A stretch of 64,000 bases of DNA, from the NCBI GenBank assembly GCA_017307785.1, contig JAFKGI010000012.1, forward strand, positions 64,001 to 128,000, written 5' to 3'. The translations under genes and the position numbers were made by a program. The notes below the pieces were generated by a model, which searched no databases, was not told where the DNA came from, and saw nothing but the letters and a program-made list of their open reading frames with translations. Source of the DNA: Vulcanimicrobiota bacterium. GTDB lineage: Bacteria; Vulcanimicrobiota; Xenobia; Xenobiales; JADMJV01. Below, piece by piece: positions 1-64,000 of the stretch; positions within the stretch are counted from its first letter, which is position 1, and every line of letters begins with the position of its first letter.

Positions 1-22
1 AGGAAGCTGAGCCGAGAACGCG

Positions 23-931
23 ATGCTTGAAGTGGCCTATTCCCTGATTGGCGTGATGCTGCTCTGGTTCGCCCTCTTAACGGCGCGTGACCAACAACAT
101 CCTAAACCCCTCTCGACAGGCGCCTTCTGGCTCATCCTGGGGCTGCTTTTTGGGATCGGCGGCCTGCTCCCCCACTGGCTGGCGGGAGCCATGGTGGTCG
201 GCCTGGTCGTTCTCGACGGCCTGGGCCTGGTTCGAGCAGGGCCTCCCCTGGCCAGCTTGGAGAACGGCTCCGCTCGCCTCACCCTGCCCATCCTGCTGAT
301 GCCGGCCACCATTCTGGTGGCCAGCCTGGTGTGCCGTTGGCGGGGCTGGGATCTTTCCCAAGGAGCCTTGATGGGACTGTCGCTGGGCAGCCTGCTGGCT
401 CTCTTCAGCGCCTGGCGAACGACGGGCGCCAGCCTTGCGGAAGTAGGCCACGCAGGCAGACAACTCAACGACACTTTAGGAGCCTTGAGCCTGCTACCGC
501 AACTGCTAGCCTCGCTCGGGGTCGTTTTTGCTCAGGCGGGAGTGGGAGACTGGTTGGCCGGAGGAGTTCTCCATTTCATCGCTCCTCATCAACGTCTGGC
601 CCTGGTGCTGGCCAATTGTCTGGCCATGGCCGGCTTGGCGGCTCTCACCGGCAATTCTTTCGCGGCCTTTCCGGTGATCGCGCAGGGCATCCTGAGTCCG
701 CTGCTGCTGAAACCTTTCGGAGCGGACCCCAGCGCGCTGGCGGTTCTGACTCTGGCCGTCGGGGCCAGCGGCACCCTGATCACCCAGATGGCGGCCAATT
801 TCAATCTGGTGCCGGTGGCGCTGCTGGAGTTGAAAAGCCCGCTGGCGGTCATCCGCCTGCAGCGACCGGTAGCCCTGGCCCTCTGGATCTCTCAGGTGTT
901 GTTGATGATCTACCTGACCACACCTTACTGA
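23..931 (+). CDS. polytopic inner-membrane protein of unknown function
   Basis: ATG at 23; 302-aa ORF with many hydrophobic Gly/Leu/Ala-rich helices (MLEVAYSLIGVMLLWFALL...). No catalytic motif recognised; the overlapping reverse-strand ORFs look spurious. Confidence 0.5.
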   Translation: MLEVAYSLIGVMLLWFALLTARDQQHPKPLSTGAFWLILGLLFGIGGLLPHWLAGAMVVGLVVLDGLGLVRAGPPLASLENGSARLTLPILLMPATILVASLVCRWRGWDLSQGALMGLSLGSLLALFSAWRTTGASLAEVGHAGRQLNDTLGALSLLPQLLASLGVVFAQAGVGDWLAGGVLHFIAPHQRLALVLANCLAMAGLAALTGNSFAAFPVIAQGILSPLLLKPFGADPSALAVLTLAVGASGTLITQMAANFNLVPVALLELKSPLAVIRLQRPVALALWISQVLLMIYLTTPY

Positions 932-1296
932 TTCAAAGTTTCCACAAAGCGAAGGCGGTCCAGCTTGACACTCTTGGTCTCTTTCTTGATGGTCACGAAC
1001 TGGCGAAAAATGGAGATATGCTTCTCCCCTTTGCTCAGGCACATCAGCTCGATCTCCAGCTTCTCGTTTGGGATGCGACCTTTCAGGGTGGCCCGAAACT
1101 CTTTCGGTCCAGCTTTATAGTAACGGTGATCGGAAACGTCGCTTTCATCATCCGCCAGGGAAACATGGATGGTCTGGGTCCATTTCGGCGGAAAGTTCGC
1201 CTGCGGTAACGGAACCACCACGATGATGCTACGCGGCCTGGCCGACCCCAGAGTGGTCAGACTCAAGGCCAGCAGGAGCCAGAACAACTTTCTCAT
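925..1296 (-). CDS. small secreted hypothetical protein
   Basis: ATG at 1296-1294 (MRKLFWLLLALSLTTLGSA, a signal-peptide-like N-terminus) inside the longer ORF 925..1443; about 123 aa. No homology recognised. Confidence 0.4.
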   Translation of the reverse strand: MRKLFWLLLALSLTTLGSARPRSIIVVVPLPQANFPPKWTQTIHVSLADDESDVSDHRYYKAGPKEFRATLKGRIPNEKLEIELMCLSKGEKHISIFRQFVTIKKETKSVKLDRLRFVETLNQ

Positions 1297-1368
1297 TGGA
1301 CTCGGTCTTCGCAACCGCGCGCGGAAATTCCTGAAGGCCCCGACCCTCGAAAAAAAGAATGCGATGGT

Positions 1369-3015
1369 ATGAATGTGAAGCCGATTTTGATCGCCGGAGC
1401 AGGCCCGGTCGGTCTGACCCTCGCCTGCGAACTCGTCCGCCACGGCGTTCCCGTGCGAATCGTCGACCGCAATGCGGAACCGACCGATAAATCCAAAGCT
1501 CTGGTCGTCTGGCCGCGCACGCTGGAACTGCTGGAAAAGACCGGAGTAGCCCAGCGCTTCCTGGAATCCGGGGTGCCGCTACGAGGCATGAGCATGTACG
1601 AGAGCAAGGAAAAGCGCATCGCTCACGTGACTTTCAGCGACCTGGAAACCCCCTGGCCTTTCGTTCTGGGACTGCCTCAAAGCGCTACCGAGGCCCTCCT
1701 CATCGAGCATCTGGCCGCTCAGGGCGTTCAAGTCGAACGTCAGGTCGAGGTGGTGGGCCTCAAGCAACACGGGAGCCACGTCGAGGTAGAATTGCGACAC
1801 GCGGACGGCCGCACGGAAATCACCTCGACCCACTGGCTGCCCGCCTGCGACGGAGCCCGCAGTTCGGTTCGCCACAGCCTGGGAGTCTCGCTGGAAGGGG
1901 ACACGGTCGCTCAGGAATTCTCCATGATCGACTGCGACGTGGCCGGCCTTCCCCTGAACGACGAGGTCGTGGCTTACAACACCGCCAACGGCCTGGCCGC
2001 TTTCTTCCCCATTCGAGACTCCAGAATGCGCGTCATTATCATGCGCAACGAGTGTGGAGAGGGCGCCACTCCCGCACCACCGACCCTGGAGGAAATGCAG
2101 AGCGAACTGGAGTTGCGAGGACTGGACCACATTCGCTTGAGCGATTCCCATTGGCTGGCAGCCTTTCGCATCAATGAGCGCCATGCCAAAAGCTACCGAC
2201 ACGGACGAGTCTTGCTGGCGGGCGACGCCGCCCATGTACACAGTCCCGTCGGCGGACAGGGCATGAATACCGGCATGCAAGACGCCTTCAATCTGGGTTG
2301 GAAGCTGGCGCTCATCGAAAAGGGGAAAATTGCCGCCGAGCCTTTCCTCGACTCCTACTCCTTGGAACGACAACCCATCGGAGCCTCGGTCGTCCAGCAA
2401 ACCAGCCGGGCCCGCAAGGCGATCACTCTGCGCAACCCCCTGGCCAAAGGCTTACGTAACGCTCTCCTGAGCTTCGCGGCCTCCTTTGAATTCGTTCGCC
2501 ACAAAATTGCCGAGCAAGCCTCCGAACTGGCGGTACGCTACCCCAAGAGTCCACTCAACCGTGAAGTCCACCCGGGTAACGCAGCCTGGCTTTTGGGCCA
2601 CGGTGTGCATCCCGGCGACCGGGCTCCCGACGGCCACTTGCTGAAAGACGAGAACGAAGCCCATCTTTTTGGCCTGATGTCGGATACTCGTTTTCATCTG
2701 CTGGTTCTCTCCGGGCTGGCTCCTGGAGAAGCCAATCCGGCGGCCCTGGAATGCGCTCGCTGGGCCAACGACGAGCTGCACCAACTGGTCGGGGTCCACT
2801 GGATCGGCTTTGACCCCCACCATCTCCCATCGCAACTCCCGTCCGCCTGGTGGGATGAGGGCAGCCTCATCCACAAGCGCTACGGAGCTGTGGAAGCAAC
2901 CCTGTACCTGGTGCGACCGGACGGCTATGTGGCCTTCCGCAGCCAGCCGGCCGTGCGCGCCGACCTGGAAAAATACCTGGCCGACCTTGGCCTTTATCGA
3001 CCCGTAACGGCCTGA
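1369..3015 (+). CDS. FAD-dependent aromatic-ring monooxygenase (PheA/TfdB-like)
   Basis: N-terminal GxGxxG dinucleotide fold (ILIAGAGPVGLTLACEL), the DG..S..R motif and the GDAAH...G FAD fingerprint (LLAGDAAHVHSPVGGQGMNTGMQDAFNLGWKLA); 548 aa. Confidence 0.85.
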   Translation: MNVKPILIAGAGPVGLTLACELVRHGVPVRIVDRNAEPTDKSKALVVWPRTLELLEKTGVAQRFLESGVPLRGMSMYESKEKRIAHVTFSDLETPWPFVLGLPQSATEALLIEHLAAQGVQVERQVEVVGLKQHGSHVEVELRHADGRTEITSTHWLPACDGARSSVRHSLGVSLEGDTVAQEFSMIDCDVAGLPLNDEVVAYNTANGLAAFFPIRDSRMRVIIMRNECGEGATPAPPTLEEMQSELELRGLDHIRLSDSHWLAAFRINERHAKSYRHGRVLLAGDAAHVHSPVGGQGMNTGMQDAFNLGWKLALIEKGKIAAEPFLDSYSLERQPIGASVVQQTSRARKAITLRNPLAKGLRNALLSFAASFEFVRHKIAEQASELAVRYPKSPLNREVHPGNAAWLLGHGVHPGDRAPDGHLLKDENEAHLFGLMSDTRFHLLVLSGLAPGEANPAALECARWANDELHQLVGVHWIGFDPHHLPSQLPSAWWDEGSLIHKRYGAVEATLYLVRPDGYVAFRSQPAVRADLEKYLADLGLYRPVTA

Positions 3016-4478
3016 ATACGCCCCTCCAGCCGAGGGGAAACGACCTTGTGACGGTGCAGATATTCGATCAGGGCCACTCCCTCGGCGGGGGCGTCGTGCG
3101 GTTCCACCAGCAGTCTGGCCTTGGGCAGCATTTCGTAACCACAGCCGCCCTTGCGGATAAACTCACTGCAGGCGAACGTGTAAGAGCCGTCGGGCTGAAG
3201 CGGTTTGCCGCCCACCCTCAGTTCTTGCACTCGCTGGCCCACCGGGCGGGTGGGATCATACCGTAGTTGCAACGCGGACACCTGAGGAAAAGACGAGTTT
3301 TCCGGTCCAAGCGAGCTGACGGAATGCTCCACCACCGCAAGCAGTTCTCGACCGCTAAGCCGCACCTTAACCACTCCATTTTCATAGGGCAAAATCATCA
3401 TCGCCTGGCGGCGAGTCAACACGCCGGCCGGGACCACTTTGTCGACTCGGATGCTGCTCCCGGTAATCAACGCGCAGTCCGCTCCTGCCTGTTCGCGCAT
3501 GGCGTCCGCCACCAGGTTGCCCAGGTTGGTTTCCTGCTGGCGGCACACCGACGAGCGCCCCTCCAGGTCCACCCCCACCCGCACCAGAGGCTCGTTTAGC
3601 TGGGCCGCCAACTGCTTTTCGTAGCGAGCGGCCAGTGCCGTCACGGTGGGGTCCGGCACCACCGTCTTGCCGACCGACTGGCCTTGCCAGTCCATCTCCA
3701 CCACCCGACCCTGGTCCACCTGGAGGTCCACCTTGCCGAGGATGCGCGCATCACTTCCCCATTTGAAGATCGGAGTGTGGGCCACCAGCGACTCGGAGGG
3801 CTCGTGCTCGTGTCCGCCCAGGATAAGGTCGAGCGGCACCTCTCGAGCCAACCGCTTGTCCTCAGCCAGACTGAGATGAGTCAAGGCCACCACCACCTGG
3901 GCCCCCTGAGCTCGCATGCGAGGCACCAGGGACCTGGCGGCCTCCACCGGGTCCTGAAAGACAACCTCCGGCCCGCAACTGGAAGTCTCGGCCGTATCGA
4001 CGGTCAGCAGTCCAAAAATGCCGAGCTTCACCCCACCCACTTCGCGCATCACAAACTCCGGCATCTTTCCAAAAGACGCCCCGGAGCGGTCGCGCACGTT
4101 GGCCGCCAACCAGGGAAAGTGAGATTCCCCCATGCGCTCGCGCAACACGTCCGGCCCAAAGTCGAATTCGTGATTTCCCAACGTGGCCACGTCGAGGTGG
4201 ATGGCGTTCCACATCTCCACCATCTGACGTCCGCGAAAGAAACTGGAGGCCACCGACGGGCTCAGGGTATCTCCCGAGAAAAGAAAGAGGGTGTTGGGAT
4301 TGGCGGCTACGGCCTGTCGGCGCAAAGTCTCCAATCGTGCAAAACTGCCTTTGCGACCATCGTCCACGCTGGCATATTCATAGACGTCGTTCAGGTGAAG
4401 CAGGGTGATGTGAGTGGGCTCAGCGAGGGCCGGGACTGTCAACCCCAGGCCGAGCAAAAACAGGACTTTTCTTAGCAT
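2994..4478 (-). CDS. bifunctional metallophosphatase/5'-nucleotidase (UshA-like), secreted
   Basis: Signal peptide MLRKVLFLLGLGLTVPALA; calcineurin-like metallophosphatase motifs (LHLNDVYE, GNHEFDFG) plus a 5'-nucleotidase C-terminal region. The ATG at 4478-4476 overlaps the upstream gene's TGA (TGATG), implying translational coupling. Confidence 0.85.
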   Translation of the reverse strand: MLRKVLFLLGLGLTVPALAEPTHITLLHLNDVYEYASVDDGRKGSFARLETLRRQAVAANPNTLFLFSGDTLSPSVASSFFRGRQMVEMWNAIHLDVATLGNHEFDFGPDVLRERMGESHFPWLAANVRDRSGASFGKMPEFVMREVGGVKLGIFGLLTVDTAETSSCGPEVVFQDPVEAARSLVPRMRAQGAQVVVALTHLSLAEDKRLAREVPLDLILGGHEHEPSESLVAHTPIFKWGSDARILGKVDLQVDQGRVVEMDWQGQSVGKTVVPDPTVTALAARYEKQLAAQLNEPLVRVGVDLEGRSSVCRQQETNLGNLVADAMREQAGADCALITGSSIRVDKVVPAGVLTRRQAMMILPYENGVVKVRLSGRELLAVVEHSVSSLGPENSSFPQVSALQLRYDPTRPVGQRVQELRVGGKPLQPDGSYTFACSEFIRKGGCGYEMLPKARLLVEPHDAPAEGVALIEYLHRHKVVSPRLEGRIQAVTGR

Positions 4479-5353
4479 CAAGCCTGGAAGATGCCCCATT
4501 CGCCCCAGGAATGAAACCAACTCTGCAACTCGGGGGCACCAACCGTCGGATACTTACGCACAACCCGCTCGATGGCCTGGCTCAGCTTTTTCCCCGCGAA
4601 GAGGTCCTTCAGCATGAAGAAGCTGCTCTCGGGCAACACCACGCGGTTCATTTGGAAACCCTTGCGCATGATCAGCACACGCTGGGGGGACCGGGCTGGC
4701 TTACTCGGGCTCAGTTCGCCATCCACCTGAAAAAGATAATGCGAAACGGGATAGTCGAACTTGAGCAAGCGCGAGGTGGGTCTGGGGCGCAAAATCAGCT
4801 CATCCCAAGCAGCCGGTGGGAGCGACTGCAAGTCTTCAGCCTGCAGCGCCGGCAGCTCCGGCTCGTCGAACACCTGGGCCAAATTTAGCTCCAGCGTGGC
4901 CAGTTGTTGTAAAAAGGTCCGGCCCCGCAGGGAGCTGCGCGCGAGGAAAGCGGGAAAGTGCATTCCCAGATGATTGAGCGTCCAGCTGCTGGAGGGATGC
5001 TCCTCGACATAGCTCATCACCAGCTCTTCGAAAGCTTCGGGCCCCAGAGTGTAAGCCACTCCCGGAAAATCGATCTGCAGCGATTCGACCATGCGAATGG
5101 GAAACATACTGCGGTAGATCCAGAGGCGACTCTCGGGGTCGAGCCCGTAGCCCTCTTTGATAAAATCTGAGGTTTGGGCCATCGCGTTCTCGAGCCGTTC
5201 GGGCGTACAGGTCACCACTTGCTGGAGCCAGGCTTGCTGCTCACGCAAACTCTGGGCCCCTTGCTTGGAACCGCGGGCAATGCGCACGGGTGACGGGGAG
5301 CGTTCGGGCAACACCATTCCTTTGGCATTCGAGACCACTTCGCGCTCAGCCAA
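4478..5353 (-). CDS. DUF2063-family protein, partner of the DUF692 enzyme
   Basis: A 291-aa protein immediately downstream of, and overlapping, the DUF692 gene. Family assignment rests on the conserved DUF692-DUF2063 gene pairing plus general sequence character; the start is ambiguous (TTG at 5353 or ATG at 5317). Confidence 0.55.
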   Translation of the reverse strand: MAEREVVSNAKGMVLPERSPSPVRIARGSKQGAQSLREQQAWLQQVVTCTPERLENAMAQTSDFIKEGYGLDPESRLWIYRSMFPIRMVESLQIDFPGVAYTLGPEAFEELVMSYVEEHPSSSWTLNHLGMHFPAFLARSSLRGRTFLQQLATLELNLAQVFDEPELPALQAEDLQSLPPAAWDELILRPRPTSRLLKFDYPVSHYLFQVDGELSPSKPARSPQRVLIMRKGFQMNRVVLPESSFFMLKDLFAGKKLSQAIERVVRKYPTVGAPELQSWFHSWGEWGIFQA

Positions 5354-6195
5354 CGGAAGTCACCACCGGTTTCCGGCAAGCAGCCGCCTTGAGCACCTCG
5401 GCGTGAACCACCTCGAAGGGAGGAATCTCGGCATCCCATTCCACCATCGTGCTGCGTCCGCCCATTCGCTGATAGCATTGGGTGTAGAGCGCCCAGACTT
5501 CGTCGATGACGTGGTCATCGTGGGTGTCGACGATGTAGGTGCCATTGTTGGTATGACCGGAAAGGTGATGATAGACCACGTGCTGGGCGGAAATCTTCTG
5601 GATGTATTCTTGGGCCGAGAAGCCGTGATTATAGGAACTGACATAAACATTGTTGACATCCAGCAGCAAACCGCAATCGGCTTCGGCCGTGAGGGCGTTC
5701 AGATAATCCCATTCGGTCAACTGGTCCTGAGCCCACTCCAGATAAGTGGACGGATTCTCTAGAACCAGCGGAACTTCGAGAAAGTCCTGGATGACTTTCA
5801 CCCGTTGGGTGACGTGCGTCAGACTCTCCTCCGTCAGCGGCATGGGCAACAAGTCGTGGGTATTGCGACCCAAAATCCCGGTCCAACACAGGTGATCGGA
5901 GACCCAGCGAGCCTTCACCAGGTTAATCAGGTTCTTGAGCAGCTTGAGGTACTCAAAATCCACCGGATCGGTGCTGCCGACCGATAGAGAGACCCCATGC
6001 AACATGACCGGGTAGCGCTCGGCGATCTGCTCGAGCATATAGATGGGACGCCCGCCTGATCCCATGTAGTTCTCCACGATGATCTCAAAGAAATCAATCG
6101 CCGGCCAATGCTGCAGGATGTGGCTGTAGTGCACGGTGCGCAGACCCATCCCAAATCCCAAATCCGGGAATCCCCACTTGTTCGCAATGCTCATG
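5346..6195 (-). CDS. DUF692 (UPF0276) multinuclear non-haem iron oxidase (MNIO, MbnB/TglH-like)
   Basis: TIM-barrel-like DUF692 signature stretches (GLGLR-type start MSIANKWGFPDLGFGMGLR, FFEIIVENYMG, VMLHGVSLSVGS, SDHLCW, LVLENPSTYL). ATG at 6195 with a GGGAAAG ribosome-binding site upstream; the ORF track extends it to a GTG at 6242. Confidence 0.75.
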
Positions 6196-6276
6196 CCGAG
6201 TTCTTTCCCGCCAGGGCCTCGACCCCCCTTGCAGTCCGGCACAAGGAGTTGCCCTGGGCAGAGCTAACCTTGGGCG

Positions 6277-6741
6277 ATGTCGATGGTTTGCCAGGCTTGC
6301 GGTGTGGAAGCCCCCACTCGCAAAGTCCAGTTTCACAAACACACCGGTATGTTGATCATGATGCAGCATGGTCAATTCGGGGGGAATCTCTGTAAGCGCT
6401 GCATCGGAAAGTACTTCACCAAATTTACGGGTTGGACGGCGGTGGCCGGGTGGTGGGGAATGATCTCTTTCTTCATCACGCCCTGCGTCTTGCTCTGGAA
6501 CACCGGGCTCTATCTGAGCACTCTCGGTTTGCCAGCGCCGGCTCCCGGAGCGGAACCACCGCGCCTGACCCAGGAAGCCGTGGACAAGCTAGAGCCTTAC
6601 GCCGACAGGCTTTTTTCCGCCCTGAATTCCGGCAAGCCTCACAAACAGGTCGCCGACGAGATTGCCGCCCTGGCCGGCGTAACGCCGGTGCAGGTTCTGC
6701 TCTATGTATCGGCAGTTGTCGAGTCTTCCAAGGACGGCTGA
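6277..6741 (+). CDS. membrane protein with N-terminal double CxxC zinc ribbon
   Basis: ATG at 6277; CQAC...CKRC motif followed by Trp-rich hydrophobic segments (WTAVAGWWGMISFFITPCVLLW). Divergent from the DUF692 gene. Confidence 0.4.
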   Translation: MSMVCQACGVEAPTRKVQFHKHTGMLIMMQHGQFGGNLCKRCIGKYFTKFTGWTAVAGWWGMISFFITPCVLLWNTGLYLSTLGLPAPAPGAEPPRLTQEAVDKLEPYADRLFSALNSGKPHKQVADEIAALAGVTPVQVLLYVSAVVESSKDG

Positions 6742-6844
6742 TGTTAACGAAGTGACGGGTGAATTCACGATTTGGTAATGCCGTTCACCCGCCTGTAACG
6801 AATCCCACCCTCCCAAAGCTCTCAACACCCCTTACGATTTCTTT

Positions 6845-8593
6845 ATGAGAGGCTTTCCGGGATTCGTGAACCAGAAGATGGGCGGAGCGCCCTCCGCTCC
6901 CTCGTTGCCGTCCCCCGCCTCGTTGATGCCCAAGGCGCCGCTACTCAGCCCGCCCAGCCTACCCCAGGTTCCGATGCCGGCCCGCCCGCTCGTGACCTTG
7001 CCCAGCATTCCGGTCGCGCCTGTGGTGGTGGTGCCCGTCGTCCGCACCGTCACGGTGGCCACCGTGACCCGCAATTTGATGGCCGCCCTGGGCCCCGAAG
7101 CTCCGCCCCCGGCCCCCACCAGACAAGGATTTCCCGGCTTTGTCTCGCGCAATTTCAATCAGGTCAGCCAGCATCGGCCCGGCGCCAGCAGCGAGAATCA
7201 CCTGGATGGATTGGCCAAACTCTTCAATAGCCCCATCCCCGCTCCGCCCGAACGGCGTCAGGCCAATCGTGCGAGTGCTCCGGAGCGTCCGCAGGTCGCC
7301 ACCAGAACTGCCGCCCCGCCCGCCAAACCGCCCGTGGCCGCCCCAGTGTCGGTACGGAAACCGGAAGCTCCCAAAGCGCCTTTGGTCCCGAACAAACCCG
7401 CTGAACCGGTCAAGCAACCCCTGCTTGAGCAACGCAAACCGGCGCCGCCACAGCAAGTCCCCAAGCCCACAGTTCCACCTGCCCCCGCGCAAGCGCCCGT
7501 GGCCAAAACGCCCGAAGCCCCTAAACAACCCCTCGCGCCCGTCAGGCCTCAACCGGAGTTGGAGAAGAAAGCAGCCCCCGTAGGAACGGACCAGGCTGGG
7601 AAAGCTTCCACTAAACCGGTGTCCCCGAAAGCCGAAGTGCCCCCGGCCCGAGTTGCCGCCACAACCACGCCCGAAGCCCCCAAGAACGAAGGGAAAGTCG
7701 AGCCCAAGGCTCCGGTTGCCGAGACGCGCCCGGTGCGCGAAGCCGAACCAAACAAGCCTGGTCAGGACGCGAAACCCTCCGAGCGAGTAGAAGCGCCGGC
7801 AGGGGTGAGTAAAGAGCCGGTCGCCGTCCCGACCTCGGCGGCGCGAGTGTTGCCTGCTGCCACCCTGGAGAAAGTGGCCCAGGTACGCCCCGAAGTCAAC
7901 GAAATGAAAATTGGCGAGGCCCAGCGACAGCAGGTCAACTCTCTGCAGGCTCCCGTGAGCCGCGAACAAATGGCCTTGATCCAAGAGAACGGCGCGGGCC
8001 TTTCGGCCGGTGGCGGTTCCGGCCAGGGCGGCGGAGGCGGCCAGCAAGGTCGTCAACGTCGGCGTCAAAATGGCGAAGAAGGCCTGGACGAGGTTGGCGG
8101 CGCCGAACCTCTGGGCGGCGACGACCAGGTCCAGTGGTGGCATCTGCGTGGAGAGGACAACCTGCGCGCCCTGTCCTCGGAACTGCGCGAGGCCATGTTT
8201 TTGCTGCGCACTCCGCAGCGCCCCCTGGGAACCGACTTTCAGCAAGCCCGGACCTCCAAGTCTCTCCGCGAAAAAGCTCAGGTTGAGCAGCCTCAGCGGC
8301 AGGTCCTCCAGCAGGAAACGCCCCAGGAAAAAGGGGACGGAGTCGACCTGGCAGACGGCGAATTTTGCTCCAGATGTAACGAAGAGCTGGGCGGAGTCGA
8401 TCCTCGCCGCTGCCCCGTCTGCCTCCACGAAAGCGCCCAGGCGATGTTGGCTCTGCTGCAGCAAGACGGCCAGTTTCTTGCCTACCGCCTCTTCCTTACG
8501 GCCTGCCGTCAGGTGGTGGCTTCTCGCGCCGTCTACCGCCTGCGCGACTTCAGCAGTTTGCCGAGCGGCGCCTACTGCGTGCAGGCGGCTTAA
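6845..8593 (+). CDS. proline/alanine-rich low-complexity protein with C-terminal zinc ribbon
   Basis: ATG at 6845. Duplicated GFPGFV(N/S) motif at residues 3-8 and about 94-99, a long KP/PxxP-rich spacer, a Gly/Gln-rich tract, and a C-terminal CSRC...CPVC ribbon. The antisense 501-aa ORF is Gly/Arg-rich and judged spurious. Confidence 0.5.
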   Translation: MRGFPGFVNQKMGGAPSAPSLPSPASLMPKAPLLSPPSLPQVPMPARPLVTLPSIPVAPVVVVPVVRTVTVATVTRNLMAALGPEAPPPAPTRQGFPGFVSRNFNQVSQHRPGASSENHLDGLAKLFNSPIPAPPERRQANRASAPERPQVATRTAAPPAKPPVAAPVSVRKPEAPKAPLVPNKPAEPVKQPLLEQRKPAPPQQVPKPTVPPAPAQAPVAKTPEAPKQPLAPVRPQPELEKKAAPVGTDQAGKASTKPVSPKAEVPPARVAATTTPEAPKNEGKVEPKAPVAETRPVREAEPNKPGQDAKPSERVEAPAGVSKEPVAVPTSAARVLPAATLEKVAQVRPEVNEMKIGEAQRQQVNSLQAPVSREQMALIQENGAGLSAGGGSGQGGGGGQQGRQRRRQNGEEGLDEVGGAEPLGGDDQVQWWHLRGEDNLRALSSELREAMFLLRTPQRPLGTDFQQARTSKSLREKAQVEQPQRQVLQQETPQEKGDGVDLADGEFCSRCNEELGGVDPRRCPVCLHESAQAMLALLQQDGQFLAYRLFLTACRQVVASRAVYRLRDFSSLPSGAYCVQAA

Positions 8594-8655
8594 GAAAAGC
8601 CTCAGTCGATCAGGTAGGGCCTGACGAGGTCGAGCGAGAAACGCTGCCTTGGCCC

Positions 8656-9666
8656 ATGAGACATCAATCCACTGAAGAGACCATCAAGGCTGATGAAGCC
8701 TTTAGCAAACGCAACTGGAAGGACGCGGAAGACTCCTTTCAGCGCATCCTGACTCGAGCTCCCGAGCATATCGAGGCTTATCTCGGTTTGGCCGAGACGC
8801 AGGCGGTGCTGGGGCACTTCACCAGTACCATTCAGACGCTCTGGCAGGCCGTGGAAATGTGCGAACAGACTGGCCAGCTCGAGCAGGCCCTGCAGATCAT
8901 CGGCCGCATCCTGGAGCTCAAGCCCGAGCACGAACTCTCTCTGGTCAAGCGGGTTGACTTGCTGTTCAGCAATCAGCGGAATGCCGATGGCGTTGCCTAC
9001 TCCCGCGAACTGGCTCAATGGTATCTAGAGAATGACAACGTGGACGCGGCTATCCGGGTCCTCCTGCGCGCCTTCCAGATCAATCACGACGACCTGGAGC
9101 TGACGCTGGTGCTGGCCGAGGCTTATTTGACCAACGGCCAGATGCGCGAGGCCACCGGTCTCTTCCGCCAGGTCATTCCTCACTTCTTGGAAGCCCAGGA
9201 ATGGGAGAAGGCGGCAGGCATCATGCGCCGCCTCAGCCTGATGGACCCCAAGGACCCGAAGAACTTCCTGGAGATGGGCGACCTGTATATCAAGCTGGAG
9301 CGCTACCAGGAGGCGGACCAACAGTTTCGCGCCGTGTTGCGCATCGACCTCAATCACCGCGAAGCCCTGCTAAAAATCGCCGAAGTCTCGCTGATTCGCA
9401 AGCTATTTCGCGACGCCTCGATGGTCTACAACCGCTTGATCACCCTGAGCTCCGACGACGCGGAAGCTCACGAAGGCCTGGGACTGGTCTATAAAGGCCA
9501 GGGGATGCAGGCCGATGCCGCCAAACACCTGCTGATGGCAGGCCTGGCCTATGCCGACAAAGAGAGCAAGGAGCTCGCCCACCGATGCTTCGCGGCCGTA
9601 CTGGAGATCGATCCGGCCAACAATATTGCCTCGCGACAAATGAAAATTCTGGCTCCGGGAGTCTGA
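8656..9666 (+). CDS. tetratricopeptide (TPR) repeat protein
   Basis: Repeated 34-residue helical repeats with the W-LG-Y/A-G-A-P pattern (AYLGLAETQAVLGHF, ALQIIGRILELKPEH, AHEGLGLVYKGQG). Confidence 0.8.
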   Translation: MRHQSTEETIKADEAFSKRNWKDAEDSFQRILTRAPEHIEAYLGLAETQAVLGHFTSTIQTLWQAVEMCEQTGQLEQALQIIGRILELKPEHELSLVKRVDLLFSNQRNADGVAYSRELAQWYLENDNVDAAIRVLLRAFQINHDDLELTLVLAEAYLTNGQMREATGLFRQVIPHFLEAQEWEKAAGIMRRLSLMDPKDPKNFLEMGDLYIKLERYQEADQQFRAVLRIDLNHREALLKIAEVSLIRKLFRDASMVYNRLITLSSDDAEAHEGLGLVYKGQGMQADAAKHLLMAGLAYADKESKELAHRCFAAVLEIDPANNIASRQMKILAPGV

Positions 9667-9671
9667 CGGAA

Positions 9672-10514
9672 ATGAAACTACCCAAAGGCACCACTTTCAT
9701 GCCCGAAGGACTGCTGGTCAGTGGTCCCGACCTCCAAAATATGCTGGAGAATCTGCAGCAAGATCACTTCTCCGGTTACCTGCGAGTGGATTTCTCGAAT
9801 GCTAAAAAAGGATTTATTTTTCTCTCTCGCGGCCAGATGCTGCGAGCTTTCGAATGGACTCCGGAATCCACCAAGCTGTATACGCCGGAACGACTGCTCG
9901 CCAAGGCCGGGGACGGAGCCGCCACATCCTCTTACGTGCTGACTGCGGAAATGTCGGAAACGCTGGCCACCTCCTTTGGCCTGGAGTCCAAGCCCGCCAG
10001 CAACTGGAGGGAGTCCATCCAGCAAGGTCGCCAGACTGGCTTTGTGGAGTTCAGCCAGCCCTTCGCCGGAGCCGTCCTCTATAGAAGAGGCGAGCCTATC
10101 CAGGAAAGCATGACCGGCCGCTACGGCGAGGTCATCTGCGGGCGAGAAGGACTTGGCCAGCTTCTCAAGGAGGGCACTCCCAGCCTGGTTTTTGCGGGTG
10201 ATCCGGCCGAGTTGGACGAGAAATTCCGAAAGGCCCACCAGGACCTCGAGGCCATGCGCGAAGCCAAGCTGAAGTCCGTTTCCGGCTTCTTCGCCACCAA
10301 AGATGCCCTGAAAGTGGAAGCCGAGTGGATCAGCGGCTGGGGAGTGAACCCCAAGGGTTTTAGTCTGGTCGTGGAAACCCCCGAGGGCAAGCGCCTGGGC
10401 AGTTTCAAGGCTATCACCGGCTGCAAAAAGCCCGGCGTCGTGGAAATTCCCCTGAAAATCCTTCAGGAATGGGGAGCCTCCGAGGACCAGGACGTGATGG
10501 TTTACCCGGAGTAA
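9672..10514 (+). CDS. hypothetical protein with two DUF4388-like repeats
   Basis: ATG at 9672 inside ORF 9585..10514. Two copies of a G.L...dL..mLe.LqQ...G.L.v pattern (GLLVSGPDLQNMLENLQQDHFSGYLRVDF ... GFIFLSRGQM; GFVEFSQPFAGAVLYRRGEPI). The DUF4388 assignment is from memory of that family's pattern. Confidence 0.35.
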   Translation: MKLPKGTTFMPEGLLVSGPDLQNMLENLQQDHFSGYLRVDFSNAKKGFIFLSRGQMLRAFEWTPESTKLYTPERLLAKAGDGAATSSYVLTAEMSETLATSFGLESKPASNWRESIQQGRQTGFVEFSQPFAGAVLYRRGEPIQESMTGRYGEVICGREGLGQLLKEGTPSLVFAGDPAELDEKFRKAHQDLEAMREAKLKSVSGFFATKDALKVEAEWISGWGVNPKGFSLVVETPEGKRLGSFKAITGCKKPGVVEIPLKILQEWGASEDQDVMVYPE

Positions 10515-10517
10515 GGC

Positions 10518-11240
10518 TCAGGCCTTAAATTCCGCCTCCAGAGCCCGGGCCAGAATCTCGCGTTGAGCCGGCTTCAGCTTGTTCAAGCCGTCGATGGCCG
10601 CGTTGATTCTCGGCTGGGCTTCTCGCGGAATCGTCCCCTTGCGGACTTCCCCCGCGATCTGGTCCTTGAGTTGGCCGAAAATATTGATCACAAAGAAGTG
10701 CCCTGAAACGAAAGCTTTGCGGTTCTTGACGTTGCCAAAAACCGTTTCGGTCTGGCCGTCGACCCTGCCGGCCACCCATCGCCGAGCGCCGCTATCCAGA
10801 TCGACATAGCTCTTCTGGGTATCCTGGGGCAGGCCACTGAGCAGGCTGCGAACTTCCGGCTTGAGTCGAGCGAGGCGTTCTTCCACGGTGCCGGCGGGGA
10901 TTCTACCGGTCACCAGACTGCTGGCCACCAACTGGCGCACCGCGGGGTCCTTGCTCGGAACCAGACCGCGGTTCTGCAATTGGGCTGCTGCGGCCGTGGG
11001 AATGCCGGCCATCATTCCGGCCACTCCCGTCGTGGTCAGACACGCGGTCACCAGCGCCTTGCGCACGAGGTGCTTCCCCTGGCTGGCCAGAGGAGCGGTG
11101 GGTGCTTCCGCGGCGCTGAGCGCATCCAGATTGCTGGCGGAAAATTGATCCTGAGGCTCACGGACCTCCTCTGCCACAGTCCGAGGTGGGGCGGCGCTGC
11201 GCAGGGGACTGGAGAGGCTGGAGCTCACGGAAGTAATCAT
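10518..11240 (-). CDS. hypothetical protein
   Basis: 240-aa ORF with ATG at 11240; no recognisable motif. Confidence 0.4.
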   Translation of the reverse strand: MITSVSSSLSSPLRSAAPPRTVAEEVREPQDQFSASNLDALSAAEAPTAPLASQGKHLVRKALVTACLTTTGVAGMMAGIPTAAAAQLQNRGLVPSKDPAVRQLVASSLVTGRIPAGTVEERLARLKPEVRSLLSGLPQDTQKSYVDLDSGARRWVAGRVDGQTETVFGNVKNRKAFVSGHFFVINIFGQLKDQIAGEVRKGTIPREAQPRINAAIDGLNKLKPAQREILARALEAEFKA

Positions 11241-11426
11241 TTCTTTAAGTTCGGGAGCTGAGGGGGGAAAACCCTGCCGATTGGTGCCGGACGGTCAAGA
11301 CTTAAGTCCTACGATTCCAAAATCAGTTGAAAAAAACGCGATCGGATTAACAAATCTTTTACGTCCGCCGTAGTATACTGTCACTACAGAAAGTCTCTTA
11401 TAAACGATGGAGTGGAGAAAACTCAC

Positions 11427-12038
11427 ATGCGCTTGTCCGTCACCGTAGGTTTCGTAGCTTGCCTGGTAGGAATGGCCGCCGCCCAGCCCTCCTACCCGAC
11501 TTATCAGCAGAGCAACTACTCGAACCCCGCCAACAGCTACTCGATGCAGAATTCGCTGCCGGATCCCTACGGGCGCAACATCGCACCCTACTTCAACAAC
11601 CAGGAAGTTCGCCTGCCGAATCAAGCCTGGTCCGGCCACGTCGGCGAACTGGTACGCCAGGCCGACGGAGGGCTGTGGATCGTCAACACCAGCGGCCTCA
11701 TGCCCAAGGGTAGCACGGTCTCCATCATGCGAAACGGCCTGATGGTCAATGGCGGTCAGGTTGTGGAATCAGGGCAGGGAACCGCGCTCATCAAGCCCTG
11801 GGCCAGCAGCGACGTAAAGGGCGGGGACAACGTTTACCTCCAGTCCGTCGCGCCGGTAGCGGTGGCGCCCGTCTATGACAAGTTCCAGGTGAACCGGCCC
11901 AGCATGCAGGACCCCACCTATCTCTACTGGACCGATTATATGCACCAGGAGCACCCGGGCCAGATGACCTCGTTGTTCAGCAACTACAACGGCTGGGGCT
12001 ATAACCCCGGCTTCAACAACTACTACTACCGACGCTAA
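11427..12038 (+). CDS. secreted Asn/Tyr/Gln-rich hypothetical protein
   Basis: ATG at 11427 preceded by GGAGA (8-nt spacer). Signal peptide MRLSVTVGFVACLVGMAAAQP; the N- and C-termini are N/Y/Q/S-rich low complexity. Confidence 0.45.
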   Translation: MRLSVTVGFVACLVGMAAAQPSYPTYQQSNYSNPANSYSMQNSLPDPYGRNIAPYFNNQEVRLPNQAWSGHVGELVRQADGGLWIVNTSGLMPKGSTVSIMRNGLMVNGGQVVESGQGTALIKPWASSDVKGGDNVYLQSVAPVAVAPVYDKFQVNRPSMQDPTYLYWTDYMHQEHPGQMTSLFSNYNGWGYNPGFNNYYYRR

Positions 12039-12124
12039 CAAAGCGCAAAATTCTTTCGAAATTCGCTGTCCACGAGGCGAAATCGCCGAAGGACTCGGGC
12101 ACGCAAACGACCAAAGCCGAGAAT

Positions 12125-15100
12125 ATGAACTCGGCGCCAGTTAAAATCTCGAAGGCCGCCCGATTGCTAGCGGAATTGCTAGCAGTCAGCGGCCTTTCTC
12201 TTTCCAAGCCGGCCTGGAGCACCGGACTACGGGCTTACGCGCGCACAGCCGATGCCACCCTGCCGAGCGGCGACCTCGACCCGGTGTTGCAGGAATTGAT
12301 CGACCACAACCTGGTCGTGCGCAGCAACGACCAGGTGAAATTGCTGGATCGATTCTATGAAGACATCATCCTGCAGATCCGGAAAGAACGAAGAGCCGGG
12401 CTCGCCTCCAGCGCGCTCTTCGACCACGTATTCCCATTACTCAGCAGCCCGTTTGATAAAGCCCAGGTCAATTTTCGCACCAGCCTGCTTTTCGGCACCG
12501 CCCGCTATGTCAATCAGAGCTATCATCAATTTGAAGGGGCGGCCGGCAAACCCCGCGAGCTGGCCCAGATCGCCCGCGGCTGGCTTCACGCCGAATCCTT
12601 CCAGCAGGTAGACTCGCGGTGGCACCAGGCCTTGCTGGAGAAGTCCCTGGAATGGGCGGTGGAACATTGCGAGGAGGCTCCTGGAGCGGTCGCTTTCTGT
12701 GAGCGCCAATCGCAACTGAACAACCAGGTCCTGCTCTACCTCGGCCTCTACTGGTTTATGCGAGGCAACGACGAGCAGACCAAGAGATTTTTGCAAGCCG
12801 CCAACCGCATACCCAGCCTTCCGGGACTGGTAGCCTTTGACCTGAAGCGCTACGACATCGCGGTAGAGTCGTTTGCTCAGGCCGCCAGTCGCACCGAGAA
12901 CCCCGTCCTTTACCTACCCGTGACCCGGCTGACGCGCGTGCTCTGCCTGCTGCGCAAGGGGGACGCTGCCCAGGCGCAAACTTGCTGCGGGCCCGACAAC
13001 CAGGGAGTTGACCCCTGGCTGCGCTGGCTCTGCGACCAACGGCAGGGCAAGGCCCGTCACTCACGTCCCTCCTACAGTGCGGCGGAAATGACCAGCTCCC
13101 TGTGGCTGACGGTCGCCAGCTGTGCTTTGACCGTCAACGACCGGGAACTGCAATCCCAGCTCCGCGAAAGCGGCGAGCAACTCGCTCAACAGGCCCAATC
13201 GCAAGGCTTTCTATGGGTCGAGCGCCAGGTTCGACGCTTCCTTCACAAGTTTGATCACGCTCGAGCCGAGTGCAGCCCCTGGGACTGCGTGGTGCCCGAA
13301 CAGCCCTGGAAGTTACGCCTGAAACAGCTGATGGACCTGGCCCAAAAGCCACGTATCGAACCAGAAGAGCGCATCATCTGGACGGTCAGACCGGTGGCGG
13401 CCGGCTGGGAAGCCGTTCCCAAACTGCAGAGTCAGGCCAAGCGCGGCGGATGGTCCAAGGGTCGCCAGCTAGAATTGTTCCGCACCCCGCCTCCCTGCGC
13501 CGATGAATACGACCTGCGTGTTTTCCGCCAGGCACTGGCGCGCAACTTCACCTTGAGCGATGTCTTTCATTCCCTGGTCGGCCATCCTCGCGTCTTTCAC
13601 GAAGACACGGGCCAGCAGATCGAGGTGGTGGAAGGCCGCCCCGAATTCCAGGTCAACAAGGGCCCCAACGGTCTGGCCGTGCGTATTTTGCCCAGTTGCC
13701 TTGACTCCAGTGGTCAGGTCTTGGAAATGGTGGGACACACCAGCCTGAAAGTCTACCGGTTTGATCCGCTTCTCCGGGAGTTTAGCGAGATTCTCGGCGA
13801 CGGCCTGGAAGTGCCCGAAAGCGAGCAGGCCGCCGTGCAGTTACTGCTCGACAAGCTCCCCGCCGAATTTGCGATTGCCTCCGACCTGGCCAGCGACGCC
13901 GTTCAGGAAGTAGCCGCCGACGCGACCCTTTATCTCCGAATCCGTCCGCTGCGTGAAGGCCTGGAGCTCAACATGCTGGTGCGTCCTCTGGGCAGCGACG
14001 GTCCCGAATACCCGCCGACCCACGGGGGTCAGCGAGTTCTGCTGCGGCAGCACGGACGTCGTGTGCAGGGAGTGCGCAACCTGGAGTTGGAAAGCCAGGC
14101 TTGCCAGGCGGTCCTGGACGCCTGCCCGGGCTTTGGTCCAGAGCAGGGAACGGCTCACTGGGTTACCACCGATCTGTCGGCCAGTCTCGAGGTGCTGGAA
14201 CAGGTCGGACGCCTGCCACCCGAAGCCCTGACGGTAGAGTGGCCTGAGGGCCAGTCCATGCGCATCCGCCACCGTGTCAGCGGAGAGAATCTGCGCCTGC
14301 AAGCCGAAACCCAGGGGGAATGGTTCAACGTTCAAGGCCAGCTGGAGTTGTCGGCCGAGGAACATTGGCACCTTCAGGAACTGCTCGAACGAATGCGCAA
14401 CCAGACGAGTCGCTTCATCGCCTTGGGCTCAGGAGAGTTCCTGGCGCTGACCGAAGAACTGCGTCGCCGCCTGGAGGAATTGACCAACCTGGTCGAGCCG
14501 TCCAAAGGCAAGGCCATCAAGGTCCACGGCCTGCTGGCCGGTGCCCTCCAAGAAGTGGCCCCGACGGAGGGCGACGAGTTTTTTCAGCAACGCCTGGCCA
14601 GGCTCAACGACAGCCAGTCGATCAAGCCTCCGCTGCCCAAGACCTTTCAGGCCGAGTTGCGTGGTTATCAGCAAGAAGGCTTTGAATGGCTCAGCCAGCG
14701 CGCCCACTGGGGCGTGGGAGCCTGTTTGTCAGACGACATGGGCCTGGGTAAAACCCTGCAGACGCTGGCTTTGCTGGTGCATCGAGCTCCTCTAGGACCC
14801 GCCCTGGTGATCGCCCCGACCTCCGTTTGCGGCAACTGGCTGGAGGAGGCACGCCGCTTCGCGCCTACCCTGCGCGTACACTGGCTGCTCGACGGAGAAC
14901 GCCAGACGATCGTGGAAAAAGCGGAAGCCTTCGACGTCTTGCTGGTGAGCTACGGAGTGGTGGTGCGCGAAATGAAGATTCTCAGCGCCCGCACCTTTGC
15001 CACCCTGGTGGTGGACGAGGCCCAGGCCATCAAGAATCACGCCACCCAAAGATTCCAAGCGGTGCTGAAGATCCCCAGCGACTTCCGCGTGGTGACCACT

Positions 15101-16012
15101 GGAACTCCAGTAGAGAATCGCCTGGAAGAACTGTGGGCGCTGTTTCGCTTTCTCAATCCCGGCCTTCTGGGCAGCCTCGAACGCTTCCGCGAGCGCTTCA
15201 TCGCCCCCATCGAGGCGGGTCAGGCACAGGCTCGCCAGCATCTCAAAAAGTTGGTGCATCCGTTCCTATTACGCCGAACCAAGACGCAGGTTCTCCATGA
15301 ACTACCGGCACGCACGGACATCACCCTGGAAGTACCTCTCAGCCCTGCGGAACGAACCTTCTACGAAGCTCTGCGCACCCGTGCTCTGGAAAAACTGAAC
15401 GGCAGCGAAATCGAAGCCATGCAGGTATTGGCCGAACTGACCCGCCTGCGCCGTGCCTGCTGCCACCCCTCGTTGGTGGAGCCGAAGAAAAAAGCGGGTG
15501 AAGGCTCCAAGCTGGAGGCCGTGCGGGAATTACTCCATGACATGCGTCAGGGTGGTCATCGAGCCCTGATCTTCAGCCAGTTCGTAGACCATCTCCAGCT
15601 CCTGCGCCAGGAACTCGACCAGCAAGGACTGAGTTACCAGTACCTGGATGGCACCACCCCGGCTCAGGAACGCCTGCGTCGGGTCAAGGCCTTCCAGGCC
15701 GGTGAGGGTGACGTGTTCCTCATCAGCCTGCGAGCCGGTGGCTTCGGGTTGAATTTGACCGGCGCCGACTACGTGATTCACATGGATCCTTGGTGGAACC
15801 CGGCGGTGGAAGATCAAGCGTCGGATCGAGCCCATCGAATCGGCCAGCAGCGACCGGTCACCGTCTACCGACTGGTGGCCAAAGACACGGTGGAAGAGAA
15901 GATCCTGGCGCTGCACAGGCAGAAACGAGAATTGGCTCACGGTTTGTTAGAGGGAGCCGAAGAAGGAGTGCGTTTGAGCGCCGGCGAGTTGCTGGCTCTG
16001 ATGCAGGCATAG
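12125..16012 (+). CDS. SNF2-family DNA-dependent ATPase/helicase with bacterial SNF2-associated domain (paralogue 1)
   Basis: DEXD motifs (LSDDMGLGKTLQTLALLV, VVDEAQAIKN, TGTPVENRLEELW) and a helicase-C region (ALIFSQFVDHL, LDGTTPAQER, ISLRAGGFGLNLTGADYVIHMDPWWNPAVEDQASDRAHRIGQ). The middle region (VEWPEGQSMRI...GEWFNVQGQLEL) resembles the bacterial SNF2-associated domain; 1295 aa. Confidence 0.85.
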   Translation: MNSAPVKISKAARLLAELLAVSGLSLSKPAWSTGLRAYARTADATLPSGDLDPVLQELIDHNLVVRSNDQVKLLDRFYEDIILQIRKERRAGLASSALFDHVFPLLSSPFDKAQVNFRTSLLFGTARYVNQSYHQFEGAAGKPRELAQIARGWLHAESFQQVDSRWHQALLEKSLEWAVEHCEEAPGAVAFCERQSQLNNQVLLYLGLYWFMRGNDEQTKRFLQAANRIPSLPGLVAFDLKRYDIAVESFAQAASRTENPVLYLPVTRLTRVLCLLRKGDAAQAQTCCGPDNQGVDPWLRWLCDQRQGKARHSRPSYSAAEMTSSLWLTVASCALTVNDRELQSQLRESGEQLAQQAQSQGFLWVERQVRRFLHKFDHARAECSPWDCVVPEQPWKLRLKQLMDLAQKPRIEPEERIIWTVRPVAAGWEAVPKLQSQAKRGGWSKGRQLELFRTPPPCADEYDLRVFRQALARNFTLSDVFHSLVGHPRVFHEDTGQQIEVVEGRPEFQVNKGPNGLAVRILPSCLDSSGQVLEMVGHTSLKVYRFDPLLREFSEILGDGLEVPESEQAAVQLLLDKLPAEFAIASDLASDAVQEVAADATLYLRIRPLREGLELNMLVRPLGSDGPEYPPTHGGQRVLLRQHGRRVQGVRNLELESQACQAVLDACPGFGPEQGTAHWVTTDLSASLEVLEQVGRLPPEALTVEWPEGQSMRIRHRVSGENLRLQAETQGEWFNVQGQLELSAEEHWHLQELLERMRNQTSRFIALGSGEFLALTEELRRRLEELTNLVEPSKGKAIKVHGLLAGALQEVAPTEGDEFFQQRLARLNDSQSIKPPLPKTFQAELRGYQQEGFEWLSQRAHWGVGACLSDDMGLGKTLQTLALLVHRAPLGPALVIAPTSVCGNWLEEARRFAPTLRVHWLLDGERQTIVEKAEAFDVLLVSYGVVVREMKILSARTFATLVVDEAQAIKNHATQRFQAVLKIPSDFRVVTTGTPVENRLEELWALFRFLNPGLLGSLERFRERFIAPIEAGQAQARQHLKKLVHPFLLRRTKTQVLHELPARTDITLEVPLSPAERTFYEALRTRALEKLNGSEIEAMQVLAELTRLRRACCHPSLVEPKKKAGEGSKLEAVRELLHDMRQGGHRALIFSQFVDHLQLLRQELDQQGLSYQYLDGTTPAQERLRRVKAFQAGEGDVFLISLRAGGFGLNLTGADYVIHMDPWWNPAVEDQASDRAHRIGQQRPVTVYRLVAKDTVEEKILALHRQKRELAHGLLEGAEEGVRLSAGELLALMQA

Positions 16013-16015
16013 ACA

Positions 16016-16450
16016 ATGAAGAGGTTCCTGATTTTACTATTGCTTGTCGCGCAGGCCGCGCTGGCGGAAGAACCTCCCAAGGATCAGTTGACGGAGCTGT
16101 ATTCCAAACTGGGAGCCGTGTCGCCTAAGGTGGTCAAAGCCGGCTACACCATCTTGCACGTGGAGTTTGACCGCCTGGCGCCTGGGGGCGAATACTCCCT
16201 GCGACGTGACCTGTCCGCCAAAAATAAATACAAGGTCGTCGGCGTTGGGGCCAAAGGCATCACCGACCTGCAGGTGCGCGTGATCGACCCCAAAGGCCAG
16301 GGAGAAACCAACGACCGCCAGGTGGACAGCGTGGCTATCATCAATATGGTTCCGAAGACCAGCGGACTCTACACGATCAAGGTTGGGGCCGGCAAAATCA
16401 ACGCCGACCATCCTTACTTCTTCTGTTTGATCGCGAGTAAACCAAAATAA
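16016..16450 (+). CDS. small secreted hypothetical protein
   Basis: ATG at 16016; signal peptide MKRFLILLLLVAQAALA; 144 aa with a predicted beta-rich body and no known motif. Confidence 0.45.
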   Translation: MKRFLILLLLVAQAALAEEPPKDQLTELYSKLGAVSPKVVKAGYTILHVEFDRLAPGGEYSLRRDLSAKNKYKVVGVGAKGITDLQVRVIDPKGQGETNDRQVDSVAIINMVPKTSGLYTIKVGAGKINADHPYFFCLIASKPK

Positions 16451-16543
16451 AACAGGGACCCCGTTGGCCGCTGGGATGTAAACGAATGCACCCACAACTG
16501 TTACGAAATTTTCAACGTTTCCGAGACCATTTCACGAATGTCT

Positions 16544-16559
16544 ATACTCCGCGGAGTAT
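16544..16559. promoter_or_regulatory. perfect 16-bp palindrome ATACTCCGCGGAGTAT in a promoter region
   Basis: Lies 43 nt upstream of the ATG at 16602, in the intergenic region between the two genes interposed between the SNF2 helicases. Contains a TATACT -10-like hexamer. Confidence 0.4.
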
Positions 16560-16601
16560 CCTCTAAGCAGACCCACACCAGGGAAGGCTTGGAGGCAAAA
16601 A

Positions 16602-17795
16602 ATGGCGATCAGTCTCGGTTCAATTGGCAGCTTTTTCAACCGCGCGGTCGGCTTATCAAATGCTCCAGGCACCAATCAGGGCGCCCCTGGTTTTGCTCCG
16701 GTTAGCGGTTCCGACGTCGCCAATTTCTCCGACGAAATGCTGGAGGGGATGCAAAATCCCCTGGTGGATTCGATGGCCCAGACGTTGCAACAGGTCCAAC
16801 TGGCCCAAAGCTTCGGTGCCGATGCTTCGACTTCACTGCAGCAACTCCAGCAAGAATATCAGGCGGCCCAGAGCCAGGGGGTAGCTCTCCCCACCGAACT
16901 GCAGCAAGCCGTCGAGCAAGTCTTAAGCCAGGCCGGCCTGCTTCCCGGACTGGGCCAGGACCCTTCGCTGCCGGGGGCATCCCAGCCGGGTAGCGGAGAG
17001 GGCTCCGGAGGAACCTCCCCCCAGGCAGCCTCGGATGGTGGCGGTCAAACAGCGGCCGCCCAGGCCGTTGCGCCCACCAGCGCTGGCGGCGAAACCTGGA
17101 GTCAAGCCGCTCTCTTCGATCAAGCGATGGCGAACGAGCCGGCCGACTTCCGCAATCCGGAAGCCTGGGCGCAAGGTGATAGCGCCGGCAATTGCTCGGC
17201 CGTCGCCGTCATCAAGGCCGCCACCGCCGAGAGCGGCAACGCGATTTTCGAAAGCGTGCGCAAGACCGAAACCGGCTATGTAGTGACCACCCAGGACGGC
17301 CGCACCGTCACCGTCAGTCAGGCCGAACTGGCCGCAGCTCAAAAGACGAGCGATTTCGAAGGTCCAGACAGCCCTGCCAAGGCCCAGGCGGTGATGGCTG
17401 CCGGGGTCATCGCCAAAAGTTACCAGAGCGAACATCCCGGAATGACCTACCAACAGGCACTTCATGCCACCAACGGTGTGTATGACCAGAAGTCCAACCC
17501 CAAGGCCGAAGGAATCTATCCGGAGGATGCCGCCCGCCTGCTGGGCATTCCCTACTCTCGAACCAGCGTGCAGACTGCCGTCCAAGATGTGAAGAACGGC
17601 CGTGGAAGCGAGGCCGCCATCCTGTACAACGGCCGCCACGCCGAAGTGGTCACCGGCAATCGCCAGGGCGGCGCCAAAGTCGACGACTACGGACGCAGCA
17701 CCAATACCAACGGCCAGATCAGCAAGAATGGTCAAACCAGCCAGGCGACCAACGGTATCGAATTGCACAGCAAGCCGAAACCGAAAGCCGCCTGA
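16602..17795 (+). CDS. hypothetical protein; Gln/Ala-rich N-terminus, C-terminal Cys/His-containing globular domain
   Basis: ATG at 16602 with GGAGG 6 nt upstream. No signal peptide. The C-terminal region has a single Cys in GDSAGNCSAVAV followed by conserved-looking His residues (HPGMTY, GRHAEVVTG), which fits a papain-like or other Cys-His hydrolase fold but is unproven. Confidence 0.4.
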   Translation: MAISLGSIGSFFNRAVGLSNAPGTNQGAPGFAPVSGSDVANFSDEMLEGMQNPLVDSMAQTLQQVQLAQSFGADASTSLQQLQQEYQAAQSQGVALPTELQQAVEQVLSQAGLLPGLGQDPSLPGASQPGSGEGSGGTSPQAASDGGGQTAAAQAVAPTSAGGETWSQAALFDQAMANEPADFRNPEAWAQGDSAGNCSAVAVIKAATAESGNAIFESVRKTETGYVVTTQDGRTVTVSQAELAAAQKTSDFEGPDSPAKAQAVMAAGVIAKSYQSEHPGMTYQQALHATNGVYDQKSNPKAEGIYPEDAARLLGIPYSRTSVQTAVQDVKNGRGSEAAILYNGRHAEVVTGNRQGGAKVDDYGRSTNTNGQISKNGQTSQATNGIELHSKPKPKAA

Positions 17796-17844
17796 CGCTC
17801 CTCTCCTGAAGGCCCCACGGGCTCGGCTGTAGCATAGAAAGGGG

Positions 17845-20800
17845 ATGAGCTCGAAGAATGCCTCGGGGGGAGTGGCGGAGACACCTGTGCCCTCGGCGCG
17901 CTACAAGGCGTTGGGCTCCCTGATCCACGGTTTGCTCGAACGCCTCGAAGATCACAACCGGATCCTCTCTCAACTGAAAAGCGCCCACTGCAATCCAAAG
18001 ACCGTCTATTGGGAATTGCCGGCCTTCGTCGCTCCCCTGCTGGGCCAGCTGGCCATGGAACTGAAGGCCGCCACCGAAGAACTCGGTGGCTGGCTTTTTG
18101 TCGAAGAGCTGGCCAGAGCCATTGCCTCCGAGAAGAATGTGGTGGGCAATCTCATTCGGTTGGCCTCGCTACTGCAGGCTTTTGGCTGTCGACTGGCCGA
18201 GGGCAAAGTCATCTGCACCGACGCTTCTCGTTTGGAATTGATTGACCACCTGCGAGCCAGTGGGCAGGTACCCGGACCTCTGAGTCATTTAGAAGCCAGC
18301 AGCAGAGCTTTTTTCGGTCGCCAGGTAGACGAGAAGACTCTGGCTTCCCTGATTGGACAGACACTCTCTCCGGGTGTGGTAGCGGAGGTGGACCGGAAGC
18401 CGGTCGTCTTCAGCCTGGACCGTCCCCCATCGTGCCGCGATCTTTTGCTCGGCTGTCTACGTCTCTGGAAAGGTCCCCTCAGCTTACGGGAGTTGTTGAC
18501 ACGGCTCAAAAGGCTGGAAGCCTTCCAGGCCACCGCCCTGGAACTGGAAATGGAAGTCCACGGCCTCAAAGCCGAAGGGAAAGTCGGCGAGCGCGAAGGC
18601 CTTTTCTTCTTAGAAGACAGCCATCCCGACCCATCGGACCCGCAAAGCCCGGCCGAAGTAGCTGACCTGGTCTTCCAGACCTTGTTTGAGATCGCCACAG
18701 CCGATGGTGTCGTCCGGCCTGAAGAGATGACTTTGATTGGCAACCTGCTGGCGGTCGAATTCGAACTACCCGCCGACGTCCGTGAACCCTTCGAGACCTT
18801 GCTGGGGATGGCGGTCCATCGTTCTCTCAATCATCGGCAACTGGGGCAGTCTCTATCGGCCAAGAAGCTGGCTAGCTTTTCTCAAGAGTTGCGAGACCAC
18901 GTGTTCCGCGGCGCGGTTGCGGTTGCATTCGTGGACCTGGAGATTCACGAACACGAGCGGCAGGCTCTGGAGGTGGTGGCCAAACGCCTGCGTACCTCCC
19001 TGCCGGCCCCGGCGGTGGTGGAGCGTTTCGGGGAGATGTGCCGCCCACCTTACGTGGACTACGCTTACTTCGGCATTCTCCCCGACCGCTACGATCCTGA
19101 TCGCTTGCATCACAAATTGCTGATTTTACAGAATCACTACCTGGAGAAGCTGGCCGGAGACAACCGACCCCCCGCTCAAGAGGTGGAACGACTGCAGGCT
19201 CTGCTGGCGGAGTTTTATCGCGGGATGCCTTCTTTGCCGGCCCCGTGGCTGGTGGGCCTGGACCTGAAAAACCCCGTCCTGCCGCTTCACAGTCTGCGGC
19301 CGCTGCACTGCTTTTTGCGCGTGGCCCGCAGCGACGGGCCTCTGAACTCGGTCGAGTCGCAAACGATCGCGCGGTTGGTCCGAGGCAGCTTGCACGACCT
19401 TCAGGATCGCGCCCTCTGGAATCTGCAAACCCGCCCTCTGGCGGAGCTGCACATTCCCGCCCCGGAACCGGAAGAACCGGACCTGCGGACACTCAGCTTC
19501 AGCCTGGTGGTGGCCCTTTGCGATGGTCCTCTGAACGTGGAGAAATCCCGCGAATTGCTGTCCCTGGCCAGCGACCTGGGGGTGTCCGAGCGCAGCTTTC
19601 AAGTCCTGCATCAACTGGAGCAGGCCGCCAGGCGTCACCTGCAGGAAGACCCGGGACTGGAGCAGCTCCAGCGTTTGGAGCTGGCTCTCGAGGCGGCCGA
19701 GCGTCTGCCTCGAGACTCGGCCCCACCTTCGGCCGTAGCCACTCCCCTGGTCCTGCCGGATTTACAGCCCGGGGGCCATCCTTACCTGGTCGTCATCCGT
19801 CCCTCGGGTCGGCACAATTTTATTGTTCACCTGCGCGTCCGTTCCGAACTCAATGACGTGCCCTTCCTGCAAGAGCAGCTGAACGCGGCAATCGAGGCTC
19901 GTCCCTGGTTACGCGACCAGTGCGCCGGTAGAAGTTGGTTCCTTTGCAAGGGAGTCAGCAACTGCCTGAGACTATTGCAAGAAGTAAAAGAGAGCCCCTT
20001 CGAAGTGCAGTGGCCTCACGGTCAGCCTTTCCAGGTCCTGGGAAAAGCCGGCCTGCACAACTTGAGAGCCACCATCGGCCAGAAACAGGGATGGTTCGAG
20101 ATCGGCGGCAAGCTTCAGCTAGGACAGGGCCATCAGATCGGTTTATTGGACCTGCTCGACCGCGTCCGGCAGAACCCCGAAGCCATCGCCGTAGCTCCCG
20201 ACACCTTCGTCCAGCTTGACGACGCGCTGCGTTCCCAACTGGAGAAACTCAACTCGCTGCTGCCGGAGGGACTGCACGCGTCCACCATCGACCCCTTGAG
20301 GGCACGCCTGGTGGCCGGCCAGGTCCACTTCTTTGAAGATCAGACCAACAATCACGAGTTCTCGCGCCTGGCGGCCCTGATCGAGGAAGCCGGAGAACTG
20401 AAACCCGATCTCCCGGCCGAGCTTTGGGAGAGACTGCGAGACTACCAGAAAGAGGGTGTGGAGTGGATGCTGCGCACCCTGCACGCCGGATTGGGAGCCT
20501 GCCTGGCCGACGACATGGGACTGGGCAAGACTCTGCAAACGCTTTGTGTGCTCTATCACCGTCGCGCCCAGGGGCCCAGTCTGGTGGTGGCGCCCACTTC
20601 GGTCACCTACAACTGGAAAGAGCAAGCGCAACGCTTCCTGCCGGATCTGCGCGTGTTGCTCTACGAAGGTCCTGGCCCTGTCCGTCACCTGGCCGCCGAA
20701 AAGCTGGATGAATACGAAGTGGTCGTGGTCAGCTACGGGATTTTTCACAAAGACCACGCTCTACTCGGAGCTCGCGACTGGAACTGCCTGGTGTTGGACG

Positions 20801-21780
20801 AAGCCCAAAAAATCAAAAACCCCTCCTCAGCCACGGCTCGTAGCGCCTTTGACATGAAAGCGCGGGCACGCCTGGCCACGACCGGAACTCCCATCGAAAA
20901 TCACCTGGTGGAACTGTGGAGTTTGATGAACTTCCTCAACCCGGGATTGCTCGGCACGCAGAATCATTTTCGCCAGACCTACCTGACGCGCGGAGACGAT
21001 GCGGCCGAGTCCGACCGCCTCAGCAGACTGCGATCTCAGGTCGGCCATTTCATTCTGCGTCGGCGGAAACAGATGGTGGCTCCGCAACTGCCGGCCAAGC
21101 TGGAGACCGTCCACCGCATCGACCTGAGCAGCGAGGAAAGGGAGTTCTACAACCAGATCCGGCGTGGTGCCCTGCAAATGCAGAAAGAGGACCGCATCAG
21201 CCTGCTGACCGCCTTGACCCGATTGCGCCAGGCCTGCTGCGATCCGGCCCTGGTGGACGAACAATGGACCTCGCCCAGCTCCAAGATTTCAGCGGCGGTG
21301 GAAATTCTGGCCGAAGTCAGTGCGGAGGGGCACCAGATTCTGGTGTTCAGTCAGTTTGTCTCCCTGCTCAATCGTCTCGCCCGCCATCTGGATGAGGAAG
21401 GGCTCCCCTATCGCAGCCTCTACGGATCCACTCCAGTCGAAGAGCGAAGAGCGCTGGTGGACGACTTCCAACAGGGGAAATTCCGAATTTTCCTGATCAG
21501 CTTGAAAGCCGGCGGCACGGGCCTCACTTTGACGCGCGCGGATTACGTTCTCCACCTCGACCCCTGGTGGAATCCGGCCGTAGAAGACCAGGCCACCGAC
21601 CGGGCCCACCGCATCGGGCAGACCCAGACGGTCAATGTCTACCGTCTGATTGCCCGCGAAACGGTCGAGGAAAAAGTGCTGGAACTGCATCAAAGCAAAC
21701 GCGAACTGGCGGAATCGGTGTTGGCCCAAGACGGTTCGCCCAGCCTCCTCAGCGTCGAGGACCTGAAAGCTCTACTGTAA
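17845..21780 (+). CDS. SNF2-family ATPase/helicase with N-terminal TerB-like repeats and SNF2-associated domain (paralogue 2)
   Basis: ATG at 17845 with GAAAGGGG upstream. Four TerB-like segments (FEIATADGVVRPEEMTLIGNLL; FVDLEIHEHERQALEVVAKRL; LRVARSDGPLNSVESQTIARLV; VVALCDGPLNVEKSRELLSLASDLGV). SNF2-associated-like region (EVQWPHGQPFQV...GWFEIGGKLQL). DEXD motifs (DDMGLGKTLQTLCVL, LDEAQKIKNP, TGTPIENHLVELW) and helicase-C (LKAGGTGLTLTRADYVLHLDPWWNPAVEDQATDRAHRIGQ); 1311 aa. Confidence 0.85.
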   Translation: MSSKNASGGVAETPVPSARYKALGSLIHGLLERLEDHNRILSQLKSAHCNPKTVYWELPAFVAPLLGQLAMELKAATEELGGWLFVEELARAIASEKNVVGNLIRLASLLQAFGCRLAEGKVICTDASRLELIDHLRASGQVPGPLSHLEASSRAFFGRQVDEKTLASLIGQTLSPGVVAEVDRKPVVFSLDRPPSCRDLLLGCLRLWKGPLSLRELLTRLKRLEAFQATALELEMEVHGLKAEGKVGEREGLFFLEDSHPDPSDPQSPAEVADLVFQTLFEIATADGVVRPEEMTLIGNLLAVEFELPADVREPFETLLGMAVHRSLNHRQLGQSLSAKKLASFSQELRDHVFRGAVAVAFVDLEIHEHERQALEVVAKRLRTSLPAPAVVERFGEMCRPPYVDYAYFGILPDRYDPDRLHHKLLILQNHYLEKLAGDNRPPAQEVERLQALLAEFYRGMPSLPAPWLVGLDLKNPVLPLHSLRPLHCFLRVARSDGPLNSVESQTIARLVRGSLHDLQDRALWNLQTRPLAELHIPAPEPEEPDLRTLSFSLVVALCDGPLNVEKSRELLSLASDLGVSERSFQVLHQLEQAARRHLQEDPGLEQLQRLELALEAAERLPRDSAPPSAVATPLVLPDLQPGGHPYLVVIRPSGRHNFIVHLRVRSELNDVPFLQEQLNAAIEARPWLRDQCAGRSWFLCKGVSNCLRLLQEVKESPFEVQWPHGQPFQVLGKAGLHNLRATIGQKQGWFEIGGKLQLGQGHQIGLLDLLDRVRQNPEAIAVAPDTFVQLDDALRSQLEKLNSLLPEGLHASTIDPLRARLVAGQVHFFEDQTNNHEFSRLAALIEEAGELKPDLPAELWERLRDYQKEGVEWMLRTLHAGLGACLADDMGLGKTLQTLCVLYHRRAQGPSLVVAPTSVTYNWKEQAQRFLPDLRVLLYEGPGPVRHLAAEKLDEYEVVVVSYGIFHKDHALLGARDWNCLVLDEAQKIKNPSSATARSAFDMKARARLATTGTPIENHLVELWSLMNFLNPGLLGTQNHFRQTYLTRGDDAAESDRLSRLRSQVGHFILRRRKQMVAPQLPAKLETVHRIDLSSEEREFYNQIRRGALQMQKEDRISLLTALTRLRQACCDPALVDEQWTSPSSKISAAVEILAEVSAEGHQILVFSQFVSLLNRLARHLDEEGLPYRSLYGSTPVEERRALVDDFQQGKFRIFLISLKAGGTGLTLTRADYVLHLDPWWNPAVEDQATDRAHRIGQTQTVNVYRLIARETVEEKVLELHQSKRELAESVLAQDGSPSLLSVEDLKALL

Positions 21781-22563
21781 CAACCTCGACTGCAAGAAGG
21801 CCACCACTCGGTTAAATTCCGCCTCCAGCTCCGGAAGATGCTCCTTTTCCAAAGCTTTCTCTTGCTGTCCAAGCATTTCGGCGAGTCGCATCGCGCCGAC
21901 CATTCCGGCACTTCCTTTGAGCGAGTGCAAGGTATGAGAGCTGTAGTTGAGAGCCAGACTACCCAACTGACGCCGTCCTTCGGCCGTGAACGTCTCGATC
22001 AATTCTCGCTCGAATTCCGCGTCGTCCATACAAGAACGGTTGAGCGCGTCCAAATCGACCGGTGATCCGACCATTTCCTGTTGCTGAGCCAGACAAGGGC
22101 AACGAAACAACTCTCCGGGCGAAAAGCGCGCTCCCACCTGAGCCGCCAGATAGTCGACCAGAGGTCCCCGAACCCGCTCTCGACCCTGCGGCAGGGTGCT
22201 CAGGAAAACCAGCTCGGAGTCGTCCCCCTCAATCGAAATAGCGATGGAAATCGAGGGAGGGGTTTCTCCAAAGGCCTGCCAGTTAAGGGCCACCAGAAGA
22301 TATTCCAGCGCCTGCGGATGCCCCCAGCGCAAAGAAACCAATCCTTCCCGCGGCTGCAGCAGCAGGCCCCGGCGACGGCCCACATCGACAGCCCAGGCCT
22401 GCACTTCAAAAAGCTGCGGCCCCCCGTCTCGACGGGCGAACTCGCAAGCCAAGTTCCCCTGGCGAGCCAGCCAGCGCAGTTCGGACAACGAGGCCGGCTC
22501 CTGCAGGCCCCTATCCAGATCCGACCAGAGCTCTTCCCAGACTTCGAGAGGGAAGGAACTCAC
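21772..22563 (-). CDS. Hpt (histidine phosphotransfer) domain protein
   Basis: C-terminal Hpt signature HSLKGSAGMVGAMRLAEM; 263 aa. The start overlaps the stop of the upstream receiver gene by 4 nt. Confidence 0.6.
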   Translation of the reverse strand: MSSFPLEVWEELWSDLDRGLQEPASLSELRWLARQGNLACEFARRDGGPQLFEVQAWAVDVGRRRGLLLQPREGLVSLRWGHPQALEYLLVALNWQAFGETPPSISIAISIEGDDSELVFLSTLPQGRERVRGPLVDYLAAQVGARFSPGELFRCPCLAQQQEMVGSPVDLDALNRSCMDDAEFERELIETFTAEGRRQLGSLALNYSSHTLHSLKGSAGMVGAMRLAEMLGQQEKALEKEHLPELEAEFNRVVAFLQSRLLQ

Positions 22564-22949
22564 TGGACAACCACTTTCGCCATCAAAGACTTAACCCGTT
22601 GCACCAATTCGGCCGGGTCGAAAGGCTTCGGCAAGAAGTCGTCCGCGCCGGCGCGTCGGGCTTGTTCCGCGATGTCACTTTCCGTGATCGAACTGAAGAT
22701 CAGCAGCGGGATATGCTTGAAATCCAGATGGAATTTGAGCAGACGGCACAGCGCCATACCGTGCAGGGAAGGCAAAATCAGGTCCATCAGCAGCAGGTCA
22801 GGCTTCTTCATCTGAATGGCGCGGTAAGCTTCCAGGCCATCGTGAAAGAGTGTTACCTTCACTTCGGGTAATTGTAAGAGAGCGCGCTTGACCCCCAACG
22901 CCTGGGTAGGACTGTCTTCGACCACGTAGATTTGAAGGAGTTCGCTCAT
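22560..22949 (-). CDS. single-domain response regulator (CheY/PilH-like receiver)
   Basis: ATG at 22949 (MSELLQIYVVEDSPTQ...). Conserved receiver Asp pocket (VVEDS), phospho-acceptor D in LLLMDLILP, and T/K equivalents (IFSS...KPF). Confidence 0.8.
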   Translation of the reverse strand: MSELLQIYVVEDSPTQALGVKRALLQLPEVKVTLFHDGLEAYRAIQMKKPDLLLMDLILPSLHGMALCRLLKFHLDFKHIPLLIFSSITESDIAEQARRAGADDFLPKPFDPAELVQRVKSLMAKVVVQ

Positions 22950-23042
22950 CCTGGGGGCCGTTCGCGCTCGCTCAGGCATTTCCCCGTGGTCCCAGGACCA
23001 GCCGCAAATTAGACCGAAAACCGGTCCAGGAGAATTCAAAAC

Positions 23043-24248
23043 TTGGCCAGATTTACCTATGAGGCGCAGGACGCTCAACAACATACCGTAACGGGTACGC
23101 TGCAGGCCGCCGATCGCGATGCGGCCCTACAGACGTTGTCGGAAAAATACCCCCTGGTCACCGAATTGACGGAACTCAAAACCAAGCAGTCGCTGCTGGG
23201 AATGTTTCGTCGCGGACCGAGCGCGGAGCAAATTCTGGCCGTTTACCAGCAGTTGGCCGTCGCCACCAATGCCGGGGTACCTCTGAAGCAGAGCCTGGAT
23301 ACCATGGCGGAGGATTCAGACAGCCCCCGCCTCCAGGCGGTGCTCTTTCAAATGTCAGCCTCCCTGTCTTCGGGCTCGACCTTGAGTCAGGCCATGAGCG
23401 AACACCCCGAAGTCTTCGCCGCCTATCAGCCGAAACTGGTCCAGGCTGGCGAGGTTTCCGGTAAGATGTCCGAAGTGCTGATCCAGCTCGCGGCCGATAT
23501 GGAAGGTCGCGAGGCCCTGACCAGCCAGGTCCGCTCCGCCATCGCCTACCCGATTTTCGTCATGGTGGTGGCCGGGCTACTCTCGGCCGGGATGTTGGGC
23601 TGGGGTGTGCCCCAGATCAAGGGCGTTTTCGATGCAATGGGGGCTGAGCTGCCGCTTCCCACCCGGTTTCTGGTCTTGATCGGTCTGAGTCTATCGCAGA
23701 ATTGGTGGATGTGGATTTTGGGTCTGGCGCTGGCCTTCTATCTCTACCGGCGACTCTCGAAGAATGCGCGAGTTCGCCATTTCGTGGAGCGAGTGGTGCT
23801 CGTCAGCTGGCCTTTCGGAGAAGTGTATCGACTGCTCAACGTCTCGCTGTTCGCGCGCACCCTGGGACTGCTCTACCGCAGCGGACTGCCGCTGTCCACA
23901 GCCCTGGAGGTCCTCGGGGAGGCGACTTCCAGCCTGCGCATGGTCGACGTCGTCAACACGCTGAAGCGCCGCGTCACCCACGGAGAATTACTCTCCTCGG
24001 CGATGCGCGGCACAGGATTCTTTCCTTCGATGGCCATCGAGATGGTCTCCACCGGGGAAAGTTCCGGCTCTCTCGACAAGATGCTGACCGAACTGGATCG
24101 GTTCTACACCCGCCGCTGCGAACACTCGATCAAGGCCCTCACCAGTCTGATCGAACCCGCCCTGACGGTGGTGGTGGGAATTCTGCTGGGCGGCGTAATT
24201 CTAGGATTGGCCCTGCCTTTCCTGAATCTGCCGGCTTTGATGATGTGA
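23043..24248 (+). CDS. type II secretion / type IV pilus platform protein GspF/PilC family
   Basis: TTG start at 23043. Typical GspF N-terminus (FTYEAQDAQQHTVTGTLQA), two T2SSF repeats and three TM segments; 401 aa. Confidence 0.85.
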   Translation: MARFTYEAQDAQQHTVTGTLQAADRDAALQTLSEKYPLVTELTELKTKQSLLGMFRRGPSAEQILAVYQQLAVATNAGVPLKQSLDTMAEDSDSPRLQAVLFQMSASLSSGSTLSQAMSEHPEVFAAYQPKLVQAGEVSGKMSEVLIQLAADMEGREALTSQVRSAIAYPIFVMVVAGLLSAGMLGWGVPQIKGVFDAMGAELPLPTRFLVLIGLSLSQNWWMWILGLALAFYLYRRLSKNARVRHFVERVVLVSWPFGEVYRLLNVSLFARTLGLLYRSGLPLSTALEVLGEATSSLRMVDVVNTLKRRVTHGELLSSAMRGTGFFPSMAIEMVSTGESSGSLDKMLTELDRFYTRRCEHSIKALTSLIEPALTVVVGILLGGVILGLALPFLNLPALMM

Positions 24249-24249
24249 A

Positions 24250-24616
24250 AATGCAAAGAGGCTTTCTGCTCATTGAGGTCGTGGTGGCCTTCGCACTGCT
24301 CTTTATCAGCGGAGTTTCCATGTTTACCACCCTCTCCAAGAGCGACCTGGGCTATACGCAGGCCATCCAAACCCGAGTAGCCCTGAGACTCTGTGGAGAA
24401 AATCTGGAATCCTTGCGAGCCGGGACGCTCAAGGCGACGGTCGGGACCCAAACGCTCAGCACGGTTACACAGACGGCGGGCAAATCCGGCACTCTCTACA
24501 CCCCCAAGTTGGTGGTCAGCACCAGCGGAACGTTGCTACTGGTTCGTTCGCAGGTCAGCTGGACCGAGGGACGCCGCACTCACCTTGTGGAGCTCAAAAC
24601 CCTTGTCGCGCCATAA
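24250..24616 (+). CDS. prepilin-type N-terminal domain pseudopilin
   Basis: ATG at 24250 within ORF 23702..24616. Class III signal-peptide-like MQRGFLLIEVVVAFALLFISGV, with the GF-x-x-x-E prepilin cleavage/methylation motif. Confidence 0.55.
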
Positions 24617-24623
24617 GCGGGGA

Positions 24624-25181
24624 ATGACCCTGATGGAGACCATCGTCGCCTCTTTCCTGCTGGGCATCACCTGCACGTTAATGATGACCTTCTTTGTCTA
24701 CGCCCTGCGCCAAACCCAACGCAATATGTTGCGCCAAGAACTGATCATCGGTGGAGAGAAAATCGTCGACCGCGTCCTCGCCAGCTACGCGCCCAGCCGC
24801 GACACTCTATTGCTGGCCAATACCTCGATCAACGGGGTCTTGATTCCGCAGGCCTCCACCGTGAACTCCAGCAAGCTGGTCTTTGACTCTTCCGGCAACC
24901 TGGTCTGGAGCAGCTGGAAAGCCTTTGGCTACGACACCACCAATCGACAGGTGTGGCAGGCCTGGCAGGCCTTCGTCACTCCCGTCACCAGCGGAGGAGA
25001 ATTGACGACTGGCCCCACCACCACCTCTCCCGCCAACTGGACCCGGAAGGTCATTGCCAAGAACGTAACCCTGTTCAGCGTGACTGGACCTAACAATGGT
25101 GTCATACGTGTGCGCGTAATTCTCAGCGACAGCAGCGGCTACAAGGTGGAAATCGCTTCTTCGGGGGACTCGCTCAATTGA
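24624..25181 (+). CDS. prepilin-type pseudopilin
   Basis: ATG at 24624 (MTLMETIVASFLLGITCTLMMTFFV). Prepilin-like N-terminus with Glu at +5 of the hydrophobic segment; the stop overlaps the next gene. Confidence 0.5.
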   Translation: MTLMETIVASFLLGITCTLMMTFFVYALRQTQRNMLRQELIIGGEKIVDRVLASYAPSRDTLLLANTSINGVLIPQASTVNSSKLVFDSSGNLVWSSWKAFGYDTTNRQVWQAWQAFVTPVTSGGELTTGPTTTSPANWTRKVIAKNVTLFSVTGPNNGVIRVRVILSDSSGYKVEIASSGDSLN

Positions 25182-26425
25182 GACGCCGCCGACAAGCTTT
25201 CATCCTTCCTCTGGCCGTTTTGCTCTGCTTCTTGATGTTGCTCATCGCCTTCGTACTGCAGGATCAAAGCCGCAAGCAGATGCGCTTTGCTTCGCTGCAG
25301 GTACGCGCCGAGCAGGCGGCCAATGCGGCGGACGCGGGTCTCGTCATCGCGCTGCAACAGCTGGCCAGCAACCCGGCCTACACGGGCGTAAGCACGCTGC
25401 AGACGCTGGCGGAAGGTCCAGAAACCTATAAAATTGCCATTCTGCAGGCCGGAGCCAGCATGCCCGACGGACAAACCGTGCCCAGCGGCAATCTGTTCGC
25501 ACTGGCCAGCGGTTACAGTCTGGGCAACGCCAACGCCAGAAGCGGAGCCCTGGTCAAGGTCGGCACGAGCGGTAGCAAAGGTCTACCCGGCGTCTACGGT
25601 AGCAGCGTGCGACTTTCTGGTGGCGCCTTCGTGGATTCTTACAACAGCACCAAGGGCGCCTACTTGATCGGCTCCAAGAACGGCAGCGTCTTGACCAATT
25701 CGACCAGCGCGGGCTCGGTCATCATCGAAGGCGCGTCGCAGATCTACGGCCCGGTTTCCATCGGTCCCAAGGGGGTCCTGGATCCAAACAGTTCGGGCGG
25801 TACGACCATGAATAGCGCTTATACGGTCTGGCGCGACTGGAGCACCAGCTATGTTTCCTCGAGTCTGCAGACCAGCGCCAAGGACATGCCGGCCGTCACC
25901 CTTCCGTCGGCGGTCGGCAAAACCAGCGTCTCCATGAGTTGGGGAACCAACACGCTGGCACCCGGCAACTATGACTCCGTCTCCATCGGCAATGCGGGCA
26001 CCCTCACGCTCAAGGCGGGTGTCTATGTGATGAACAGCTTCAGCATTGGAGGTGGCGCCAACATTCAGGTCGCCGGCGATGGCCCGGTTCAGATCTACGT
26101 TGCCAAGTCGTTCAGTCTGAACAATGGCGCCGTGGTCTCCAATTCCAAGGTCAGTCCATCCCTGCTCCAGATCAATATGGCCGATGGTTCCACCTACGAC
26201 CAGCAAGGCGGCACTCAGCTGACGGGAGTCGTCTATGGGCCCAGTGCCACCGCCAACTTGAGCAATGGCTCCACCATCTATGGGTCCCTGTCCGGAAACA
26301 GCGTGAAGATCGCGGGCGCTTCCTGGGTTCACTACGATGAGGCGCTCAGTGAATTCTCGCTGGGCGGCAGCAGCTCCAGCGGCAGCACCTCCGGGCTTAC
26401 CGTACTCTTTCGCCAGCGCTGGTAG
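25178..26425 (+). CDS. large minor-pseudopilin/pilus-associated protein (GspK/PilX-like)
   Basis: N-terminal TM anchor (AFILPLAVLLCFLMLLIAFVL) followed by a Gly/Ser/Thr-rich extracellular beta-rich domain; 415 aa. Assigned by context within the pseudopilin run. Confidence 0.4.
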   Translation: MRRRRQAFILPLAVLLCFLMLLIAFVLQDQSRKQMRFASLQVRAEQAANAADAGLVIALQQLASNPAYTGVSTLQTLAEGPETYKIAILQAGASMPDGQTVPSGNLFALASGYSLGNANARSGALVKVGTSGSKGLPGVYGSSVRLSGGAFVDSYNSTKGAYLIGSKNGSVLTNSTSAGSVIIEGASQIYGPVSIGPKGVLDPNSSGGTTMNSAYTVWRDWSTSYVSSSLQTSAKDMPAVTLPSAVGKTSVSMSWGTNTLAPGNYDSVSIGNAGTLTLKAGVYVMNSFSIGGGANIQVAGDGPVQIYVAKSFSLNNGAVVSNSKVSPSLLQINMADGSTYDQQGGTQLTGVVYGPSATANLSNGSTIYGSLSGNSVKIAGASWVHYDEALSEFSLGGSSSSGSTSGLTVLFRQRW

Positions 26426-26457
26426 GGAAGCCTCAGTTCCAATCCGAAGCACAGGCG

Positions 26458-27459
26458 GTGCTTTGGGGCAAGAAAATCCAACTGGGAATCGACGTCGGAA
26501 GCGACTCTATCAAGGTATGTACCTTAGAGAGCAACGGCACTTCTTGTAGCGTAGCTTTGCATCCGCTACTACCACACCGTTCCAGCCAGGAACAGATGCT
26601 GGAGGGGCCGGCTCTGAGTCAACGGCTGAGCTCTCTGGCCGCTGAGCTCAAGGCGAAGGGCAAAGGGAAGGCCCATCTTTCCCTGCACGCTCCCACCACG
26701 GCCAGCGGTTACCTGGAACTCCCCAAACTGAGCATGGATAAGCTACAGGTAGCCATTCCCTCGGCGGTCGCCCGCGAGATTCCCCACTCGCTTCAGGAAG
26801 TCAACCTGTTCCCGATGCCGGTCCCGAGTTTGGGCGACACCACCATGCAGGGCATCTTCTTTGTGGCCGTTCCCAAGACGATTCAGGATGCCCAAACCCG
26901 GTCTTTCACGCAAGCAGGCTTTGAGGTCGGCAGCGGCGAGCCCGGCCTGCTGGCCTGCCTGCGGGGACTCACCAAGAATGTGGCCCTTCCGGCCGAGCAA
27001 GTCACCGCTCTCGTCCTGTCCGGTTACCAGCGCACTTCGGTTGTCCTGCTCAAGGGTCCTCACCCTTACTTCTGCCGCGAGTTCCGACTGGCCGGCAGCG
27101 ACTTTACCTACGCCTTCCAAATGGGAGACCAGGTCGATTGGGCCGAGGCGGAACGCCGCAAGCTGCAGTACGACGTCGGCGAAAAGGACTTCAAGGTGGA
27201 ATCCTTCGTGCAGCGTTGGCTGGGTGACGTGCAGCGCTCGCTGACCTACGCGTCTCAAAAGCACGCCCAGCTGGTGCCCACCCAGGTCATACTCAGCGGG
27301 GGCACCGCCCTCTGGAGGGGTCTGGCGGAACGCTTGAGCGAGTTCCTGAACCTGCCCGTGCAGCGTCACCAATGGGATCGCCTGAAGTTGAGCGGCAGCA
27401 GCGGTCCGAGCGAGATCGCGCTCTATGATGAAGCCATCGGCCTGGTGTGCCGCTCTTGA
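26458..27459 (+). CDS. PilM/actin-like pilus assembly ATPase-fold protein
   Basis: GTG start. N-terminal LGIDVGSDSIKV phosphate-1 motif of the actin/Hsp70-like PilM family and C-terminal ILSGG(TA) phosphate-2-like motif (VILSGGTAL). Confidence 0.55.
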   Translation: MLWGKKIQLGIDVGSDSIKVCTLESNGTSCSVALHPLLPHRSSQEQMLEGPALSQRLSSLAAELKAKGKGKAHLSLHAPTTASGYLELPKLSMDKLQVAIPSAVAREIPHSLQEVNLFPMPVPSLGDTTMQGIFFVAVPKTIQDAQTRSFTQAGFEVGSGEPGLLACLRGLTKNVALPAEQVTALVLSGYQRTSVVLLKGPHPYFCREFRLAGSDFTYAFQMGDQVDWAEAERRKLQYDVGEKDFKVESFVQRWLGDVQRSLTYASQKHAQLVPTQVILSGGTALWRGLAERLSEFLNLPVQRHQWDRLKLSGSSGPSEIALYDEAIGLVCRS

Positions 27460-29093
27460 GCTGGCTGGAACGGCTCAATCTGGACGAAGATCAGCTGCAA
27501 CAGCTGCGCCAGGCCGTCGAGCCTCTGGAAATGGTTTTGGACCGCAAGTGGGCCACGGAATGCGAGGCCTTTCAGGCCGCCTCTCTGCACTACAACTGCC
27601 CGGTGCTTTCGTTAAGACGTTATCAGCCGGATCCGGAAGCGGTGCGCCTGCTCAGTGAGCAGCAGGCCCGCCGCGTGCGCTCCGTGCCACTCTTCCGCGT
27701 AGGCAATCGCCTCTACCTGGCGGTCGCCGATCCCGAGAATCTGCAAAATCAGGACTTTGTGGCCCAATTGACCGGCTGCGTCATCGAGCCCGTGCTGGCC
27801 CTGAGCAAAGACATCGACGAAGCGTTGAACCGGTCGATGATTACCGATGAACGTTCCAGCCAGACGCTGGAAGCGATTACCGCTGACGTAGTGGGCGAAA
27901 CAAAGATCATCCAGCAGTCGGCGGTCATCGAGGACCGAGACGTTCCCACCGTCAAGCTGGTGGACCACATCATCATGCAGGCCATTCGTCTCGGCGCTAG
28001 CGACCTGCATCTGGAAGCCTTTCCCCACAAAGTTCTGCTCCGCTACCGTATCGACGGTCAACTCCGAGAATTTCCCGCGCCCCCGAAAGCGATTTACGCA
28101 GCCGTAGTCTCCCGCATCAAGATCACCTCGAGCCTGGACATTGCCGAACGACGATTACCGCAAGACGGACGCGCCAGCATCTACGTCGACGACAAAAAAT
28201 ACGATCTTCGTGTGTCCATCATTCCCAACGTTCACGGCGAAGGCATCGTCATCCGCATTCTGAATCCACACGCGGTTTCCATGAACCTCACCGCTCTCGG
28301 TTTCGAACGCGACATTCTGGAGCGCTACGAACGCATTCTGGCCCGGCCTCACGGAGTTGTGCTGGTCACGGGACCCACCGGTTCGGGTAAATCGACGACG
28401 CTTTATGCGACCTTGAACGGCATCAGCGGAATTGCCAAAAAGATTATCACCTTGGAAGACCCCGTCGAGTATCAGCTCGCCAACATCACCCAGATCCAAA
28501 TTCAGCCGGAAATTGGCTACACCTATGCCCAGGGCTTGCGCGCCATTCTACGTCACGATCCCGACGTAGTGCTGATTGGTGAAATCCGCGACCTGGAGTC
28601 GGCTCAAATCGCGATCCGTGCGGCTCTCACGGGCCACCAGATGTTCTCCACTCTGCACACCAACGATGCCCCGCAAGCTGTAACCCGCCTGCTGGATATG
28701 GGCATTCCGTTTTATCAGCTGCAGGCCGCTTTGAACGGCATTCTGGCCCAACGGCTGGTAAGGCGACTTTGTCCCAGGTGCCGCCGGCCCGACGAGGGTT
28801 CGCTGGACGCTTTGCTCGACCTGGGCCTGCGAGCCGACCAGGAGACGTTCGCCGGGGTGGGCTGTCCCGAGTGCAACAACATCGGCTACAAAGGCCGCGT
28901 GGCGGTGCATGAACTGCTCGACTTCACGCCCAGTCTGCGCCGGCTGCGCGGAGACCAGATCAATGCGGAAGACATCGCCCATCAGGCGGCCTCGGAAGGC
29001 GCCTTCTTCACCATGGCGGACAGTCTCCGTCGCAAGGTCCTATCTGGCGTAACCAGCGTGGCGGAAGCTTTAGAACTTCTTCACGTAGACTGA
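27447..29093 (+). CDS. GspE/PilB-family secretion ATPase
   Basis: Walker A VLVTGPTGSGKSTTLYA, Asp box, Walker B (VVLIGEIRD), His box, and a C-terminal tetracysteine motif (CPRC...CPEC); N-terminal GspE-N-like domain. 548 aa. Confidence 0.9.
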   Translation: MPLLSWLERLNLDEDQLQQLRQAVEPLEMVLDRKWATECEAFQAASLHYNCPVLSLRRYQPDPEAVRLLSEQQARRVRSVPLFRVGNRLYLAVADPENLQNQDFVAQLTGCVIEPVLALSKDIDEALNRSMITDERSSQTLEAITADVVGETKIIQQSAVIEDRDVPTVKLVDHIIMQAIRLGASDLHLEAFPHKVLLRYRIDGQLREFPAPPKAIYAAVVSRIKITSSLDIAERRLPQDGRASIYVDDKKYDLRVSIIPNVHGEGIVIRILNPHAVSMNLTALGFERDILERYERILARPHGVVLVTGPTGSGKSTTLYATLNGISGIAKKIITLEDPVEYQLANITQIQIQPEIGYTYAQGLRAILRHDPDVVLIGEIRDLESAQIAIRAALTGHQMFSTLHTNDAPQAVTRLLDMGIPFYQLQAALNGILAQRLVRRLCPRCRRPDEGSLDALLDLGLRADQETFAGVGCPECNNIGYKGRVAVHELLDFTPSLRRLRGDQINAEDIAHQAASEGAFFTMADSLRRKVLSGVTSVAEALELLHVD

Positions 29094-29159
29094 GGAAATA
29101 AAAATGAGCCGCCTCGCTCCAGCTGCGAGACGACTCAAGAGGAAAATTTATCAGCGGAT

Positions 29160-29324
29160 CTAGGCCGTGCGGGCCATCCGGAAAATCAGGCCCAGCACGA
29201 AGACCACCAGGAAGACCTGGAGCAGCAGGTTACCCGCTCCAGCGGCGGTGCCGGCGACGCCACCGAATCCCAGGAACGCGGCGATGATGGCGATTAGAAA
29301 GAAAGTAATTGCCCAGTTTAACAT
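29160..29324 (-). CDS. DUF1328/UPF0391 small membrane protein
   Basis: ATG at 29324 ([48 protein letters not shown]), the typical two-helix UPF0391 pattern. Confidence 0.6.
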
Positions 29325-29452
29325 AGTGAATGTCTCCAATTCTTTGGCGGACATCCGGTCCGCGTTGGACTTAGAGTAAAGCATTCAGCCCGAGGTCACG
29401 AGAAATACTCGTACGTTTGCTGCCGGATCGGTATACCCGCCTCGGCAGGACT

Positions 29453-30568
29453 CTAGAATTTATAGCTCTGTCCCAAAAAGAAAGTGTTCTGTTGGCGAAC
29501 GCTGCGACCAGCCCGGTCAAAAACCGCCCGGTCGGCGTGGTCAAAGCGGAAGTCCATGCGAACCACCCAGTCTTCGGTGATGCGATACTCTGGAGTCACC
29601 GTAAAGCCACTGTAGTGAGCCCCGGGCAAAATACGGGCTCCGTCCGGATCGTTGAACCACTCCTGGCGAAAATTGAGAGAAAACTGGTCGCTCAGTCGGT
29701 TCGTCCAATACAGTACCAGGGAATTCCAATGAGCGGTGCCGCCGTCCCATCTCAGGCCTTGCTCGCGCGCCCGCATCACCTCGGCCCCCAGGGTGATTTC
29801 TTCGGTCACCTTGTAATTGGCAATCAGCTCCCAAAGCTGACGCTGGTTCCGATCATTACGGATCTGTTCGGCCCCCTGATAAAAGTTGGCCACCAACGAA
29901 AAATCGTCGGTCGGGTGAAAGTTGACCTGCGCCCCTACTGACAGGGAGTTGTTGGTGTCCTGAAAGCTATCCGCTCCCAAGACCAGCAGGCCGGTCACCG
30001 AGACGGTGTCGTCGATGGGATAGGTCGCCCTCACACCGGTATGAGTGAAAGGGGAATAGGTAAATGTCAGGGCTCGAGTAGCGTTCGGATTGCGCCCATC
30101 GACCCCGTCCATCACCTCGTAGCCCACGTGACTGGCGAATTTGCCCACGTCCACGCGCAATCCGTTAGCGAAGGTGTGGCTGACGAAGGCCTGGCGAATG
30201 TCAAAATCGGTGTTACTGTATCCGGAATAAGCATCGCGGAACAGTCCTGAGGCAGCATCGACTCGCGGCATGCTGCCGCCGCCCGTGACCTCCAACCGAA
30301 AACCGGTCCGGTCCGCCTCATCCAGCGCGTATTGTAAATTCAGGTCGAGGACATCCAGGCGCAAGCGATCCGTGCGTTCATCGTAGCCGTGGTAAAGGTT
30401 CCGGCCGTCAGCGGGCCGGTTGAAGTTGGTACTGAAACTACTCTGCACATAGCCGTTGAACTTCAGCTCCGGCTCGATCTCCGCCGGCTGGGCCACCTGC
30501 GTGGGAGCCTCAGGGGGTGCTTGCGCGGCGACCGGAATCGTTAGTAGCAGGAAAAGCCCGTTGCGCAT
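29453..30568 (-). CDS. outer-membrane beta-barrel protein (porin-like)
   Basis: Signal peptide MRNGLFLLLTIPVAAQA, alternating amphipathic beta-strand pattern, and a C-terminal aromatic-x-aromatic terminus ...GQSYKF. The start overlaps the stop of the upstream BNR gene. Confidence 0.55.
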   Translation of the reverse strand: MRNGLFLLLTIPVAAQAPPEAPTQVAQPAEIEPELKFNGYVQSSFSTNFNRPADGRNLYHGYDERTDRLRLDVLDLNLQYALDEADRTGFRLEVTGGGSMPRVDAASGLFRDAYSGYSNTDFDIRQAFVSHTFANGLRVDVGKFASHVGYEVMDGVDGRNPNATRALTFTYSPFTHTGVRATYPIDDTVSVTGLLVLGADSFQDTNNSLSVGAQVNFHPTDDFSLVANFYQGAEQIRNDRNQRQLWELIANYKVTEEITLGAEVMRAREQGLRWDGGTAHWNSLVLYWTNRLSDQFSLNFRQEWFNDPDGARILPGAHYSGFTVTPEYRITEDWVVRMDFRFDHADRAVFDRAGRSVRQQNTFFLGQSYKF

Positions 30569-31692
30569 CAGTATTTGCCGCTACCCACCGGCAGTTTCGG
30601 TTTCCGCGGCAGAGACTGACGAGCCAATTTTAGAACCAGCTGGCCGGCCTCTTGCTCCTGCCAGACGATTACGTACTGTTCCTGGTTCCAGACCATGGTA
30701 GGCAGACCCGATGGACCTGGAGACTGGCTGATATTCTGAGGGACGGTAAAAGTCGCGCCGCCGTCGCTCGACTGAACGAGGAAGATGTCCGGGTTGGAGC
30801 CGCTCTGGCTGGAATCCACCCAGGCCACCGCCAGACGGTCCGATTCGGCTGAGGCAAGACAGGGGTCTGTGGACTCGGCGGGGGTATCGAAAAAGATAGG
30901 GGCAGAAAAAGTCCCGTCGTTCTGGGAACGGGAGAAGTAGATGTCCCAGACGGAACTGGAGCGCGAATTGTCCATCCAGGCCAGGTAGACCTGATGGGAT
31001 CCGCTGACCAGAATCGCAGGGGACTGCGACCGCCCGGCCGTTCTGCTGACGTTCCGCGGAGCGCTCCAGCCGCTCGGAGCTCTCTCCGTCGCGAAGACGT
31101 CCGGGCGTTGATTTCCCGAGGTCGTGTCCAACCAGGCGACCTGCACCGAGGCGTCCGCACCAGCGGATACGGTTGGTTGGCTGGAGACCCCGGGGGTTTT
31201 CGAGAGATTGAGACCTTGACTCCACACGAGACTCTGCTGATTGGAGTAGCTGTAAAAAACGTCGGGGGATGCGCTCGAACGCTCCACCCAGACCGCGTGC
31301 AAACCGTCGTCCTGGTCGATAGCAAGATCCGGGCTGTCGGCCCTGCCGGCAAAAACCGTGGTCGGCGGGGCGAAAGTGCGGCCATCAGCCGAACGAGAAA
31401 AAACAACCTGACCATCTTCGAGCCAGAGTACCTCAGGAGTGCCCTTGCTATCCACCACCAGGCTAGCCTGTGTGGAGGTTGCCGGCGAGTGGCACACAGC
31501 CGCTTCCTCAGTCCAGCTCTGACCGTTGTCCTGACTGGATCGCAGCCAGATGTCACCGTCTCTTTCGTAAGCCAGCCAGAGTCGACCGCTCCCATCGCGG
31601 CAAAGGTCCGGATTCTGCCCCCGGCCGATCGGGACCGAATCCGCGAGGGCCAGTCCAGATAGGAGCAGCCAGACGACCAGGCTCTTTCTCAT
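30568..31692 (-). CDS. BNR/Asp-box repeat beta-propeller protein (sialidase-like fold), secreted
   Basis: Signal peptide MRKSLVVWLLLSGLALA; multiple S-x-D-x-G-x-(T/S)-(W/F) Asp-box motifs (SQDNGQSW, SADGRTF, SSDGGATF). Confidence 0.65.
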   Translation of the reverse strand: MRKSLVVWLLLSGLALADSVPIGRGQNPDLCRDGSGRLWLAYERDGDIWLRSSQDNGQSWTEEAAVCHSPATSTQASLVVDSKGTPEVLWLEDGQVVFSRSADGRTFAPPTTVFAGRADSPDLAIDQDDGLHAVWVERSSASPDVFYSYSNQQSLVWSQGLNLSKTPGVSSQPTVSAGADASVQVAWLDTTSGNQRPDVFATERAPSGWSAPRNVSRTAGRSQSPAILVSGSHQVYLAWMDNSRSSSVWDIYFSRSQNDGTFSAPIFFDTPAESTDPCLASAESDRLAVAWVDSSQSGSNPDIFLVQSSDGGATFTVPQNISQSPGPSGLPTMVWNQEQYVIVWQEQEAGQLVLKLARQSLPRKPKLPVGSGKY

Positions 31693-33161
31693 GGCTTGAT
31701 CAAGTAATAGAGATCCGTTTCCCAGAGCTGCTGCTCCTGGGGGAAGGTAACTCGGTAGACTCCCCAGGGAGCTTCATCGCATTGCAGGCGTTGCTCGACC
31801 GCCCAATGACGCATTTCTTCATAGCGCTTGGGTAGATTCTGGTAGTCCGCGCCTTTGTGGGTCAGGGTAATGACCTGACCCTCAGGGAGGCTTCCCGCTT
31901 CAATTCTGCCGCCGGGAGAGGGCATCTTTTTGGGTAAAACCACACCCGCCTCGATATCGGCCTCGGTGTTGGAAAACTTATGCCAGCGTAAGTAACCCGG
32001 CGCCTGAATGCCGGCGGCCCTGGTGTAGTCAGCAATCTCGGCCGACATACGGCTGACCGCGGTCTCCAGCTCGCCCAACTGGGACACCTTCTCGCGTAGA
32101 AACCAGGTCGGCCGGGCCGGCTCGCCCACCACGCGAATGGTTGCCGGCGGTAAACCGTCGGGGTTGAGATGGGGAGAGGGAGTCGCACGAACGGAAGGGG
32201 TCGGCGTTGGGCTGGCCGGAGAGAGACTGTGGAGCAGAGGTTTCACGCCGATCAGTCCCAGACCCAGAAGCAAAACCCCGGCGGTCCCGGCTCTTTTGGG
32301 CCAGGGATTGGGCCGAGCCGGCGCAACATAAGGGCGAGTCAAAAAATCCCGCATCTCGGCGGCATTCTGGAAGCGCTGGTCGGGGTCCAGGCTCAGCACC
32401 TTGTCCACCGTCTCGGCAAGCTGAGGCTCGATATCTCCTCGCAACGCCAGCACCGGAATGTATCTTCCCATTTGAATAGGCTGCCCGGTCAGCAGCAAGT
32501 AGAGCGTAGCTCCCAAAGCATAAAGGTCGGAGCGGACGTCGGCTTTCCCAAGCATTTGCTCGGGCGGGCAGAACATCAGAGTGCCCGCCGTGGTCTGGGT
32601 GTGCTCCGAGGTCCCGCGAGCCAGTCCGAAGTCAACCAGGTAGAGTTTCCCGTTCTCGGTATCCCGAATGATGTTGGCCGGTTTGACGTCGCGGTGAATG
32701 ATCGGGGGGGCCAGAGAGTGCAGATACTCGAGCACTCCCAACATCTCCAGCGCAATGCTGCGCGCCAGCGAGCAGTCGATGCCCTTTTTCTCCGCTTTCA
32801 GGGCCAGTTCTAACTCGTGATGGAGAGTCACCCCCTGGATAAAATCCATCACGATATAGCAGAGGACACCTCCCTCTCGCTCCAACTGAAAGAAATCGCG
32901 CACGCGGGGGATGTTGGGATGCTGCAACTGACTCAGTAAGTTGGCTTCTTCGCGGAAGCGGCGGCTCACCCAGGTGTCGTCGGTGGGATGCATCTCCTTG
33001 ATAGCGCAGGGGCCGTCCAGGTTCTCGTCGTGGGCCAGATAGATGGATCCCATGCCACCGGACTTGAGCACGGTGTTGACGTGATAGCGCTGCTGCAGGA
33101 CCTCTCCGGACTTCAAGGACACGCTCCCCCGTTCGCGACCGCATAGCGAATTACTGCTCAA
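31689..33161 (-). CDS. Ser/Thr protein kinase with C-terminal GyrI-like ligand-binding domain
   Basis: Hanks kinase motifs (GGMGSIYLA, AIKEM, HRDVKPANII, DFGLA, GT..FCPPE). The C-terminal ~150 aa resemble GyrI-like/AraC effector-binding domains (GVVLPKKMP...GQVITLTHKGADYQNL...WGVYRV). 490 aa. Confidence 0.8.
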   Translation of the reverse strand: MSSNSLCGRERGSVSLKSGEVLQQRYHVNTVLKSGGMGSIYLAHDENLDGPCAIKEMHPTDDTWVSRRFREEANLLSQLQHPNIPRVRDFFQLEREGGVLCYIVMDFIQGVTLHHELELALKAEKKGIDCSLARSIALEMLGVLEYLHSLAPPIIHRDVKPANIIRDTENGKLYLVDFGLARGTSEHTQTTAGTLMFCPPEQMLGKADVRSDLYALGATLYLLLTGQPIQMGRYIPVLALRGDIEPQLAETVDKVLSLDPDQRFQNAAEMRDFLTRPYVAPARPNPWPKRAGTAGVLLLGLGLIGVKPLLHSLSPASPTPTPSVRATPSPHLNPDGLPPATIRVVGEPARPTWFLREKVSQLGELETAVSRMSAEIADYTRAAGIQAPGYLRWHKFSNTEADIEAGVVLPKKMPSPGGRIEAGSLPEGQVITLTHKGADYQNLPKRYEEMRHWAVEQRLQCDEAPWGVYRVTFPQEQQLWETDLYYLIKP

Positions 33162-33291
33162 ACTTTTGTCTCGGTCTCTACCGGGACGGGCAACCTGCCT
33201 TTGGGTATCGACTTACCTGGAGCGAAACGGCCAGGCGGCGTAATCTGAGGGCAAGCAAAACGACACAAAACGTTTTCACACACAGGAGGTA

Positions 33292-33705
33292 ATGATTATG
33301 CGAAAGTTTCTTTTAAGTGCTGGACTCTTTGCTACGATGGCCGCTTCGGCGTTCGCCCAGGGTGGAGGCATCCTGCAGCCCGGTAGCACCATGTATCCTG
33401 GTCAGGTAGCCTGGTCGCCCAACGGCGCCTACCACCTGAACTTCCAGGAAGACGGCAACCTGGTGCTCTACAACAACGGCGGCGCCGTGATGTGGGCCAC
33501 CGAGACCAACGGCGCTCCAGCCACCGAGCTGCGTATGCAGACCGACGGTAACCTGGTGATGTATGGCAACGGTCAGACCCTGTGGTCATCCAACACCGCC
33601 GGCCACCCGGGCGCTCAGTTCCGGATCCAGAATGACGGTAACATGGTGCTTTACAGCCCTCGTCAGCGCGTTCTCTGGGCTTCTGAGTCCAACGGCAACG
33701 GCTAA
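33292..33705 (+). CDS. secreted B-type (bulb-type, mannose-binding) lectin domain protein
   Basis: AGGAGG ribosome-binding site; signal peptide; three Q-x-D-x-N-x-V-x-Y subdomain motifs (QEDGNLVLY, QTDGNLVMY, QNDGNMVLY) with conserved W/N spacing. Single domain, 137 aa. Confidence 0.8.
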   Translation: MIMRKFLLSAGLFATMAASAFAQGGGILQPGSTMYPGQVAWSPNGAYHLNFQEDGNLVLYNNGGAVMWATETNGAPATELRMQTDGNLVMYGNGQTLWSSNTAGHPGAQFRIQNDGNMVLYSPRQRVLWASESNGNG

Positions 33706-33723
33706 CGCACTCTTTGAATCACC

Positions 33724-33752
33724 GGCCCCCTCTACGGAGGGGGCTTTTTTCG
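33724..33752 (+). terminator. rho-independent terminator
   Basis: GCCCCCTC-TACG-GAGGGGGC perfect 8-bp GC stem followed by TTTTTT, directly after the lectin stop. Confidence 0.7.
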
Positions 33753-33771
33753 TTTGCGAGAAGCGCTGGCC

Positions 33772-34203
33772 ATGGGCGACGACAAGTGGCTGGCTACAAT
33801 CAAGGAATTTTTTGAAGAGCGCATTGCTTTCGACAAGCATCTGGGCCTGTGCATCCAGGACATCCGGCCCGGCTGGGTCCGGGTTCGCCTGCCTTTCAAA
33901 CCCGAGTTCCTCGGGGACCCTTTCCGTCAGGCTCTGCATGGAGGCGTCATCTCCACGGTAGTCGACGCGGCTGCCGGAGCAGCCGCGCTGTCCACTCTCC
34001 CCTATGGTAGTCGCTGCAGCACGGTGGACATGCGTGTCGATTACCTGCTTCCCGCGCAACCGGAGGAGCTTGTGGCGGAAGCGACGGTGGTCCGTTCGGG
34101 AAATCAGGTAGCCGTCATCGATGTGGAAGTTTTTCAAGGTGCAAACCAGCGCATCGCCAGCGGGCGAACAGTCTACAGTTTGAAGGCGGCAACTCCCCAA
34201 TGA
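33772..34203 (+). CDS. PaaI/hotdog-fold thioesterase family protein
   Basis: ATG at 33772. Hotdog thioesterase pattern (HLGLCIQDIRPGWVRVRLPF...LHGGVISTVVDAAAGAAA...SRCSTVDMRVDYL...GNQVAVIDVEV). Confidence 0.7.
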   Translation: MGDDKWLATIKEFFEERIAFDKHLGLCIQDIRPGWVRVRLPFKPEFLGDPFRQALHGGVISTVVDAAAGAAALSTLPYGSRCSTVDMRVDYLLPAQPEELVAEATVVRSGNQVAVIDVEVFQGANQRIASGRTVYSLKAATPQ

Positions 34204-34961
34204 AACAATGGATTCTCATCGCACTCCTGAGCAGCCTGGCCTGGAGTCAACCCATTCAGGTAGACCCGAAGGAGGCTCAGTCGGCCGGATTGCGGGTGTG
34301 GAAGAATGAATGTTCCGGCACGGTCGAGGGATTGACCTCCTGGAATTACGGCGAAGAGTTTCCCTCATTGGGAATCGGACACTTCATCTGGTATCCCGAG
34401 GGCCGCAGCGGTCCTTTCCAGGAAAGCTTTCCCCAACTGATCGCCTTCTTGCGCGAACGCCATTCCGACGTTCCTAAGTGGATCCCGGCCGCCTGTCCCT
34501 GGCCGGACCGTCAGTCCTTTCTGGCCGACTATAACGGCGCCAAACTGAAAGAACTGCGGCGCTATCTGGCTTCTCGGGTGGGAGATCAGACCCAGTTCAT
34601 GGTTGCTCGGCTTCAGGAAGCCCTCCCCAAGATGATGGAAATCGGCCGCAATCCAGATCAGATCAAGCAACGTTTCCATACATTACTGAAAACGCCGGGC
34701 GGAACCTACGCCCTGCTGGACTACGTCAACTTTAAAGGTGAGGGAATCAAAGATACTGAGCGATACGCCGGTAAAGGCTGGGGACTTCTTCAGGTACTGG
34801 AGGAATGCGACGCAGGAACATTCGCTCGCAATCCTCTCGCCGCTTTCAGCAAATCGGCCGAACTGGTGCTGCGCCGCCGCGTGCGAAACTCCCCGCCCGA
34901 CCGGGGAGAACAGCGCTGGTTGACGGGATGGATGAACCGGGTTCACGGCTACCAACAGTAG
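34200..34961 (+). CDS. secreted hypothetical protein
   Basis: ATGA overlap with the upstream thioesterase; signal peptide MKQWILIALLSSLAWS; 253 aa, no motif recognised. Confidence 0.45.
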   Translation: MKQWILIALLSSLAWSQPIQVDPKEAQSAGLRVWKNECSGTVEGLTSWNYGEEFPSLGIGHFIWYPEGRSGPFQESFPQLIAFLRERHSDVPKWIPAACPWPDRQSFLADYNGAKLKELRRYLASRVGDQTQFMVARLQEALPKMMEIGRNPDQIKQRFHTLLKTPGGTYALLDYVNFKGEGIKDTERYAGKGWGLLQVLEECDAGTFARNPLAAFSKSAELVLRRRVRNSPPDRGEQRWLTGWMNRVHGYQQ

Positions 34962-35076
34962 TATAAATGTCTTAAGACAATCTTCAGAAAAATCGGGAAA
35001 TGGCTTCAGCCTCCGGGGCTATTCTGTGAATGAAGAAATTCACAGGAAAAAGAAAAAAGACGGAGGAAAATTCAAG

Positions 35077-35442
35077 ATGAAAAAGATGATTTGTGCAGGA
35101 CTCGTCGTTCTGGCCAGCCTGGCCGCCTCCGCGGCCCCGGTCACCAGTGGAATGGTCACCGGCACCACACGCAACGGCGTCTACCTGGCCAACAATCAGG
35201 GGGTCACTTTCATCCCCTACTCGCAGGCACAGTTTCGCCTGAACGGTCGTCGCATCGCTGACCGCCAGGTCGTGGACGGGATGCGCGTGACGGTCTACCC
35301 GCAAGGAAACTTCCAAACCCAGTACGTGCCACAGGCCTTCTACAACAGCCACCGGAACTGGGACTGGAACCAGCAGCAGACCGGCTGGAACCAGGACCGC
35401 AGCCACTGGCGCCAGGACCGTATGGGCTGGCACCGCTACTAA
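35077..35442 (+). CDS. small secreted hypothetical protein
   Basis: ATG at 35077 with GGAGGA upstream; signal peptide MKKMICAGLVVLASLAASAAP; Trp/Asn/Gln-rich C-terminus. Confidence 0.5.
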   Translation: MKKMICAGLVVLASLAASAAPVTSGMVTGTTRNGVYLANNQGVTFIPYSQAQFRLNGRRIADRQVVDGMRVTVYPQGNFQTQYVPQAFYNSHRNWDWNQQQTGWNQDRSHWRQDRMGWHRY

Positions 35443-35670
35443 AAATTCCCTCGGCTCTTCCCGGCAACCCCTCTCGGCCTGGAAGGGCCTTTTTTAGTAT
35501 CCCCATACCGCGCCCACAGGGATCCCCATACCTCCCCTCTAGAGAATGTCATTCGTATGATGGGATAGGAAGACAGCCAGGAGACGAACAAAATCGTACG
35601 CGATTCGATGCGGGTCCCGAACTGGTCCCTCGGGCAGTATCACAGTTCTTGGAAACTCTTCGGACTCTCT

Positions 35671-35740
35671 GGTGTCACAGGGCTCTGACAAATGTCAGGG
35701 CCCTGCTCCTTTTCCGGAAAGGTTGTCACCCACCTGACAC
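35671..35740. promoter_or_regulatory. operator-like array of TGTCA/TGACA half-sites upstream of the two-component operon
   Basis: GGTGTCAC-N8-TGACA (35671-35690), a further TGTCA at 35693-35697, and GTTGTCACC-N6-TGACACC (35722-35741), ending about 20 nt before the regulator's ATG at 35759. A TTCCGGAA palindrome sits at 35712-35719. Confidence 0.4.
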
Positions 35741-35758
35741 CTAAGGCGCTTACCGTTT

Positions 35759-36412
35759 ATGATGTTGGACACGATTTTAATCATCGAAGACGACCCTTCG
35801 ATCGCAGAACTCCTCACCCTGACCCTGGAACAAGAAGGATTTCGCAGCCTTTGGGCCAGTGACGGAGGCCTGGGCTGGGAAATGTTCCAGAGCGAGAGCC
35901 CCGCGGCGGTCCTCCTCGACCTGCGCCTTCCTCGCCTGAGCGGTCTGGAAGTTCTGCGCAACATTCGCAAGCAATCGGAAATACCGGTGCTCATCATGTC
36001 GGTGAAGGACCAGGAATCCGACAAAGTGGCAGGCCTCGAACTCGGTGCCGATGATTACGTCACCAAGCCCTTCTCGCCGCGAGAGCTTATGGCGCGGCTG
36101 CGACGGAATCTGCGCAAAGGCAAGCTGACTCAGACCCAGATGGGCCACCTGCGCGTGGACTGGCAGCGGGCCGACGTATTCCGAGACGAAGCTCGCGTAC
36201 TGTTGACCGCACGAGAATTTGAAGTGCTGCGTGTCCTCTACGAGAACCGAGAACGCGTTTTGGAACGAGACTCCCTGCTCGAAAAGGTGTGGGGATACGA
36301 CTTTGAAGGCGACGCGCGAGTGGTCGACACCACCATCAAGCGCCTCCGTGGCAAGGTGGGCCAGAATTTGATCGAGACGGTTCGCGGCCTGGGATATCGC
36401 CTGGCCTTGTGA
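35759..36412 (+). CDS. OmpR/PhoB-family response regulator
   Basis: Receiver domain (ILIIEDDPS...LLDLRLP...KPF) plus a winged-helix trans-regulatory C-terminal domain (RVDWQRADVFRDEARVLLTAREFEVLRVL...YRL). Confidence 0.9.
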   Translation: MMLDTILIIEDDPSIAELLTLTLEQEGFRSLWASDGGLGWEMFQSESPAAVLLDLRLPRLSGLEVLRNIRKQSEIPVLIMSVKDQESDKVAGLELGADDYVTKPFSPRELMARLRRNLRKGKLTQTQMGHLRVDWQRADVFRDEARVLLTAREFEVLRVLYENRERVLERDSLLEKVWGYDFEGDARVVDTTIKRLRGKVGQNLIETVRGLGYRLAL

Positions 36413-37773
36413 AACGACCGCCTTCCTGGCTGCTGGCCGTCCTCTTCCTGGTTGCACTGGGCAGCTTCATCTCTCTATTGCTCAGTCGCTTCGAAACTCA
36501 ATCCCTGAATGAACTCGAAGGTTACATGCTGTCGGTGGGACGCCCGGTGGCCGAGTTCGCGGGCCAGGGCCTGGAATCCGACAAACTACCAAACCTGGAG
36601 CGCCTGGCTCGGGCGACCCAGACCGCCAGTGGTTGCCGCATTCGCATTCTGGACCGGGAACGTCGGCTGCTGGTGGACTCGTTAGGGGCCGGCCCGCAGC
36701 AGAACAGCGTTGCCTTTCGCGTCGAGGTCAGCGAAGCCCTGAAAGGCCACTATAGCGGCTACACGCGCCTTAGCGACGAAAGCCCGATGTCGCTGGCTCT
36801 GTATACGGCGATTCCCATCAACATCGCCAATCGCGTGGCGGGAGTAGTCTACGTCTCTCATACCACCGACGAAATCCTCCAGCGCCTGGGCGACCTTCGT
36901 CGCATGCTCCAGCGGATCGTGGTCCTGCTGGCCCTGTCCGCCTTCGTGATGTCGCTCTACTATTCGGGCCAGTGGAGAGGCAGCCTGAAACGACTGCGCC
37001 AGCGCGCCGGCCAGTTGGAGGGAGGAGACGACGTCGAAGCCATCGGTCAGGGCATCGACAAACTGGTCGCCTCGCTGCAGACTCAGGTGGCCCAGCTCGA
37101 AGAGGAGAAGTTAAAGACCCGCCTGTTCCTCGAGGATGTTGCTCACGAACTGAAAACACCGATCACTGGGGTCAGCGGTTCGGTGGAATCCCTGCTTGTC
37201 GAGAAGGACGATGATCGCCGTCTGCGCCTGCTGCACACCCTGGACCGTGAAACCCGGCGCCTTTCGGAACTGGTCGGTCGTCTGGTGGAACTACAGAACC
37301 TGGATTACTACGAACTGCGCTGCCAGTCGCTGGAGCTCTGCTCCCTGCTTCAGACGGTCGTCGATACCTTTGAGGGCGAAGCCGAGAAGAAGCAGATCCG
37401 GCTGGGCCTGGAGGGCATCGACGAAGAGGAAGAGCCGCGTTTGTGCGTCTGGGGCGACGCCGACAAACTGCTGGTGGTGCTGGGCAACCTGGTGGACAAT
37501 GCGTTGCGCTGCTCACCGCAGCAAAGCCGCGTGGACGTAACCGTCACGCGCGAAGGCGATTCGGTGACCGTAGCCGTGCTGGATGAAGGACCGGGCTTCC
37601 AACACTCGCTCATCGCCCGCCGGCAACGCGCCGGCGACTCGTCCAATCTGGGCAGTTCCGGTCTGGGCCTGGCCATCGCCAGCCGCATCGTGGCCCTGCA
37701 CGGGGCCGAACTCGATGTTCGCTCCCGGCCCGAAGGAGGCTCCTGCGTGCAGTTCCGGCTGCGCGTCAGCTAG
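36409..37773 (+). CDS. sensor histidine kinase
   Basis: GTG start overlapping the regulator's stop. Two TM segments and a periplasmic domain; H-box HELKTPITGV, N-box LGNLVDNALRCS, G-boxes DEGPGF and GSSGLGLAIA. Confidence 0.9.
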   Translation: MKRPPSWLLAVLFLVALGSFISLLLSRFETQSLNELEGYMLSVGRPVAEFAGQGLESDKLPNLERLARATQTASGCRIRILDRERRLLVDSLGAGPQQNSVAFRVEVSEALKGHYSGYTRLSDESPMSLALYTAIPINIANRVAGVVYVSHTTDEILQRLGDLRRMLQRIVVLLALSAFVMSLYYSGQWRGSLKRLRQRAGQLEGGDDVEAIGQGIDKLVASLQTQVAQLEEEKLKTRLFLEDVAHELKTPITGVSGSVESLLVEKDDDRRLRLLHTLDRETRRLSELVGRLVELQNLDYYELRCQSLELCSLLQTVVDTFEGEAEKKQIRLGLEGIDEEEEPRLCVWGDADKLLVVLGNLVDNALRCSPQQSRVDVTVTREGDSVTVAVLDEGPGFQHSLIARRQRAGDSSNLGSSGLGLAIASRIVALHGAELDVRSRPEGGSCVQFRLRVS

Positions 37774-37800
37774 CCAGGGAAGTTCCGATAGGCCAGGGAA

Positions 37801-38517
37801 GTGACGGCGGCTATGATGAGCTTTCTGCAAGCCGTGGGCGTGCTGCCCTTCCTCTTTCTCGCGGCCTTTACGGCCGGGCTGGCGCTGGCCCCGGCCATGC
37901 ACGCCTACCACATCATGACGTCTTATCTGGTCGGGTGGGCTCCCGGTTGGCACTACGCGGGCGTGGGAGTGGCCATGGCTCTCTCCTATCTGGTCTATGG
38001 CTTCTCGCTCATTTTGATCGCCCCCCTGGTCAACCTGTTGCTGGGCGGTCGCCTGCAACCCTGGCGTGGCAAACAAGTCTCCCCGGGCGCGCTGCGCTGG
38101 TACGTGCACGCGACCATGACTTTGCTGCCCCGCCTGTCGTTTCTAGATTTTATCTCGGCCACGCCCTACATTACCCTCTACTATCGGCTGATGGGGATGA
38201 AGGTTGGCCACAACGTGACCATCAATACCACCGCCATTGCCGACCCCTCCCTGATTGAACTCGGCGACAAGGTGACGCTGGGCGGGTCTTGTAGCTTGCT
38301 GGCCCACTACGCCCAGGGCGGATACCTGGTCATCGCCCCCGTCAAAGTCGGGCGTGGAGCCACCATCGGCCTGCGCGCCATCGTCATGGGCGGGGTCACC
38401 ATTGGCGAGAAAGCCAAAGTCCTGGCGGGCTCGTTTGTTCTTCCCAAGACCGTCATTCCCGACGGAGAAACCTGGGGCGGTATCCCCGCCGTGAAAGTGG
38501 AGCTACATCACGAATGA
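37801..38517 (+). CDS. membrane-anchored hexapeptide-repeat (left-handed beta-helix) acyltransferase-like protein
   Basis: N-terminal TM helices, then imperfect hexapeptide repeats (VGHNVTINTTAIADPSLIELGDKVTLGGSCSLLAH...VKVGRGATIGLRAIVMGGVTIGEKAKVLAGSFV). Confidence 0.5.
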   Translation: MTAAMMSFLQAVGVLPFLFLAAFTAGLALAPAMHAYHIMTSYLVGWAPGWHYAGVGVAMALSYLVYGFSLILIAPLVNLLLGGRLQPWRGKQVSPGALRWYVHATMTLLPRLSFLDFISATPYITLYYRLMGMKVGHNVTINTTAIADPSLIELGDKVTLGGSCSLLAHYAQGGYLVIAPVKVGRGATIGLRAIVMGGVTIGEKAKVLAGSFVLPKTVIPDGETWGGIPAVKVELHHE

Positions 38518-39131
38518 CTCTCAACATCTTTTTTCGCCTTCTCGGTGTGGTCGTACTCATCGGCATCTGGCATCTGACCCAAAGCATCCTGGGTAAGCGC
38601 GGACTTCCGGATGACGGTAAGATTGGGGACAAAGTGCACATCTGGATGGCCCCTCTCCACGCCTATCTGTCGCGAACGCCCTGGGCTGTCTCGGCCTTGC
38701 TCATCACCAGTTCGCTCGGCATCGACGTGCTGGGCCTGTCGGTCCTCTACCTGGGCATCTTCGGTCCCAGCTTCCGACCCATCATCGGTCTGGTGGCCCT
38801 GCTGATGCTTCGTCAGTCCGCCCAGTACCTGACGGCTCTACCCGCTCCTGAGGGAATGATCTGGCGGAACCCCGGCTTCCCATCTCTGTTCGTCACCTAC
38901 GGTGTAAGCAACGACCTGTTCTTCTCCGGGCACACCGGCCTGGCTGTATACGGCTCGCTGACGTTGGCCAGCCTGGGAATTCCCTGGCTGACCGCCATCG
39001 TGATCCTCATCGGCCTGTATGAAGTCTTCGCCGTGCTGGCCCTGCGTGCTCACTGGACGATGGATGTCTATGCCGGCCTGGTCAGCGCCATTCTCTGCTG
39101 GGTCGTTTCAGGGATCTTTCCAAACTTCTAG
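38514..39131 (+). CDS. PAP2_C / sphingomyelin-synthase-like phosphotransferase-family membrane protein
   Basis: ATGA overlap with the upstream gene. Multi-TM protein with an S-G-H-T motif (FFSGHTGLAVYG) and an H-(Y/W)-T-x-D-V motif (AHWTMDVYAGL), which characterise the SMS/PAP2_C lipid phosphate transferase family. Confidence 0.55.
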   Translation: MTLNIFFRLLGVVVLIGIWHLTQSILGKRGLPDDGKIGDKVHIWMAPLHAYLSRTPWAVSALLITSSLGIDVLGLSVLYLGIFGPSFRPIIGLVALLMLRQSAQYLTALPAPEGMIWRNPGFPSLFVTYGVSNDLFFSGHTGLAVYGSLTLASLGIPWLTAIVILIGLYEVFAVLALRAHWTMDVYAGLVSAILCWVVSGIFPNF

Positions 39132-39249
39132 CCATAATGGGCGAGTGAAGATCGGCCCATCCTTTCCAAAGCTCAGCTTTACCGCTTGCCTGAATCGCCA
39201 GGCTCAGGCGGATTTCCAGCCCCAGTCGGTGGAGCAGGCAGTCGACGGT

Positions 39250-40260
39250 ATGGTTTTTTCCAAGGCCTTGAAGACGGCGAGGCCCGAAACCGATCGGACT
39301 CTCAAAAGCGACCGCCTCAATCCCGCTTCGGATGCTCTGCTCCTCAACTTGATCGACAAACTTCCCAGGTCGCTGGCCAGTATGACCTGGTCTGCCATCA
39401 AGCGCTGGGTCCACAAGGGGGACGCCACTCCTGAGCCGCTGAAAGACAAACAGGGTGCTGACTTCCAAGTAGGCAAACAGGTCCCCATCCGGCTGGACGC
39501 CTTGATGGACACCCTCAAGACGACCATGACCGACTTTACCCCCAGCATTGGAGCGGAGCACGTCTGGAGCAAGGACGCCAAAGGCTATCAGGGGCTGGGT
39601 TTCTGGAGCCGGGTCGGCTCCTTCGTCAAAGGGGAGCGCCCCTTTCCCTTCCCCACCTTCGGCCGCAGCAAGCTGATTTGCGCGCTGGGACTGGGGGCAA
39701 CGGCCGTGGTCATGCCAACCGGCCAGGAAAAGGGATTGCGCGAATGGATGCTCCAACAGCAAAAGGGTTCCATTGAACTCCATCAACTCTTCGGTCAAGC
39801 CTACAAACTGAATCAGGGCGATCTTTACAGCACCCTGCTATGCGCCGAAAACGTGCTGAGTGAGGGCCTCTACGACCCCAATCGTCAGGATCGAGAAGTC
39901 ATCTCCAAGCTCAGCTACCTGCGCAGCGACTCGGCGCCCCTCGGAGACAATTTCGGCGGATGGTATCATCTCTTCGGCGCTGCCCTTTACAGCCTGATGC
40001 GCCCGGAATGGAAGTCCGACGTCTGTCTCAAGGTCGAAGACATGGGAAGCTTCATTCTGGAAGGCAAAGACCCTCAGGAAGACCACATCAACCAGTTGGG
40101 CAAGCAGTTGGGCATCGAACTCAAAAAGATCGCCCGCGAGGGTCTGGAGCCGGGCGCTGGAGCCCGCCCCTACCTGAATTTGCAAGAATTCGGATGGAAT
40201 CGTAAGTCAGTCGTCGTGACTGGCGCTGGCACTGCCGGTGATAGGAATGGCCGGTCCTAG
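39250..40260 (+). CDS. hypothetical protein
   Basis: The long ORF 39019..40260 overlaps the previous gene; the first ATG downstream of that gene's stop is at 39250. No motif recognised; the start is uncertain. Confidence 0.35.
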   Translation: MVFSKALKTARPETDRTLKSDRLNPASDALLLNLIDKLPRSLASMTWSAIKRWVHKGDATPEPLKDKQGADFQVGKQVPIRLDALMDTLKTTMTDFTPSIGAEHVWSKDAKGYQGLGFWSRVGSFVKGERPFPFPTFGRSKLICALGLGATAVVMPTGQEKGLREWMLQQQKGSIELHQLFGQAYKLNQGDLYSTLLCAENVLSEGLYDPNRQDREVISKLSYLRSDSAPLGDNFGGWYHLFGAALYSLMRPEWKSDVCLKVEDMGSFILEGKDPQEDHINQLGKQLGIELKKIAREGLEPGAGARPYLNLQEFGWNRKSVVVTGAGTAGDRNGRS

Positions 40261-40884
40261 AAAAGCCGGGTCTGGACGCAGCAGGTACACGTTGAGAACC
40301 GCTTTACACCGGGCCAGAAACTCCCGCTGCTCGTTGTAGTTCGCATCCAGGTACTGGCGCCTGTCGGCCACTACTCCCTGAGCCTCGATTCCGGCGCTGC
40401 GTGCCAGAAACACCGAGCGATCCAGATGAAACCCGTTGGTCACCACTACCGCGTTTTCGACCAGAAAGACTTTGCGGGCTCGAACCATCGTGTCGTAGGT
40501 ATTGAAGCCGGCATGATCCGTAAAGATCCGGTCGTCGGGAACGCCGTGATCGCGCGCGTAATGTCTCATCGCGTTGACTTCATCGTAGTTGGACTGCCCG
40601 TGGTCTCCACTCATCAGCAGGCGCTCCACCTTGCCCGCCTTATAGAGGGCAATGGCCGCGTCCACTCGATCTTCCAGGACCGGGCTGAGACGTCCACTTT
40701 TGCCGTAGACCAGTGCTCCCAAAACGATGCCGACCTGGGCGTGCTGAACTTTCTCGGCCGGCACCACATAGGGCCGGGCCTGGCGGTGCACCCACCAGTT
40801 CATCAGGGGGGCTACCGCCAGGGCGGCAAAAAACAGCAAGAAGAACAACCAGAGCATTTTCCGTCCTCGCGGCCAGTTTCTCAT
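40207..40884 (-). CDS. sanA: SanA/YdcF (DUF218) family protein
   Basis: N-terminal TM helix, then a DUF218 core (VGIVLGALVYGKSGRLSPVLEDRVDAAIALYKAGKVERLLMSGDHG...EVNAMRHYARDHGVPDDRIFTDHAGFNTYDT). Confidence 0.75.
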   Translation of the reverse strand: MRNWPRGRKMLWLFFLLFFAALAVAPLMNWWVHRQARPYVVPAEKVQHAQVGIVLGALVYGKSGRLSPVLEDRVDAAIALYKAGKVERLLMSGDHGQSNYDEVNAMRHYARDHGVPDDRIFTDHAGFNTYDTMVRARKVFLVENAVVVTNGFHLDRSVFLARSAGIEAQGVVADRRQYLDANYNEQREFLARCKAVLNVYLLRPDPAFLGPAIPITGSASASHDD

Positions 40885-40993
40885 CGATGTGCATCATAGC
40901 AGGACAACCATACCCGCGGCGAGGTACCCCCTTGCCCTGCCCGATCAGGTTGGGTGGCCTACGATAGAGTCAGACCCAAGATGGGAGAAGGCG

Positions 40994-41389
40994 ATGATGA
41001 AAAACCAACTTATGATTCTTTTGGCCACGGCCGCACTGGCTGTTGGATGCTCGCAAGCCGAGCGCAACGATATGGCCAACAAGGCCGACCAGGAGATGAG
41101 ACAGGCGGGCCAGACCGCCAAGCAAGAGATGAAGAAGGCCGGTCAGGCCATGGACGAAGGAGTCAACTCGACCCGCATCAAGTCCGCCCTGCTCTCCAGC
41201 AAGAAACTGGACGCCAGCTACATCAACGTGGACACCGAGCAGAAAACCGTCTTTCTGCGCGGCAGCGTAAAAACCGCCGACCAGAAGAAGTTGGCCAACG
41301 ATCTGACCAATAACATGATCGCGCCCGATCAGAAGCTGGTGAACGAGCTGAAAATCGCCGCAAACCCCGATGAACATCCACCCCAGTAG
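40994..41389 (+). CDS. BON-domain lipoprotein (OsmY-like)
   Basis: ATG at 40994 with GGGAGAAGG upstream. Lipobox LAVGC; BON-like segment (IKSALLSSKKLDASYINVDTEQKTVFLRGSVKTADQKKLA). Confidence 0.55.
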   Translation: MMKNQLMILLATAALAVGCSQAERNDMANKADQEMRQAGQTAKQEMKKAGQAMDEGVNSTRIKSALLSSKKLDASYINVDTEQKTVFLRGSVKTADQKKLANDLTNNMIAPDQKLVNELKIAANPDEHPPQ

Positions 41390-41414
41390 TTGAATAGTGC
41401 GGGAGGGTAACACG

Positions 41415-41558
41415 ATGACGGAGCCAATTTTCGAAGTTCGTTTTCAAGAGTTACTGGGAGAGCGGCCGGTCCGCCAAGAAAGCCGCGCCGCGGTCATTTT
41501 TCTGCAGGCCCTGTTTGACGAAGCGGGCCAGTTCTACGAAGAGGAAGAAGCGGCTTGA
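41415..41558 (+). CDS. candidate 47-codon small ORF overlapping the DUF72 start
   Basis: This ORF is absent from the six-frame track because it is under 60 aa. ATG at 41415 is preceded by GGGAGGG with a 7-nt spacer; it encodes MTEPIFEVRFQELLGERPVRQESRAAVIFLQALFDEAGQFYEEEEAA. Its TGA (41556-41558) overlaps the TTG start (41555) of the DUF72 gene. Confidence 0.3.
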   Translation: MTEPIFEVRFQELLGERPVRQESRAAVIFLQALFDEAGQFYEEEEAA

Positions 41559-42442
41559 TCTTAGTCGGAACGGCCAGCTGGGCCGACAAAAGTTTGGTGG
41601 ATAGCGGGAAGTTCTATCCTCCTGAGGTGAAAAACGCCGAAGAGCGGCTGCGCTACTACGCCGACCACTTTCCCCTGGTGGAAGTGGACTCCAGCTATTA
41701 TGGACTTCCTTCGCCTGCCATGGTGCAGGCATGGGCCGACCGGACTCCGGTCGGCTTTTTGTTTAACGTCAAGGCTTTTCGACTGTTCACCGGTCATCAG
41801 GCTCTGCCCAAGGTTCTCCCCAAAGACTTGAGGGAAGCACTGGGGGCCGACCCGACCCGAAACGTCTATCTCAAGGACCTGCCGGGGGAAATCCGCCAGG
41901 AACTTTGGAAGCGGATGCGCGAAATCGTAGAACCACTGAGATCTACCGGCAAATTTGGCGCCTGGCATTTTCAGTTCGCCCCCTGGCTGGCCTTTCACCC
42001 CGAGAACATGGAGCTGCTGGCCGAGTGCTGCACGCAGCTCCCCGGCGACCAGCTGGCCGTGGAATTTCGCAACGCCTCCTGGTGGACCGAGAAACACCTG
42101 GAACGCACCCTAGAGCTGCAGCGAGAGTTGGGAGTCAGTCACGTCGTGGTCGACGCCCCCCGGGGAGTCAAGCCGGAAATTCCCACCGTTTGGGCCACGA
42201 CCGACTCGAGGCTGGCGCTCCTCAGACTGCATGGTCGAAATGCCGAGACGTGGAACAAAAAAGGCCTCAAGACATCCTCCGAGCGCTTCAACTACGACTA
42301 TTCCGAAGAGGAACTGGAAGAGCTGGTTCCCCATCTTCGAGAATTGGAAAAGCACGCCCAACAAGTGGACGTGCTTTTCAATAACAATCACGAAGACCAG
42401 GGGCAACGCAACGCCAGGACCCTACGGCGGCTGCTCGACTAA
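41555..42442 (+). CDS. DUF72 (UPF0759) family protein
   Basis: TTG start. Characteristic N-terminus (I)LVGTASWADKSL...FYP and conserved blocks (FPLVEVDSSYYGLPS, HFQFAPW, HVVVDAP, ALLRLHGRN). 295 aa. Confidence 0.8.
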   Translation: MILVGTASWADKSLVDSGKFYPPEVKNAEERLRYYADHFPLVEVDSSYYGLPSPAMVQAWADRTPVGFLFNVKAFRLFTGHQALPKVLPKDLREALGADPTRNVYLKDLPGEIRQELWKRMREIVEPLRSTGKFGAWHFQFAPWLAFHPENMELLAECCTQLPGDQLAVEFRNASWWTEKHLERTLELQRELGVSHVVVDAPRGVKPEIPTVWATTDSRLALLRLHGRNAETWNKKGLKTSSERFNYDYSEEELEELVPHLRELEKHAQQVDVLFNNNHEDQGQRNARTLRRLLD

Positions 42443-43614
42443 ATCGCCAACGCCACCGGCTCCAGACTGTAGCGGTATTCTTCCATCAAATGGTGGATAA
42501 CAGCTTTGAGACTACGATTGCGCCGATAGACCTGGCGCTGGCGCTGGGTACTGTTGCCGCGCTCCAAGGTCAGATGCGCGCGGTGCAGATGGTGAGCGCA
42601 GCCCAAACGCTGAGCGTGGCTCTCCAGCTTGTGAAAGAGATCGTGAAGCTCGTGACCCAAACAGGCGACCGTCCCGTGTTCGTCGGTAATCACCTCGGCT
42701 TCCAGGCCCCAGCGGATCGCCCGCCATTTGTTCTCTCGCAAGGCCCATTCCGAAGCGGTTGCCGGGAGCAGTCCCGACTGGCGCTGCTCTTCCAGGTAAG
42801 AAAACAAGCTTTGCACCACCGCGACCAGGGCCATCGTGTCGCTCAAATTGGCCTGACCATCGCAAATGCGTAATTCCAGCGTGCCGAAGTGCGGGCAAGG
42901 GCGGATGTCCCAGTGCAGATCCTTGAGGCTGCCAATCGCACCACTACGAAGCATCCGGCGGGTCAGGTCGAGATAGTCGCTCCAATCTCGCATGAGCGGA
43001 GCGGGACCTGAGATCGGCTGGCTCTCGAAAACAGTGGCCCGGGCGCTGGCCAGGCCGCTGTCTTGACCGTGCCAGAAAGGCGAACTGGCCGAGAAAGCCA
43101 GCAGGTAAGCCAGGTAGGGCCTGGCCGCATTGAGCAGTTCGATGGCCTGTTGACCGCTGGTCATTCCCAGATGGATGTGCAGACCGAACAGGTTCTTGTT
43201 TTTCCCAATCCACTGGTTTTTCTTAAGAAGCCGGCGGTAGCGACGATCCGGATAAAGATGCGCCTCCTGTCCCAGTCCCGCGAACGGGTGAGTGCCGACA
43301 CCAGCGATCCCAATATTGCTCCGTTGGGCGACCTCCAGTAGGCGAGAGCTGGACTCTCCAAGCTCACGCTCGGCTTCGTCTACCGTTTTACAAACCCCGG
43401 TGACCATCTCCAGCATGGTTGAATAAAATTCAGGTTTGAAGGCCGACGAATCGCCCAGCGCGGCCAGCAATCTCGGCGAGACGGGAGCCAGGTCGAGCGT
43501 CCGCTGATCCAGCAGCTGAACTTCAACCTCAACGCCCAGAGTCAAAAATTCTGAAGGATGAAAGTCCTCATTTTGAGTGGCTAGCTGTAGCATAGATTCG
43601 CTCCAATCTGGCAA
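42439..43614 (-). CDS. ybdK: carboxylate-amine ligase YbdK / glutamate-cysteine ligase family 2
   Basis: GCS2 pattern: N-terminal LTLGVEVEVQLLD, central GTHPF...HIHLG, C-terminal conserved Arg/Glu blocks. 391 aa. Confidence 0.8.
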   Translation of the reverse strand: MPDWSESMLQLATQNEDFHPSEFLTLGVEVEVQLLDQRTLDLAPVSPRLLAALGDSSAFKPEFYSTMLEMVTGVCKTVDEAERELGESSSRLLEVAQRSNIGIAGVGTHPFAGLGQEAHLYPDRRYRRLLKKNQWIGKNKNLFGLHIHLGMTSGQQAIELLNAARPYLAYLLAFSASSPFWHGQDSGLASARATVFESQPISGPAPLMRDWSDYLDLTRRMLRSGAIGSLKDLHWDIRPCPHFGTLELRICDGQANLSDTMALVAVVQSLFSYLEEQRQSGLLPATASEWALRENKWRAIRWGLEAEVITDEHGTVACLGHELHDLFHKLESHAQRLGCAHHLHRAHLTLERGNSTQRQRQVYRRNRSLKAVIHHLMEEYRYSLEPVALAI

Positions 43615-43854
43615 GAATGGACGGCTTCCACCTACCGTCTCTTTAGAAAGCTTAAGAGGGTATAGGCAAGTCGGGTTAGGTACTCCAGTATGGGTCCTAT
43701 AGTTGCCTGTCGCTTTTTGCGAAATTTATGCAAACAGCCGTTTGAGGCGATATTCCGGGCCTCAAGCAAGCCTCTAACCCCAGGACGGGAGTTGAGCTGC
43801 ATGAAGCGAGTTGTCCACTTCCGTCCTGTCAGGCCCGGGTCATTCGTCCCGCAA

Positions 43855-43890
43855 TCAAAAAAGGCGCCGGTAGAACCGGCGCCTTTTCAA
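43855..43890. terminator. bidirectional rho-independent terminator
   Basis: AAAAAA-GGCGCCGG-TAGA-ACCGGCGCC-TTTTCAA: a perfect 9-bp GC stem flanked by an A tract and a T tract, immediately 3' of the nuclease gene on the minus strand. Confidence 0.7.
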
Positions 43891-43905
43891 TGGACTTGGG
43901 ATCTG

Positions 43906-44943
43906 TTAGGTGCCCTGGGGGGCGTCGTGGATGTCGCCGAAGTTGATGTGGGTCAAGTCTTCGAGCTGCTTGATGGTGACGCGGAACTGGTCGAAGTTGG
44001 TCAACTCGACGTGGTTCTGCCCGCCGTTGCCCTCTTTGCCGATCAGGTCGTCCTGATGCATCACGTAGGCTGCGCCCTGCAGGCCACCCTTGCCGTCCGG
44101 CTCCACGGCGACCTTATAGAAAGCGCGCGGCATCTGCGTGGGCGGATCGACTTTGCCCTTGTTGTCAAATTTCGGATCATCTTCCAACAAGACCGGACCG
44201 GTGAAGACGGTAATCTTCTTGTGGTCATTGATGGCGCCGTTGAGAACGTGGTTCTCCAGGTCCAGCCAGTTCTTCTGGTTGAGTTCAGAGTGCTGCAGAG
44301 AAGCGTTGGTATAGACGAAGGTGTCATCTTGCCCCTTCTCTCCGTCGGGTCCCCACATCGGGTCGCGGCGGCGCACCATGTGCCCCTTGTCGATCGAGTT
44401 GTTGGAGTAAACTTCGTTGCCGAGCTGATACTTACGGTCGATGCGGGAGTCAAAGACCCATTTGCCGTCACGCTCGTGCTCGACATACTGGCTGCCGTCG
44501 ACATTGACGGCGGTCAACAGGGGAGTGCGACGCTCCTTGTGCTGGATCACCGAGAAATGGGTGTATTTCAGTTCGTGGCTGCTGGGGTCGTCCTTGAGCG
44601 TGGCGGCCTTGGCTTCAAGCTCCGGGTCCAGGGTGGGCAGCGGCAAATTCACGCCCAAGAAGTTGGCCTGGTAGCCTTCGCGATTGGGGAAATCGCGGAA
44701 CATTTCGTTGCCCATTTGATGGGGCGCTTCATTTTTAGGAGTGCGATTCTGGCCTTTGGCAAAATCGCGCAAACGATTGGAATCCTGTGAAGTCTGGTTG
44801 CGGTCCTCCCGCTCGTAGCGATCGTTGTGACGCTCGTTCTTGGCCTGCCACTGTTTGTGGTCATTGCGCGAAAACGTTTGGGTGTTTTGATTTAAGCGGG
44901 TAATCATGTGTGCTGTAACCTCTCCGGTGTCTGATCGGAGCAT
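43906..44943 (-). CDS. DNA/RNA non-specific endonuclease (NucA/Endonuclease_NS family), apparently leaderless
   Basis: Catalytic D-K-G-H-M motif (SIDKGHMVRRRD; family DRGH consensus) and downstream conserved N (TNASLQHSELN). The N-terminal ~90 aa are highly polar/charged with no hydrophobic signal peptide. Confidence 0.75.
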   Translation of the reverse strand: MLRSDTGEVTAHMITRLNQNTQTFSRNDHKQWQAKNERHNDRYEREDRNQTSQDSNRLRDFAKGQNRTPKNEAPHQMGNEMFRDFPNREGYQANFLGVNLPLPTLDPELEAKAATLKDDPSSHELKYTHFSVIQHKERRTPLLTAVNVDGSQYVEHERDGKWVFDSRIDRKYQLGNEVYSNNSIDKGHMVRRRDPMWGPDGEKGQDDTFVYTNASLQHSELNQKNWLDLENHVLNGAINDHKKITVFTGPVLLEDDPKFDNKGKVDPPTQMPRAFYKVAVEPDGKGGLQGAAYVMHQDDLIGKEGNGGQNHVELTNFDQFRVTIKQLEDLTHINFGDIHDAPQGT

Positions 44944-45019
44944 ATACGGTCCCGGAGGTTACAACTGTTACAAAAACATGAACAGCCCGGAGGGTGGCGG
45001 AAATGATTTCAGCTGCTTT

Positions 45020-46672
45020 TCAGGATAAAGCGATTTCGGCGCGATGATACAACTCTAAAAGCTCCAGAGTGGGCTCCACGCCAAAGTCGCTCTGTAGAGC
45101 CGCTTTAACTTCTCGAAAGCGCTTGACCACCTGCTCGGGCCGGCCCAGTCGCAACCAGGAGCGAAACAAGACGGCCACCAACTCCTGGCGTTCCCAGCCT
45201 TCCTCCCCGACCAGCTCGGCGGCCCGCGCGCTCTCTTCGAAGTCTCCGCGGGCAAAGGCTAGATTGGTCAGACGACAGGCCAGTTGCAAATAATCCTCGT
45301 GGAGCTGGTCGCGTCGTCGCAGAGCCCAGTCTTCGAAGCCGCCTTCGAGGTAGGGCCCACGATAAAGAGCCAGAGCGCGCTTCAGGTCGCTCTCTTCCAA
45401 GGCGTCGGTAGGAACGGAACGGAACTCGGCCACATCCGACCAGAGCGGAAATTGCCGCGGCATCACGACGAAACCGGCTTGTCGCTCCAGCGGGTCCTGA
45501 CTGCAGCCATCGGGCCGCAAGATCGTGCGCAGGGTGCTCAGAGCCCCGCGCAGACTTTTGCGAGCCGAGTCGCCGCCCTGAGGCCAGAACTCGTCCATCA
45601 AGACTTCCTCGCTGCAGCGCAGGTCGCGCGAGCCCAGCAAGTAGGCGAGCAGCATTCGTACCTTCTGTGACTTGAACCGGCCCGCGGCAACCTGCTCGCT
45701 GCCAACCCAAACCTCGAAGGGCCCGAAACTGTGCACGCGCACTTTCGGCTGCTCCACGCTAAGGCTCGTTCCCGAACTGGCCGAAAGTTTCTCCTGGAGC
45801 AAATGCTGCACCTGATCGGCTGCCAGATCGGTGGCGGGAGGTTCCAAAATGCAGGCCCTTCCACCGGTTTGGGATAGCAGATTGGAGGCAAGGGCCGCGG
45901 CTCGTTCCGCATTGGCTTCCGCCAGCACCATCAAAAACTGATTCTCGGAGAGACGGCCCAGGGCCTGATAGGGAGCCAGCTGACGTCGCAGTTCCTCGGC
46001 CTTGGCCCGAGCCTCTTCCAAGTCGCCGACTTCGGTTTCCAGCAACAAGACCATGAGCGGTCGGCCATGTTCGGCGCTGCGCAGGCTCTCGCGACGCAGA
46101 ATATCCAGAATCGCGGGAGAGGACCAGCTGCGTGTGGGCAGGTCGACCAGCGAACGTCGGCTCTCGGAGTCGGCCGATTCCCACACCGCCTGCTCACTAC
46201 TGCTCCAGGTCGAGGCCCGCAGCTCGGTTTCCGCGCAGGCGGCCAGGTCTTGCAGGGCGGCCATGTCGGTTTCGCTGAACTCGCGAGGTTTCTGGTCCAA
46301 AATGCAGAGCGTGCCAACCAGCTTGCCTTCAGGCGCCCGCAGCGGCACGCCGGCATAGAAACGCACGTGCGGGTCGCCACAGACGATGGGATAGTCGCAG
46401 AAACGTTCATCCTGATCGAGATTGGAGAGAACCAGCGAGCGACCGGCCCGCAATGCGTGCACGCAAAAAGAGATTTCCACGGGCGATTCGATCAAAGTCG
46501 TCCCCTGAGCCGATTTGAACCATTGCCGGTCGGGTGTAATCAAGGTGAGCAAAGAAACCGGTACCGAAAAACACCGTCGAGCCAACCGGGTCAGACGGTC
46601 AAACCGCTCTTCCGCGGGACTGTCCAAAATGGCTTCACAGGTGGGACCCAAAAGGCTGCCGAGCTCATCCAT
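45020..46672 (-). CDS. GAF-domain transcriptional regulator with C-terminal OmpR-type winged helix and BTAD (SARP/AfsR-like)
   Basis: N-terminal GAF-like region (ISFCVHALRAGRSLVLSNL...FYAGVPLRAPEGKLVGTLCILD). C-terminal winged helix (VRVHSFGPFEVWVGSEQVA...KVRMLLAYLL) followed by a BTAD-like helical region (ALALYRGPYLEG...WALRRRDQLHEDYL). Confidence 0.6.
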   Translation of the reverse strand: MDELGSLLGPTCEAILDSPAEERFDRLTRLARRCFSVPVSLLTLITPDRQWFKSAQGTTLIESPVEISFCVHALRAGRSLVLSNLDQDERFCDYPIVCGDPHVRFYAGVPLRAPEGKLVGTLCILDQKPREFSETDMAALQDLAACAETELRASTWSSSEQAVWESADSESRRSLVDLPTRSWSSPAILDILRRESLRSAEHGRPLMVLLLETEVGDLEEARAKAEELRRQLAPYQALGRLSENQFLMVLAEANAERAAALASNLLSQTGGRACILEPPATDLAADQVQHLLQEKLSASSGTSLSVEQPKVRVHSFGPFEVWVGSEQVAAGRFKSQKVRMLLAYLLGSRDLRCSEEVLMDEFWPQGGDSARKSLRGALSTLRTILRPDGCSQDPLERQAGFVVMPRQFPLWSDVAEFRSVPTDALEESDLKRALALYRGPYLEGGFEDWALRRRDQLHEDYLQLACRLTNLAFARGDFEESARAAELVGEEGWERQELVAVLFRSWLRLGRPEQVVKRFREVKAALQSDFGVEPTLELLELYHRAEIALS

Positions 46673-46704
46673 GCGGGGCCTCTTCTCGCCTGCTCAAATC
46701 AGAC

Positions 46705-47916
46705 CTACGTGGGACTCTGACCGGTGGTCAGTCGGTAAGCGGCGCGGGCCGTACTTTTGAGACCTTCCAGCTGGCCCTCCACCGCTTCGGCCGGCAGGTT
46801 GCCAAGAGCCTGACTCAGCATCTCGAACTGACGGGCGTTGGTGTGAAAACGCTGAGCCATGGCCGGATTCCAGTTGGCCAGCAGGCGCTCACGGTCCGGT
46901 AGCTCTACACTTCCCAGGCCCATTTGGTCAGCCAGCTGACGATCAAACTGCGTATCGTTGCCCACCCCAGCCAGAAAGGTGGGAGTGAACTTAAGGGTTC
47001 CGGCCAACCCGCTGTTCAATTCTTTGGCCAGGCCTTGCACCGAGTCGACCGCCATGTCGAAGCTATTGGCATAAAATCCGGCCTGATCCGCGAAGCGCAG
47101 AGCCAGCCCATCGCGCAGAACCTCGACTTGCTTCTCCTGGGGCAATTGTTGCAGTAGCTCCTGATAGACCTGAACGGAGCTCTGGCCATCATAGCGGGTT
47201 CCCATAGCCGCTTTCGGCTTGTCATCGAAGGGAAAGTCGGTGCGGGCCACCAGCGCTTTGGCTTCCACAAATTGCTCCGAACTCCAACCAAAGCGCTGAC
47301 TCAGTTCCGTTTTCTGCTGCTCCATCCACTCCAGCGTCACCTGAGCCCGAGCCGGAGTGCCGGTCTTGACCTCACCGCTGTCGACCTGAGTGCGGTCGTC
47401 CGCATCGTGGAGCAAGGCCACCTGCTGAATAAACTGCTTGCGCTCCGGCGTCCAGCCCAGGCCGGGAGCGAACTTTCCGGCGGCATCGGCCACGACCAGC
47501 GGGTGCTCGAAGTTATGGTAGCTGCCTGAATTGAGCGCCTGGAATTCGGTGGTGCTGAAGTAGCGGGCAGCCAGTTCGGCCACTCCCGAACAGGCGCTTC
47601 CCTGCCAGGTTGCCTCGGTGCCGCGAGCCAACTGCTCCGCCTTGGGATTGACCAGCGAGGCTGCCGGCTCCCAGCGAAGAGCTTTGGGAGTGAGTTCGGG
47701 AGCCGGCGCGCTCAGGGCCAGACCATCCGGCGGCGGCGCTTCAACCAGAGCTGCCTTTGCCAGAGGGGCCGCCTTGGAGGGGGCGGCAACCGGGGCAAAG
47801 CGGGGCAGGTTCTGAATGATGGCCATGAGTTCGGGCTCCTTCGTCGGGTTCGTGTGACTGAAGTTTGCCGGAAGAGCGCCGCGAGATCGCAAACTGCGGG
47901 CCCGTGATGTTAACAA
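46705..47916 (-). CDS. hypothetical protein (possible HD-like metal-dependent hydrolase motifs)
   Basis: 403 aa; H...HD spacing (NFEHPLVV...ALLHDADD) is suggestive only. Confidence 0.35.
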   Translation of the reverse strand: MLTSRARSLRSRGALPANFSHTNPTKEPELMAIIQNLPRFAPVAAPSKAAPLAKAALVEAPPPDGLALSAPAPELTPKALRWEPAASLVNPKAEQLARGTEATWQGSACSGVAELAARYFSTTEFQALNSGSYHNFEHPLVVADAAGKFAPGLGWTPERKQFIQQVALLHDADDRTQVDSGEVKTGTPARAQVTLEWMEQQKTELSQRFGWSSEQFVEAKALVARTDFPFDDKPKAAMGTRYDGQSSVQVYQELLQQLPQEKQVEVLRDGLALRFADQAGFYANSFDMAVDSVQGLAKELNSGLAGTLKFTPTFLAGVGNDTQFDRQLADQMGLGSVELPDRERLLANWNPAMAQRFHTNARQFEMLSQALGNLPAEAVEGQLEGLKSTARAAYRLTTGQSPT

Positions 47917-48018
47917 TTTGCGACAGTACTCCGATACTACCCCGGAGTGACCGTCCGGTCTGGGCCAGCGGTCAGAGAGCGGAGAGAATAAGGAAAAAGG
48001 GGCCCGGAGGAATAGGGA

Positions 48019-48330
48019 ATGGTGAAGCGCTGGAAGGAAGAAATCGTACTGGGATTAGTTTTGCTCGGTTGCTCCGCCTTTGGCGGCTTTTTTGGAGCCA
48101 AGTTGGCCCAAATGGACACGCCGAAACCCACCGCGACTTTCGAAAGTTCGCAAACCTTTGGAGCTCTGCCCCCACCGCCAGATTCTCGACCGATGAGCAG
48201 CCTGCAAGGCGCCCCCGTGATCGTGATTGTAGTCGACGAATCCAATCGCGCTACCAGTCAGCCCCAAGGCGCGTTTTATGCATCTCCCAAGCGGTTGAAT
48301 CCGATTCAGAACCCCGTGAATTTCATTTAA
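48019..48330 (+). CDS. small membrane-anchored hypothetical protein
   Basis: ATG at 48019; N-terminal hydrophobic segment (IVLGLVLLGCSAFGGFFGA); 103 aa. Confidence 0.35.
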   Translation: MVKRWKEEIVLGLVLLGCSAFGGFFGAKLAQMDTPKPTATFESSQTFGALPPPPDSRPMSSLQGAPVIVIVVDESNRATSQPQGAFYASPKRLNPIQNPVNFI

Positions 48331-48496
48331 GAATAGCGGCTTTTCCACTTATTCACAATTTATACCCAGGCCCGAATGGCCCAAATGTCTCGCACCTGTG
48401 TTCGACCTCGTGGTGCATAAGCACCAACCCTCAAGTATTATTAATAGACTAGACACTGCGTCCTGAGACCTGTATCATATTGTTCTTATACTTTTC

Positions 48497-48724
48497 ATGG
48501 GTCTACATTTTAAAGGGGGAAATTTGGAACCACTCAACGGCGGACCGGCACTCGGTCCCAGCAAAATTCCGGCCCGGAAACGCAAGCCCAGTCCCGAATT
48601 TCTCACGGCCCTGAATCTTTTGGCCGATAGTTACGTGGTTTCGACGCCCGCCAAAGGCACTATGGAGCCCCCGAGAAGCGTAGCTTCCGTCATGTCGGAA
48701 GCCACTCCCTCCTCCCAACGCTGA
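48497..48724 (+). CDS. small hypothetical protein downstream of an AT-rich island
   Basis: ATG at 48497, immediately after a ~160-bp AT-rich stretch; 75 aa, Lys/Arg/Pro-rich. Could be real or a regulatory leader. Confidence 0.3.
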   Translation: MGLHFKGGNLEPLNGGPALGPSKIPARKRKPSPEFLTALNLLADSYVVSTPAKGTMEPPRSVASVMSEATPSSQR

Positions 48725-48731
48725 AACAGAA

Positions 48732-50882
48732 TTACGGGTAGTCCCGGGTCAGTCTGGTGCCTTTTCTACGAATGACGATTTGGCAGGAGCTGGACGGCTC
48801 GAGCGTCACCTGATCATCCTGCCAATGGAGCACTTGATCCCCGCGGCGAGCCGTGCCTTTCCTTTCCTCGGGAAAGATCCACCAGATTCTTTGCTGCACC
48901 GGATGCTGGGTGGATAGGCGTGGGGAATCCAGGGGAATGGCCCGCCCGCCACGCAAGAAGGTGGGCATCTTCCCGAGCGGCGCTTGCCAGATCTCAAAGG
49001 TCGGCCCTTCCACCACTCGCTCAGACCAGAAATCATACCAACTCCCGGCCGGAAAATAGACCTGCCGATGGGTATGTCCTGGGCGCGTGATGGGAGCGAT
49101 CAAAATGGCGTCGCCCAACATGGCCTGGTCTTCGTGCAGTGCGCTTTCGGGATCTTCCGGAAACTCATAAAACAACGGCCGAAGAATCGGGCTGCCCTGC
49201 TCGTGAGACTGACGCGCCAGCTCTTCCAGGTAGGGCAACAGCTGGTAGCGCCGCTGGATATGCTCTCGCACCCGCTGCTCCACCTCCGGGCCGAAGGCCC
49301 AGGGCTCCTGCGCCCGCGTTCCCAATGCTGAATGATTGCGCATAAAGGGGTAAAAGACGGCCTGCTCCATCCAGCGTTCAAAGAGCTCCGCGTGGGTACT
49401 GCCAAAAAATCCGCCGATATCCACACCCACCAGCGGTGCTCCACTCAGCCCCATGCTGGTCAATTGGGGCAAAGTAAGGGCCAGGTGCTCCCACCAGGAA
49501 TGGTTATCCCCCATCCAGGAAATGGCCCATTTTTGTGTGCCCACGAAGGCTGAGCGAGTCAACACCCACGGAGTCTCTTGGGGTCGTGATTTCAGCAATC
49601 CTTGATGGGTCGCCTGGGCCATTTGATGGCCATATAAATTATGCACCTCCGCGTGGACGGTCACATCATCCCCAGCCCCGCTGGGAAGTCCCAGAGGAAT
49701 GGGCAATTGCGAGGAAAATCCCTCGGAGAACGGGCTGGCGAATGTGGCCGGCTCGTTCATATCGATCCACACCCCCGCGATCCCGCGATCTTGCAAGAAG
49801 CTCTGCTGCTCCCCCCACCATTCTCGGGCGCTCTCCTTCGAGTAGTCCGTAAAGAGGGCGGCGTCGGGCCAGCAATAGGCGCTAAACGGCGAGCCGTCCC
49901 GATTGCGCAAAAAGTGCCCGCCGGAACTCCCCTGACGTGCCACTTCATAACCGCTGTGCAAATCGAAGCGGATGCCGGGATCGATAATGGTCACCAAACG
50001 CACGCCTTGAGCTCCCACCTCTTCGGCCAGGCCTTTGGGGTCGGGAAAACGTTCCGGATGGAAGCTATAGCTGCGGAAGTCGTCCATATAGTCGATATCC
50101 AGGTGAACGACATCGAGGGGGATCTGACGACGTCGAAACTGAGAGACCAGTTCCGCGATTTCCGTTTGTTCCCGGTAGCCCCAACGCGACTGATGAAAGC
50201 CCAGGGACCAGAGCGGCACCTGCATGGGAAAGCCGGTCAACTCGGCCAGGCGCCGATTCAGTTCGGCCGGAGTTTGCGCCACCAGCGCAAAGAGTTCGGC
50301 CTCACCACCCAGAGTACAAATGACGATTTCGTCTTCGTGCTCCAGGCCCAGGTCGAAGCGCGAGAACCAGGTGGAATTTAAGAACAGTCCCAAAGCCATT
50401 CCAGGACGATGCAACATCAGGTAAGGATGAGCCTGATACATCGAGGCGATCCCGCGGTGGTGCCCACTGTTGGGCGGGTCCACGGTCCAGTTACAGAAAC
50501 TGCCGGGGTCTCGACGCATGGGTCCCATACGCTGGCCCAGGCCGTAGTATGCCGCCGCTTTGTCCCGGCGTAGCCGCAAGCGGATTTCGTGCGAGGCGGG
50601 CCCAGGGGGCAACTGGTCGCCGGGTCGGGCCAGCAATTGACCGTGATAATCGGACAGCTGGGCCTCACGACCATCTACAGGGGCCACCAATTCCAGCAGA
50701 GGCCCCCACTCGGGGTGACTTAGAACATTTCCGTCCCATCGGAAGTCCGAGGAAACCTGCTGGGTGAGTTCCACCACATTCCAGCTGCGAGGCGCGCGGA
50801 ACTCCCCCAGCGCGTAGTGCAGACGGTAGATGTGGGAATGAACGGCGTGATGGCGGTGATGCGGGGCGTTGGTCCAAGTCAT
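48732..50882 (-). CDS. glycoside hydrolase family 31 alpha-glucosidase-like
   Basis: GH31 catalytic blocks (GVWIDMNEPATF nucleophile region; GVDIGGFFG) and overall length of 716 aa. Confidence 0.85.
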   Translation of the reverse strand: MTWTNAPHHRHHAVHSHIYRLHYALGEFRAPRSWNVVELTQQVSSDFRWDGNVLSHPEWGPLLELVAPVDGREAQLSDYHGQLLARPGDQLPPGPASHEIRLRLRRDKAAAYYGLGQRMGPMRRDPGSFCNWTVDPPNSGHHRGIASMYQAHPYLMLHRPGMALGLFLNSTWFSRFDLGLEHEDEIVICTLGGEAELFALVAQTPAELNRRLAELTGFPMQVPLWSLGFHQSRWGYREQTEIAELVSQFRRRQIPLDVVHLDIDYMDDFRSYSFHPERFPDPKGLAEEVGAQGVRLVTIIDPGIRFDLHSGYEVARQGSSGGHFLRNRDGSPFSAYCWPDAALFTDYSKESAREWWGEQQSFLQDRGIAGVWIDMNEPATFASPFSEGFSSQLPIPLGLPSGAGDDVTVHAEVHNLYGHQMAQATHQGLLKSRPQETPWVLTRSAFVGTQKWAISWMGDNHSWWEHLALTLPQLTSMGLSGAPLVGVDIGGFFGSTHAELFERWMEQAVFYPFMRNHSALGTRAQEPWAFGPEVEQRVREHIQRRYQLLPYLEELARQSHEQGSPILRPLFYEFPEDPESALHEDQAMLGDAILIAPITRPGHTHRQVYFPAGSWYDFWSERVVEGPTFEIWQAPLGKMPTFLRGGRAIPLDSPRLSTQHPVQQRIWWIFPEERKGTARRGDQVLHWQDDQVTLEPSSSCQIVIRRKGTRLTRDYP

Positions 50883-50907
50883 GGCGGCGAGTTCGCCCCC
50901 TTGCGCG

Positions 50908-52871
50908 CTAGCTTCCTGTTACCACCAGCTTGTCCAGATAAAATCCGTCCTGGCACACGTCCTCATCGGTTTTCATACGGAAACGCAAGCGCAGGTCGCC
51001 GCCGCAGTAAGGAGTGAGATCGTAGCTCCGCTCTTCCCAACCGGTCAGACCTTCGTAGGCGTCCAGTTTGTCCCATTTTTCGCCGTCCCGAGTGACTTCC
51101 AGGGTCACCGAGTCAAAGACTTTCTCCAGATCGTAGCGGCATTCAAAGTCCACCTTTGCTGCCTGGAAGTCTTTCAAAGAAAAGACCCGAGAAGTGATGG
51201 AACCCTTGGCGCCCAGAGCGTACTCCCCGTTGGGACTATCCGTCCACACGGCGCCACGCCCGGGCACTTGCTGCAGACCCCAACCGCCGACTGCCGTCCA
51301 CTGGTCGACTCCCGCGTCCGCGTCTCCCGAGAAGGCAACGTTCGCGGCAGGTACCGAGACCTGGACCTGACCGATGGGGCCGCGCTGGCCGACATTGTCC
51401 ACGGCGCGGGCCGCTACGTACAAAGTGTGATCCTGACCCCGTGGTTGAACCTTGAGGGTGAGCTCCTGCAGTTCTCCCGCTTCGGCAGGCGCCGGGCTGG
51501 TCACCGGCCTGGCCGCCGCAAACTCCTCTTCGCTGGTTATAGGCCGACTTGAATAGCGCAATTCATAAGCGCTGGCCCGACCCAGGTCCCCATCGTCGCC
51601 GGTTGCCCGCCAAAACAGCGGAACCGTGAAGGGAGTCACCCCTTCAGCCCGGAGATCGCGCAATTCTCCGGGAGCAACCGTATCATGCTCCACCGCTTTG
51701 GCGGCATTCAGATGACCGCCGGAAAAAATCTTACCATGCAGTTCCGGACTGCGGTCCACCGCGAAGAAAAGTCGGTCTTTCAGCTCCTGATTGCTGATTT
51801 CTGGAAACTCGGTGACGACCAGCGCAGCCACACCGGTGACCCCGGGAGCCGCCATGGAGGTGCCACTTTTGAAGCCATACTGATTGCCGGGAAGGGTGGA
51901 GTAGATCTTGTCACCGGGCGCGGCCACATGCACGCTGTCCAATCCAAAATTGGAAAAACTGGCCAGTTTGCCTTCGGCGTTGGTCGCCGCTACCGACACC
52001 AAATTGGGAAGGTTATAGCCAGCCGGTAGACGGCCCGCACGTCATTGTTGAAACTATCGTTGCCGGCCGCACAGATGTGCAGAGCCGGGGAAGCTTCCAG
52101 GGCATCAAAAAGAGCTTGACTGTAATTGATCCCGCCCCACGAGTTGGAGGTGATGCGCGCCCCCATCTTGGTGGCATACAAAATTCCCTCAATGGCATCG
52201 GCGGTGTCACCATAGCCCTGGGCCAAAAACTTGACGGGCATCAAATTGGCTTCCCAATTGACGCCGACCACGCCCTGGCCGTTGTTGCCCACTGCTCCGA
52301 TGGTGCCATGCACGTGAGTGCCGTGGCTCCCGTCGTCCATCGGGTCGCCGCTCCTGGCGGCCGCGTTGAAACCGTGTACATCATCGATGACGCCGTTGCC
52401 GTCATCGTCGATACCGTTGCCGGGAATCTCTCCCGGGTTGGTCCAGATGTTGGCGGCCAGATCGGGATGGTTGTAGTCCGCCCCCGAATCCATGATAGCC
52501 ACCAGCGGTCCTCTGGCCTTGCTCCCGTGAGTCACATCCCAGGCGGCTGGAGCATTGAGTTTCTCCATGCCGTAGAGCTTCGGGTCTAAATCATCAGGCT
52601 GAGCGAATTCTTGCAGCAGATAGTTGGGCTCGGCGTACATGACGCGAGGGTCCTTCTTGAGTTCGGCCAGAGCCTGATCCGTCTGGTCAACTTTCAAGCG
52701 CAGAATGGCACCGTCCGAGCGCGCTCCCGGTAAGTCATAGCGACGCAGCAACCGGGCGCCGTGGTCCTGGCAAAATTCACCCAGTTGTACGCGGTCGGAC
52801 TGAACGCGCACCAATACTTCGCCCTCGCGCCGCTGGGAAGCCGGCGCCGGCAAAGAAGACGTGATCTTCAT
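50908..52871 (-). pseudogene. subtilisin-like S8 serine peptidase with N-terminal propeptide and C-terminal beta-sandwich domain, split by a frameshift
   Basis: The upstream ORF (51990..52871) carries the catalytic Asp (IMDSGAD) and His (HGTHVHG) and ends ...ICAAGNDSFNND. The downstream ORF (50908..52002) carries the catalytic Ser (GTSMAAPGV). Translating the adjacent frame recovers ...PAGYNLPNLVSVAATN, so a single-base indel lies near 52024-52044 in a GC-rich run (cggcccgcacg). Confidence 0.7.
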
Positions 52872-52957
52872 CCGGCTATTTTAGAAGCCCACCCTGAAAA
52901 ATATTTACAACCTGGCACTTAAGCCTCAGGCCGGCTGTCTGCTAAGCTGCAGCCGTC

Positions 52958-53641
52958 ATGATCAATGTCAGCTCTTGCTTCTGGTTCAAGCCACAGTCTC
53001 CGCGCGGTGCCCGCCCGGAGATCCCCTCCCGCGACCTCCCCGTCGAAGACCGTTTTGCCTACTACCAGGGCATCCTGGAATCCAACCACGGCGTCTTTGA
53101 ACCCGGCACTCCGGCGCTCTTAGGACTGCGCGGTTTGGATCCCAACAATCAGCGCCACGACTCCGCGCAAAACATTGGTCCCTACAATGACACCCTGGTC
53201 CTGCTGCACCGTCAGGCCGACGGCACCCCACTGCTCAAGGAGTTTTTGGGTTCGACCCACGCCGGCCAGAAGAGTTCCAATCTCTCCCCGAATGGAGTCG
53301 CTCAGTTGCGACCCGGCAACTATCAGACCATCGATCACGGGAACCACAACGACATGCCTTCCTGGCATTTCGTGACCATGGGAGGCGAGGACACCGTGCC
53401 CGCCTGGCGCGACGTCAACAAGGACGGCTACATTTCCAGCAAAGAAAAAGAGAAGGCCGAACGCGAGGGCTGCACGGCCACAGCGATCTTGCTGCACAAC
53501 GGAGTCAACGACGATCACGGGCGCTCCATCGGCTGTCAGACTTTGCCCCCTCGATCCATGCAAGAGTTCATCGACACCATTGGAGAGCACACGCCCTTCA
53601 AATACACTCTGGTCGACGCCAACCAACCGACTCCCCGATGA
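52958..53641 (+). CDS. hypothetical protein with possible L,D-transpeptidase-like catalytic motif
   Basis: ATG at 52958. The C-terminal HNGVNDDHGRSIGCQTL resembles the His...Ser-x-Gly-Cys signature of YkuD/Tlde1-like (DUF2778) folds. Weak, motif-level only. Confidence 0.35.
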   Translation: MINVSSCFWFKPQSPRGARPEIPSRDLPVEDRFAYYQGILESNHGVFEPGTPALLGLRGLDPNNQRHDSAQNIGPYNDTLVLLHRQADGTPLLKEFLGSTHAGQKSSNLSPNGVAQLRPGNYQTIDHGNHNDMPSWHFVTMGGEDTVPAWRDVNKDGYISSKEKEKAEREGCTATAILLHNGVNDDHGRSIGCQTLPPRSMQEFIDTIGEHTPFKYTLVDANQPTPR

Positions 53642-54213
53642 AAGATTTGTGGATCCGAACCGACCGATTGGTCCTGCGCCCCTGGGAAGAAAGCGATGCC
53701 CATCGACTGGTGCTTATGACCCAGGACCAGCAGTTCCAGGCACGCTGGGGCGACTTCCGCGAGCCCATGGACGCGGACCGAGCTCTGGACTGGGTACGCA
53801 AAGTCCGCAAGTCTGTGGAATCCGAAGGCTTAGGCTCCTGGGCAATCGTGGAAAATGCACAGGTAGTCGGCTGCGCCTCGCTGGTCTCTCGTTGGCCTGA
53901 TTTGGAAGACCATCCGATGATGGCGCTGGAATATCGTCTCCTGCACTCCGCCCAGGGCCGCGGCCTGGGAACCGAGGCCCTGCTGGGGCTGATGGAATTT
54001 GGGCAAAATCAATGCGGCATTGAGGAATTCCACGCCTTTGTGACGCCGGAGAACACCCAGGCCAAGAATGTGGCTTTCAAGGTCGGCATGCAGTACTGGC
54101 GGATGGGCCGAATCGAGGGCGTGGTGGTGGAGATCTACCGGACTCACGCTCACCCCGGACAGCCGGCCACGCGCCGCAATCAGCAGCACCGGGACCAGGA
54201 AGAAGTCGCCTAG
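53638..54213 (+). CDS. GNAT family N-acetyltransferase (RimJ/RimL-like)
   Basis: ATGA overlap with the upstream gene. RLVLRPWEESDA N-terminal pattern typical of Acetyltransf_3 and a Q/R-x-x-G-x-G/A block (AQGRGLGTEAL). Confidence 0.8.
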   Translation: MKDLWIRTDRLVLRPWEESDAHRLVLMTQDQQFQARWGDFREPMDADRALDWVRKVRKSVESEGLGSWAIVENAQVVGCASLVSRWPDLEDHPMMALEYRLLHSAQGRGLGTEALLGLMEFGQNQCGIEEFHAFVTPENTQAKNVAFKVGMQYWRMGRIEGVVVEIYRTHAHPGQPATRRNQQHRDQEEVA

Positions 54214-56174
54214 ATTTCTAGCTGCGTCCCCAGTTCGACCACACAGTCGGGCGGAATGCTAAAAAAGGAAGTGGCGTTGAGGGCGTTGCGCGTCATGGCT
54301 GCGAAGACGGTCTCGCGCCAGTAGGGCATGACGCCACCGTGGCGGGGAATTACGGTCTCGCGGCCGACAAAGAAGCTGGCCCGTTCGGGACAGAGCGGTT
54401 GTCCCTCCAGGCTGACCTCGCGCAGGGGACCCATGACGTCGGGTTTTTCGCGGAACCCGAAGCGCAACTGAATACGATAAAACCCGGCCTCCAGAGGGGT
54501 CACCACCACTCGCTCGGCCGGCTCGACGTAAGGGAAACCGGTCACCTCGACCGAGAGGATCACCACCTTATCGGGCAGGGTGTGGTTGTGACTCAAATTG
54601 GCCAGCAGGGCTGGCGGTGTGCCCTCGGGATTGCCATACATAAAGACTCCCACGCCCTCGTGACGATGGACTTCTTCTTCCTTGAGTCGCATCAACAACT
54701 GCTTGAGAGGGACGGTGCGACGCTGCAGCAGTTGGAAAAGGCAGGCGCGCCCCAATTTCCAGGTGCTCATCAGCAGATAGACGCCGGCTCCCACCACCAG
54801 CGGAAACCAGCCGCCCTTGAAAACTTTGACGATGTTGGCCGAAAAGAACGTGGTCTCTATCAACAGGAAGAAGCCGCAAATCGCCAGAGCCTTCGGGCGC
54901 GACCAGTTCCAGCCATGGACCAGCAACATCCCGAACAAGACCGTGGTAATGAGCATGGTGGCCGTGACCGCGATACCGTAGGCGGCCGCCAGGTTGCTGG
55001 AAGTTCGAAAGCCGACCACCAACGCGAGACAGGCCGCCATCAGCACCCAATTGACGGCAGGAACGTAGATCTGACCCTTCTCCGTGTCCGACGTATGCAG
55101 AATCTGCATGCGCGGCAGGTAGCCGAGCTGAATCGCTTGCACCGTGAGCGAGAAGACTGCCGAGATCAAGGCTTGCGAGGCGATGATGGTGGCCAGTGTG
55201 GCCAGACCCACCACCGAGTAAAGCGCCCAACCGGGGGCCATCAGAAAGAAAGGATTGTGGATGGCCTCTGGATTTCGTAGCATCAGAGCGCCTTGCCCCA
55301 GATAGTTAAGTAAAAGCGCGGGAAAAGCTACGAAGAACCAGGCCAACTGAATGGGCTTGCGGCCAAAGTGGCCCATATCAGCATAGAGGGCCTCGCCGCC
55401 GGTGACCACCAGAAAGACCGAACCCAGTACCAGAAAGCCGGTCCAGCCATTGCGCCAGAAGAACGTGAGCGAGTGCCAGGGGTTGAAAGCAGCCAGCACC
55501 GCCGGCTGCTGGACCAACTGGAACAAGCCCAGCAGGGCCAGAACCGAGAACCAGACCAACATCACGGGGCCGAAAAGCTTCCCAACAGAGTCCGTGCCTT
55601 TGTATTGCATCGAGAAGAGACCGACCAGAATGGCCAGGGTCAAGGGAACAATATAGGGCTGGAAGGCCGGGGTGATCAGCTCGAGGCCCTCCACGGCCGA
55701 GAGCACGGAAATCGCCGGAGTAATGATCCCGTCCCCGTAAAGCAACGCCGTTCCGAACAGGCCCAGCGAAAGCAAGATTCCATAGCCTTTAACATTGCGG
55801 CATTTGCTTTCGCCCACCAGGGCGGTCAGGGCCAGGATTCCCCCCTCCCCGTGATGGTCTGCACGCATGACCAGCAACAAATATTTAAGGCAAACCACCA
55901 GCATCAAGGACCAAAAAATCAGCGACACCACGCCCAAGATGTTTTCCGGGTTGATGGCCAGGCCGCCGGTGTGCAGAGCTTCGCGAATAGAATAGAGCGG
56001 AGAAGTCCCGATATCGCCATAGACGACTCCCAGGGCTCCCAGGGCGAGAGAGCGCAAATAGGCCCCTTGCAGAGGCTTGTGAGAGGATTCGTGAACTGGA
56101 GTTGGAGCGGGTGCGGCTTCGGCCGGCACGGGAGTAGCTAAGACGGTCATTGAGCTGAGGCTAGCAGCGCCCAA
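54210..56174 (-). CDS. kup: KUP/HAK/KT potassium uptake transporter
   Basis: N-terminal GDIGTSPLYSIREA signature, 12 TM segments, and a cytoplasmic C-terminal domain; 654 aa. Confidence 0.9.
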   Translation of the reverse strand: MGAASLSSMTVLATPVPAEAAPAPTPVHESSHKPLQGAYLRSLALGALGVVYGDIGTSPLYSIREALHTGGLAINPENILGVVSLIFWSLMLVVCLKYLLLVMRADHHGEGGILALTALVGESKCRNVKGYGILLSLGLFGTALLYGDGIITPAISVLSAVEGLELITPAFQPYIVPLTLAILVGLFSMQYKGTDSVGKLFGPVMLVWFSVLALLGLFQLVQQPAVLAAFNPWHSLTFFWRNGWTGFLVLGSVFLVVTGGEALYADMGHFGRKPIQLAWFFVAFPALLLNYLGQGALMLRNPEAIHNPFFLMAPGWALYSVVGLATLATIIASQALISAVFSLTVQAIQLGYLPRMQILHTSDTEKGQIYVPAVNWVLMAACLALVVGFRTSSNLAAAYGIAVTATMLITTVLFGMLLVHGWNWSRPKALAICGFFLLIETTFFSANIVKVFKGGWFPLVVGAGVYLLMSTWKLGRACLFQLLQRRTVPLKQLLMRLKEEEVHRHEGVGVFMYGNPEGTPPALLANLSHNHTLPDKVVILSVEVTGFPYVEPAERVVVTPLEAGFYRIQLRFGFREKPDVMGPLREVSLEGQPLCPERASFFVGRETVIPRHGGVMPYWRETVFAAMTRNALNATSFFSIPPDCVVELGTQLEI

Positions 56175-56228
56175 GTCAAGGGTTCGTCAAGTACCGTCAA
56201 GACAGGGTCAAGAAAACCTCAAGAGCGG

Positions 56229-56590
56229 CTACTCACCGGCCATCCACCACTCTGCCTTGAGCACCTTCTCGCCCAGGCAGTGGAAGAACAGATAATCGTG
56301 GCGTCCTCGCCAGTAATAAAGCCAGTTTGAGCCCTCCCGCGCATCGGGCTCGCCCATGATCTCCAGCAGGGTCCGGGTGCTCCCCTCCCCCAGCCGCTCC
56401 CCCAACTCGACCATAACTTGATGCTTGCGGCCATCCCAACGGTCCAACGCCGCATTCCAGTCTCCCCCGCTGAAATGCCCCCTCTGCTTGCGGAATTCTT
56501 GATATTCCTGACCCAGGTCATAAAGTGGCGCGGGTTCAGCCCAAATCAGGCCGGTCAAGCACAACCAGAGAAAGAAGCGACGCACAACTT
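56229..56590 (-). CDS. hypothetical secreted protein
   Basis: The C-terminal part of ORF 56229..56693 downstream of the phosphatase gene; hydrophobic signal-like segment FFLWLCLTGLIWA. Start uncertain (possibly GTG). Confidence 0.3.
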
Positions 56591-57099
56591 CAGGTTGGCT
56601 GAAGCCAGTGGCGCACAAACTCAACCTGGGCGTCGGTCTGGGGTGAGCGCGGAAAACGCACGATTTTCTCCATCGTGGTCCAGCGCTGGGCAATGTGGTC
56701 GAGTGCCTGGTCGGCGCTCATCCCCTGTTCGATCAGGTGGCAGGCAACCACCGTGCCGGTGCGGCCGATGCCGCCCCAACAGTGAACGTAAACCTTATGG
56801 CCCTGGTCGAGTCGCAGCTTCAAGTGATCTAAAATCTGGCGCATCGTTTGAAGGCTCGGGACGTCCATGTCACGGATGGTCATACGACGGTGGCCAAAAG
56901 GCTTCGAAGCCTCGATGGTTTCATAAGGGGCCAGGCCGTCTGCCGGGTCGGTCAAGTCGAGGAACTCCGTGATGCCCGCATCGAGAATCCCCTGCAGTTT
57001 CCGCCGGCCCGCCTCGAGTTCGCGCACAATGGGATACTCGCCGGCCATCAATTGGGGCGTGACCCAATAGCAGTTGTGATGAGGACGGCTGGACTCCAT
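56590..57099 (-). CDS. dual-specificity/tyrosine protein phosphatase
   Basis: CX5R P-loop VHCWGGIGRTGTVV with an upstream Asp-containing loop; 169 aa. Confidence 0.8.
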   Translation of the reverse strand: MESSRPHHNCYWVTPQLMAGEYPIVRELEAGRRKLQGILDAGITEFLDLTDPADGLAPYETIEASKPFGHRRMTIRDMDVPSLQTMRQILDHLKLRLDQGHKVYVHCWGGIGRTGTVVACHLIEQGMSADQALDHIAQRWTTMEKIVRFPRSPQTDAQVEFVRHWLQPT

Positions 57100-57968
57100 T
57101 ATTGGAACTGGACGCGCATCTTGACTTTGGGAGAGACTTCGAACTTCTTATCCTGATTGCCGTGCAGATCCGGTCCCACGATCGCACTGACCACGGCCGA
57201 ACGCCCGAAAACCTTCATGGGATAATCGCGGCGCACTCCCACCAGAAACGAGTAGCCGTACTGGGTGGATGGCTGGTCGGCATTGCTACCGGCCACACGC
57301 TGGCCCACGTGCTGGCGTCCTTCGACATGCCAGCTCAAGGGCTGGTCGTGAAAGGTAAAGTTGCCACCTTTGAGTTCCTGATAGGCCTGCACTCCTACAC
57401 TGGTGGTGTTGTGAATCAGGTCCTGGTAGGCTCCTCCGCTGACTTCAAACTTAGCGTAAAGGCCGGGCTTGAAACTGCCCTCCCAGCGCTTGAAGCCCTC
57501 GAGATTCAGACTGCTGTTGACATCGCCATAGGTGCTGATGTCTCCGTGGATGCGCCCACGCAGACCCTGGGTGCGAGACCACCCCTCGCCGAGACTCTCG
57601 GTCTTGCTCAGTTCCGCATCTAAAAACTCGCCTCGGACCCGTAAACCGGGAGTCATTCCCGAGAGCCGCGGAGTGACGTTGATGTCGGCCGGCCGGAAAT
57701 GCAACGTGTAATCACCAACCTGAGTGGAACTTTTGGTGAAAACGTCGGCCAGGTCCGGATTCGCCTTGACCACAGCTTTACCGACGTTGGCCGCCTGGGC
57801 AACCTGCGGCGCCAGACTCATCCCGGTCAGGGCAGCCAATCCGGCAGCCCCGACCAGCCCCTTGGAAACCTCATTTCCTTTTTGCTCCACCGGTTGAGAG
57901 CCGCCGCCCAGTTGGCGGTGCGGTCCGACAAAGGCGGGAGCGGTGTGCAGTGGCGACAGGTTTCTCAT
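57099..57968 (-). CDS. secreted/outer-membrane beta-rich hypothetical protein
   Basis: Signal-like N-terminus ending AQA and an alternating beta-strand pattern; the stop overlaps the phosphatase start. Confidence 0.4.
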   Translation of the reverse strand: MRNLSPLHTAPAFVGPHRQLGGGSQPVEQKGNEVSKGLVGAAGLAALTGMSLAPQVAQAANVGKAVVKANPDLADVFTKSSTQVGDYTLHFRPADINVTPRLSGMTPGLRVRGEFLDAELSKTESLGEGWSRTQGLRGRIHGDISTYGDVNSSLNLEGFKRWEGSFKPGLYAKFEVSGGAYQDLIHNTTSVGVQAYQELKGGNFTFHDQPLSWHVEGRQHVGQRVAGSNADQPSTQYGYSFLVGVRRDYPMKVFGRSAVVSAIVGPDLHGNQDKKFEVSPKVKMRVQFQ

Positions 57969-58001
57969 AGGCTCAGGTTAGCCGGGCAGACTGAAAAAAA
58001 A

Positions 58002-58781
58002 CTATTTCTTGAGCAACTCCAACAGACGCTGCCAGCCGTCTTTGCAGGCCTGGGCATTGGCGTCGGAAGCGTCGGGGGCAGCGCCCGCCCGCATAAATCC
58101 GTGACCCGCACCCAGATGAATTTTGGGCTCGAAGGTCTTTCCAGCGGTCTTCATGGCTTTCTCCGTGGCTTCCAAGGTCTGATTGATGCGAGCGTCGTTC
58201 TCGGCGTAGAAGCCATAGACCGGACAGACGACCTTTTCGGGATTCTCGGGCGGCGAGCCATAGAAGACGAAGGCCCGCTTCAGTCCGGCTTCGGTGGTGG
58301 CGAAGCGAAAGCTCTGGGAACCGCCCCAGCAGAAACCGGCCACCGACAGCTCCGGGGCGGCGGCCGGCAGCGTCTTTGCGTAAGCAGCGGCGGCGTGCAG
58401 GTCCGAAGTGACCTGCTCGGGCTTCAGCGTCCCGACCGCCTTGCGCGCTGCGTCATCGCCTCCGAACTCGGCCGTTCCTCCACCCTTCGGACCCATCTCG
58501 GAAAGCAAGTCGGGGGCGATGACCACATACCCGTGAGCGGCCAGTTCATCAGCCACCATGCGCACCCAATCGGTCAGACCGAAGATCTCGTGGATGAGCA
58601 CGATGCAAGGAGCTTTCCCCTTGACTTCCGGGTAGGCCACGAAACACTCGACCGTGCGGGAGCCGGCCTTGACCTTGACCCACTCCAGATGGCGTGGGGA
58701 CTTCTCCAGTCGAGCCTTAGCCCAATCCTGAGCCAACACGGGGGTACAAAGTAAAACGAGCAACAACAGAATCTTTCGCAT
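58002..58781 (-). CDS. dienelactone hydrolase family protein
   Basis: Signal peptide. DLH pattern (IVLIHEIFGL...HGYVVIAPDL...AGFCWGG nucleophile elbow...GAGHGF). Confidence 0.8.
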   Translation of the reverse strand: MRKILLLLVLLCTPVLAQDWAKARLEKSPRHLEWVKVKAGSRTVECFVAYPEVKGKAPCIVLIHEIFGLTDWVRMVADELAAHGYVVIAPDLLSEMGPKGGGTAEFGGDDAARKAVGTLKPEQVTSDLHAAAAYAKTLPAAAPELSVAGFCWGGSQSFRFATTEAGLKRAFVFYGSPPENPEKVVCPVYGFYAENDARINQTLEATEKAMKTAGKTFEPKIHLGAGHGFMRAGAAPDASDANAQACKDGWQRLLELLKK

Positions 58782-58793
58782 GAAGATTCCTTT

Positions 58794-59804
58794 TTATGGC
58801 AGCGGGAATTTCCCCCCGGGGTCGCCGTTCAGAAACTTTTGGATCCGCTGAGAACCATCGACCACGTTGTGGTGGAAAATGTAGTCCGGAGAGTGATAGT
58901 GGCGAACCACATTGATATTTTTACCTTTGACCATCTGGTAGAGATAGCGCGTAGTATCCACCGCAAAGCCGACAGCCGAGCCGATACTGAGCGGTCCAAG
59001 ATAGTTGCGAAAGACGCTGTAGACCGGATCACTCTTACTGCCGGTATAGTAAATATTCTCGGCCTTGACTCCCGCCTTGGTGAAGTCTTTGAAAGCGGCC
59101 GCCGAGGCCATCGAGAGGATTCGCACGTTGTCAGCCACTTGCTGCTTCATTCCCTGGCGGGACAATAAGGTCAGAGCGGCCGCCGTCTCTGCGCCTCCCC
59201 CACTATGAGTGACCAACTGCACTTTGCGTCCGGCTAGCAACGACTGTTTGACCTCGTCGTGGACCGACTTGATGGCCGGATCGATCTTGAAAAGCTTTTT
59301 ACTGGCCCACTCCAGCGGGACGACGTGGTTCTGGACTAACTTGAGCATAAACAGGGCTTTGCCGATCCGCGCCACGTCGTGAACGCCGGACTTGCCGGCT
59401 CCTTCGTGGATACCAATCACGCTCTGCCCGACATCTGCGCCGGTACTGGCCTGACCGTGAAAAAAGCAACGGATCTGGCGTTCCTGCTCAGGCAACTCCT
59501 GGTGGATTCCGTCCACGTAGATCACGACGCGCCCGTCCGCATTGACGGCTGACTGGGGGATGTCGGCGGGCAATTCCGGCCTGGTCTCACCCGACAGCTT
59601 GAGGACGTTGGTCTCTCCTTTCGGAGTCTGCTCGTAGACAATGCCCTTCAGATGAGGCGGCTCTTGCTGAGTGGTTTCTTGAGCCTGCACATAGTCGACG
59701 CTGATTCCGATGTCTTCCGGAAGATCGGAAGGAGGCGGCGGAGCGGGCTTGAGCAGTGGCTTGGGAGTGAGCGGACGTTGGGGGGCCTGGATTTTCACCC
59801 CCAT
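58794..59804 (-). CDS. alpha/beta-hydrolase-like protein with Pro-rich N-terminus
   Basis: Nucleophile-elbow-like VTHSGGG motif and a conserved His near the C-terminus (VRHYHSPD); no signal peptide. Confidence 0.4.
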   Translation of the reverse strand: MGVKIQAPQRPLTPKPLLKPAPPPPSDLPEDIGISVDYVQAQETTQQEPPHLKGIVYEQTPKGETNVLKLSGETRPELPADIPQSAVNADGRVVIYVDGIHQELPEQERQIRCFFHGQASTGADVGQSVIGIHEGAGKSGVHDVARIGKALFMLKLVQNHVVPLEWASKKLFKIDPAIKSVHDEVKQSLLAGRKVQLVTHSGGGAETAAALTLLSRQGMKQQVADNVRILSMASAAAFKDFTKAGVKAENIYYTGSKSDPVYSVFRNYLGPLSIGSAVGFAVDTTRYLYQMVKGKNINVVRHYHSPDYIFHHNVVDGSQRIQKFLNGDPGGKFPLP

Positions 59805-59890
59805 AGCATGGGGTATCGGAGAGACGGCGTCAGGACATGAATTGTTACAACTTGGGAAGGCGCCCCTAGTTGGCGAAAGAAGTCTCCCCT

Positions 59891-60829
59891 ATGCTCCCGC
59901 TCCTGGAGGCTCTGGAACCCTGCCAGCGGATCCTGATCGCCGGTGCCGGCGGGGGTTTCGACGTGGTGGCCGGCGTCCCGTTATACGAATACTTGAGAGC
60001 GCAAGGCAAGCAAGTCTGGCTGGCCAGCCTTTCCTTCTCCGAGCTGTCCAAGGCCCGAGGGCGCAAACGGGGCACCTACATCCTGGAAGTCGATGCCGAC
60101 TCGGGGGGTGACGAGGACTATTTCCCCGAGCGCTATCTCAGCGAATGGTTCTGGCTAGGCGGGGAGTCGGTCCCGGTTTATTGCTACAAAGCGGCCGGAC
60201 CGATGGTGATGCTGGAAATCTATCAACAGATGGTCCGCGATTTTCAGCTCGACGGCCTGATTTTGGTGGATGGTGGAACCGACATCTTGATGCGCGGGGA
60301 TGAACCGGCTCTGGGGACTCCCCTGGAAGATATGTGCAGCCTGGCTGCCGCCGAGATGCTGGAGGTAGCGCACAAATTTGTTGTCTGCCTGGGATTCGGG
60401 GTGGATGCCTTTCACGAAGTCTGCCATCACTACGTCTTGGAGGCAATTGCGGACTTGAATCGCCACGGCGACTACCTGGGCGCTCTCTCTCTCACGGGCG
60501 ATATGCCCGAGTTCCAGGCCCTGACCGAGGCGGTGGAATACGTCTGCTCGCGCACTCCCGGCAAAGAAAGCATCGTCATGACTTCCGTGGTCGCCGCAGG
60601 TCGCGGGAATTTCGGGAACTTTCACCCGACCGTTCGCACCTCGGAGAGTCAGCTGTTTCTCAATCCGCTGATGTCCATGTATTTCTGCTTTCGACTGGAC
60701 GGTCTGGCTCGGCGATGTCTCTATTTGGACTACCTGAAGGCAAAATACGGACGCTGGGAGGTTCACCGCGGCATCTGCAACTTTCTCAGCACGATTACTC
60801 CACGAGAATGGAAGCGTTTGCCCTTGTAA
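59891..60829 (+). CDS. hypothetical protein with N-terminal glycine-rich G-A-G-G-G-F-D motif (possibly DUF1152-like)
   Basis: ATG at 59891 (a TTG alternative at 59870). ILIAGAGGGFDVVAGVPLY N-terminal motif; the DUF1152 assignment is from memory of that family and uncertain. Confidence 0.4.
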   Translation: MLPLLEALEPCQRILIAGAGGGFDVVAGVPLYEYLRAQGKQVWLASLSFSELSKARGRKRGTYILEVDADSGGDEDYFPERYLSEWFWLGGESVPVYCYKAAGPMVMLEIYQQMVRDFQLDGLILVDGGTDILMRGDEPALGTPLEDMCSLAAAEMLEVAHKFVVCLGFGVDAFHEVCHHYVLEAIADLNRHGDYLGALSLTGDMPEFQALTEAVEYVCSRTPGKESIVMTSVVAAGRGNFGNFHPTVRTSESQLFLNPLMSMYFCFRLDGLARRCLYLDYLKAKYGRWEVHRGICNFLSTITPREWKRLPL

Positions 60830-60845
60830 TGGAGAAGGCGCGCCC

Positions 60846-62213
60846 ATGTCCGCTCCGCAACTCGAATTTTACTCTTCCATCGTCGTCCTCACCGGCTCCG
60901 GTCTCTCGGCTCGGTCGGGCGTCCCCGTGGACCCCGAAATGGGTAGAGATGGCGATTGGACGTCCCTCTATCCCGTCCACATGCTGGCCCTACAGGCCCA
61001 GCCAAACGATTGCCATCTGGCTCTGGCTGAGTGGGAAAAACGCGTGCTGGAGCGCCGTGGCCAGTTCACCCTGCTGACCCACAATACCGACGGACTGCAC
61101 CAACGGGCCGGGAGTCAGAACGTGGTGGAGTTGGCGGGCTCCATGCACAGGCTGCGGTGCGATCAGTGTGACTGGAATGAAGACCGTTTTTGGGAGTTGC
61201 CGCTTCCTGAGTGTCCCAGCTGCGGAGGAGCCACTCGTCCCGACATTCATTGGTTCGGCCAGAGTGCGCCTACCCAGACCGAGTGGTTGGCCCAACGAGC
61301 TCTACGACGCTGCGATCTTTTTCTGGCCCTGGCGGTCACGGAATCGACACCACGGGTGGTGGATTTCGCCAATCTGGCCCGCTTCGCCAAGGCACGCAAT
61401 GTACTGGTCAGTCTGGATCACACTGCCCATCTGGCTGACGAATTCGACCAGGTGCACGACGTCTCGGCGGAAGATTTTATCGAAGAGATTTGGAAAAGCG
61501 CCCAGGCCCTCAAGCAGCCCAACCGCCTGCTGCCGCTGAGTCCGCCGGACAGCCCCAACGCCCCCCACGAGACCGCTGATCTGAAGCCTCTGCAGAAGTC
61601 TTTTACCTCGGGCTATCTGGCCATCTACGACATTGCAGACTTCAAGACCCGAAACCACCTGCTCGGTCACGCCCAGGGCGACCAGGACCTGGAGGAGTTC
61701 AGTCAAGTTGCCCAAGCGGTGGGTGTACAGGCCTGCATGCGCTATTCCCAGGATCAATTTGTGGTCTTGAGCCCCAGGATGGAAACGCTGGAAGCTCTCC
61801 AGGTCACCTACGCCAAAGAGCAAGAAGTACGCTCCGGTTACCGCGCTCTGGCCTGCCGCGAAGGAACTTTACGCAGCAAGGTCGTGACCCACAGCCTGCG
61901 CCTGCGACGCGGCGTCCGAGTCGCCTACGTGATGGTCTTTCGCGGCCAGGCTCTGGATGACGCCGCCAGACAGGTTGCCGAGCGGGTCAAACTGGCCACC
62001 GTCGACCATCTGGTCGCTCTCAACGAAATACAGGACGGCCCCTACCGACCCTGGTCCGCCTTGAGCGGAGAGTTTTCCGTTCTGCAATGCCCTTTCTGCG
62101 AAGGGAGCGAATTCGACTGGAGCTCGGAAGACGTGGCTCACTTCGGGCGCGAGGGCAAATGTCGCCAATGCGGTAGTGAAGTCGAGTTCGAGAACTTTAC
62201 GGAAAGCGAGTGA
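60846..62213 (+). CDS. sirtuin (Sir2)-like domain fused to a GGDEF-like domain and C-terminal zinc ribbon; both signature motifs degenerate
   Basis: The Sir2-like N-terminal half is read by alignment to CobB (GSGLSARSGVP; THNTDGLHQRAGSQNVVELAGSMHRLRC; four-Cys zinc site CDQC...CPSCGG). The C-terminal half is read by alignment to the PleD GGDEF domain (LAIYDIADFKTRNHLLGHAQGDQDLEEF ... CMRYSQDQFVVLSP). A final CPFC...CRQC ribbon follows. The degenerate positions are detailed in the hunt finding. Confidence 0.65.
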   Translation: MSAPQLEFYSSIVVLTGSGLSARSGVPVDPEMGRDGDWTSLYPVHMLALQAQPNDCHLALAEWEKRVLERRGQFTLLTHNTDGLHQRAGSQNVVELAGSMHRLRCDQCDWNEDRFWELPLPECPSCGGATRPDIHWFGQSAPTQTEWLAQRALRRCDLFLALAVTESTPRVVDFANLARFAKARNVLVSLDHTAHLADEFDQVHDVSAEDFIEEIWKSAQALKQPNRLLPLSPPDSPNAPHETADLKPLQKSFTSGYLAIYDIADFKTRNHLLGHAQGDQDLEEFSQVAQAVGVQACMRYSQDQFVVLSPRMETLEALQVTYAKEQEVRSGYRALACREGTLRSKVVTHSLRLRRGVRVAYVMVFRGQALDDAARQVAERVKLATVDHLVALNEIQDGPYRPWSALSGEFSVLQCPFCEGSEFDWSSEDVAHFGREGKCRQCGSEVEFENFTESE

Positions 62214-62653
62214 GGCTGCTCCTTTTCGTCTTCTTCTGCCACGCCTGCGGCCATTTTTCCGCCCGCCTGGCCCTACCCGGTCTGCGCGACTGGTTCTGCC
62301 ATCTCAAAAAGCCCGAATGGCATCCTCCCGCCTGGGTGTTTGCCAAAGTCTGGCTGCTGCTCTATACCCTCATGGGGATCGCGGGTTGGCGGCTCTACCC
62401 TGCTCATTCCTGGTTGCTCTGCCTGTGGCTGGCCCAACTGGGACTCAATCAACTCTGGACCTACCTGTTCTTTGTGCGCAGGTCGCCCGGCCTTGCTCTT
62501 ATCGACAACCTCTGCCTGTGGGCCACCTTGGGCCTATATGTCGTCCTGTGCTGGCCTCACGACCCGTTGGCCGCTGCCCTATTGGTGCCGGAATGGCTCT
62601 GGATCGGCTTCGCCAGTTCCGTCAACTACGCCACTTGGAAGCTCAACCGTTAA
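62210..62653 (+). CDS. tspO: TspO/MBR tryptophan-rich sensory protein
   Basis: GTG start overlapping the upstream TGA. Five-TM Trp-rich pattern (PPAWVFAKVWLLLYTLMGIAGW...LWLAQLGLNQLWTYLFF...PEWLWIGFASSVNYATW). Confidence 0.75.
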   Translation: MRLLLFVFFCHACGHFSARLALPGLRDWFCHLKKPEWHPPAWVFAKVWLLLYTLMGIAGWRLYPAHSWLLCLWLAQLGLNQLWTYLFFVRRSPGLALIDNLCLWATLGLYVVLCWPHDPLAAALLVPEWLWIGFASSVNYATWKLNR

Positions 62654-62690
62654 GAGGTATTTAGGGAGCAGGTCGGAATCTCGGCCATCC

Positions 62691-63617
62691 ATGATTTCAT
62701 CGGCGGACCCGATCGCGGCCTCCTTCGAGTTCGTGCAACTGCGGGAGTGCCCGTTGTGCGGGCATCCGGAGCGTTCACCAGCCTACCAGCGACGCTACCA
62801 GGGAATGGAGATTCGCTGGGAACGTTGTCAGGCTTGCCGTTTCGTTTTCCAGAACCCGAAACTGAGTCGCGAGTCCCTCAACTCCATTTACCGTTCCTCC
62901 ACCTACTGGAACGTGCAGAAAATGGAGACCCAAAGCGGCTTACGCCTGGGATACAGCGACTACGCCAAAGGAGAAGCCTACCGCTTGCGCCAGTCGCAAT
63001 GGAGGCTGAAACAGATTCGACGCTTCGCTCCTGAGGGCGCCCGCTGGTTGGATGTGGCCTGCGCAACCGGATTTTTTGTAAAGACGCTGGTGGACGCGGG
63101 CTTCCAATCCTGGGGAGTCGAGTTGTCCTCCCAAATGGCTCAGTTCGGCAAAGAGCGCTACGGCGTCGATATCGAGGCCTGCGACTTCGATCAGTATGTT
63201 CCACCCGGCGGTCCCGTGCAAGCGCTCTCGATCTGGGGAGCGGACTCCAACTTCTACGACCCGGTCCAAACCTATCAGCACGCCAACCGCATGCTGAGTG
63301 ACGACGGCTGGTTGTTCTTCAACTTCTGGGATTTTGACCATCCGATTCGGCCACTGCTGGGCGAGTTCAAAATCGGACTCAACGGCCTCTACCAACTGAA
63401 CCGCAAAAACATCCATCTGCTGCTGGCCAAGTCCGGATTCCGGGCCGAACTCGTGAAAATGGAGTGGTCCTTTGCTTCTCTGGAAGCCATCCTGTCCCTG
63501 ACCGGCCGCTTCCTACCGCTCCAATGGCTGGGAGGCCTCGGCCTGGCCCGGGCTATTTTTCAAGTGCCCACCTTCAGCGGCTTCCTGGTGGCCGCCCGCA
63601 AAGTCCACTCCGTCTAG
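62691..63617 (+). CDS. class I SAM-dependent methyltransferase with N-terminal zinc ribbon
   Basis: ATG at 62691 inside ORF 62340..63617. CPLCG...CQAC ribbon followed by a SAM motif I (WLDVACATGFFVKTLV) and motif II/III-like blocks. Confidence 0.7.
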   Translation: MISSADPIAASFEFVQLRECPLCGHPERSPAYQRRYQGMEIRWERCQACRFVFQNPKLSRESLNSIYRSSTYWNVQKMETQSGLRLGYSDYAKGEAYRLRQSQWRLKQIRRFAPEGARWLDVACATGFFVKTLVDAGFQSWGVELSSQMAQFGKERYGVDIEACDFDQYVPPGGPVQALSIWGADSNFYDPVQTYQHANRMLSDDGWLFFNFWDFDHPIRPLLGEFKIGLNGLYQLNRKNIHLLLAKSGFRAELVKMEWSFASLEAILSLTGRFLPLQWLGGLGLARAIFQVPTFSGFLVAARKVHSV

Positions 63618-63646
63618 GGGCGGGAGAGACACTCTCCTCAAGCAAG

Positions 63647-63680
63647 AAAAGACCGGCCTGGAGGCCGGTCTTTTCTTTCA
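63647..63680. terminator. bidirectional rho-independent terminator
   Basis: AAAAGACCGGCC-TGGA-GGCCGGTCTTTT: a 10-bp GC stem flanked by A and T tracts, lying between the convergent methyltransferase and S8 peptidase genes. Confidence 0.7.
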
Positions 63681-63693
63681 GTGCAAGGGGGGC

Positions 63694-64000
63694 TTAAGCG
63701 GCGGTTTTGGCTTTTTCCTTGGCGGCAGCGGCTTCGCGACCCATTTGCAGGGCGCGCTTGACGGCGGCGGCAGGGTCGACCAGGCCGGCTCCACCCAGAA
63801 TGCCCGGGGTGTCTTTCATTCCCTCGGCGGTTTCGATCATGACCTGCTTGACCTGAGCCGGGGTCAGATCCGGGTTGGCCTGCATCACCAGAGCAGCGCA
63901 ACCAGCCGTGGTGGGCGTGGCCATGCTGGTGCCGGACAGCAGGCAGTAGTAAGGCGGAAGCTTGGTGACGTCGGCGTCCTGCAACTCGGAGTGGGGAGCC
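63694..64000 (-). CDS. S8 subtilisin-like peptidase, C-terminal fragment (gene runs off the window)
   Basis: Catalytic Ser block GTSMATPTTAGCAALV and the downstream subtilase tail; TAA stop at 63696-63694. Confidence 0.7.
   Translation of the reverse strand, partial: APHSELQDADVTKLPPYYCLLSGTSMATPTTAGCAALVMQANPDLTPAQVKQVMIETAEGMKDTPGILGGAGLVDPAAAVKRALQMGREAAAAKEKAKTAA

Follow-up and report, generated by a model that had tools for sequence, protein, structure and literature searches.

The locus described here is a Buf2-type bufferin operon (bufA2-bufB-bufC) of an uncultured Vulcanimicrobiota/Eremiobacterota bacterium. Judged by alignment with a syntenic relative, its precursor gene bufA2 was lost when ~0.73 kb separating bufB from the divergent CxxC gene was deleted; BufB and BufC are still intact and conserved. 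Taken as a whole, our reading is that of a Buf2 operon with its cis bufA2 deleted, whose BufB and BufC now serve a BufA2 encoded elsewhere and whose nucleotidase-like gene, nt5, is an accessory; we hold this reading with somewhat better than even confidence.

Gene content of the operon

In the window (the whole 64-kb stretch of DNA that was analysed), the locus retains bufB, bufC, and nt5, all on the minus strand and all present as first described. The features are:

2994..4478, minus strand: nt5, predicted secreted 5'-nucleotidase-family dimetal phosphoesterase of 494 aa (PF00149 + PF02872)
4478..5353, minus strand: bufC, DUF2063 partner protein (PF09836)
5346..6194, minus strand: bufB, MNIO (DUF692) bufferin maturase (PF05114, NF050167)
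6195..6276, no strand: divergent intergenic region of 82 nt, with deletion scar (blastn vs lineage L005)
6277..6741, plus strand: CxxC protein gene, flanking and outside the system, left anchor of the deletion (orthologues beside bufA2-bearing operons)

The family assignments of an earlier note on this DNA (DUF692/MNIO, DUF2063, and 5'-nucleotidase) were borne out by Pfam profile matches above thresholds. For the MNIO, PF05114 (MbnB_TglH_ChrH, formerly DUF692) aligned over profile positions 2-261 of 263 with an E-value of 1.9e-104 and 349 bits (cut-off 25), and the NCBIfam equivalog model NF050167 MNIO_BufB scored 345 bits, exceeding its cut-off of 310; the HvfB, ApyH, MbnB, and ChrH models all remained under their own cut-offs. 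The bufB reading frame spans 5346-6242, being open upstream as far as a GTG at 6242, and the start shared with relatives is ATG 6194, which gives a protein of 282 aa with the N-terminus MSIxNKWGFPDLG, whose MSIxNKW portion is conserved among relatives.

The DUF2063 protein matched PF09836 with 54.3 bits (cut-off 27.2) and NF050145 HvfC with only 46 bits (cut-off 142), the latter alignment covering residues 74-279. Its orthologues across the clade are 57-80% identical, the best match in the genome collection searched being 80%. The start of bufC may be placed (i) at TTG 5353, or (ii) at GTG 5338, which gene callers chose on identical contigs; the 8-nt overlap first reported between the MNIO and DUF2063 genes holds for the former, whereas the latter leaves a 7-nt spacer. 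In relatives, bufC is called with an 8-nt overlap onto bufB. The tight three-gene operon proposed earlier was upheld, the bufC TGA and the nt5 ATG overlapping as TGATG. At its 3' end, nt5 shares 22 nt with the convergent gene for an FAD monooxygenase. A DoxX gene is absent from the window's operon, and Buf2 operons typically have none (PMC11626156).

The nt5 protein matched PF00149 (41.6 bits) and PF02872 (127.5 bits), both over threshold, and reached none of the NCBIfam equivalog cut-offs; among solved structures, its closest match was 2z1a, a 5'-nucleotidase chain (E 6e-56). Its N-terminus, MLRKVLFLLGLGLTVPALA/EP, resembles a Sec signal peptide as judged by eye. Among the metallophosphatase motifs, GD, GNHE, H201, and GGHEH were found, and motif I, expected as DxH, reads NDVY, with a Tyr that replaces the His of 2z1a and is invariant across 25 nt5 homologues. 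The window protein also has GGCG where GGDG is usual in the family; this Cys is a Val in L009, and no Cys is invariant across the 25 homologues.

The CxxC gene, divergent from the operon, encodes a protein of 154 aa with an N-terminal CxxC...CxxC arrangement and hydrophobic segments, which has no signal peptide and no match in Pfam or NCBIfam. Its orthologues adjoin bufA2-bearing operons in L005, L009, and L027; L016 and L026 retain no more than a truncated match, and L015 and L001 lack the gene.

Loss of the precursor gene

In relatives whose BufB is 84-91% identical to that of the window, several of which share flanking genes with it, a gene for BufA2 (Buf_6/12Cys) lies directly upstream of bufB. 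This arrangement, with bufA2 immediately before bufB, is present in 11 lineages (L001/2, L003, L004, L005-8, L009, L015, L016, L018, L026, L027, and L028), and all of the orthologous loci examined, except that of L014, carry a conventional Cys-rich BufA2 precursor with a Sec signal. Against NF050166, the BufA2 proteins of the clade gave E-values of 1e-12 to 7e-21, three of them exceeding the 60-bit cut-off and five scoring 46-59 bits, with those of the closest relatives slightly under the cut-off. These precursors are long (136-205 aa) and contain several repeats. In L001, an ECF sigma/anti-sigma pair lies beside the Buf2 cluster.

The divergent gap between bufB and the CxxC membrane protein gene, previously put at ~80 nt, measures 82 nt (6195-6276) and contains no Sec-signal, Cys-containing precursor gene directly before bufB. 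The earlier statement that no precursor ORF is visible upstream thus stands, and it extends to the whole window: (i) tblastn with three BufA2 precursors found no BufA2 in the 64 kb; (ii) a BufA2 HMM built from 120 homologues found none in its six frames (best E 0.76, with positive controls at 1e-42 to 1e-47); and (iii) a generic scan for intergenic small ORFs that encode a signal-like N-terminus and two or more Cys found none.

The closest syntenic relative, L005, shares with the window both the divergent CxxC gene and, downstream, the FAD monooxygenase. In a blastn comparison with L005, homology stops at window position 6262 and restarts at 6193, such that 68 nt of the window (6194-6261) occupy the place of 795 nt in L005, which comprise bufA2 with its upstream region and a hairpin that leads into a T-run. 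This difference points to a lineage-specific deletion as the source of the precursor-less state. An assembly artefact can be rejected, because the same junction is present in seven other assemblies that belong to the same strain by DNA identity; their nucleotide identity there is 100%, apart from a difference at one base. The deletion also took the region upstream of bufA2, where the bufA2 promoter would lie, and a scan restricted to the sigma-70 consensus found no sigma-70-like site in the remaining 82-nt gap.

A second species, L014, likewise lacks bufA2 while keeping bufBC-nt5 intact, and its sister, L015, retains bufA2. Since each of the six genes compared places L014 nearer to L015, which has bufA2, than to the window, two losses are implied, and bufA2 was probably lost twice in the clade. 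Other genes of the locus have also proved prone to deletion, the CxxC gene having been shortened or removed in L015, L016, and L026, and nt5 being lost in the L005 subclade. The unusual pairing described in the earlier note holds in one part only: orthologous loci do carry a conventional adjacent precursor, whereas the nucleotidase is indeed conserved beside bufC in part of the clade, namely in seven lineages.

Roles of the retained genes

We think it most likely that BufBC act on a BufA2 whose gene lies elsewhere in the genome, and among the options of the earlier note, a substrate encoded elsewhere or in trans is the best explanation. BufB, a multinuclear non-haem iron oxidase, would work with BufC, its DUF2063 partner; in bufferin systems, the C-terminal part of this partner is RRE-like. 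In the cytoplasm, BufB and BufC would still form 5-thiooxazoles from the cysteines of a BufA2-type protein destined for Sec export. The BufA2 substrate would now be encoded at another genomic site and act in trans; the exported product would buffer periplasmic copper; and the nucleotidase would be co-expressed without a direct part in peptide maturation. We propose that the cis bufA2 could be lost because of a redundant copy elsewhere. The conversion of cysteine to 5-thiooxazole has been demonstrated for Caulobacter bufferins (PMC11626156), and thiooxazole formation together with copper binding is established only for Caulobacter Buf1 and Buf2 (PMC11626156).

Trans action of BufBC is plausible in view of (i) a stand-alone BufA2 in L019, which bears the signal peptide of the clade (LMSAVMAGLLLGGAQ) and lacks an MNIO neighbour within 6-8 kb, and (ii) the MNIO landscape survey, in which many bufferin precursor genes are unlinked to MNIO genes, Buf2 precursor genes number up to four per genome, and Buf2 precursors were never found in a genome that lacked an MNIO (PMC12452194). 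The overall reading is weakened by the BufA2 scores slightly under the NF050166 cut-off in the closest relatives, by the lack of a sigma-70-like site in the gap, and by dS too saturated to date the loss. What counts against a BufA2 in trans is that no such precursor was found in the searched 64 kb of the genome.

The same absence favours the main rival, which we consider somewhat unlikely, namely that the locus is a decaying remnant in which bufA2 was recently deleted, BufB and BufC have no other substrate, and their genes have lost their function without yet being disabled by mutation, so that only nt5 may still matter. The removal of the bufA2 upstream region, the lack of a sigma-70-like site in the gap, and the deletion-prone character of the region, with its losses of the CxxC gene and nt5, are also consistent with decay. 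Moreover, selection tests are unable to date the loss: dS between lineages is saturated (>1), so the low dN/dS values (0.03-0.05 for bufB and ~0.10-0.12 for bufC) may mostly reflect time before the loss, and all window-lineage contigs are clonal and therefore offer no post-deletion polymorphism.

Against a remnant, bufB and bufC are full length, and their window branch is no longer than those of control genes, with no excess dN. Among positions with at least 95% conservation across 111 homologues, BufB mostly agrees with the consensus; its few deviations (e.g., W154, S193, S212, and Y220) are all common to precursor-bearing relatives, leaving no window-specific substitution at these positions. 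BufC likewise has no conserved-position change that is peculiar to the window. Nor is any BufB change at conserved positions confined to the two precursor-less lineages, as R205H occurs in the window and L014 but also in the bufA2-bearing L015. The intact bufBC-nt5 of L014, a second species without bufA2, and the presence of stand-alone BufA2 genes in the clade also speak against a remnant.

By sequence criteria, nt5 is best described as a putative clade-specific accessory passenger of the bufferin operon, and not as a BufBC substrate, because its protein has no conserved cysteine. A replacement of the precursor is likewise not suggested, since nt5 coexists with bufA2 in five lineages (L001, L009, L015, L016, and L026). 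A larger role, with nt5 as a working part of a bufferin system specific to the clade (for example, as a periplasmic dimetal enzyme that relies on the bufferin for metal loading or for protection from copper), appears doubtful to us. In its favour, the tight bufC-nt5 junction, with nt5 starting at most 2 nt from, or overlapping, the bufC stop wherever the junction was read, is present at the nucleotide level in six lineages, where it has outlasted saturated synonymous divergence, and in a seventh, L026, nt5 likewise comes after bufC. L009 retains the junction despite a different downstream context, and the dN/dS of nt5 (0.05-0.07) indicates purifying selection. However, nt5 was lost from the L005/L027/L028 sister subclade, where bufA2BC is intact, and more distant bufferin loci do not have it. 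Its closest homologues outside the clade occur in unrelated gene contexts, those with 54-57% identity not being beside any MNIO, and nucleotidases receive no mention in the main text and three supplementary files of the survey (PMC12452194).

We regard as improbable the combined proposal that nt5, with its D-x-Y first metal motif, works in the bufferin system and that BufBC were kept after two bufA2 losses for something other than a cis BufA2, be it a new protein substrate or a nucleotidase-tied role; if true, this would be the first bufferin-type MNIO/DUF2063 pair retained without a bufferin precursor.

Very improbable, finally, is a new-substrate or non-RiPP use in which BufBC modify either the secreted nucleotidase co-translated with bufC or the CxxC membrane protein encoded divergently: the signal-peptide-like N-terminus of the nucleotidase, its translational coupling to bufC, its GGCG motif, and the reported association of substrate signal peptides with DUF2063-type partners and of some MNIOs with long protein substrates (PMC12452194) would fit, but nt5 occurs together with bufA2, its GGCG Cys is not conserved, and BufB has no conserved-position change unique to the precursor-less lineages. 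The new or non-RiPP context raised in the earlier note is also at odds with an MNIO that scores as BufB and with orthologous loci that carry a conventional BufA2. The CxxC protein, another substrate option raised there, was rejected as a substitute substrate, as it accompanies bufA2 in L005, L009, and L027, has no signal peptide, and, in other relatives with the operon, is missing or truncated.

Comparison with known systems

Thousands of surveyed MNIO genes have no recognisable adjacent precursor, a gap that invites claims of new substrates or of chemistry outside RiPPs. By synteny, the window indicates that at least some orphan pairs are ordinary bufferin maturases whose cis precursor was deleted, probably because a redundant copy exists elsewhere. 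For genome mining, the lesson is to consult orthologous loci before a new substrate is proposed. The conserved bufC-nucleotidase junction, absent from the parts of the survey named above, is a small lead to a candidate accessory gene of bufferin operons in an uncultured phylum.

The closest known counterpart is bufA2-bufB2-bufC2 of Caulobacter vibrioides (BUF_6/12Cys; PMC11626156, PMC12452194), with which the locus shares (i) an MNIO that is BufB by NF050167, (ii) a tightly spaced DUF2063 partner directly downstream and no DoxX gene, and, in its orthologous loci, (iii) a Sec-signal BufA2 with repeated CKGxxxC-type motifs directly upstream. Unlike Caulobacter buf2, the window has no precursor gene, owing to the ~0.73 kb deletion; its clade has a 5'-nucleotidase-family gene translationally coupled after bufC, which those same parts of the survey do not report; and the clade precursors are 136-205 aa long, several falling just under the NF050166 cut-off. 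L001 also departs from surveyed Buf2 clusters, as ECF sigma/anti-sigma pairs have been reported with Buf1 clusters only (PMC12452194).

Like HvfA/HvfB/HvfC of non-typeable Haemophilus influenzae (PMC11252979), the system combines an MNIO, a DUF2063/RRE-type partner, and a Cys-containing exported protein. However, the window proteins match the Hvf models far below their equivalog cut-offs (HvfB, 258 vs 360; HvfC, 46 vs 142), and the clade precursors are BufA2-type rather than DUF2282-type. Methanobactin MbnB/MbnC similarly pairs a member of the MNIO superfamily (PF05114) with a partner protein acting on Cys of a ribosomal peptide, but the window MNIO scores 54 bits against the MbnB model (cut-off 325), its partner is DUF2063 and not MbnC, and the methanobactin precursor is short and leader-dependent, with no Sec signal.

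The survey lists ~4,000 MNIOs of a large sequence cluster without a known adjacent precursor, and it proposed that unlinked precursors are modified by enzymes from another locus (PMC12452194). The window MNIO resembles these orphan bufferin genes in having no adjacent precursor; unlike the surveyed orphans, its orphan state can be traced through syntenic relatives to a specific deletion, and it apparently arose twice in one clade.

The bufB-bufC-nt5 operon and its MNIO

The operon consists of three minus-strand genes (bufB, bufC, and nt5) preceded by a short intergenic gap, as follows.

5346-6242, minus: bufB, MNIO ORF; Pfam PF05114 (MbnB_TglH_ChrH, formerly DUF692), E 1.9e-104, covering nearly the whole profile
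4478-5353, minus: bufC, DUF2063 ORF; PF09836, 54 bits versus a gathering score of 27
2994-4478, minus: nt5, 5'-nucleotidase ORF; Metallophos and 5_nucleotid_C
6195-6276: intergenic gap upstream of bufB; 82 nt, then the divergent CxxC gene

The earlier note had assigned the first two genes to DUF692 and DUF2063, and both Pfam matches lie above threshold. Its three-gene layout was likewise borne out, namely (i) an 8-nt overlap of bufC with the MNIO stop, when bufC is read from TTG 5353; (ii) a TGATG in which the nt5 ATG shares the A of the bufC TGA; and (iii) a gap of ~80 nt (82 nt) before a divergent CxxC gene. Gene callers on identical contigs picked GTG 5338 as the bufC start, which leaves a 7-nt spacer to bufB. 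The start of bufB is most likely ATG 6194, giving 282 aa, because all relatives open with M-S-I/V-x-N-K-W-G-F-P-D-L-G. Judged by eye from the sequence, the nt5 N-terminus, MLRKVLFLLGLGLTVPALA/EP, has the appearance of a Sec signal peptide; downstream, nt5 converges with a gene for an FAD-dependent aromatic-ring hydroxylase, with a 22-nt overlap. The divergent CxxC...CxxC membrane protein (154 aa) has no family match in Pfam or NCBIfam.

Against NCBIfam NF050167, "MNIO family bufferin maturase" (BufB), the bufB product scored 345 bits, where the curated equivalog cut-off is 310, and it fell under every cut-off of the HvfB, ApyH, MbnB, and ChrH models. By profile membership, the locus represents the enzymatic half of a Buf2-type bufferin cluster, whose mode of working it is expected to share. 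A database search returned at least 8,000 bufB homologues at E below 1e-20, with 60-66% identity among the matches listed; the relatives of this MNIO reside in Vulcanimicrobiota and Xenobia MAGs, and a "Candidatus Eremiobacteraeota" MAG has an annotated protein identical to it.

bufA2 in relatives and at the window locus

Gene neighbourhoods from 13 additional lineages were retrieved and scored by tblastn and with a BufA2 HMM.

Gene order at precursor-bearing orthologous loci (L numbers, relatives' loci; identities, BufB amino-acid identity to the window)
L005-L008, L027, L028; ~89-90%; TPR, 570-aa protein, divergent CxxC gene, 162-166-aa ORF (bufA2), bufB, bufC, convergent FAD monooxygenase
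L015, L016, L026; 90-91%; bufA2 ORF, bufB, bufC, nucleotidase
L009; 85%; bufA2 ORF, bufB, bufC, nucleotidase
L001/L002; 84%; bufA2 ORF, bufB, bufC, nucleotidase
L003; 75%; bufA2 ORF, bufB, bufC
L004; 68%; bufA2 ORF, bufB, bufC
L018 (Acidobacteriota); ~65% (fragmented match); bufA2 ORF, bufB, bufC

In the product of the relatives' extra ORF, a signal peptide (…LMSAVMAGLLLGGAQAAQA…) precedes repeats of the kind CKGLNSCKGKGGCATAKHDCKGKNxCKxxGGC. NF050166, the model named "BufA2 family periplasmic bufferin-type metallophore", hits this ORF (E 1e-12 to 7e-21; the 60-bit cut-off is exceeded by three copies, and five of the closest copies score 46-59 bits), so the clade carries conventional Buf2-type bufferin clusters in the canonical bufA-bufB-bufC order (PMC11626156, PMC12452194). 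For bufferins, each modified Cys is reported to lose 4.03 Da (PMC11626156). The search for a conserved small Cys-containing ORF proposed in the earlier note found BufA2 upstream of the relatives' bufB, and the note's suggestion of a non-RiPP use of the MNIO is not supported. The BufA2 gene of L001, an NCBI MAG, was left uncalled at 7306-7923 in the annotation on record, where there is a 717-nt gap, so protein-database searches under-count such precursors; small Cys-rich genes frequently escape gene calling. Immediately 5' of this gene (L001 6524-7284), and also in L017, lies a gene pair for an ECF sigma factor and its neighbour, a small anti-sigma protein; sigma/anti-sigma genes are described in Buf1, not in Buf2, clusters (PMC12452194).

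Alignment of the window with L005 gave two homologous blocks, one running to window 6262, just past the CxxC gene start, and the other beginning at 6193, the bufB start. Between them lie 68 nt in the window versus 795 nt in L005, the latter comprising the bufA2 upstream region, bufA2, and a GC-rich hairpin with a T-run after it. By this alignment, the window locus has a deletion that removed bufA2. Seven other assemblies, from the sample series SRR133251xx, show exactly this junction; their DNA is 100% identical to the window's, save for one single-base difference. The junction is not an assembly error, but these seven belong to a single strain and do not count as independent lineages.

Searches by tblastn, six-frame HMM, motif regexes, and a small-ORF scan ruled out a precursor concealed within the 82-nt gap or at any other site of the window, in agreement with the earlier note, which had seen none upstream of the MNIO. 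Neither tblastn nor the HMM detected a BufA2-like sequence across the six frames of the 64 kb (best HMM E 0.76 versus 1e-42 to 1e-47 for controls), and a generic scan across the window returned no intergenic small ORF with a signal peptide and Cys. A promoter scan of the remaining 82-nt gap found nothing, and hits inside genes were at chance level. Among the 55 largest window ORFs, a Pfam survey found no DoxX, copper-resistance gene, second MNIO, or RiPP-related gene; Buf2 clusters normally have no DoxX (PMC11626156).

Several other window genes were recorded in passing. A 582-aa Pro/Ala/Lys-rich low-complexity protein (6845-8593, plus) with a C-terminal CxxC...CPxC segment and no family match is conserved beside the operon in relatives and fast-evolving (40-66% identity); the antisense strand of its gene gave spurious weak tblastn matches to BufA2. 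Two nearby SNF2-family helicase paralogues of ~1,300 aa with long N-terminal regions lie at 12125-16012 and 17845-21780 (plus), the second with an extra TerB domain. At 50908-52871 (minus), ORFs 51990-52871 and 50908-52002 overlap by 13 nt and match the N- and C-terminal halves of one Peptidase_S8 profile, as would be expected if a subtilase gene were frameshifted or split, or if the sequence contained an error.

A second precursor-less lineage is L014 (MAG ACE_ERE1, contigs JAHBVR01...), whose BufB and BufC are 92% and 80% identical to those of the window. Its order is CxxC gene, ~60 nt, bufB, bufC, and nucleotidase, with no bufA2 within 20.8 kb. In all six genes compared, L014 is nearer the bufA2-bearing L015 than the window (bufB dN 0.027 versus 0.047; DUF979 dN 0.064 versus 0.131). 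Because these distances group L014 with L015, two independent losses of bufA2, in the window lineage and in L014, would be the simplest history; recombination could also be the source of the L014/L015/window pattern. The segment from the 570-aa gene to bufB is unstable in general: L015 and L001 lack the CxxC gene, and L016 and L026 retain only a truncated match to it.

Where the substrate may be encoded

Of the options raised in the earlier note, the best remaining explanation, and the one we favour, is a substrate encoded elsewhere, such that the window's BufB/BufC would act in trans on a BufA2 from another part of the genome. The MNIO landscape survey (PMC12452194) reports that a sizeable share of bufferin precursor genes are unlinked to MNIO genes, that up to four Buf2 precursor genes occur per genome, and that every genome found to have Buf2 precursors also had an MNIO; its authors propose that the modifying enzymes may come from another locus. 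The relative L019 holds a stand-alone BufA2 gene, 68% identical to that of L005 and with the same clade-typical signal peptide, and no MNIO within 6-8 kb. A protein search with BufA2 returned this copy but none assignable to the window's own genome, and the best BufC match in the genome collection was at 80%. We propose that a trans copy would make the cis copy redundant, so that cis bufA2 could be lost twice. At L019 8001-8966, the stand-alone BufA2 gene (P0123) is convergent to a gene whose 123-aa product matches EF-hand weakly; chimaeras of Buf_EGKC with EF-hand have been described (PMC12452194), and this pairing might not be accidental.

The main rival is that bufBC is a recently orphaned pair that has yet to decay. 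Both genes are full-length in the window, and pairwise dN/dS (0.03-0.05 for bufB, ~0.10-0.12 for bufC) is equal in pairs with and without precursor-less lineages. The window's distance to the outgroup L016 slightly exceeds that of L014 or L015, and likewise for the control genes TPR, FAD monooxygenase, and DUF979. Moreover, at positions ≥95% conserved among 111 distant BufB homologues, every window deviation is common to precursor-bearing relatives. Relaxed selection as a sign of decay thus gave no signal, in a test that is weak because dS is saturated (above 1), with the deletion undated; all window-lineage contigs searched for polymorphism were clonal. The divergent CxxC protein, which the earlier note had offered as a substrate, was rejected, since it co-occurs with bufA2 in relatives and has no signal peptide.

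The coupled nucleotidase and described bufferin clusters

The gene after bufC encodes the nucleotidase in the window lineage and in L014, L015, L016, L026 (placement scored from gene calls and tblastn), L009, and L001/L002. In the six of these whose junction was read at the nucleotide level, the two genes share a TGATG, are set apart by a 1-nt spacer, or overlap at a GTG start, and the junction is kept in L009 despite a different downstream neighbourhood. L003, L004, and L018 lack the gene, as does the L005/L027/L028 subclade, in which bufC is next to the FAD monooxygenase gene. The next-closest homologues (54-57% identity) lie not beside an MNIO but beside genes for a weakly M36-like protein (faint Pfam hit) and an ABC ATPase; more distant still is a large family, 46-51% identical, with members in Acidobacteriota and other groups.

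The window nucleotidase contains GGCG instead of the usual GGDG. It was rejected as an MNIO substrate through this motif, as the Cys is Val in L009 (GGVG) and the 25 homologues compared share no invariant Cys. Being clade-restricted and without an invariant Cys, the nucleotidase is thus an accessory or passenger gene of the operon and not its substrate; a functional tie to copper buffering is speculation. Its first metallophosphatase motif (residues 30-33; ORF at 2994-4478) is N-D-V-Y, with Tyr in place of the His of N-D-T-H in the solved homologue 2z1a. This Tyr is invariant in the 25 homologues, down to 46% identity and including MNIO-unlinked Acidobacteriota proteins, and the remaining metal motifs are intact; the D-x-Y motif may be the signature of a subfamily whose metal chemistry differs.

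The locus provides a worked example of how comparing syntenic relatives can explain "precursor-less" MNIO pairs. Nucleotidases go unmentioned in the main text and three of the supplementary files of PMC12452194, and the coupled nucleotidase gene sets the window apart from described bufferin clusters. Relative to the Buf2 cluster as described in the Caulobacter bufferin study (PMC11626156) and the survey (PMC12452194), the window locus departs in one defining feature, the adjacent precursor, and for this departure a cause, the deletion, has been identified.

What the first reader, a model, noticed from the sequence alone, without database searches (positions are those of the whole stretch)
12125..21780. 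Tandem paralogous ~1300-aa SNF2 helicases, one with four TerB-like repeats, bracketing a small secreted protein and a possible Cys/His hydrolase
Two same-strand SNF2-family ATPases share a bacterial SNF2-associated middle domain and intact DEXD and helicase-C motifs, but they differ completely in their ~500-aa N-terminal regions. The second carries four segments matching the TerB-like pattern (hydrophobic-x-A-x-(A/S/C)-D-G-x-h-x-x-x-E-x-x-x-h). TerB domains recur in Ter-type stress and phage-defence-associated loci. Between the two helicases sit a signal-peptide 144-aa protein and a 397-aa protein that has no signal peptide, a Q/A-rich N-terminus, and a C-terminal domain with a lone Cys (GNCSAV) and downstream His residues, resembling a papain-like effector. 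A paired-helicase cassette with interposed small genes looks more like an accessory (possibly defence or nucleic-acid-surveillance) module than housekeeping RapA.
Basis: partly seen in the sequence, partly recalled or inferred. Interest (0 to 1): 0.65.

Follow-up and report, generated by a model that had tools for sequence, protein, structure and literature searches.

The report
Lineage-specific pair of SNF2 helicases
Two large DNA-motor (SNF2) proteins, one carrying an unusual pair of TerB-type sensor domains, sit side by side in one small group of uncultured Eremiobacterota bacteria, with a previously unclassified papain-like protease gene inserted between them; it looks like inherited chromosomal equipment and shows none of the marks of a mobile anti-phage defence cassette.

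The parts
8656..9666 (+). TPR336: tetratricopeptide-repeat protein, the first gene of the co-conserved unit
   Evidence: Pfam TPR families. 69-89% identical and in the same position in L010, L012, L020 and L021.
9672..10514 (+). g280: 280-aa protein with no family match, co-conserved
   Evidence: No Pfam, PADLOC or PHROG hit. 48-76% identical orthologues in the same position.
11427..12038 (+). g203: 203-aa protein with a signal-peptide-like N-terminus and Y/N/Q-rich ends, immediately upstream of H1 in every H2-bearing lineage
   Evidence: Translation. 73-95% identical orthologues. Absent next to the stand-alone H1 orthologues.
12125..16012 (+). H1: 1295-aa SNF2 ATPase (public gene calls start 13 codons later, giving 1282 aa). 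This is the lineage's copy of a widespread stand-alone bacterial SNF2_assoc-type helicase.
   Evidence: SNF2-rel_dom at aa 848-1117 and Helicase_C at aa 1129-1240. Full-length orthologues at 58-91% identity; cyanobacterial relatives 51-56% identical in the motor.
14147..14665 (+). H1 pre-motor region (aa 675-847) shared with H2; equivalent to the C-terminal half of SNF2_assoc
   Evidence: BLASTP alignment starts at 675/695. PF08455 lies at 747-945 of relative P0021, which aligns to this stretch.
16016..16450 (+). P144: small protein with a Sec-type signal-peptide-like N-terminus. It starts 3 nt after the H1 stop.
   Evidence: Codon-position substitution pattern 431/304/755 and GC3 0.72 against 0.60 for the antisense ORF. 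Present after H1 in every H2-bearing locus. No family match.
16602..17795 (+). P397: conserved N-terminal segment, Q-rich helices, variable G/P/A-rich linker, then a papain-fold domain. It occupies the variable slot.
   Evidence: Alignment A1. Only ~9 homologue clusters exist, all in Eremiobacterota. Every locus with enough flanking sequence shows it between P144 and H2.
17088..17792 (+). P397 C-terminal domain (aa 163-397): clan CA (papain-like) fold. The candidate nucleophile C198 is the codon at 17193-17195.
17845..21780 (+). H2: 1311-aa SNF2 ATPase with a clade-restricted N-terminal region containing TerB-like domains
   Evidence: Pfam TerB, SNF2-rel_dom (aa 867-1135) and Helicase_C (aa 1147-1258). 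The N-terminal 700 aa match one other 50%-identity cluster among 1.84e9 representatives. Found in 4 of ~185,000 species genomes.
18628..19029 (+). H2 TerB-like domain 1 (aa 262-395; Pfam hit at 278-383)
   Evidence: PF05099 at 43.2 bits against a cutoff of 24.4. There is also a sub-threshold match to the DjlA model.
19252..19644 (+). H2 TerB-like domain 2 (aa 470-600), divergent
   Evidence: PF05099 at 17 bits in the window, 18.8 in L019 and 25.2 in P0073. Internal duplication at E=3.6e-6; link to domain 1 at E=0.007.
21772..22979 (-). Hpt protein and receiver-domain protein, convergent with H2. Neighbours, not part of the conserved unit.
   Evidence: Pfam Hpt and Response_reg. Absent downstream of H2 in L020.

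Best explanation
This is a vertically inherited chromosomal neighbourhood specific to a narrow clade (order Xenobiales) of Eremiobacterota/Vulcanimicrobiota. It is not a mobile cassette. It holds two deeply diverged SWI2/SNF2 motors of the bacterial SNF2_assoc type. H1 is the lineage's copy of a helicase that occurs alone in other Eremiobacterota, cyanobacteria and myxobacteria. H2 is a clade-restricted paralogue that keeps the pre-motor and motor regions. Its N-terminal ~690 aa is a different region containing two TerB-like helical domains. Shown: the domain content, the intact ATPase motifs, the phyletic distribution, the synteny, and the variable slot. Inferred: both proteins use ATP to translocate on double-stranded DNA and displace or reposition DNA-bound proteins, affecting transcription or repair, as SNF2 motors generally do. 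In H2 that activity or its targeting would be gated by the TerB-like modules, a domain class described as ligand-sensing. P144 is a small, probably exported protein inherited together with the pair. P397 is a previously unclassified papain-fold cysteine peptidase with a probable Gln-Cys-His-Asp active site. It was inserted later into a gene-turnover slot between P144 and H2, and it probably acts independently of the helicases.
For: Domains and motifs. Nearest solved relative for both motors is the SSO1653 SWI2/SNF2 core 1z63 (E 1e-87 and 2e-94). The conserved order TPR-g280-g203-H1-P144-[slot]-H2 holds in the window, L010, L012/L016, L018, L019, L020, L021 and L022, with H1 identity from 62 to 100%. 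Slot content varies: P397 alone; 3D-domain protein + P397 + M13 peptidase (L010, L018); nothing (L017 with a 75-nt gap, L020 with a 14-nt gap); an enoyl-CoA hydratase fragment (L021); or ~1.6 kb without P397 (L019). H1 stands alone in three other contexts. H2's motor is 40-44% identical both to H1 orthologues and to cyanobacterial homologues, whereas H1 is 51-56% identical to the latter, so the duplication is old or H2 came from elsewhere. The H2 N-terminus matches one 50%-identity cluster worldwide and occurs in 4 species genomes. Composition is typical. There is no tRNA gene or Rfam match in the window, no viral relatives, and no match beyond the pre-motor and motor regions (from residue ~638) on plasmids or phages. 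P397 fold and invariant residues.
Against: No experiment or expression data bears on function. The tight packing of H1-P144-H2 (3-32 nt and 14-75 nt gaps where the slot is empty), kept down to 62% H1 identity, could reflect a real functional unit rather than passive synteny. An exported protein translationally coupled to a cytoplasmic helicase is odd and unexplained. Wider synteny (DUF979 and the 5'-nucleotidase upstream) is also kept in L020, so conservation of gene order has little discriminating power here. The ligand of the TerB domains is unknown. The papain-like assignment rests on a model of moderate confidence (pLDDT 67), and the triad geometry could not be measured.
Confidence: 0.6

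Rival explanations
1. H1-P144-H2 is the core of a new anti-phage or nucleic-acid-surveillance system. H2's TerB domains sense an infection signal, the SNF2 motors act on foreign DNA, and the variable slot supplies interchangeable hydrolase effectors (papain-like P397, M13 peptidase, 3D-domain protein).
For: SNF2 ATPases are components of Zorya, DISARM, Dpd and BREX-type systems, and the PADLOC DpdE and ZorD models score up to 605 bits on these proteins. A secondary source describes TerB as a ligand-sensing domain of the Ter conflict system (PMC7824862). A conserved scaffold with a variable hydrolase slot resembles the effector swapping seen in defence systems. The H2 architecture is narrow and lineage-specific.
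Against: The PADLOC hits cover only the generic motor and pre-motor regions, and all curated equivalog cutoffs fail by a wide margin. P144, P397 and seven of eight flanking genes have no PADLOC hit; the TPR protein has only two weak ones. No nuclease, methylase or MotAB-like partner was found. The slot is empty in two lineages. Composition is typical, there are no mobility genes or tRNA, and nothing was found in viral contigs. The unit sits at a fixed chromosomal position in all ~8 lineages, which is not the patchy distribution typical of defence islands.
Confidence: 0.12
2. The helicases are transcriptional regulators of the adjacent type IV pilus / type II secretion-like gene cluster and work with the neighbouring Hpt and receiver proteins.
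For: Hpt, a receiver protein, T2SSF, pseudopilin-like genes, DUF7305, PilM_2 and a T2SSE ATPase follow H2 directly in the window, L010, L012 and L018. A stand-alone H1 orthologue (P0019) lies 2.4 kb from another T2SSF/N_methyl cluster with GGDEF-EAL and PilZ genes. The second-best NCBIfam hit for both helicases (after SCO1167/SCO6262) is 'pilus expression-regulating Snf2 family helicase', and a pneumococcal Snf2 protein represses pilus genes (Basset 2017, as listed in the references of PMC7900414).
Against: In L020 the H1-P158-H2 unit is followed by rhodanese and ThiF genes, with no Hpt, receiver or pilus genes. L014 shows no pilus genes within 10 kb of H1. Hpt and the receiver gene converge on H2, so they are not co-transcribed with it. 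The NCBIfam score is 400 and 384 against a cutoff of 1100, and that family concerns a sortase-type pilus and an unlinked gene.
Confidence: 0.1
3. H1 and H2 are a recent tandem duplication of a RapA-like RNA-polymerase recycling factor with redundant housekeeping function.
For: Same strand, adjacent, similar length, and 42% identical motors.
Against: H2's motor is no closer to H1 than to cyanobacterial homologues. The N-terminal ~670-690 aa are unrelated. The RapA equivalog scores 26.7 and 22.1 bits against a cutoff of 576, and RapA is not among the best 60 solved-structure hits listed for either protein.
Confidence: 0.05

Closest known systems
Bacterial SNF2_assoc (PF08455)-type Snf2 helicases, including NCBIfam SCO1167/SCO6262 helicases (NF058637) and the pneumococcal pilus-repressing Snf2 protein family (NF053675)
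   Same: The motor plus a ~170-aa pre-motor region. These are the best NCBIfam hits (440-459 and 384-401 bits). Relatives of H1 carry PF08455 and sometimes a SWIM finger. They occur as stand-alone chromosomal genes.
   Different: Scores are far below the equivalog cutoffs of 1200 and 1100. The N-terminal regions are different. H2's TerB-containing N-terminus was seen in none of the 62 relatives listed.
Defence-system SNF2 proteins: ZorD (Zorya), DpdE (Dpd), DrmD (DISARM)
   Same: SNF2 motor, with strong PADLOC profile hits over the C-terminal 450-880 aa.
   Different: The curated equivalog models fail (ZorD 240/1500, DpdE 41/500, DrmD 71-96/950). There is no Mrr-like nuclease domain, and no partner hits in the flanking genes scanned. 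There is no island-like context.
RapA/HepA
   Same: A bacterial SNF2-family ATPase.
   Different: 26.7 and 22.1 bits against a cutoff of 576, and a different N-terminal architecture.
TerB (PF05099) and the TerB-like domain of DjlA
   Same: H2 278-383 matches PF05099 above the cutoff and gives a sub-threshold match to the DjlA model (30 bits against 162). The paired h-x-A-x-A/C-D-G...E motif helices are present.
   Different: Here the domain is fused, in two copies, to an SNF2 motor. No other ter genes (TerA, C, D, E, Z; TelA) are among the neighbours scanned.
Clan CA (papain-fold) cysteine peptidases: calpain core, staphopain, streptopain, C39, UfSP, USP-like deubiquitinases
   Different: 8-15% identity to the listed chains, no match to any Pfam, NCBIfam, PHROG or PADLOC profile, and no significant PDB sequence match (best E 1.9). 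It has an unusual N-terminal half: a conserved 'MALSLGSIGxFFxRA' segment, Q-rich helices and a G/P/A linker, with no Sec signal. The family is known only from this one genomic slot.

Membership tests
SNF2 family ATPase | SNF2-rel_dom (PF00176) and Helicase_C (PF00271) above the gathering scores | tested here: met
   H1 220 and 89.7 bits; H2 219 and 86.7 bits.
SNF2 family ATPase | Intact ATPase motifs I (GxGKT), II (DExx), III and VI | tested here: met
   Read from the translations and the pairwise alignment: DMGLGKT, DEAQ, TGTP(V/I)EN and DRAHRIGQ are present in both.
Bacterial SNF2_assoc-type helicases (PF08455) | A PF08455 match upstream of the motor | tested here: inconclusive
   No direct hit, even at E<=10 on fragments. 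Relative P0021 has PF08455 (29.9 bits against 27) over the stretch that aligns to the pre-motor region shared by H1 and H2.
RapA | NCBIfam PRK04914 at or above 576 bits | tested here: not met
   26.7 bits (H1) and 22.1 bits (H2).
Zorya ZorD | NF041790 at or above 1500 bits, and ZorA/B/C partner genes nearby | tested here: not met
   240.5 and 241.4 bits. None of the eight flanking proteins scanned matched a Zor model; the only hits were two weak, unrelated matches to the TPR protein.
Dpd system DpdE | NF041062 at or above 500 bits, and DpdA-K partner genes | tested here: not met
   H1 scores 40.9 bits; H2 is not listed. The PADLOC DpdE profiles hit only the C-terminal part. No partner hits in the flanks.
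DISARM DrmD | NF038318 or NF038317 at or above the cutoff (950 or 610) | tested here: not met
   70.7 and 95.5 bits; 46.9 bits.
Pilus expression-regulating Snf2 helicase (NF053675) | Equivalog score at or above 1100 bits | tested here: not met
   400.9 and 384.3 bits, covering only the pre-motor and motor regions.
TerB domain (PF05099) | A profile match above the gathering score of 24.4 bits | tested here: met
   H2 278-383 scores 43.2 bits.
TerB domain (PF05099), second copy | A profile match above the gathering score in H2 ~470-600 | tested here: inconclusive
   17.0 bits in the window, 18.8 in L019 and 25.2 in orthologue P0073. In hhalign, the two halves of domain 2 match at E=3.6e-6, and the first halves of domains 1 and 2 match at E=0.007.
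Ter stress/defence operon | Co-located TerA/C/D/E/Z, TelA or associated biosynthetic genes | tested here: not met
   None appeared among the ~24 window genes scanned with Pfam or in the precomputed annotations of related loci.
Clan CA papain-like cysteine peptidase (P397) | Papain-like alpha+beta fold | tested here: met
Clan CA papain-like cysteine peptidase (P397) | Conserved Gln/Cys/His/Asp(Asn) residues in the canonical order and secondary-structure positions | tested here: met
   Q191, C198, H346 and D361/D362 are invariant in 9 sequences. C198 lies at the N-terminus of a helix and H346 at the start of a strand.
Clan CA papain-like cysteine peptidase (P397) | Triad residues in catalytic geometry; thiol-dependent hydrolase activity | not testable with these tools
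Sec-exported protein (P144) | An N-terminal signal peptide with n, h and c regions and a cleavage site | tested here: inconclusive
   MKR + FLILLLLVAQAAL + A-L-A|EE can be read directly, and the hydrophobic N-terminus is kept in 5 orthologues. No signal-peptide predictor was available.
Mobile or defence island | Atypical composition, flanking tRNA, integrase or transposase genes, patchy distribution | tested here: not met
   GC is 0.58-0.63 across the block. Tetranucleotide z is -1.4 to +0.25. There are no tRNAs. The block sits at the same position in ~8 lineages.

The most novel reading that the evidence does not exclude
H1-P144-H2 (with g203 upstream) is a real three- or four-gene functional system invented in Xenobiales. 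A TerB-gated SNF2 motor and a second SNF2 motor would act together on DNA, either as a new kind of defence system with swappable hydrolase effectors in the slot, or as a pathway coupling an envelope or ligand signal (through exported P144) to remodelling of DNA-bound proteins.
Probability: 0.12. Interest if true: 0.65.

Novelty: new variant of a known kind. Interest (0 to 1): 0.3.

Why it matters
Bacterial SNF2 ATPases other than RapA and the defence-associated ones are poorly understood. An SNF2 motor fused to two TerB-like domains, a domain class described as ligand-sensing, would be a natural example of a signal-gated bacterial remodeller. That makes it a handle on what both TerB domains and bacterial SNF2 proteins do. 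P397 defines a small papain-fold peptidase family that existing profile libraries do not capture. Both come from Eremiobacterota, a phylum with very few cultured members. On present evidence, though, this is lineage-specific gene content of a narrow uncultured clade without a demonstrated system-level function, so the wider impact is limited.

Tried and rejected


Full report
OBSERVATION. The four ORFs exist exactly where stated: H1 at 12125-16012 (1295 aa), P144 at 16016-16450, P397 at 16602-17795 and H2 at 17845-21780 (1311 aa), all on the + strand. Pfam finds SNF2-rel_dom and Helicase_C in both large proteins and TerB (43.2 bits, cutoff 24.4) at H2 278-383. P144 and P397 match nothing above threshold in Pfam, and nothing at all in NCBIfam, PADLOC or PHROGs. 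BLASTP between H1 and H2 gives 42% identity over 675-1293 against 695-1311 and nothing before that. The unrelated N-termini are therefore ~670-690 aa, and the shared part begins ~170 aa upstream of the motor. Motifs I (DMGLGKT), II (DEAQ), III and VI are intact in both proteins.

SNF2_ASSOC. Pfam SNF2_assoc is not detected directly, even on fragments at E<=10. In P0021, a cyanobacterial relative of H1, PF08455 (29.9 bits against a cutoff of 27) covers residues 747-945, immediately before the motor. That stretch aligns with the shared pre-motor region of H1 and H2. The 'SNF2-associated middle domain' is therefore supported by transitive homology only.

TerB REPEATS. They are best read as two TerB-like domains with two motif helices each. 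Domain 1 passes the Pfam cutoff. Domain 2 scores 17 bits in the window, 18.8 in L019 and 25.2 (above cutoff) in the orthologue P0073. In profile-profile comparison the two halves of domain 2 match each other at E=3.6e-6, and the first halves of the two domains match at E=0.007.

P144 AND P397. An antisense ORF (16037-16495) overlaps P144. Substitutions among five orthologues fall 431/304/755 on + frame codon positions 1/2/3, and GC3 is 0.72 against 0.60, so P144 is the gene. Its N-terminus (MKR-FLILLLLVAQAAL-ALA|EE) looks like a Sec signal, and all orthologues keep a hydrophobic N-terminus.

P397 has only ~9 homologue clusters, and the few that carry a source name are Eremiobacterota. The family alignment shows a conserved N-terminal segment, Q-rich helices, a variable G/P/A-rich linker and a strongly conserved C-terminal domain with invariant Q191, N197-C198-S199, H278, H346-A-E348 and D361-D362. 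C198 is the only cysteine in the protein.

SOURCE AND CONTEXT. Identical proteins occur in bioreactor metagenomes. NCBI names the source 'bacterium SCN 62-11' or Candidatus Eremiobacteraeota, and related assemblies are labelled Vulcanimicrobiota and 'Xenobiales'. In the window the block is preceded by a TPR protein, g280, g240 (minus strand) and g203, which has a signal-peptide-like N-terminus. It is followed by convergent Hpt and receiver genes and then a T2SSF / pseudopilin / DUF7305 / PilM_2 / T2SSE cluster. The window contains no tRNA gene and no Rfam match. GC is flat at about 0.60, and tetranucleotide composition of the block is typical, with z from -1.4 to +0.25. No integrase or transposase domain appeared among the window genes I scanned.

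DISTRIBUTION. The 700-aa N-terminal region of H2 matches exactly one other 50%-identity cluster among 1.84 billion representative proteins (P0073, 58% identical, same architecture) and one other 90%-identity cluster in the word-indexed search. A pattern scan of ~185,000 species genomes found four carriers, all Vulcanimicrobiota. None of the 62 SNF2 relatives retrieved with H1 carries TerB.

H1 is much more widespread. It has full-length orthologues at 58-62% identity, and relatives in cyanobacteria and myxobacteria at 37-48% identity, some carrying SNF2_assoc or SWIM domains. In three such genomes H1 stands alone in unrelated contexts, without g203, P144, P397 or H2.

H2's motor is 40-44% identical both to H1 orthologues and to the cyanobacterial homologues, whereas H1 is 51-56% identical to the latter. 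H2 is therefore not a recent tandem copy of H1.

SYNTENY. In every H2-bearing locus with enough sequence, the order is TPR336-g280-(g240)-g203-H1-P144-[slot]-H2. These are the window, L010, L012/L016, L013, L018, L019, L020, L021, L022 and a JGI contig, with H1 identity from 62 to 100%.

The slot is variable:
- P397 alone in the window, L012, L013, L022 and the JGI contig.
- A 3D-domain protein, P397 and an M13 peptidase in L010 and L018.
- Nothing in L017 (75 nt) and L020 (14 nt).
- A 125-aa enoyl-CoA hydratase fragment in L021.
- About 1.6 kb without any P397 signal in L019, where a full-sensitivity profile search was negative.

P397 occurs only where H1 is at least 86% identical to the window copy, and in every locus with enough flanking sequence it lies in this slot. 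It is a late insertion, not a fixed partner of the helicases. The Hpt, receiver and pilus genes follow H2 in the close relatives, but in L020 rhodanese and ThiF genes follow it instead, so that adjacency is not conserved either.

DEFENCE-SYSTEM TESTS. PADLOC 'DpdE' and 'ZorD' profiles hit both helicases strongly (up to 605 bits), but only over the motor and the region before it. The curated NCBIfam equivalogs all fail by large margins: ZorD 240 of 1500, DpdE 41 of 500, DrmD 71-96 of 950, RapA 22-27 of 576, SCO1167 440-459 of 1200, and the pilus-regulating Snf2 family 384-401 of 1100. P144 and P397 have no PADLOC hit, and among eight flanking genes only the TPR protein gave two weak, unrelated matches. 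Searches of phage and plasmid records match only the pre-motor and motor part of H2 (residues ~638-1311) at under 45% identity. Viral contig scans with the H2 N-terminal profile and the P397 profile found nothing. For both motors the nearest solved structure is the archaeal SSO1653 SWI2/SNF2 core (1z63), followed by eukaryotic remodellers.

INTERPRETATION. The best-supported reading is a vertically inherited, clade-specific chromosomal neighbourhood. H1 is the lineage's copy of a widespread stand-alone bacterial SNF2_assoc-type ATPase. H2 is an old paralogue, or an acquired relative, whose N-terminus carries two TerB-like domains. This architecture was not seen outside this clade in any search run here.

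By inference from the SNF2 family, both proteins are ATP-driven double-stranded-DNA translocases that remodel protein-DNA complexes. TerB domains are described as ligand-binding modules that might sense a signal (PMC7824862), so in H2 they plausibly gate or target the motor. A bacterial precedent for a Snf2 protein of this general type acting on gene expression is the pneumococcal repressor of pilus genes. I know this only from the title as listed in the references of PMC7900414.

P397 is a new, very narrow family of papain-fold cysteine peptidase, probably with a Gln-Cys-His-Asp active site and an unknown substrate. It lodges in a slot that also collects other hydrolase genes.

What stays unexplained is why a probably exported 144-aa protein is kept tightly coupled between two cytoplasmic helicases down to 62% H1 identity. 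That leaves a small probability that H1-P144-H2 is a real functional unit, possibly a defence or signalling system. General synteny is also conserved well upstream: DUF979 and the 5'-nucleotidase are present in both the window and L020. Conservation of gene order is therefore weak evidence on its own.

VERDICT. TerB, the papain-like fold and 'not RapA' hold; the four-gene defence cassette does not. Novelty is a new domain-architecture variant of a known enzyme class, plus a new member of a known protease fold. Interest is modest.

Noticed in passing
window 21772-29093: Convergent Hpt and receiver genes are followed by a type IV pilus / T2SS-like cluster: T2SSF, two pseudopilin-like genes with hydrophobic N-termini, DUF7305, PilM_2 and an MshEN+T2SSE ATPase. 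The cluster sits next to H2 in close relatives but not in L020.
   Followed up: partly
GCA_041443025.1 contig carrying P0019 (no DNA held): A stand-alone H1 orthologue lies 2.4 kb from a different T2SSF/N_methyl cluster with GGDEF-EAL and PilZ genes. This is a second, unexplained proximity of this helicase family to pilus-type genes.
   Followed up: no
window 4478-6242 (- strand): An MbnB/TglH/ChrH-like (DUF692) enzyme next to a DUF2063 protein, a pairing typical of RiPP precursor modification. No convincing precursor ORF was seen in 6242-6850.
   Followed up: partly
window 16037-16495 (- strand); L019 7894-8391 (- strand): A 152-165 aa antisense ORF overlapping P144 stays open in two diverged genomes, but the codon-position substitution pattern shows it is non-coding.
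   Followed up: yes
L010 9532-9849 and 11340-13499; L018 6067-6393 and 7830-9971: In two lineages the slot between the helicases also holds a ~105-aa 3D-domain protein and a ~715-aa M13 metallopeptidase, so the slot accumulates hydrolase genes.
   Followed up: partly
window 31689-33161 (- strand): A Ser/Thr protein kinase with a C-terminal region that gives a sub-threshold match (20 bits, cutoff 26) to the GyrI-like small-molecule-binding domain.
   Followed up: no
window 6845-8593 (+ strand): A 582-aa proline-rich, low-complexity protein with one hydrophobic segment and a C-terminal CxxC...CxxC motif. It has no family match and only ~32-51% identity in relatives.
   Followed up: no
window 12125-12163 and 17845-17886: Start-codon ambiguity: public gene calls give H1 as 1282 aa and H2 as 1297 or 1311 aa.
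   Followed up: no
window 16602-16750 (P397 aa 1-50): The N-terminal segment 'MALSLGSIGxFFxRA' is conserved across the family, although the model predicts it to be disordered and it is not a Sec signal. It may be a targeting or membrane-binding element.
   Followed up: no

What the first reader, a model, noticed from the sequence alone, without database searches (positions are those of the whole stretch)
33292..33705. Stand-alone secreted single-domain B-type (monocot mannose-binding) lectin with its own strong terminator
The three canonical Q-x-D-x-N-x-V-x-Y subdomain motifs are all intact (QEDGNLVLY, QTDGNLVMY, QNDGNMVLY), which predicts three functional mannose-binding pockets. Bacterial B-lectin domains are best known as the receptor-binding modules of lectin-like bacteriocins (LlpA type), which have two tandem domains. 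A 137-aa single-domain secreted form with a strong ribosome-binding site, a long 5' leader (~130 nt) and a dedicated terminator is an independently expressed unit. It could act in adhesion or recognition, or as a minimal antibacterial lectin.
Basis: partly seen in the sequence, partly recalled or inferred. Interest (0 to 1): 0.55.

Follow-up and report, generated by a model that had tools for sequence, protein, structure and literature searches.

The report
Small exported bacterial mannose-type lectin
This is a real, conserved gene for a small exported sugar-binding protein of the snowdrop-lectin type in an uncultured Eremiobacterota/Vulcanimicrobiota bacterium; it belongs to a widespread, already noticed but untested class of bacterial single-domain lectins, and it lacks the tail that makes related Pseudomonas proteins antibacterial.

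Summary
The ORF encodes a B-lectin (PF01453, 47.8 bits against a cut-off of 32.4). It has three intact QxDxNxVxY motifs, the tryptophan triad, a Sec signal peptide, a strong Shine-Dalgarno sequence and a conserved intrinsic terminator. One correction: the start is ATG 33298, giving 135 aa, not 33292.

It is not a fragment. All 16 closest homologues are 115-136 aa, and dN/dS is 0.09-0.18. AlphaFold2 gives a confident beta-prism II domain whose best matches are monomeric mannose lectins.

The "minimal bacteriocin" reading is disfavoured:
- LlpA and LlpB act on BamA through a C-terminal peptide (about 32 aa in LlpB). Here only 8 residues follow the last tryptophan.
- The gene scores 102 bits against a 275-bit cut-off for the putidacin family.
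- Its GC content matches that of the window (llpB genes are GC-poor).

Sec-signal mono-B-lectins without a C-terminal extension were already noted in the LlpB paper. They are common: 62 of 120 homologue clusters here.

The "long leader" is a divergent intergenic region with no detectable RNA structure.

The most likely function is a periplasmic or released multivalent binder of mannose or 6-deoxymannose glycans, for adhesion or glycan capture. This is a new member of a known kind and of low interest.

The parts
33298..33705 (+). Lectin gene: 135-aa precursor and stop codon.
   Evidence: ORF; PF01453 at 47.8 bits, above the 32.4 gathering score; the identical 135-aa product is on record on 13 contigs; dN/dS 0.09-0.18 against close orthologues
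33298..33357 (+). Sec-type signal peptide MRKFLLSAGLFATMAASAFA, with predicted cleavage AFA|Q. There is no cysteine, so it is not a lipoprotein in this genome.
   Evidence: Sequence; MRK, a hydrophobic core and AxA|Q are conserved in orthologues; residues 1-20 have pLDDT below 50
33358..33702 (+). Mature 115-aa beta-prism II lectin domain (12.3 kDa, pI 5.0, no Cys). It ends 8 residues after the last core tryptophan and has no C-terminal extension.
   Evidence: AF2 pLDDT 94-98 for residues 31-130; Foldseek best matches 4pdt/4tkc/1xd5/1xd6, rmsd 1.2-1.6 A; protein properties
33445..33471 (+). Sugar-binding motif 1, QEDGNLVLY (residues 50-58 of the 135-aa form)
   Evidence: Q50 and D52 nearly invariant; G53, N54, V56, L57 and Y58 invariant
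33538..33564 (+). Sugar-binding motif 2, QTDGNLVMY (residues 81-89)
   Evidence: Q81, D83, V87 and Y89 invariant; G84 and N85 nearly invariant
33628..33654 (+). Sugar-binding motif 3, QNDGNMVLY (residues 111-119)
   Evidence: Q111, D113, G114, N115, V117 and Y119 invariant
33284..33289 (+). Shine-Dalgarno sequence AGGAGG (conserved block AGGAGGTAA), 8 nt upstream of ATG 33298
   Evidence: Invariant in five relatives
33204..33217 (+). Conserved palindrome GGTA-N6-TACC, 81-94 nt upstream of the start codon. It is a candidate operator for a dimeric regulator (inference).
   Evidence: Half-sites invariant in 5 relatives while the spacer varies; single occurrence in the window, 0.10 expected
33724..33755 (+). 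Intrinsic terminator: 9-bp GC-rich stem, 4-nt loop and a T tract
   Evidence: Scan; z = -3.6; conserved in L001, L005 and L014 with loop and stem changes that keep pairing

Best explanation
The gene encodes a small soluble lectin. It is made as a 135-aa precursor and exported across the inner membrane by the Sec pathway. Signal peptidase I cuts it after AFA to give a 115-aa, 12.3-kDa beta-prism II domain.

Each of the three subdomains keeps the full Q-x-D-x-N-x-V-x-Y pocket. One protomer should therefore bind up to three mannose-type residues (D-mannose, or its 6-deoxy form D-rhamnose). Oligomers, if formed by the strand exchange usual in this family, would be more multivalent still.

The host phylum is diderm, so the protein acts either in the periplasm or, after release by an unidentified route, on or outside the cell surface. 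There it would bind and cross-link mannose- or rhamnose-containing polysaccharides. These could be the cell's own envelope or matrix, or foreign cell walls. It has no catalytic or toxic module, so its role would be adhesion, matrix organisation or glycan capture.

In this clade it is an independently transcribed gene that has been inherited vertically.

Shown: the fold family, motif integrity and conservation, the signal-peptide features, purifying selection, the stand-alone architecture, and terminator conservation. Inferred: actual sugar binding, sugar identity, oligomeric state, final location and biological role.
For: - Family: PF01453 above threshold. Sequence matches to solved B-lectins reach E 1e-25.
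- Structure: a confident AF2 model (pLDDT 94-98 over the domain). Its best structural matches are mannose-binding beta-prism II lectins, including mannose complexes 4tkc, 1bwu and 1msa.
- Binding sites: all three motifs and the Trp triad are invariant or nearly invariant across 21 homologues down to 40% identity, and nearly invariant across 60 homologues.
- Selection: dN/dS 0.09-0.18 among close orthologues.
- Export: signal peptide with a conserved AxA|Q site.
- Diderm context: a BBP2 outer-membrane porin lies 3 kb away, and the phylum's cultured member has an outer membrane with LPS (PMC9758169).
- Native gene: GC 60.5% against 59.8% for the window, and GC3 within the range of its neighbours.
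- Autonomy: the Shine-Dalgarno sequence, upstream block and terminator are conserved. The upstream region is kept across a 3.7-kb indel of the neighbouring genes.
- No conserved partner: the gene neighbourhood differs in the 53-55% identical homologues.
Against: - No binding data exist for this protein or for any close relative.
- Motif integrity does not fix specificity. LlpA C-domains with the same motif prefer D-rhamnose (PMC6465234, PMC3916391 abstract).
- No route across the outer membrane is identified, so the protein may never leave the periplasm.
- The ligand and the benefit to the cell are unknown.
- The AF2 model is a monomer by construction and says nothing about oligomerisation.
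- In the SCN 62-11 relative the gene has no terminator and sits 3 nt upstream of a response-regulator/GGDEF gene. The 'independent unit' status is therefore specific to this clade.
Confidence: 0.62

Rival explanations
1. It is a minimal lectin-like bacteriocin of the LlpB type. The single lectin domain docks on a competitor's LPS and BamA and kills it by blocking outer-membrane protein assembly.
For: - The best sequence matches in the PDB are pyocin L1/L2 and putidacin L1 (E about 1e-25).
- NCBIfam LLB_putidacin is the only NCBIfam hit.
- LlpB shows that a single B-lectin domain can be bactericidal (PMC6465234).
- Some LlpAs carry Sec signals (PMC6240691).
Against: - LlpA and LlpB are defined by a C-terminal extension (about 32 aa in LlpB) rich in aromatic and basic residues. 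This peptide pairs with BamA beta-strand 1 and is the inhibitory element, with a [W/Phi]-x-[W/Phi]-x-[W/H] motif (bioRxiv 10.64898/2026.09.25.754295). Here the protein ends ASESNGNG, 8 residues after the last core Trp, with no hydrophobic dyad, and all orthologues end the same way.
- It scores 102 bits against a 275-bit cut-off for LLB_putidacin, and the match covers only the C-domain half of the model.
- It resembles the sugar-binding C-domain (52 bits) more than the BamA-binding N-domain (41 bits) with which LlpBs cluster.
- All three sugar motifs are intact, whereas LlpA/B motifs are unevenly degenerate.
- GC content equals that of the window, whereas llpB genes have about 47% GC against about 60% for their genomes.
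- The gene sits at one syntenic locus in relatives of 68-100% identity, not patchily. No prophage or tailocin genes are among those called in the 16 kb around it.
Confidence: 0.07
2. It is a secreted antifungal or anti-eukaryote defence lectin. It would bind mannan or high-mannose glycans on fungal, algal or protist surfaces, like the monomeric plant lectin gastrodianin.
For: - The best structural matches include the monomeric antifungal gastrodianins 1xd5/1xd6 (rmsd about 1.5 A, 35-37% identity) and a fungal mannose lectin.
- Three canonical mannose pockets, as in plant GNA-type lectins.
Against: - Structural similarity within one fold family does not transfer biological activity.
- Release across the outer membrane is undemonstrated.
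- Nothing in the gene neighbourhood points to antagonism.
Confidence: 0.12
3. It is a strictly periplasmic glycan-binding protein. It would work with envelope biogenesis or with the neighbouring genes (thioesterase, 253-aa and 121-aa exported proteins, OmpR-type two-component system), for example by holding or sensing a mannose- or rhamnose-containing envelope polymer.
For: - It has a Sec signal only, and the organism is diderm.
- The gene order lectin, 4HBT thioesterase, 253-aa, 121-aa, response regulator, histidine kinase is kept in relatives down to 68% identity.
Against: - A conserved terminator separates the lectin from the downstream genes.
- The synteny disappears in the 53-55% identical homologues, so it is most simply explained by shared recent ancestry.
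Confidence: 0.17

Closest known systems
Bacterial mono-B-lectin-domain proteins without a C-terminal extension, often with a Sec signal (noted by Ghequire and De Mot 2019, PMC6465234; function untested)
   Same: Single PF01453 domain, N-terminal Sec signal, no C-terminal extension and about 115 aa when mature. The architecture is common: 62 of 120 homologue clusters are single-domain and at most 170 aa, and 18 of the 80 best genome hits are at most 161 aa.
   Different: The paper lists examples from Actinobacteria and Firmicutes. This one comes from Eremiobacterota/Vulcanimicrobiota, a diderm phylum. All three sugar motifs are intact.
LlpB / LlpA lectin-like bacteriocins of Pseudomonas (putidacin L1, pyocin L1/L2)
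   Same: The same B-lectin fold, and the best sequence matches in the PDB (E about 1e-25). LlpB is also single-domain.
   Different: It lacks the C-terminal BamA-binding peptide. It is below the family cut-off (102 against 275 bits). It carries a Sec signal, which most Llps lack. Its GC content is native and the locus is syntenic among relatives. It resembles the C-domain rather than the N-domain.
Plant and fungal GNA-type mannose lectins (snowdrop GNA 1msa, gastrodianin 1xd5/1xd6, Marasmius oreades lectin 4pdt/4tkc)
   Same: About 110-aa beta-prism II domain, Trp triad, and three QxDxNxVxY pockets as in GNA. Model rmsd is 1.2-1.6 A to the monomeric members.
   Different: Bacterial origin, 28-42% identity and no cysteines. 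Oligomeric state is unknown.
Mycobacterium smegmatis lectin MSL (4oit; B-lectin plus LysM)
   Same: A bacterial B-lectin domain of similar size, 38% identical.
   Different: MSL is fused to a LysM peptidoglycan-binding domain and crystallises as a domain-swapped dimer. This protein has no anchoring domain.
UmbA lectin modules of Streptomyces umbrella toxin particles (9oee)
   Same: A B-lectin domain used by bacteria to recognise cell-surface glycans (E 1.3e-8; Foldseek rmsd 1.3 A).
   Different: There the lectin is one module of a 696-aa chain in a multiprotein toxin complex. Here it is a free domain with no partner genes.

Membership tests
B-lectin / GNA-type (monocot mannose-binding, beta-prism II) domain, Pfam PF01453 | Profile match above Pfam's gathering score | tested here: met
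   47.8 bits against a cut-off of 32.4, E 2.3e-12
B-lectin / GNA-type (monocot mannose-binding, beta-prism II) domain, Pfam PF01453 | Beta-prism II fold of three four-stranded subdomains | tested here: met
   AF2 model with pLDDT 94-98 over residues 31-130. Foldseek probability 1.00 with TM (target) 0.86-0.87 and rmsd 1.2-1.6 A to 4pdt, 4tkc and 1xd6. This rests on a predicted structure, not a solved one.
B-lectin / GNA-type (monocot mannose-binding, beta-prism II) domain, Pfam PF01453 | Core tryptophan triad, one Trp per subdomain | tested here: met
   W66, W96 and W127 are invariant in 21 homologues
B-lectin / GNA-type (monocot mannose-binding, beta-prism II) domain, Pfam PF01453 | QxDxNxVxY sugar-binding motif in the subdomains | tested here: met
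   All three are present and conserved
B-lectin / GNA-type (monocot mannose-binding, beta-prism II) domain, Pfam PF01453 | Actual binding of mannose or related sugars | not testable with these tools
   Needs recombinant protein with a glycan array, ITC or a mannose-agarose pull-down
Lectin-like bacteriocins LlpA/LlpB (NCBIfam NF033557 LLB_putidacin) | Family profile score above the curated cut-off | tested here: not met
   102.4 bits against a cut-off of 275. The best stretch covers model positions 141-241 of 274 only.
Lectin-like bacteriocins LlpA/LlpB (NCBIfam NF033557 LLB_putidacin) | C-terminal extension (about 32 aa in LlpB) carrying an aromatic/hydrophobic dyad that pairs with BamA beta-strand 1 | tested here: not met
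   The protein ends ...VLWASESNGNG, 8 residues after W127. All orthologues end within a few residues of the domain. Feature definition taken from PMC6465234 and bioRxiv 10.64898/2026.09.25.754295.
Lectin-like bacteriocins LlpA/LlpB (NCBIfam NF033557 LLB_putidacin) | Lectin domain groups with LlpA N-terminal (BamA loop 6-binding) domains | tested here: inconclusive
   phmmer scores are higher for the C-domain (52 bits) than the N-domain (41 bits) of pyocin L1. No phylogeny was built.
Lectin-like bacteriocins LlpA/LlpB (NCBIfam NF033557 LLB_putidacin) | Signs of horizontal acquisition: low GC, patchy distribution, prophage or tailocin association | tested here: not met
   GC 60.5% against 59.8% for the window. 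The gene is at the same locus in relatives of 68-100% identity.
Lectin-like bacteriocins LlpA/LlpB (NCBIfam NF033557 LLB_putidacin) | Bactericidal activity against related strains | not testable with these tools
   Needs spot assays with purified protein
Sec-exported soluble protein (signal peptidase I substrate) | Basic n-region, hydrophobic h-region, AxA cleavage site and no lipobox cysteine | tested here: met
   MRK / FLLSAGLFATMAA / SAFA|Q, with zero Cys in the whole protein. Judged by eye and a hydropathy rule, because no dedicated predictor was available. Some orthologues (P0003-P0007) carry a Cys at position 16, so a lipoprotein form cannot be excluded for them.

The most novel reading that the evidence does not exclude
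The protein, and with it the large untested class of Sec-exported, tail-less mono-B-lectins, is an antagonistic or predation-related effector. It would act by lectin binding alone, for example by agglutinating competitors' or prey cells or by blocking mannose- or rhamnose-bearing surface polymers on them. That would be a killing or immobilising mode distinct from the BamA beta-signal mimicry of LlpA/LlpB.
Probability: 0.07. Interest if true: 0.6.

Novelty: new member of a known kind. Interest (0 to 1): 0.15.

Why it matters
It matters little on its own. It extends a well-known lectin fold, and an already noted but uncharacterised bacterial architecture, to the poorly studied phylum Eremiobacterota/Vulcanimicrobiota.

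Its practical value is modest. It is a 12-kDa, cysteine-free lectin with three intact pockets and would be easy to express. It could serve as a glycan probe, or as a negative control for the role of the C-terminal peptide in lectin-like bacteriocins.

The biological role of the whole class of bacterial mono-B-lectins is still unknown, so an experimental answer for any one member would be informative.

Tried and rejected
- Fragment of a larger gene: rejected. The 16 closest homologues are 115-136 aa, the stop codon and terminator are conserved, and dN/dS is low.
- Structured 5' leader or riboswitch: rejected. Nothing from Rfam falls in 33162-33297. Folding energy is no better than shuffles (z = +0.85). 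The RNAalifold covariation term is unfavourable on 5 sequences.
- Sigma-70-type promoter: the consensus scan found none in 32800-34300. A conserved TAnnCT hexamer and the palindrome GGTA-N6-TACC were seen by eye but could not be assigned.
- Functional linkage to the divergent Ser/Thr kinase: rejected. The kinase-BNR-BBP2 block is missing in L001-L004, where only a 29-nt match to the kinase gene remains, while the lectin and its upstream region are retained.
- Operon with the downstream thioesterase, the 253-aa and 121-aa proteins and the two-component system: not supported. A terminator lies in between, and the synteny is lost at 53-55% identity.
- Paralogues in the window: none (tblastn).
- Lipoprotein: rejected for this genome, because the protein has no Cys.
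- Literature search for characterised bacterial secreted single-domain beta-prism II lectins: nothing beyond the LlpA/LlpB papers.
- Not run, because judged unnecessary: the 1.84-billion-protein representative search, the second structure job and the metagenome scan.

Full report
**Observation**

The window has an ORF at 33292..33705 on the + strand. Its product matches Pfam B_lectin PF01453 above the curated threshold (E 2.3e-12, 47.8 bits against 32.4). By sequence it also matches many solved B-lectins. These include pyocin L1/L2 and putidacin L1 (E about 1e-25), the Mycobacterium smegmatis lectin MSL, gastrodianin, and the snowdrop, daffodil and garlic agglutinins.

In an alignment of 21 homologues spanning 40-97% identity, nearly every motif residue is invariant or more than 90% conserved. 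So are the three core tryptophans W66, W96 and W127 (135-aa numbering). The same columns stay nearly invariant in a 60-sequence alignment. The motif match is therefore not spurious.

**Start codon**

AGGAGG lies at 33284-33289. Only the second ATG is conserved in relatives. The 135-aa sequence read from 33298 is on record as a called gene product on 13 public contigs. The gene is therefore 33298..33705, and the precursor is 135 aa.

**Export**

The N-terminus is MRKFLLSAGLFATMAASAFA|QGGG. It has a basic n-region, a hydrophobic core and an AxA cleavage site, and these are conserved across orthologues. The mature protein is 115 aa, 12.3 kDa, pI 5.0, with no cysteine. I judged the signal peptide by eye and by a hydropathy rule, because no dedicated predictor was available. 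Five orthologues (P0003-P0007) carry a Cys at position 16 that loosely fits a lipobox. This genome and several others do not, so lipidation is not the conserved mode.

**Fold**

AlphaFold2 with the 60-sequence alignment gives pLDDT 94-98 over residues 31-130 and an all-beta architecture. Foldseek against the PDB returns beta-prism II lectins with probability 1.00. The best matches are the Marasmius oreades mannose lectin (4pdt/4tkc) and the gastrodianins described as monomeric (1xd5/1xd6), at rmsd 1.2-1.6 A. LlpA, pyocin L1, MSL and the classical bulb lectins follow.

**A real, complete and native gene**

- The 16 closest homologues are all 115-136 aa single-domain proteins.
- Pairwise dN/dS against orthologues of 68-85% protein identity is 0.09-0.18.
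- Gene GC is 60.5% against 59.8% for the window, and GC3 (0.74) lies within the range of the neighbouring genes (0.66-0.82).
- There is no paralogue in the window.

**Organism**

The nearest named relatives are 'Candidatus Eremiobacteraeota bacterium' (85% identity, GCA_019637395.1), a 'Vulcanimicrobiota bacterium' MAG (81%) and 'bacterium SCN 62-11' (53%). The cultured member of this phylum has a Gram-negative envelope with an outer membrane and LPS (PMC9758169). The window itself encodes a BBP2 outer-membrane porin 3 kb away (232 bits). A Sec signal therefore delivers the protein to the periplasm. Any further release needs a route that I could not identify.

**Transcription unit**

*Terminator.* Downstream, a 9-bp GC-rich hairpin with a T tract lies at 33724-33755. 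The terminator scan detects it. It folds much better than shuffles (z = -3.6, 0 of 200 shuffles as good). It is conserved in the three other close lineages examined, with changes that keep the pairing. It is absent in the 53% identical SCN 62-11 homologue. There the lectin gene ends 3 nt before a response-regulator/GGDEF gene and follows an ECF sigma-factor gene.

*Upstream region.* The 136 nt between the divergent kinase gene and the lectin start contain three conserved elements:
- the Shine-Dalgarno block;
- a conserved TAnnCT hexamer;
- a 14-bp palindrome GGTA-N6-TACC at 33204-33217. Its half-sites are invariant in five lineages while the spacer varies. It occurs once in the window, against 0.10 expected.

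No Rfam family matches in this region. Folding energy is no better than shuffles (z = +0.85), and the alignment fold has an unfavourable covariation term. There is thus no evidence for a structured leader. The region is better read as a promoter/operator region, although the sigma-70 consensus scan found nothing.

*Neighbouring indel.* The kinase-BNR-BBP2 block (window about 29437-33156) is missing in the L001-L004 lineage, where only a 29-nt match to the kinase gene remains. Homology resumes at 33157. The lectin's regulatory region therefore travels with the lectin, not with the kinase.

**Neighbourhood**

The order lectin, 4HBT thioesterase, 253-aa protein, 121-aa protein, OmpR-type regulator, histidine kinase is kept in relatives down to 68% identity. 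It is replaced by unrelated genes in the 53-55% identical homologues. Given also the intervening terminator, I read this synteny as shared ancestry rather than a functional cassette.

**Comparison with lectin-like bacteriocins**

Single-domain lectin-like bacteriocins do exist: LlpB (Ghequire and De Mot 2019, PMC6465234). However, LlpA and LlpB are defined by a lectin domain, or two, plus a C-terminal extension. In LlpB it is about 32 aa and rich in aromatic and basic residues.

A 2026 preprint (bioRxiv 10.64898/2026.09.25.754295) shows that this peptide pairs with BamA beta-strand 1 as a beta-signal mimic. Its core motif is [W/Phi]-x-[W/Phi]-x-[W/H], and it is the inhibitory element shared across the family.

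The evidence against membership is as follows:
- The protein here ends ...VLWASESNGNG, 8 residues after the last core tryptophan. All orthologues end the same way.
- It scores 102 bits against a 275-bit cut-off for NCBIfam LLB_putidacin, matching only the C-domain half of the model.
- It resembles the sugar-binding C-domain of pyocin L1 (52 bits) more than the BamA-binding N-domain (41 bits). LlpBs cluster with the N-domain.
- It lacks the low-GC, patchy, prophage-linked signature described for llpB.

Two defining features were thus tested and not met, so I do not file it as an Llp bacteriocin. A signal peptide is not in itself an argument against membership, because a few LlpAs have one (PMC6240691).

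**How unusual is the architecture?**

It is not unusual. [quoted passage not shown]

The hits cover Actinomycetota, Myxococcota, Proteobacteria, Bacteroidota, Cyanobacteria, Acidobacteriota, Chloroflexota and Saccharibacteria.
- Of the 80 best hits, 18 are single-domain ORFs of at most 161 aa. Of these, 16 have three intact motifs and 16 have at most 4 residues after the domain. The rest are tandems of 2-6 domains or fusions.
- Among 120 homologue clusters, 62 are single-domain and at most 170 aa. Of those, 40 have three intact motifs, 51 have a tail of at most 10 aa, and 38 have a hydrophobic signal-like N-terminus.

**Mechanism**

The best-supported account is a Sec-exported soluble lectin with three mannose-type pockets per 12-kDa protomer. 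It would bind and, through multivalency, cross-link mannose- or 6-deoxymannose-containing polysaccharides in the periplasm or at or beyond the cell surface. Its role would be adhesion, matrix organisation or glycan capture.

The fold, the motifs, conservation and the export signal are shown. Sugar binding, specificity, oligomeric state, final location and biological role are inferred. The rivals, each with its refuting experiment, are given in the structured sections of this report: an LlpB-like bacteriocin, an antifungal lectin, and a strictly periplasmic envelope factor.

**Verdict**

The gene is a new member of a known kind in an under-studied phylum. Interest is low (0.15).

Noticed in passing
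window 33204-33217: A 14-bp palindrome, GGTATCGACTTACC (GGTA-N6-TACC), lies 81-94 nt upstream of the lectin start. The half-sites are invariant in five lineages (68-100% protein identity) while the spacer varies. It occurs once in the window, against 0.10 expected. It is a candidate operator for an unknown dimeric regulator.
   Followed up: partly
window 29437-33156: The block encoding the BBP2 porin, a BNR-like 374-aa exported protein and a Ser/Thr kinase with a weak GyrI-like C-terminal match is an indel. It is present in the window, L005 and L006. In L001-L004 about 295 bp replace it, and only a 29-nt match to the kinase gene remains.
   Followed up: partly
window 34200-34961: A 253-aa protein with a hydrophobic, signal-peptide-like N-terminus has no Pfam hit (E up to 0.1) and no PDB sequence hit (E up to 1). 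Its start overlaps the stop of the 4HBT thioesterase gene by 4 nt (ATGA), which suggests translational coupling. It is conserved next to the thioesterase in all relatives down to 68% lectin identity.
   Followed up: partly
window 35077-35442: A 121-aa protein with a hydrophobic, signal-peptide-like N-terminus has a C-terminus rich in W, N, Q, R and H (…NSHRNWDWNQQQTGWNQDRSHWRQDRMGWHRY). It has no meaningful Pfam match. It is conserved upstream of the OmpR-type two-component system at 35759-37773.
   Followed up: no
window about 25298-29093 (and further upstream): A type II secretion / type IV pilus-like cluster (T2SSF, two small ORFs, DUF7305, PilM, T2SSE/MshEN ATPase) lies 4-8 kb upstream of the lectin and is conserved in all close relatives. 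No secretin gene was among those called in the loci examined. Any link to release of the lectin is pure speculation.
   Followed up: no
L010 6391-9346 (bacterium SCN 62-11 lineage): The 53% identical lectin homologue sits in a different context: YCII, an ECF sigma factor (Sigma70_r2/r4_2 plus DUF6596), the lectin, then a response regulator with a faint GGDEF match only 3 nt downstream. There is no terminator, so there it is probably co-transcribed with signalling genes.
   Followed up: partly
P0003-P0007 (orthologues, 72-85% identity), residue 16: These orthologues have a Cys inside the signal peptide (…TMAC|SAFAQ or …TLAC|SAFAQ) that loosely fits a lipobox. The window protein has Ala there and no Cys at all. 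The mode of anchoring may differ between close lineages.
   Followed up: no
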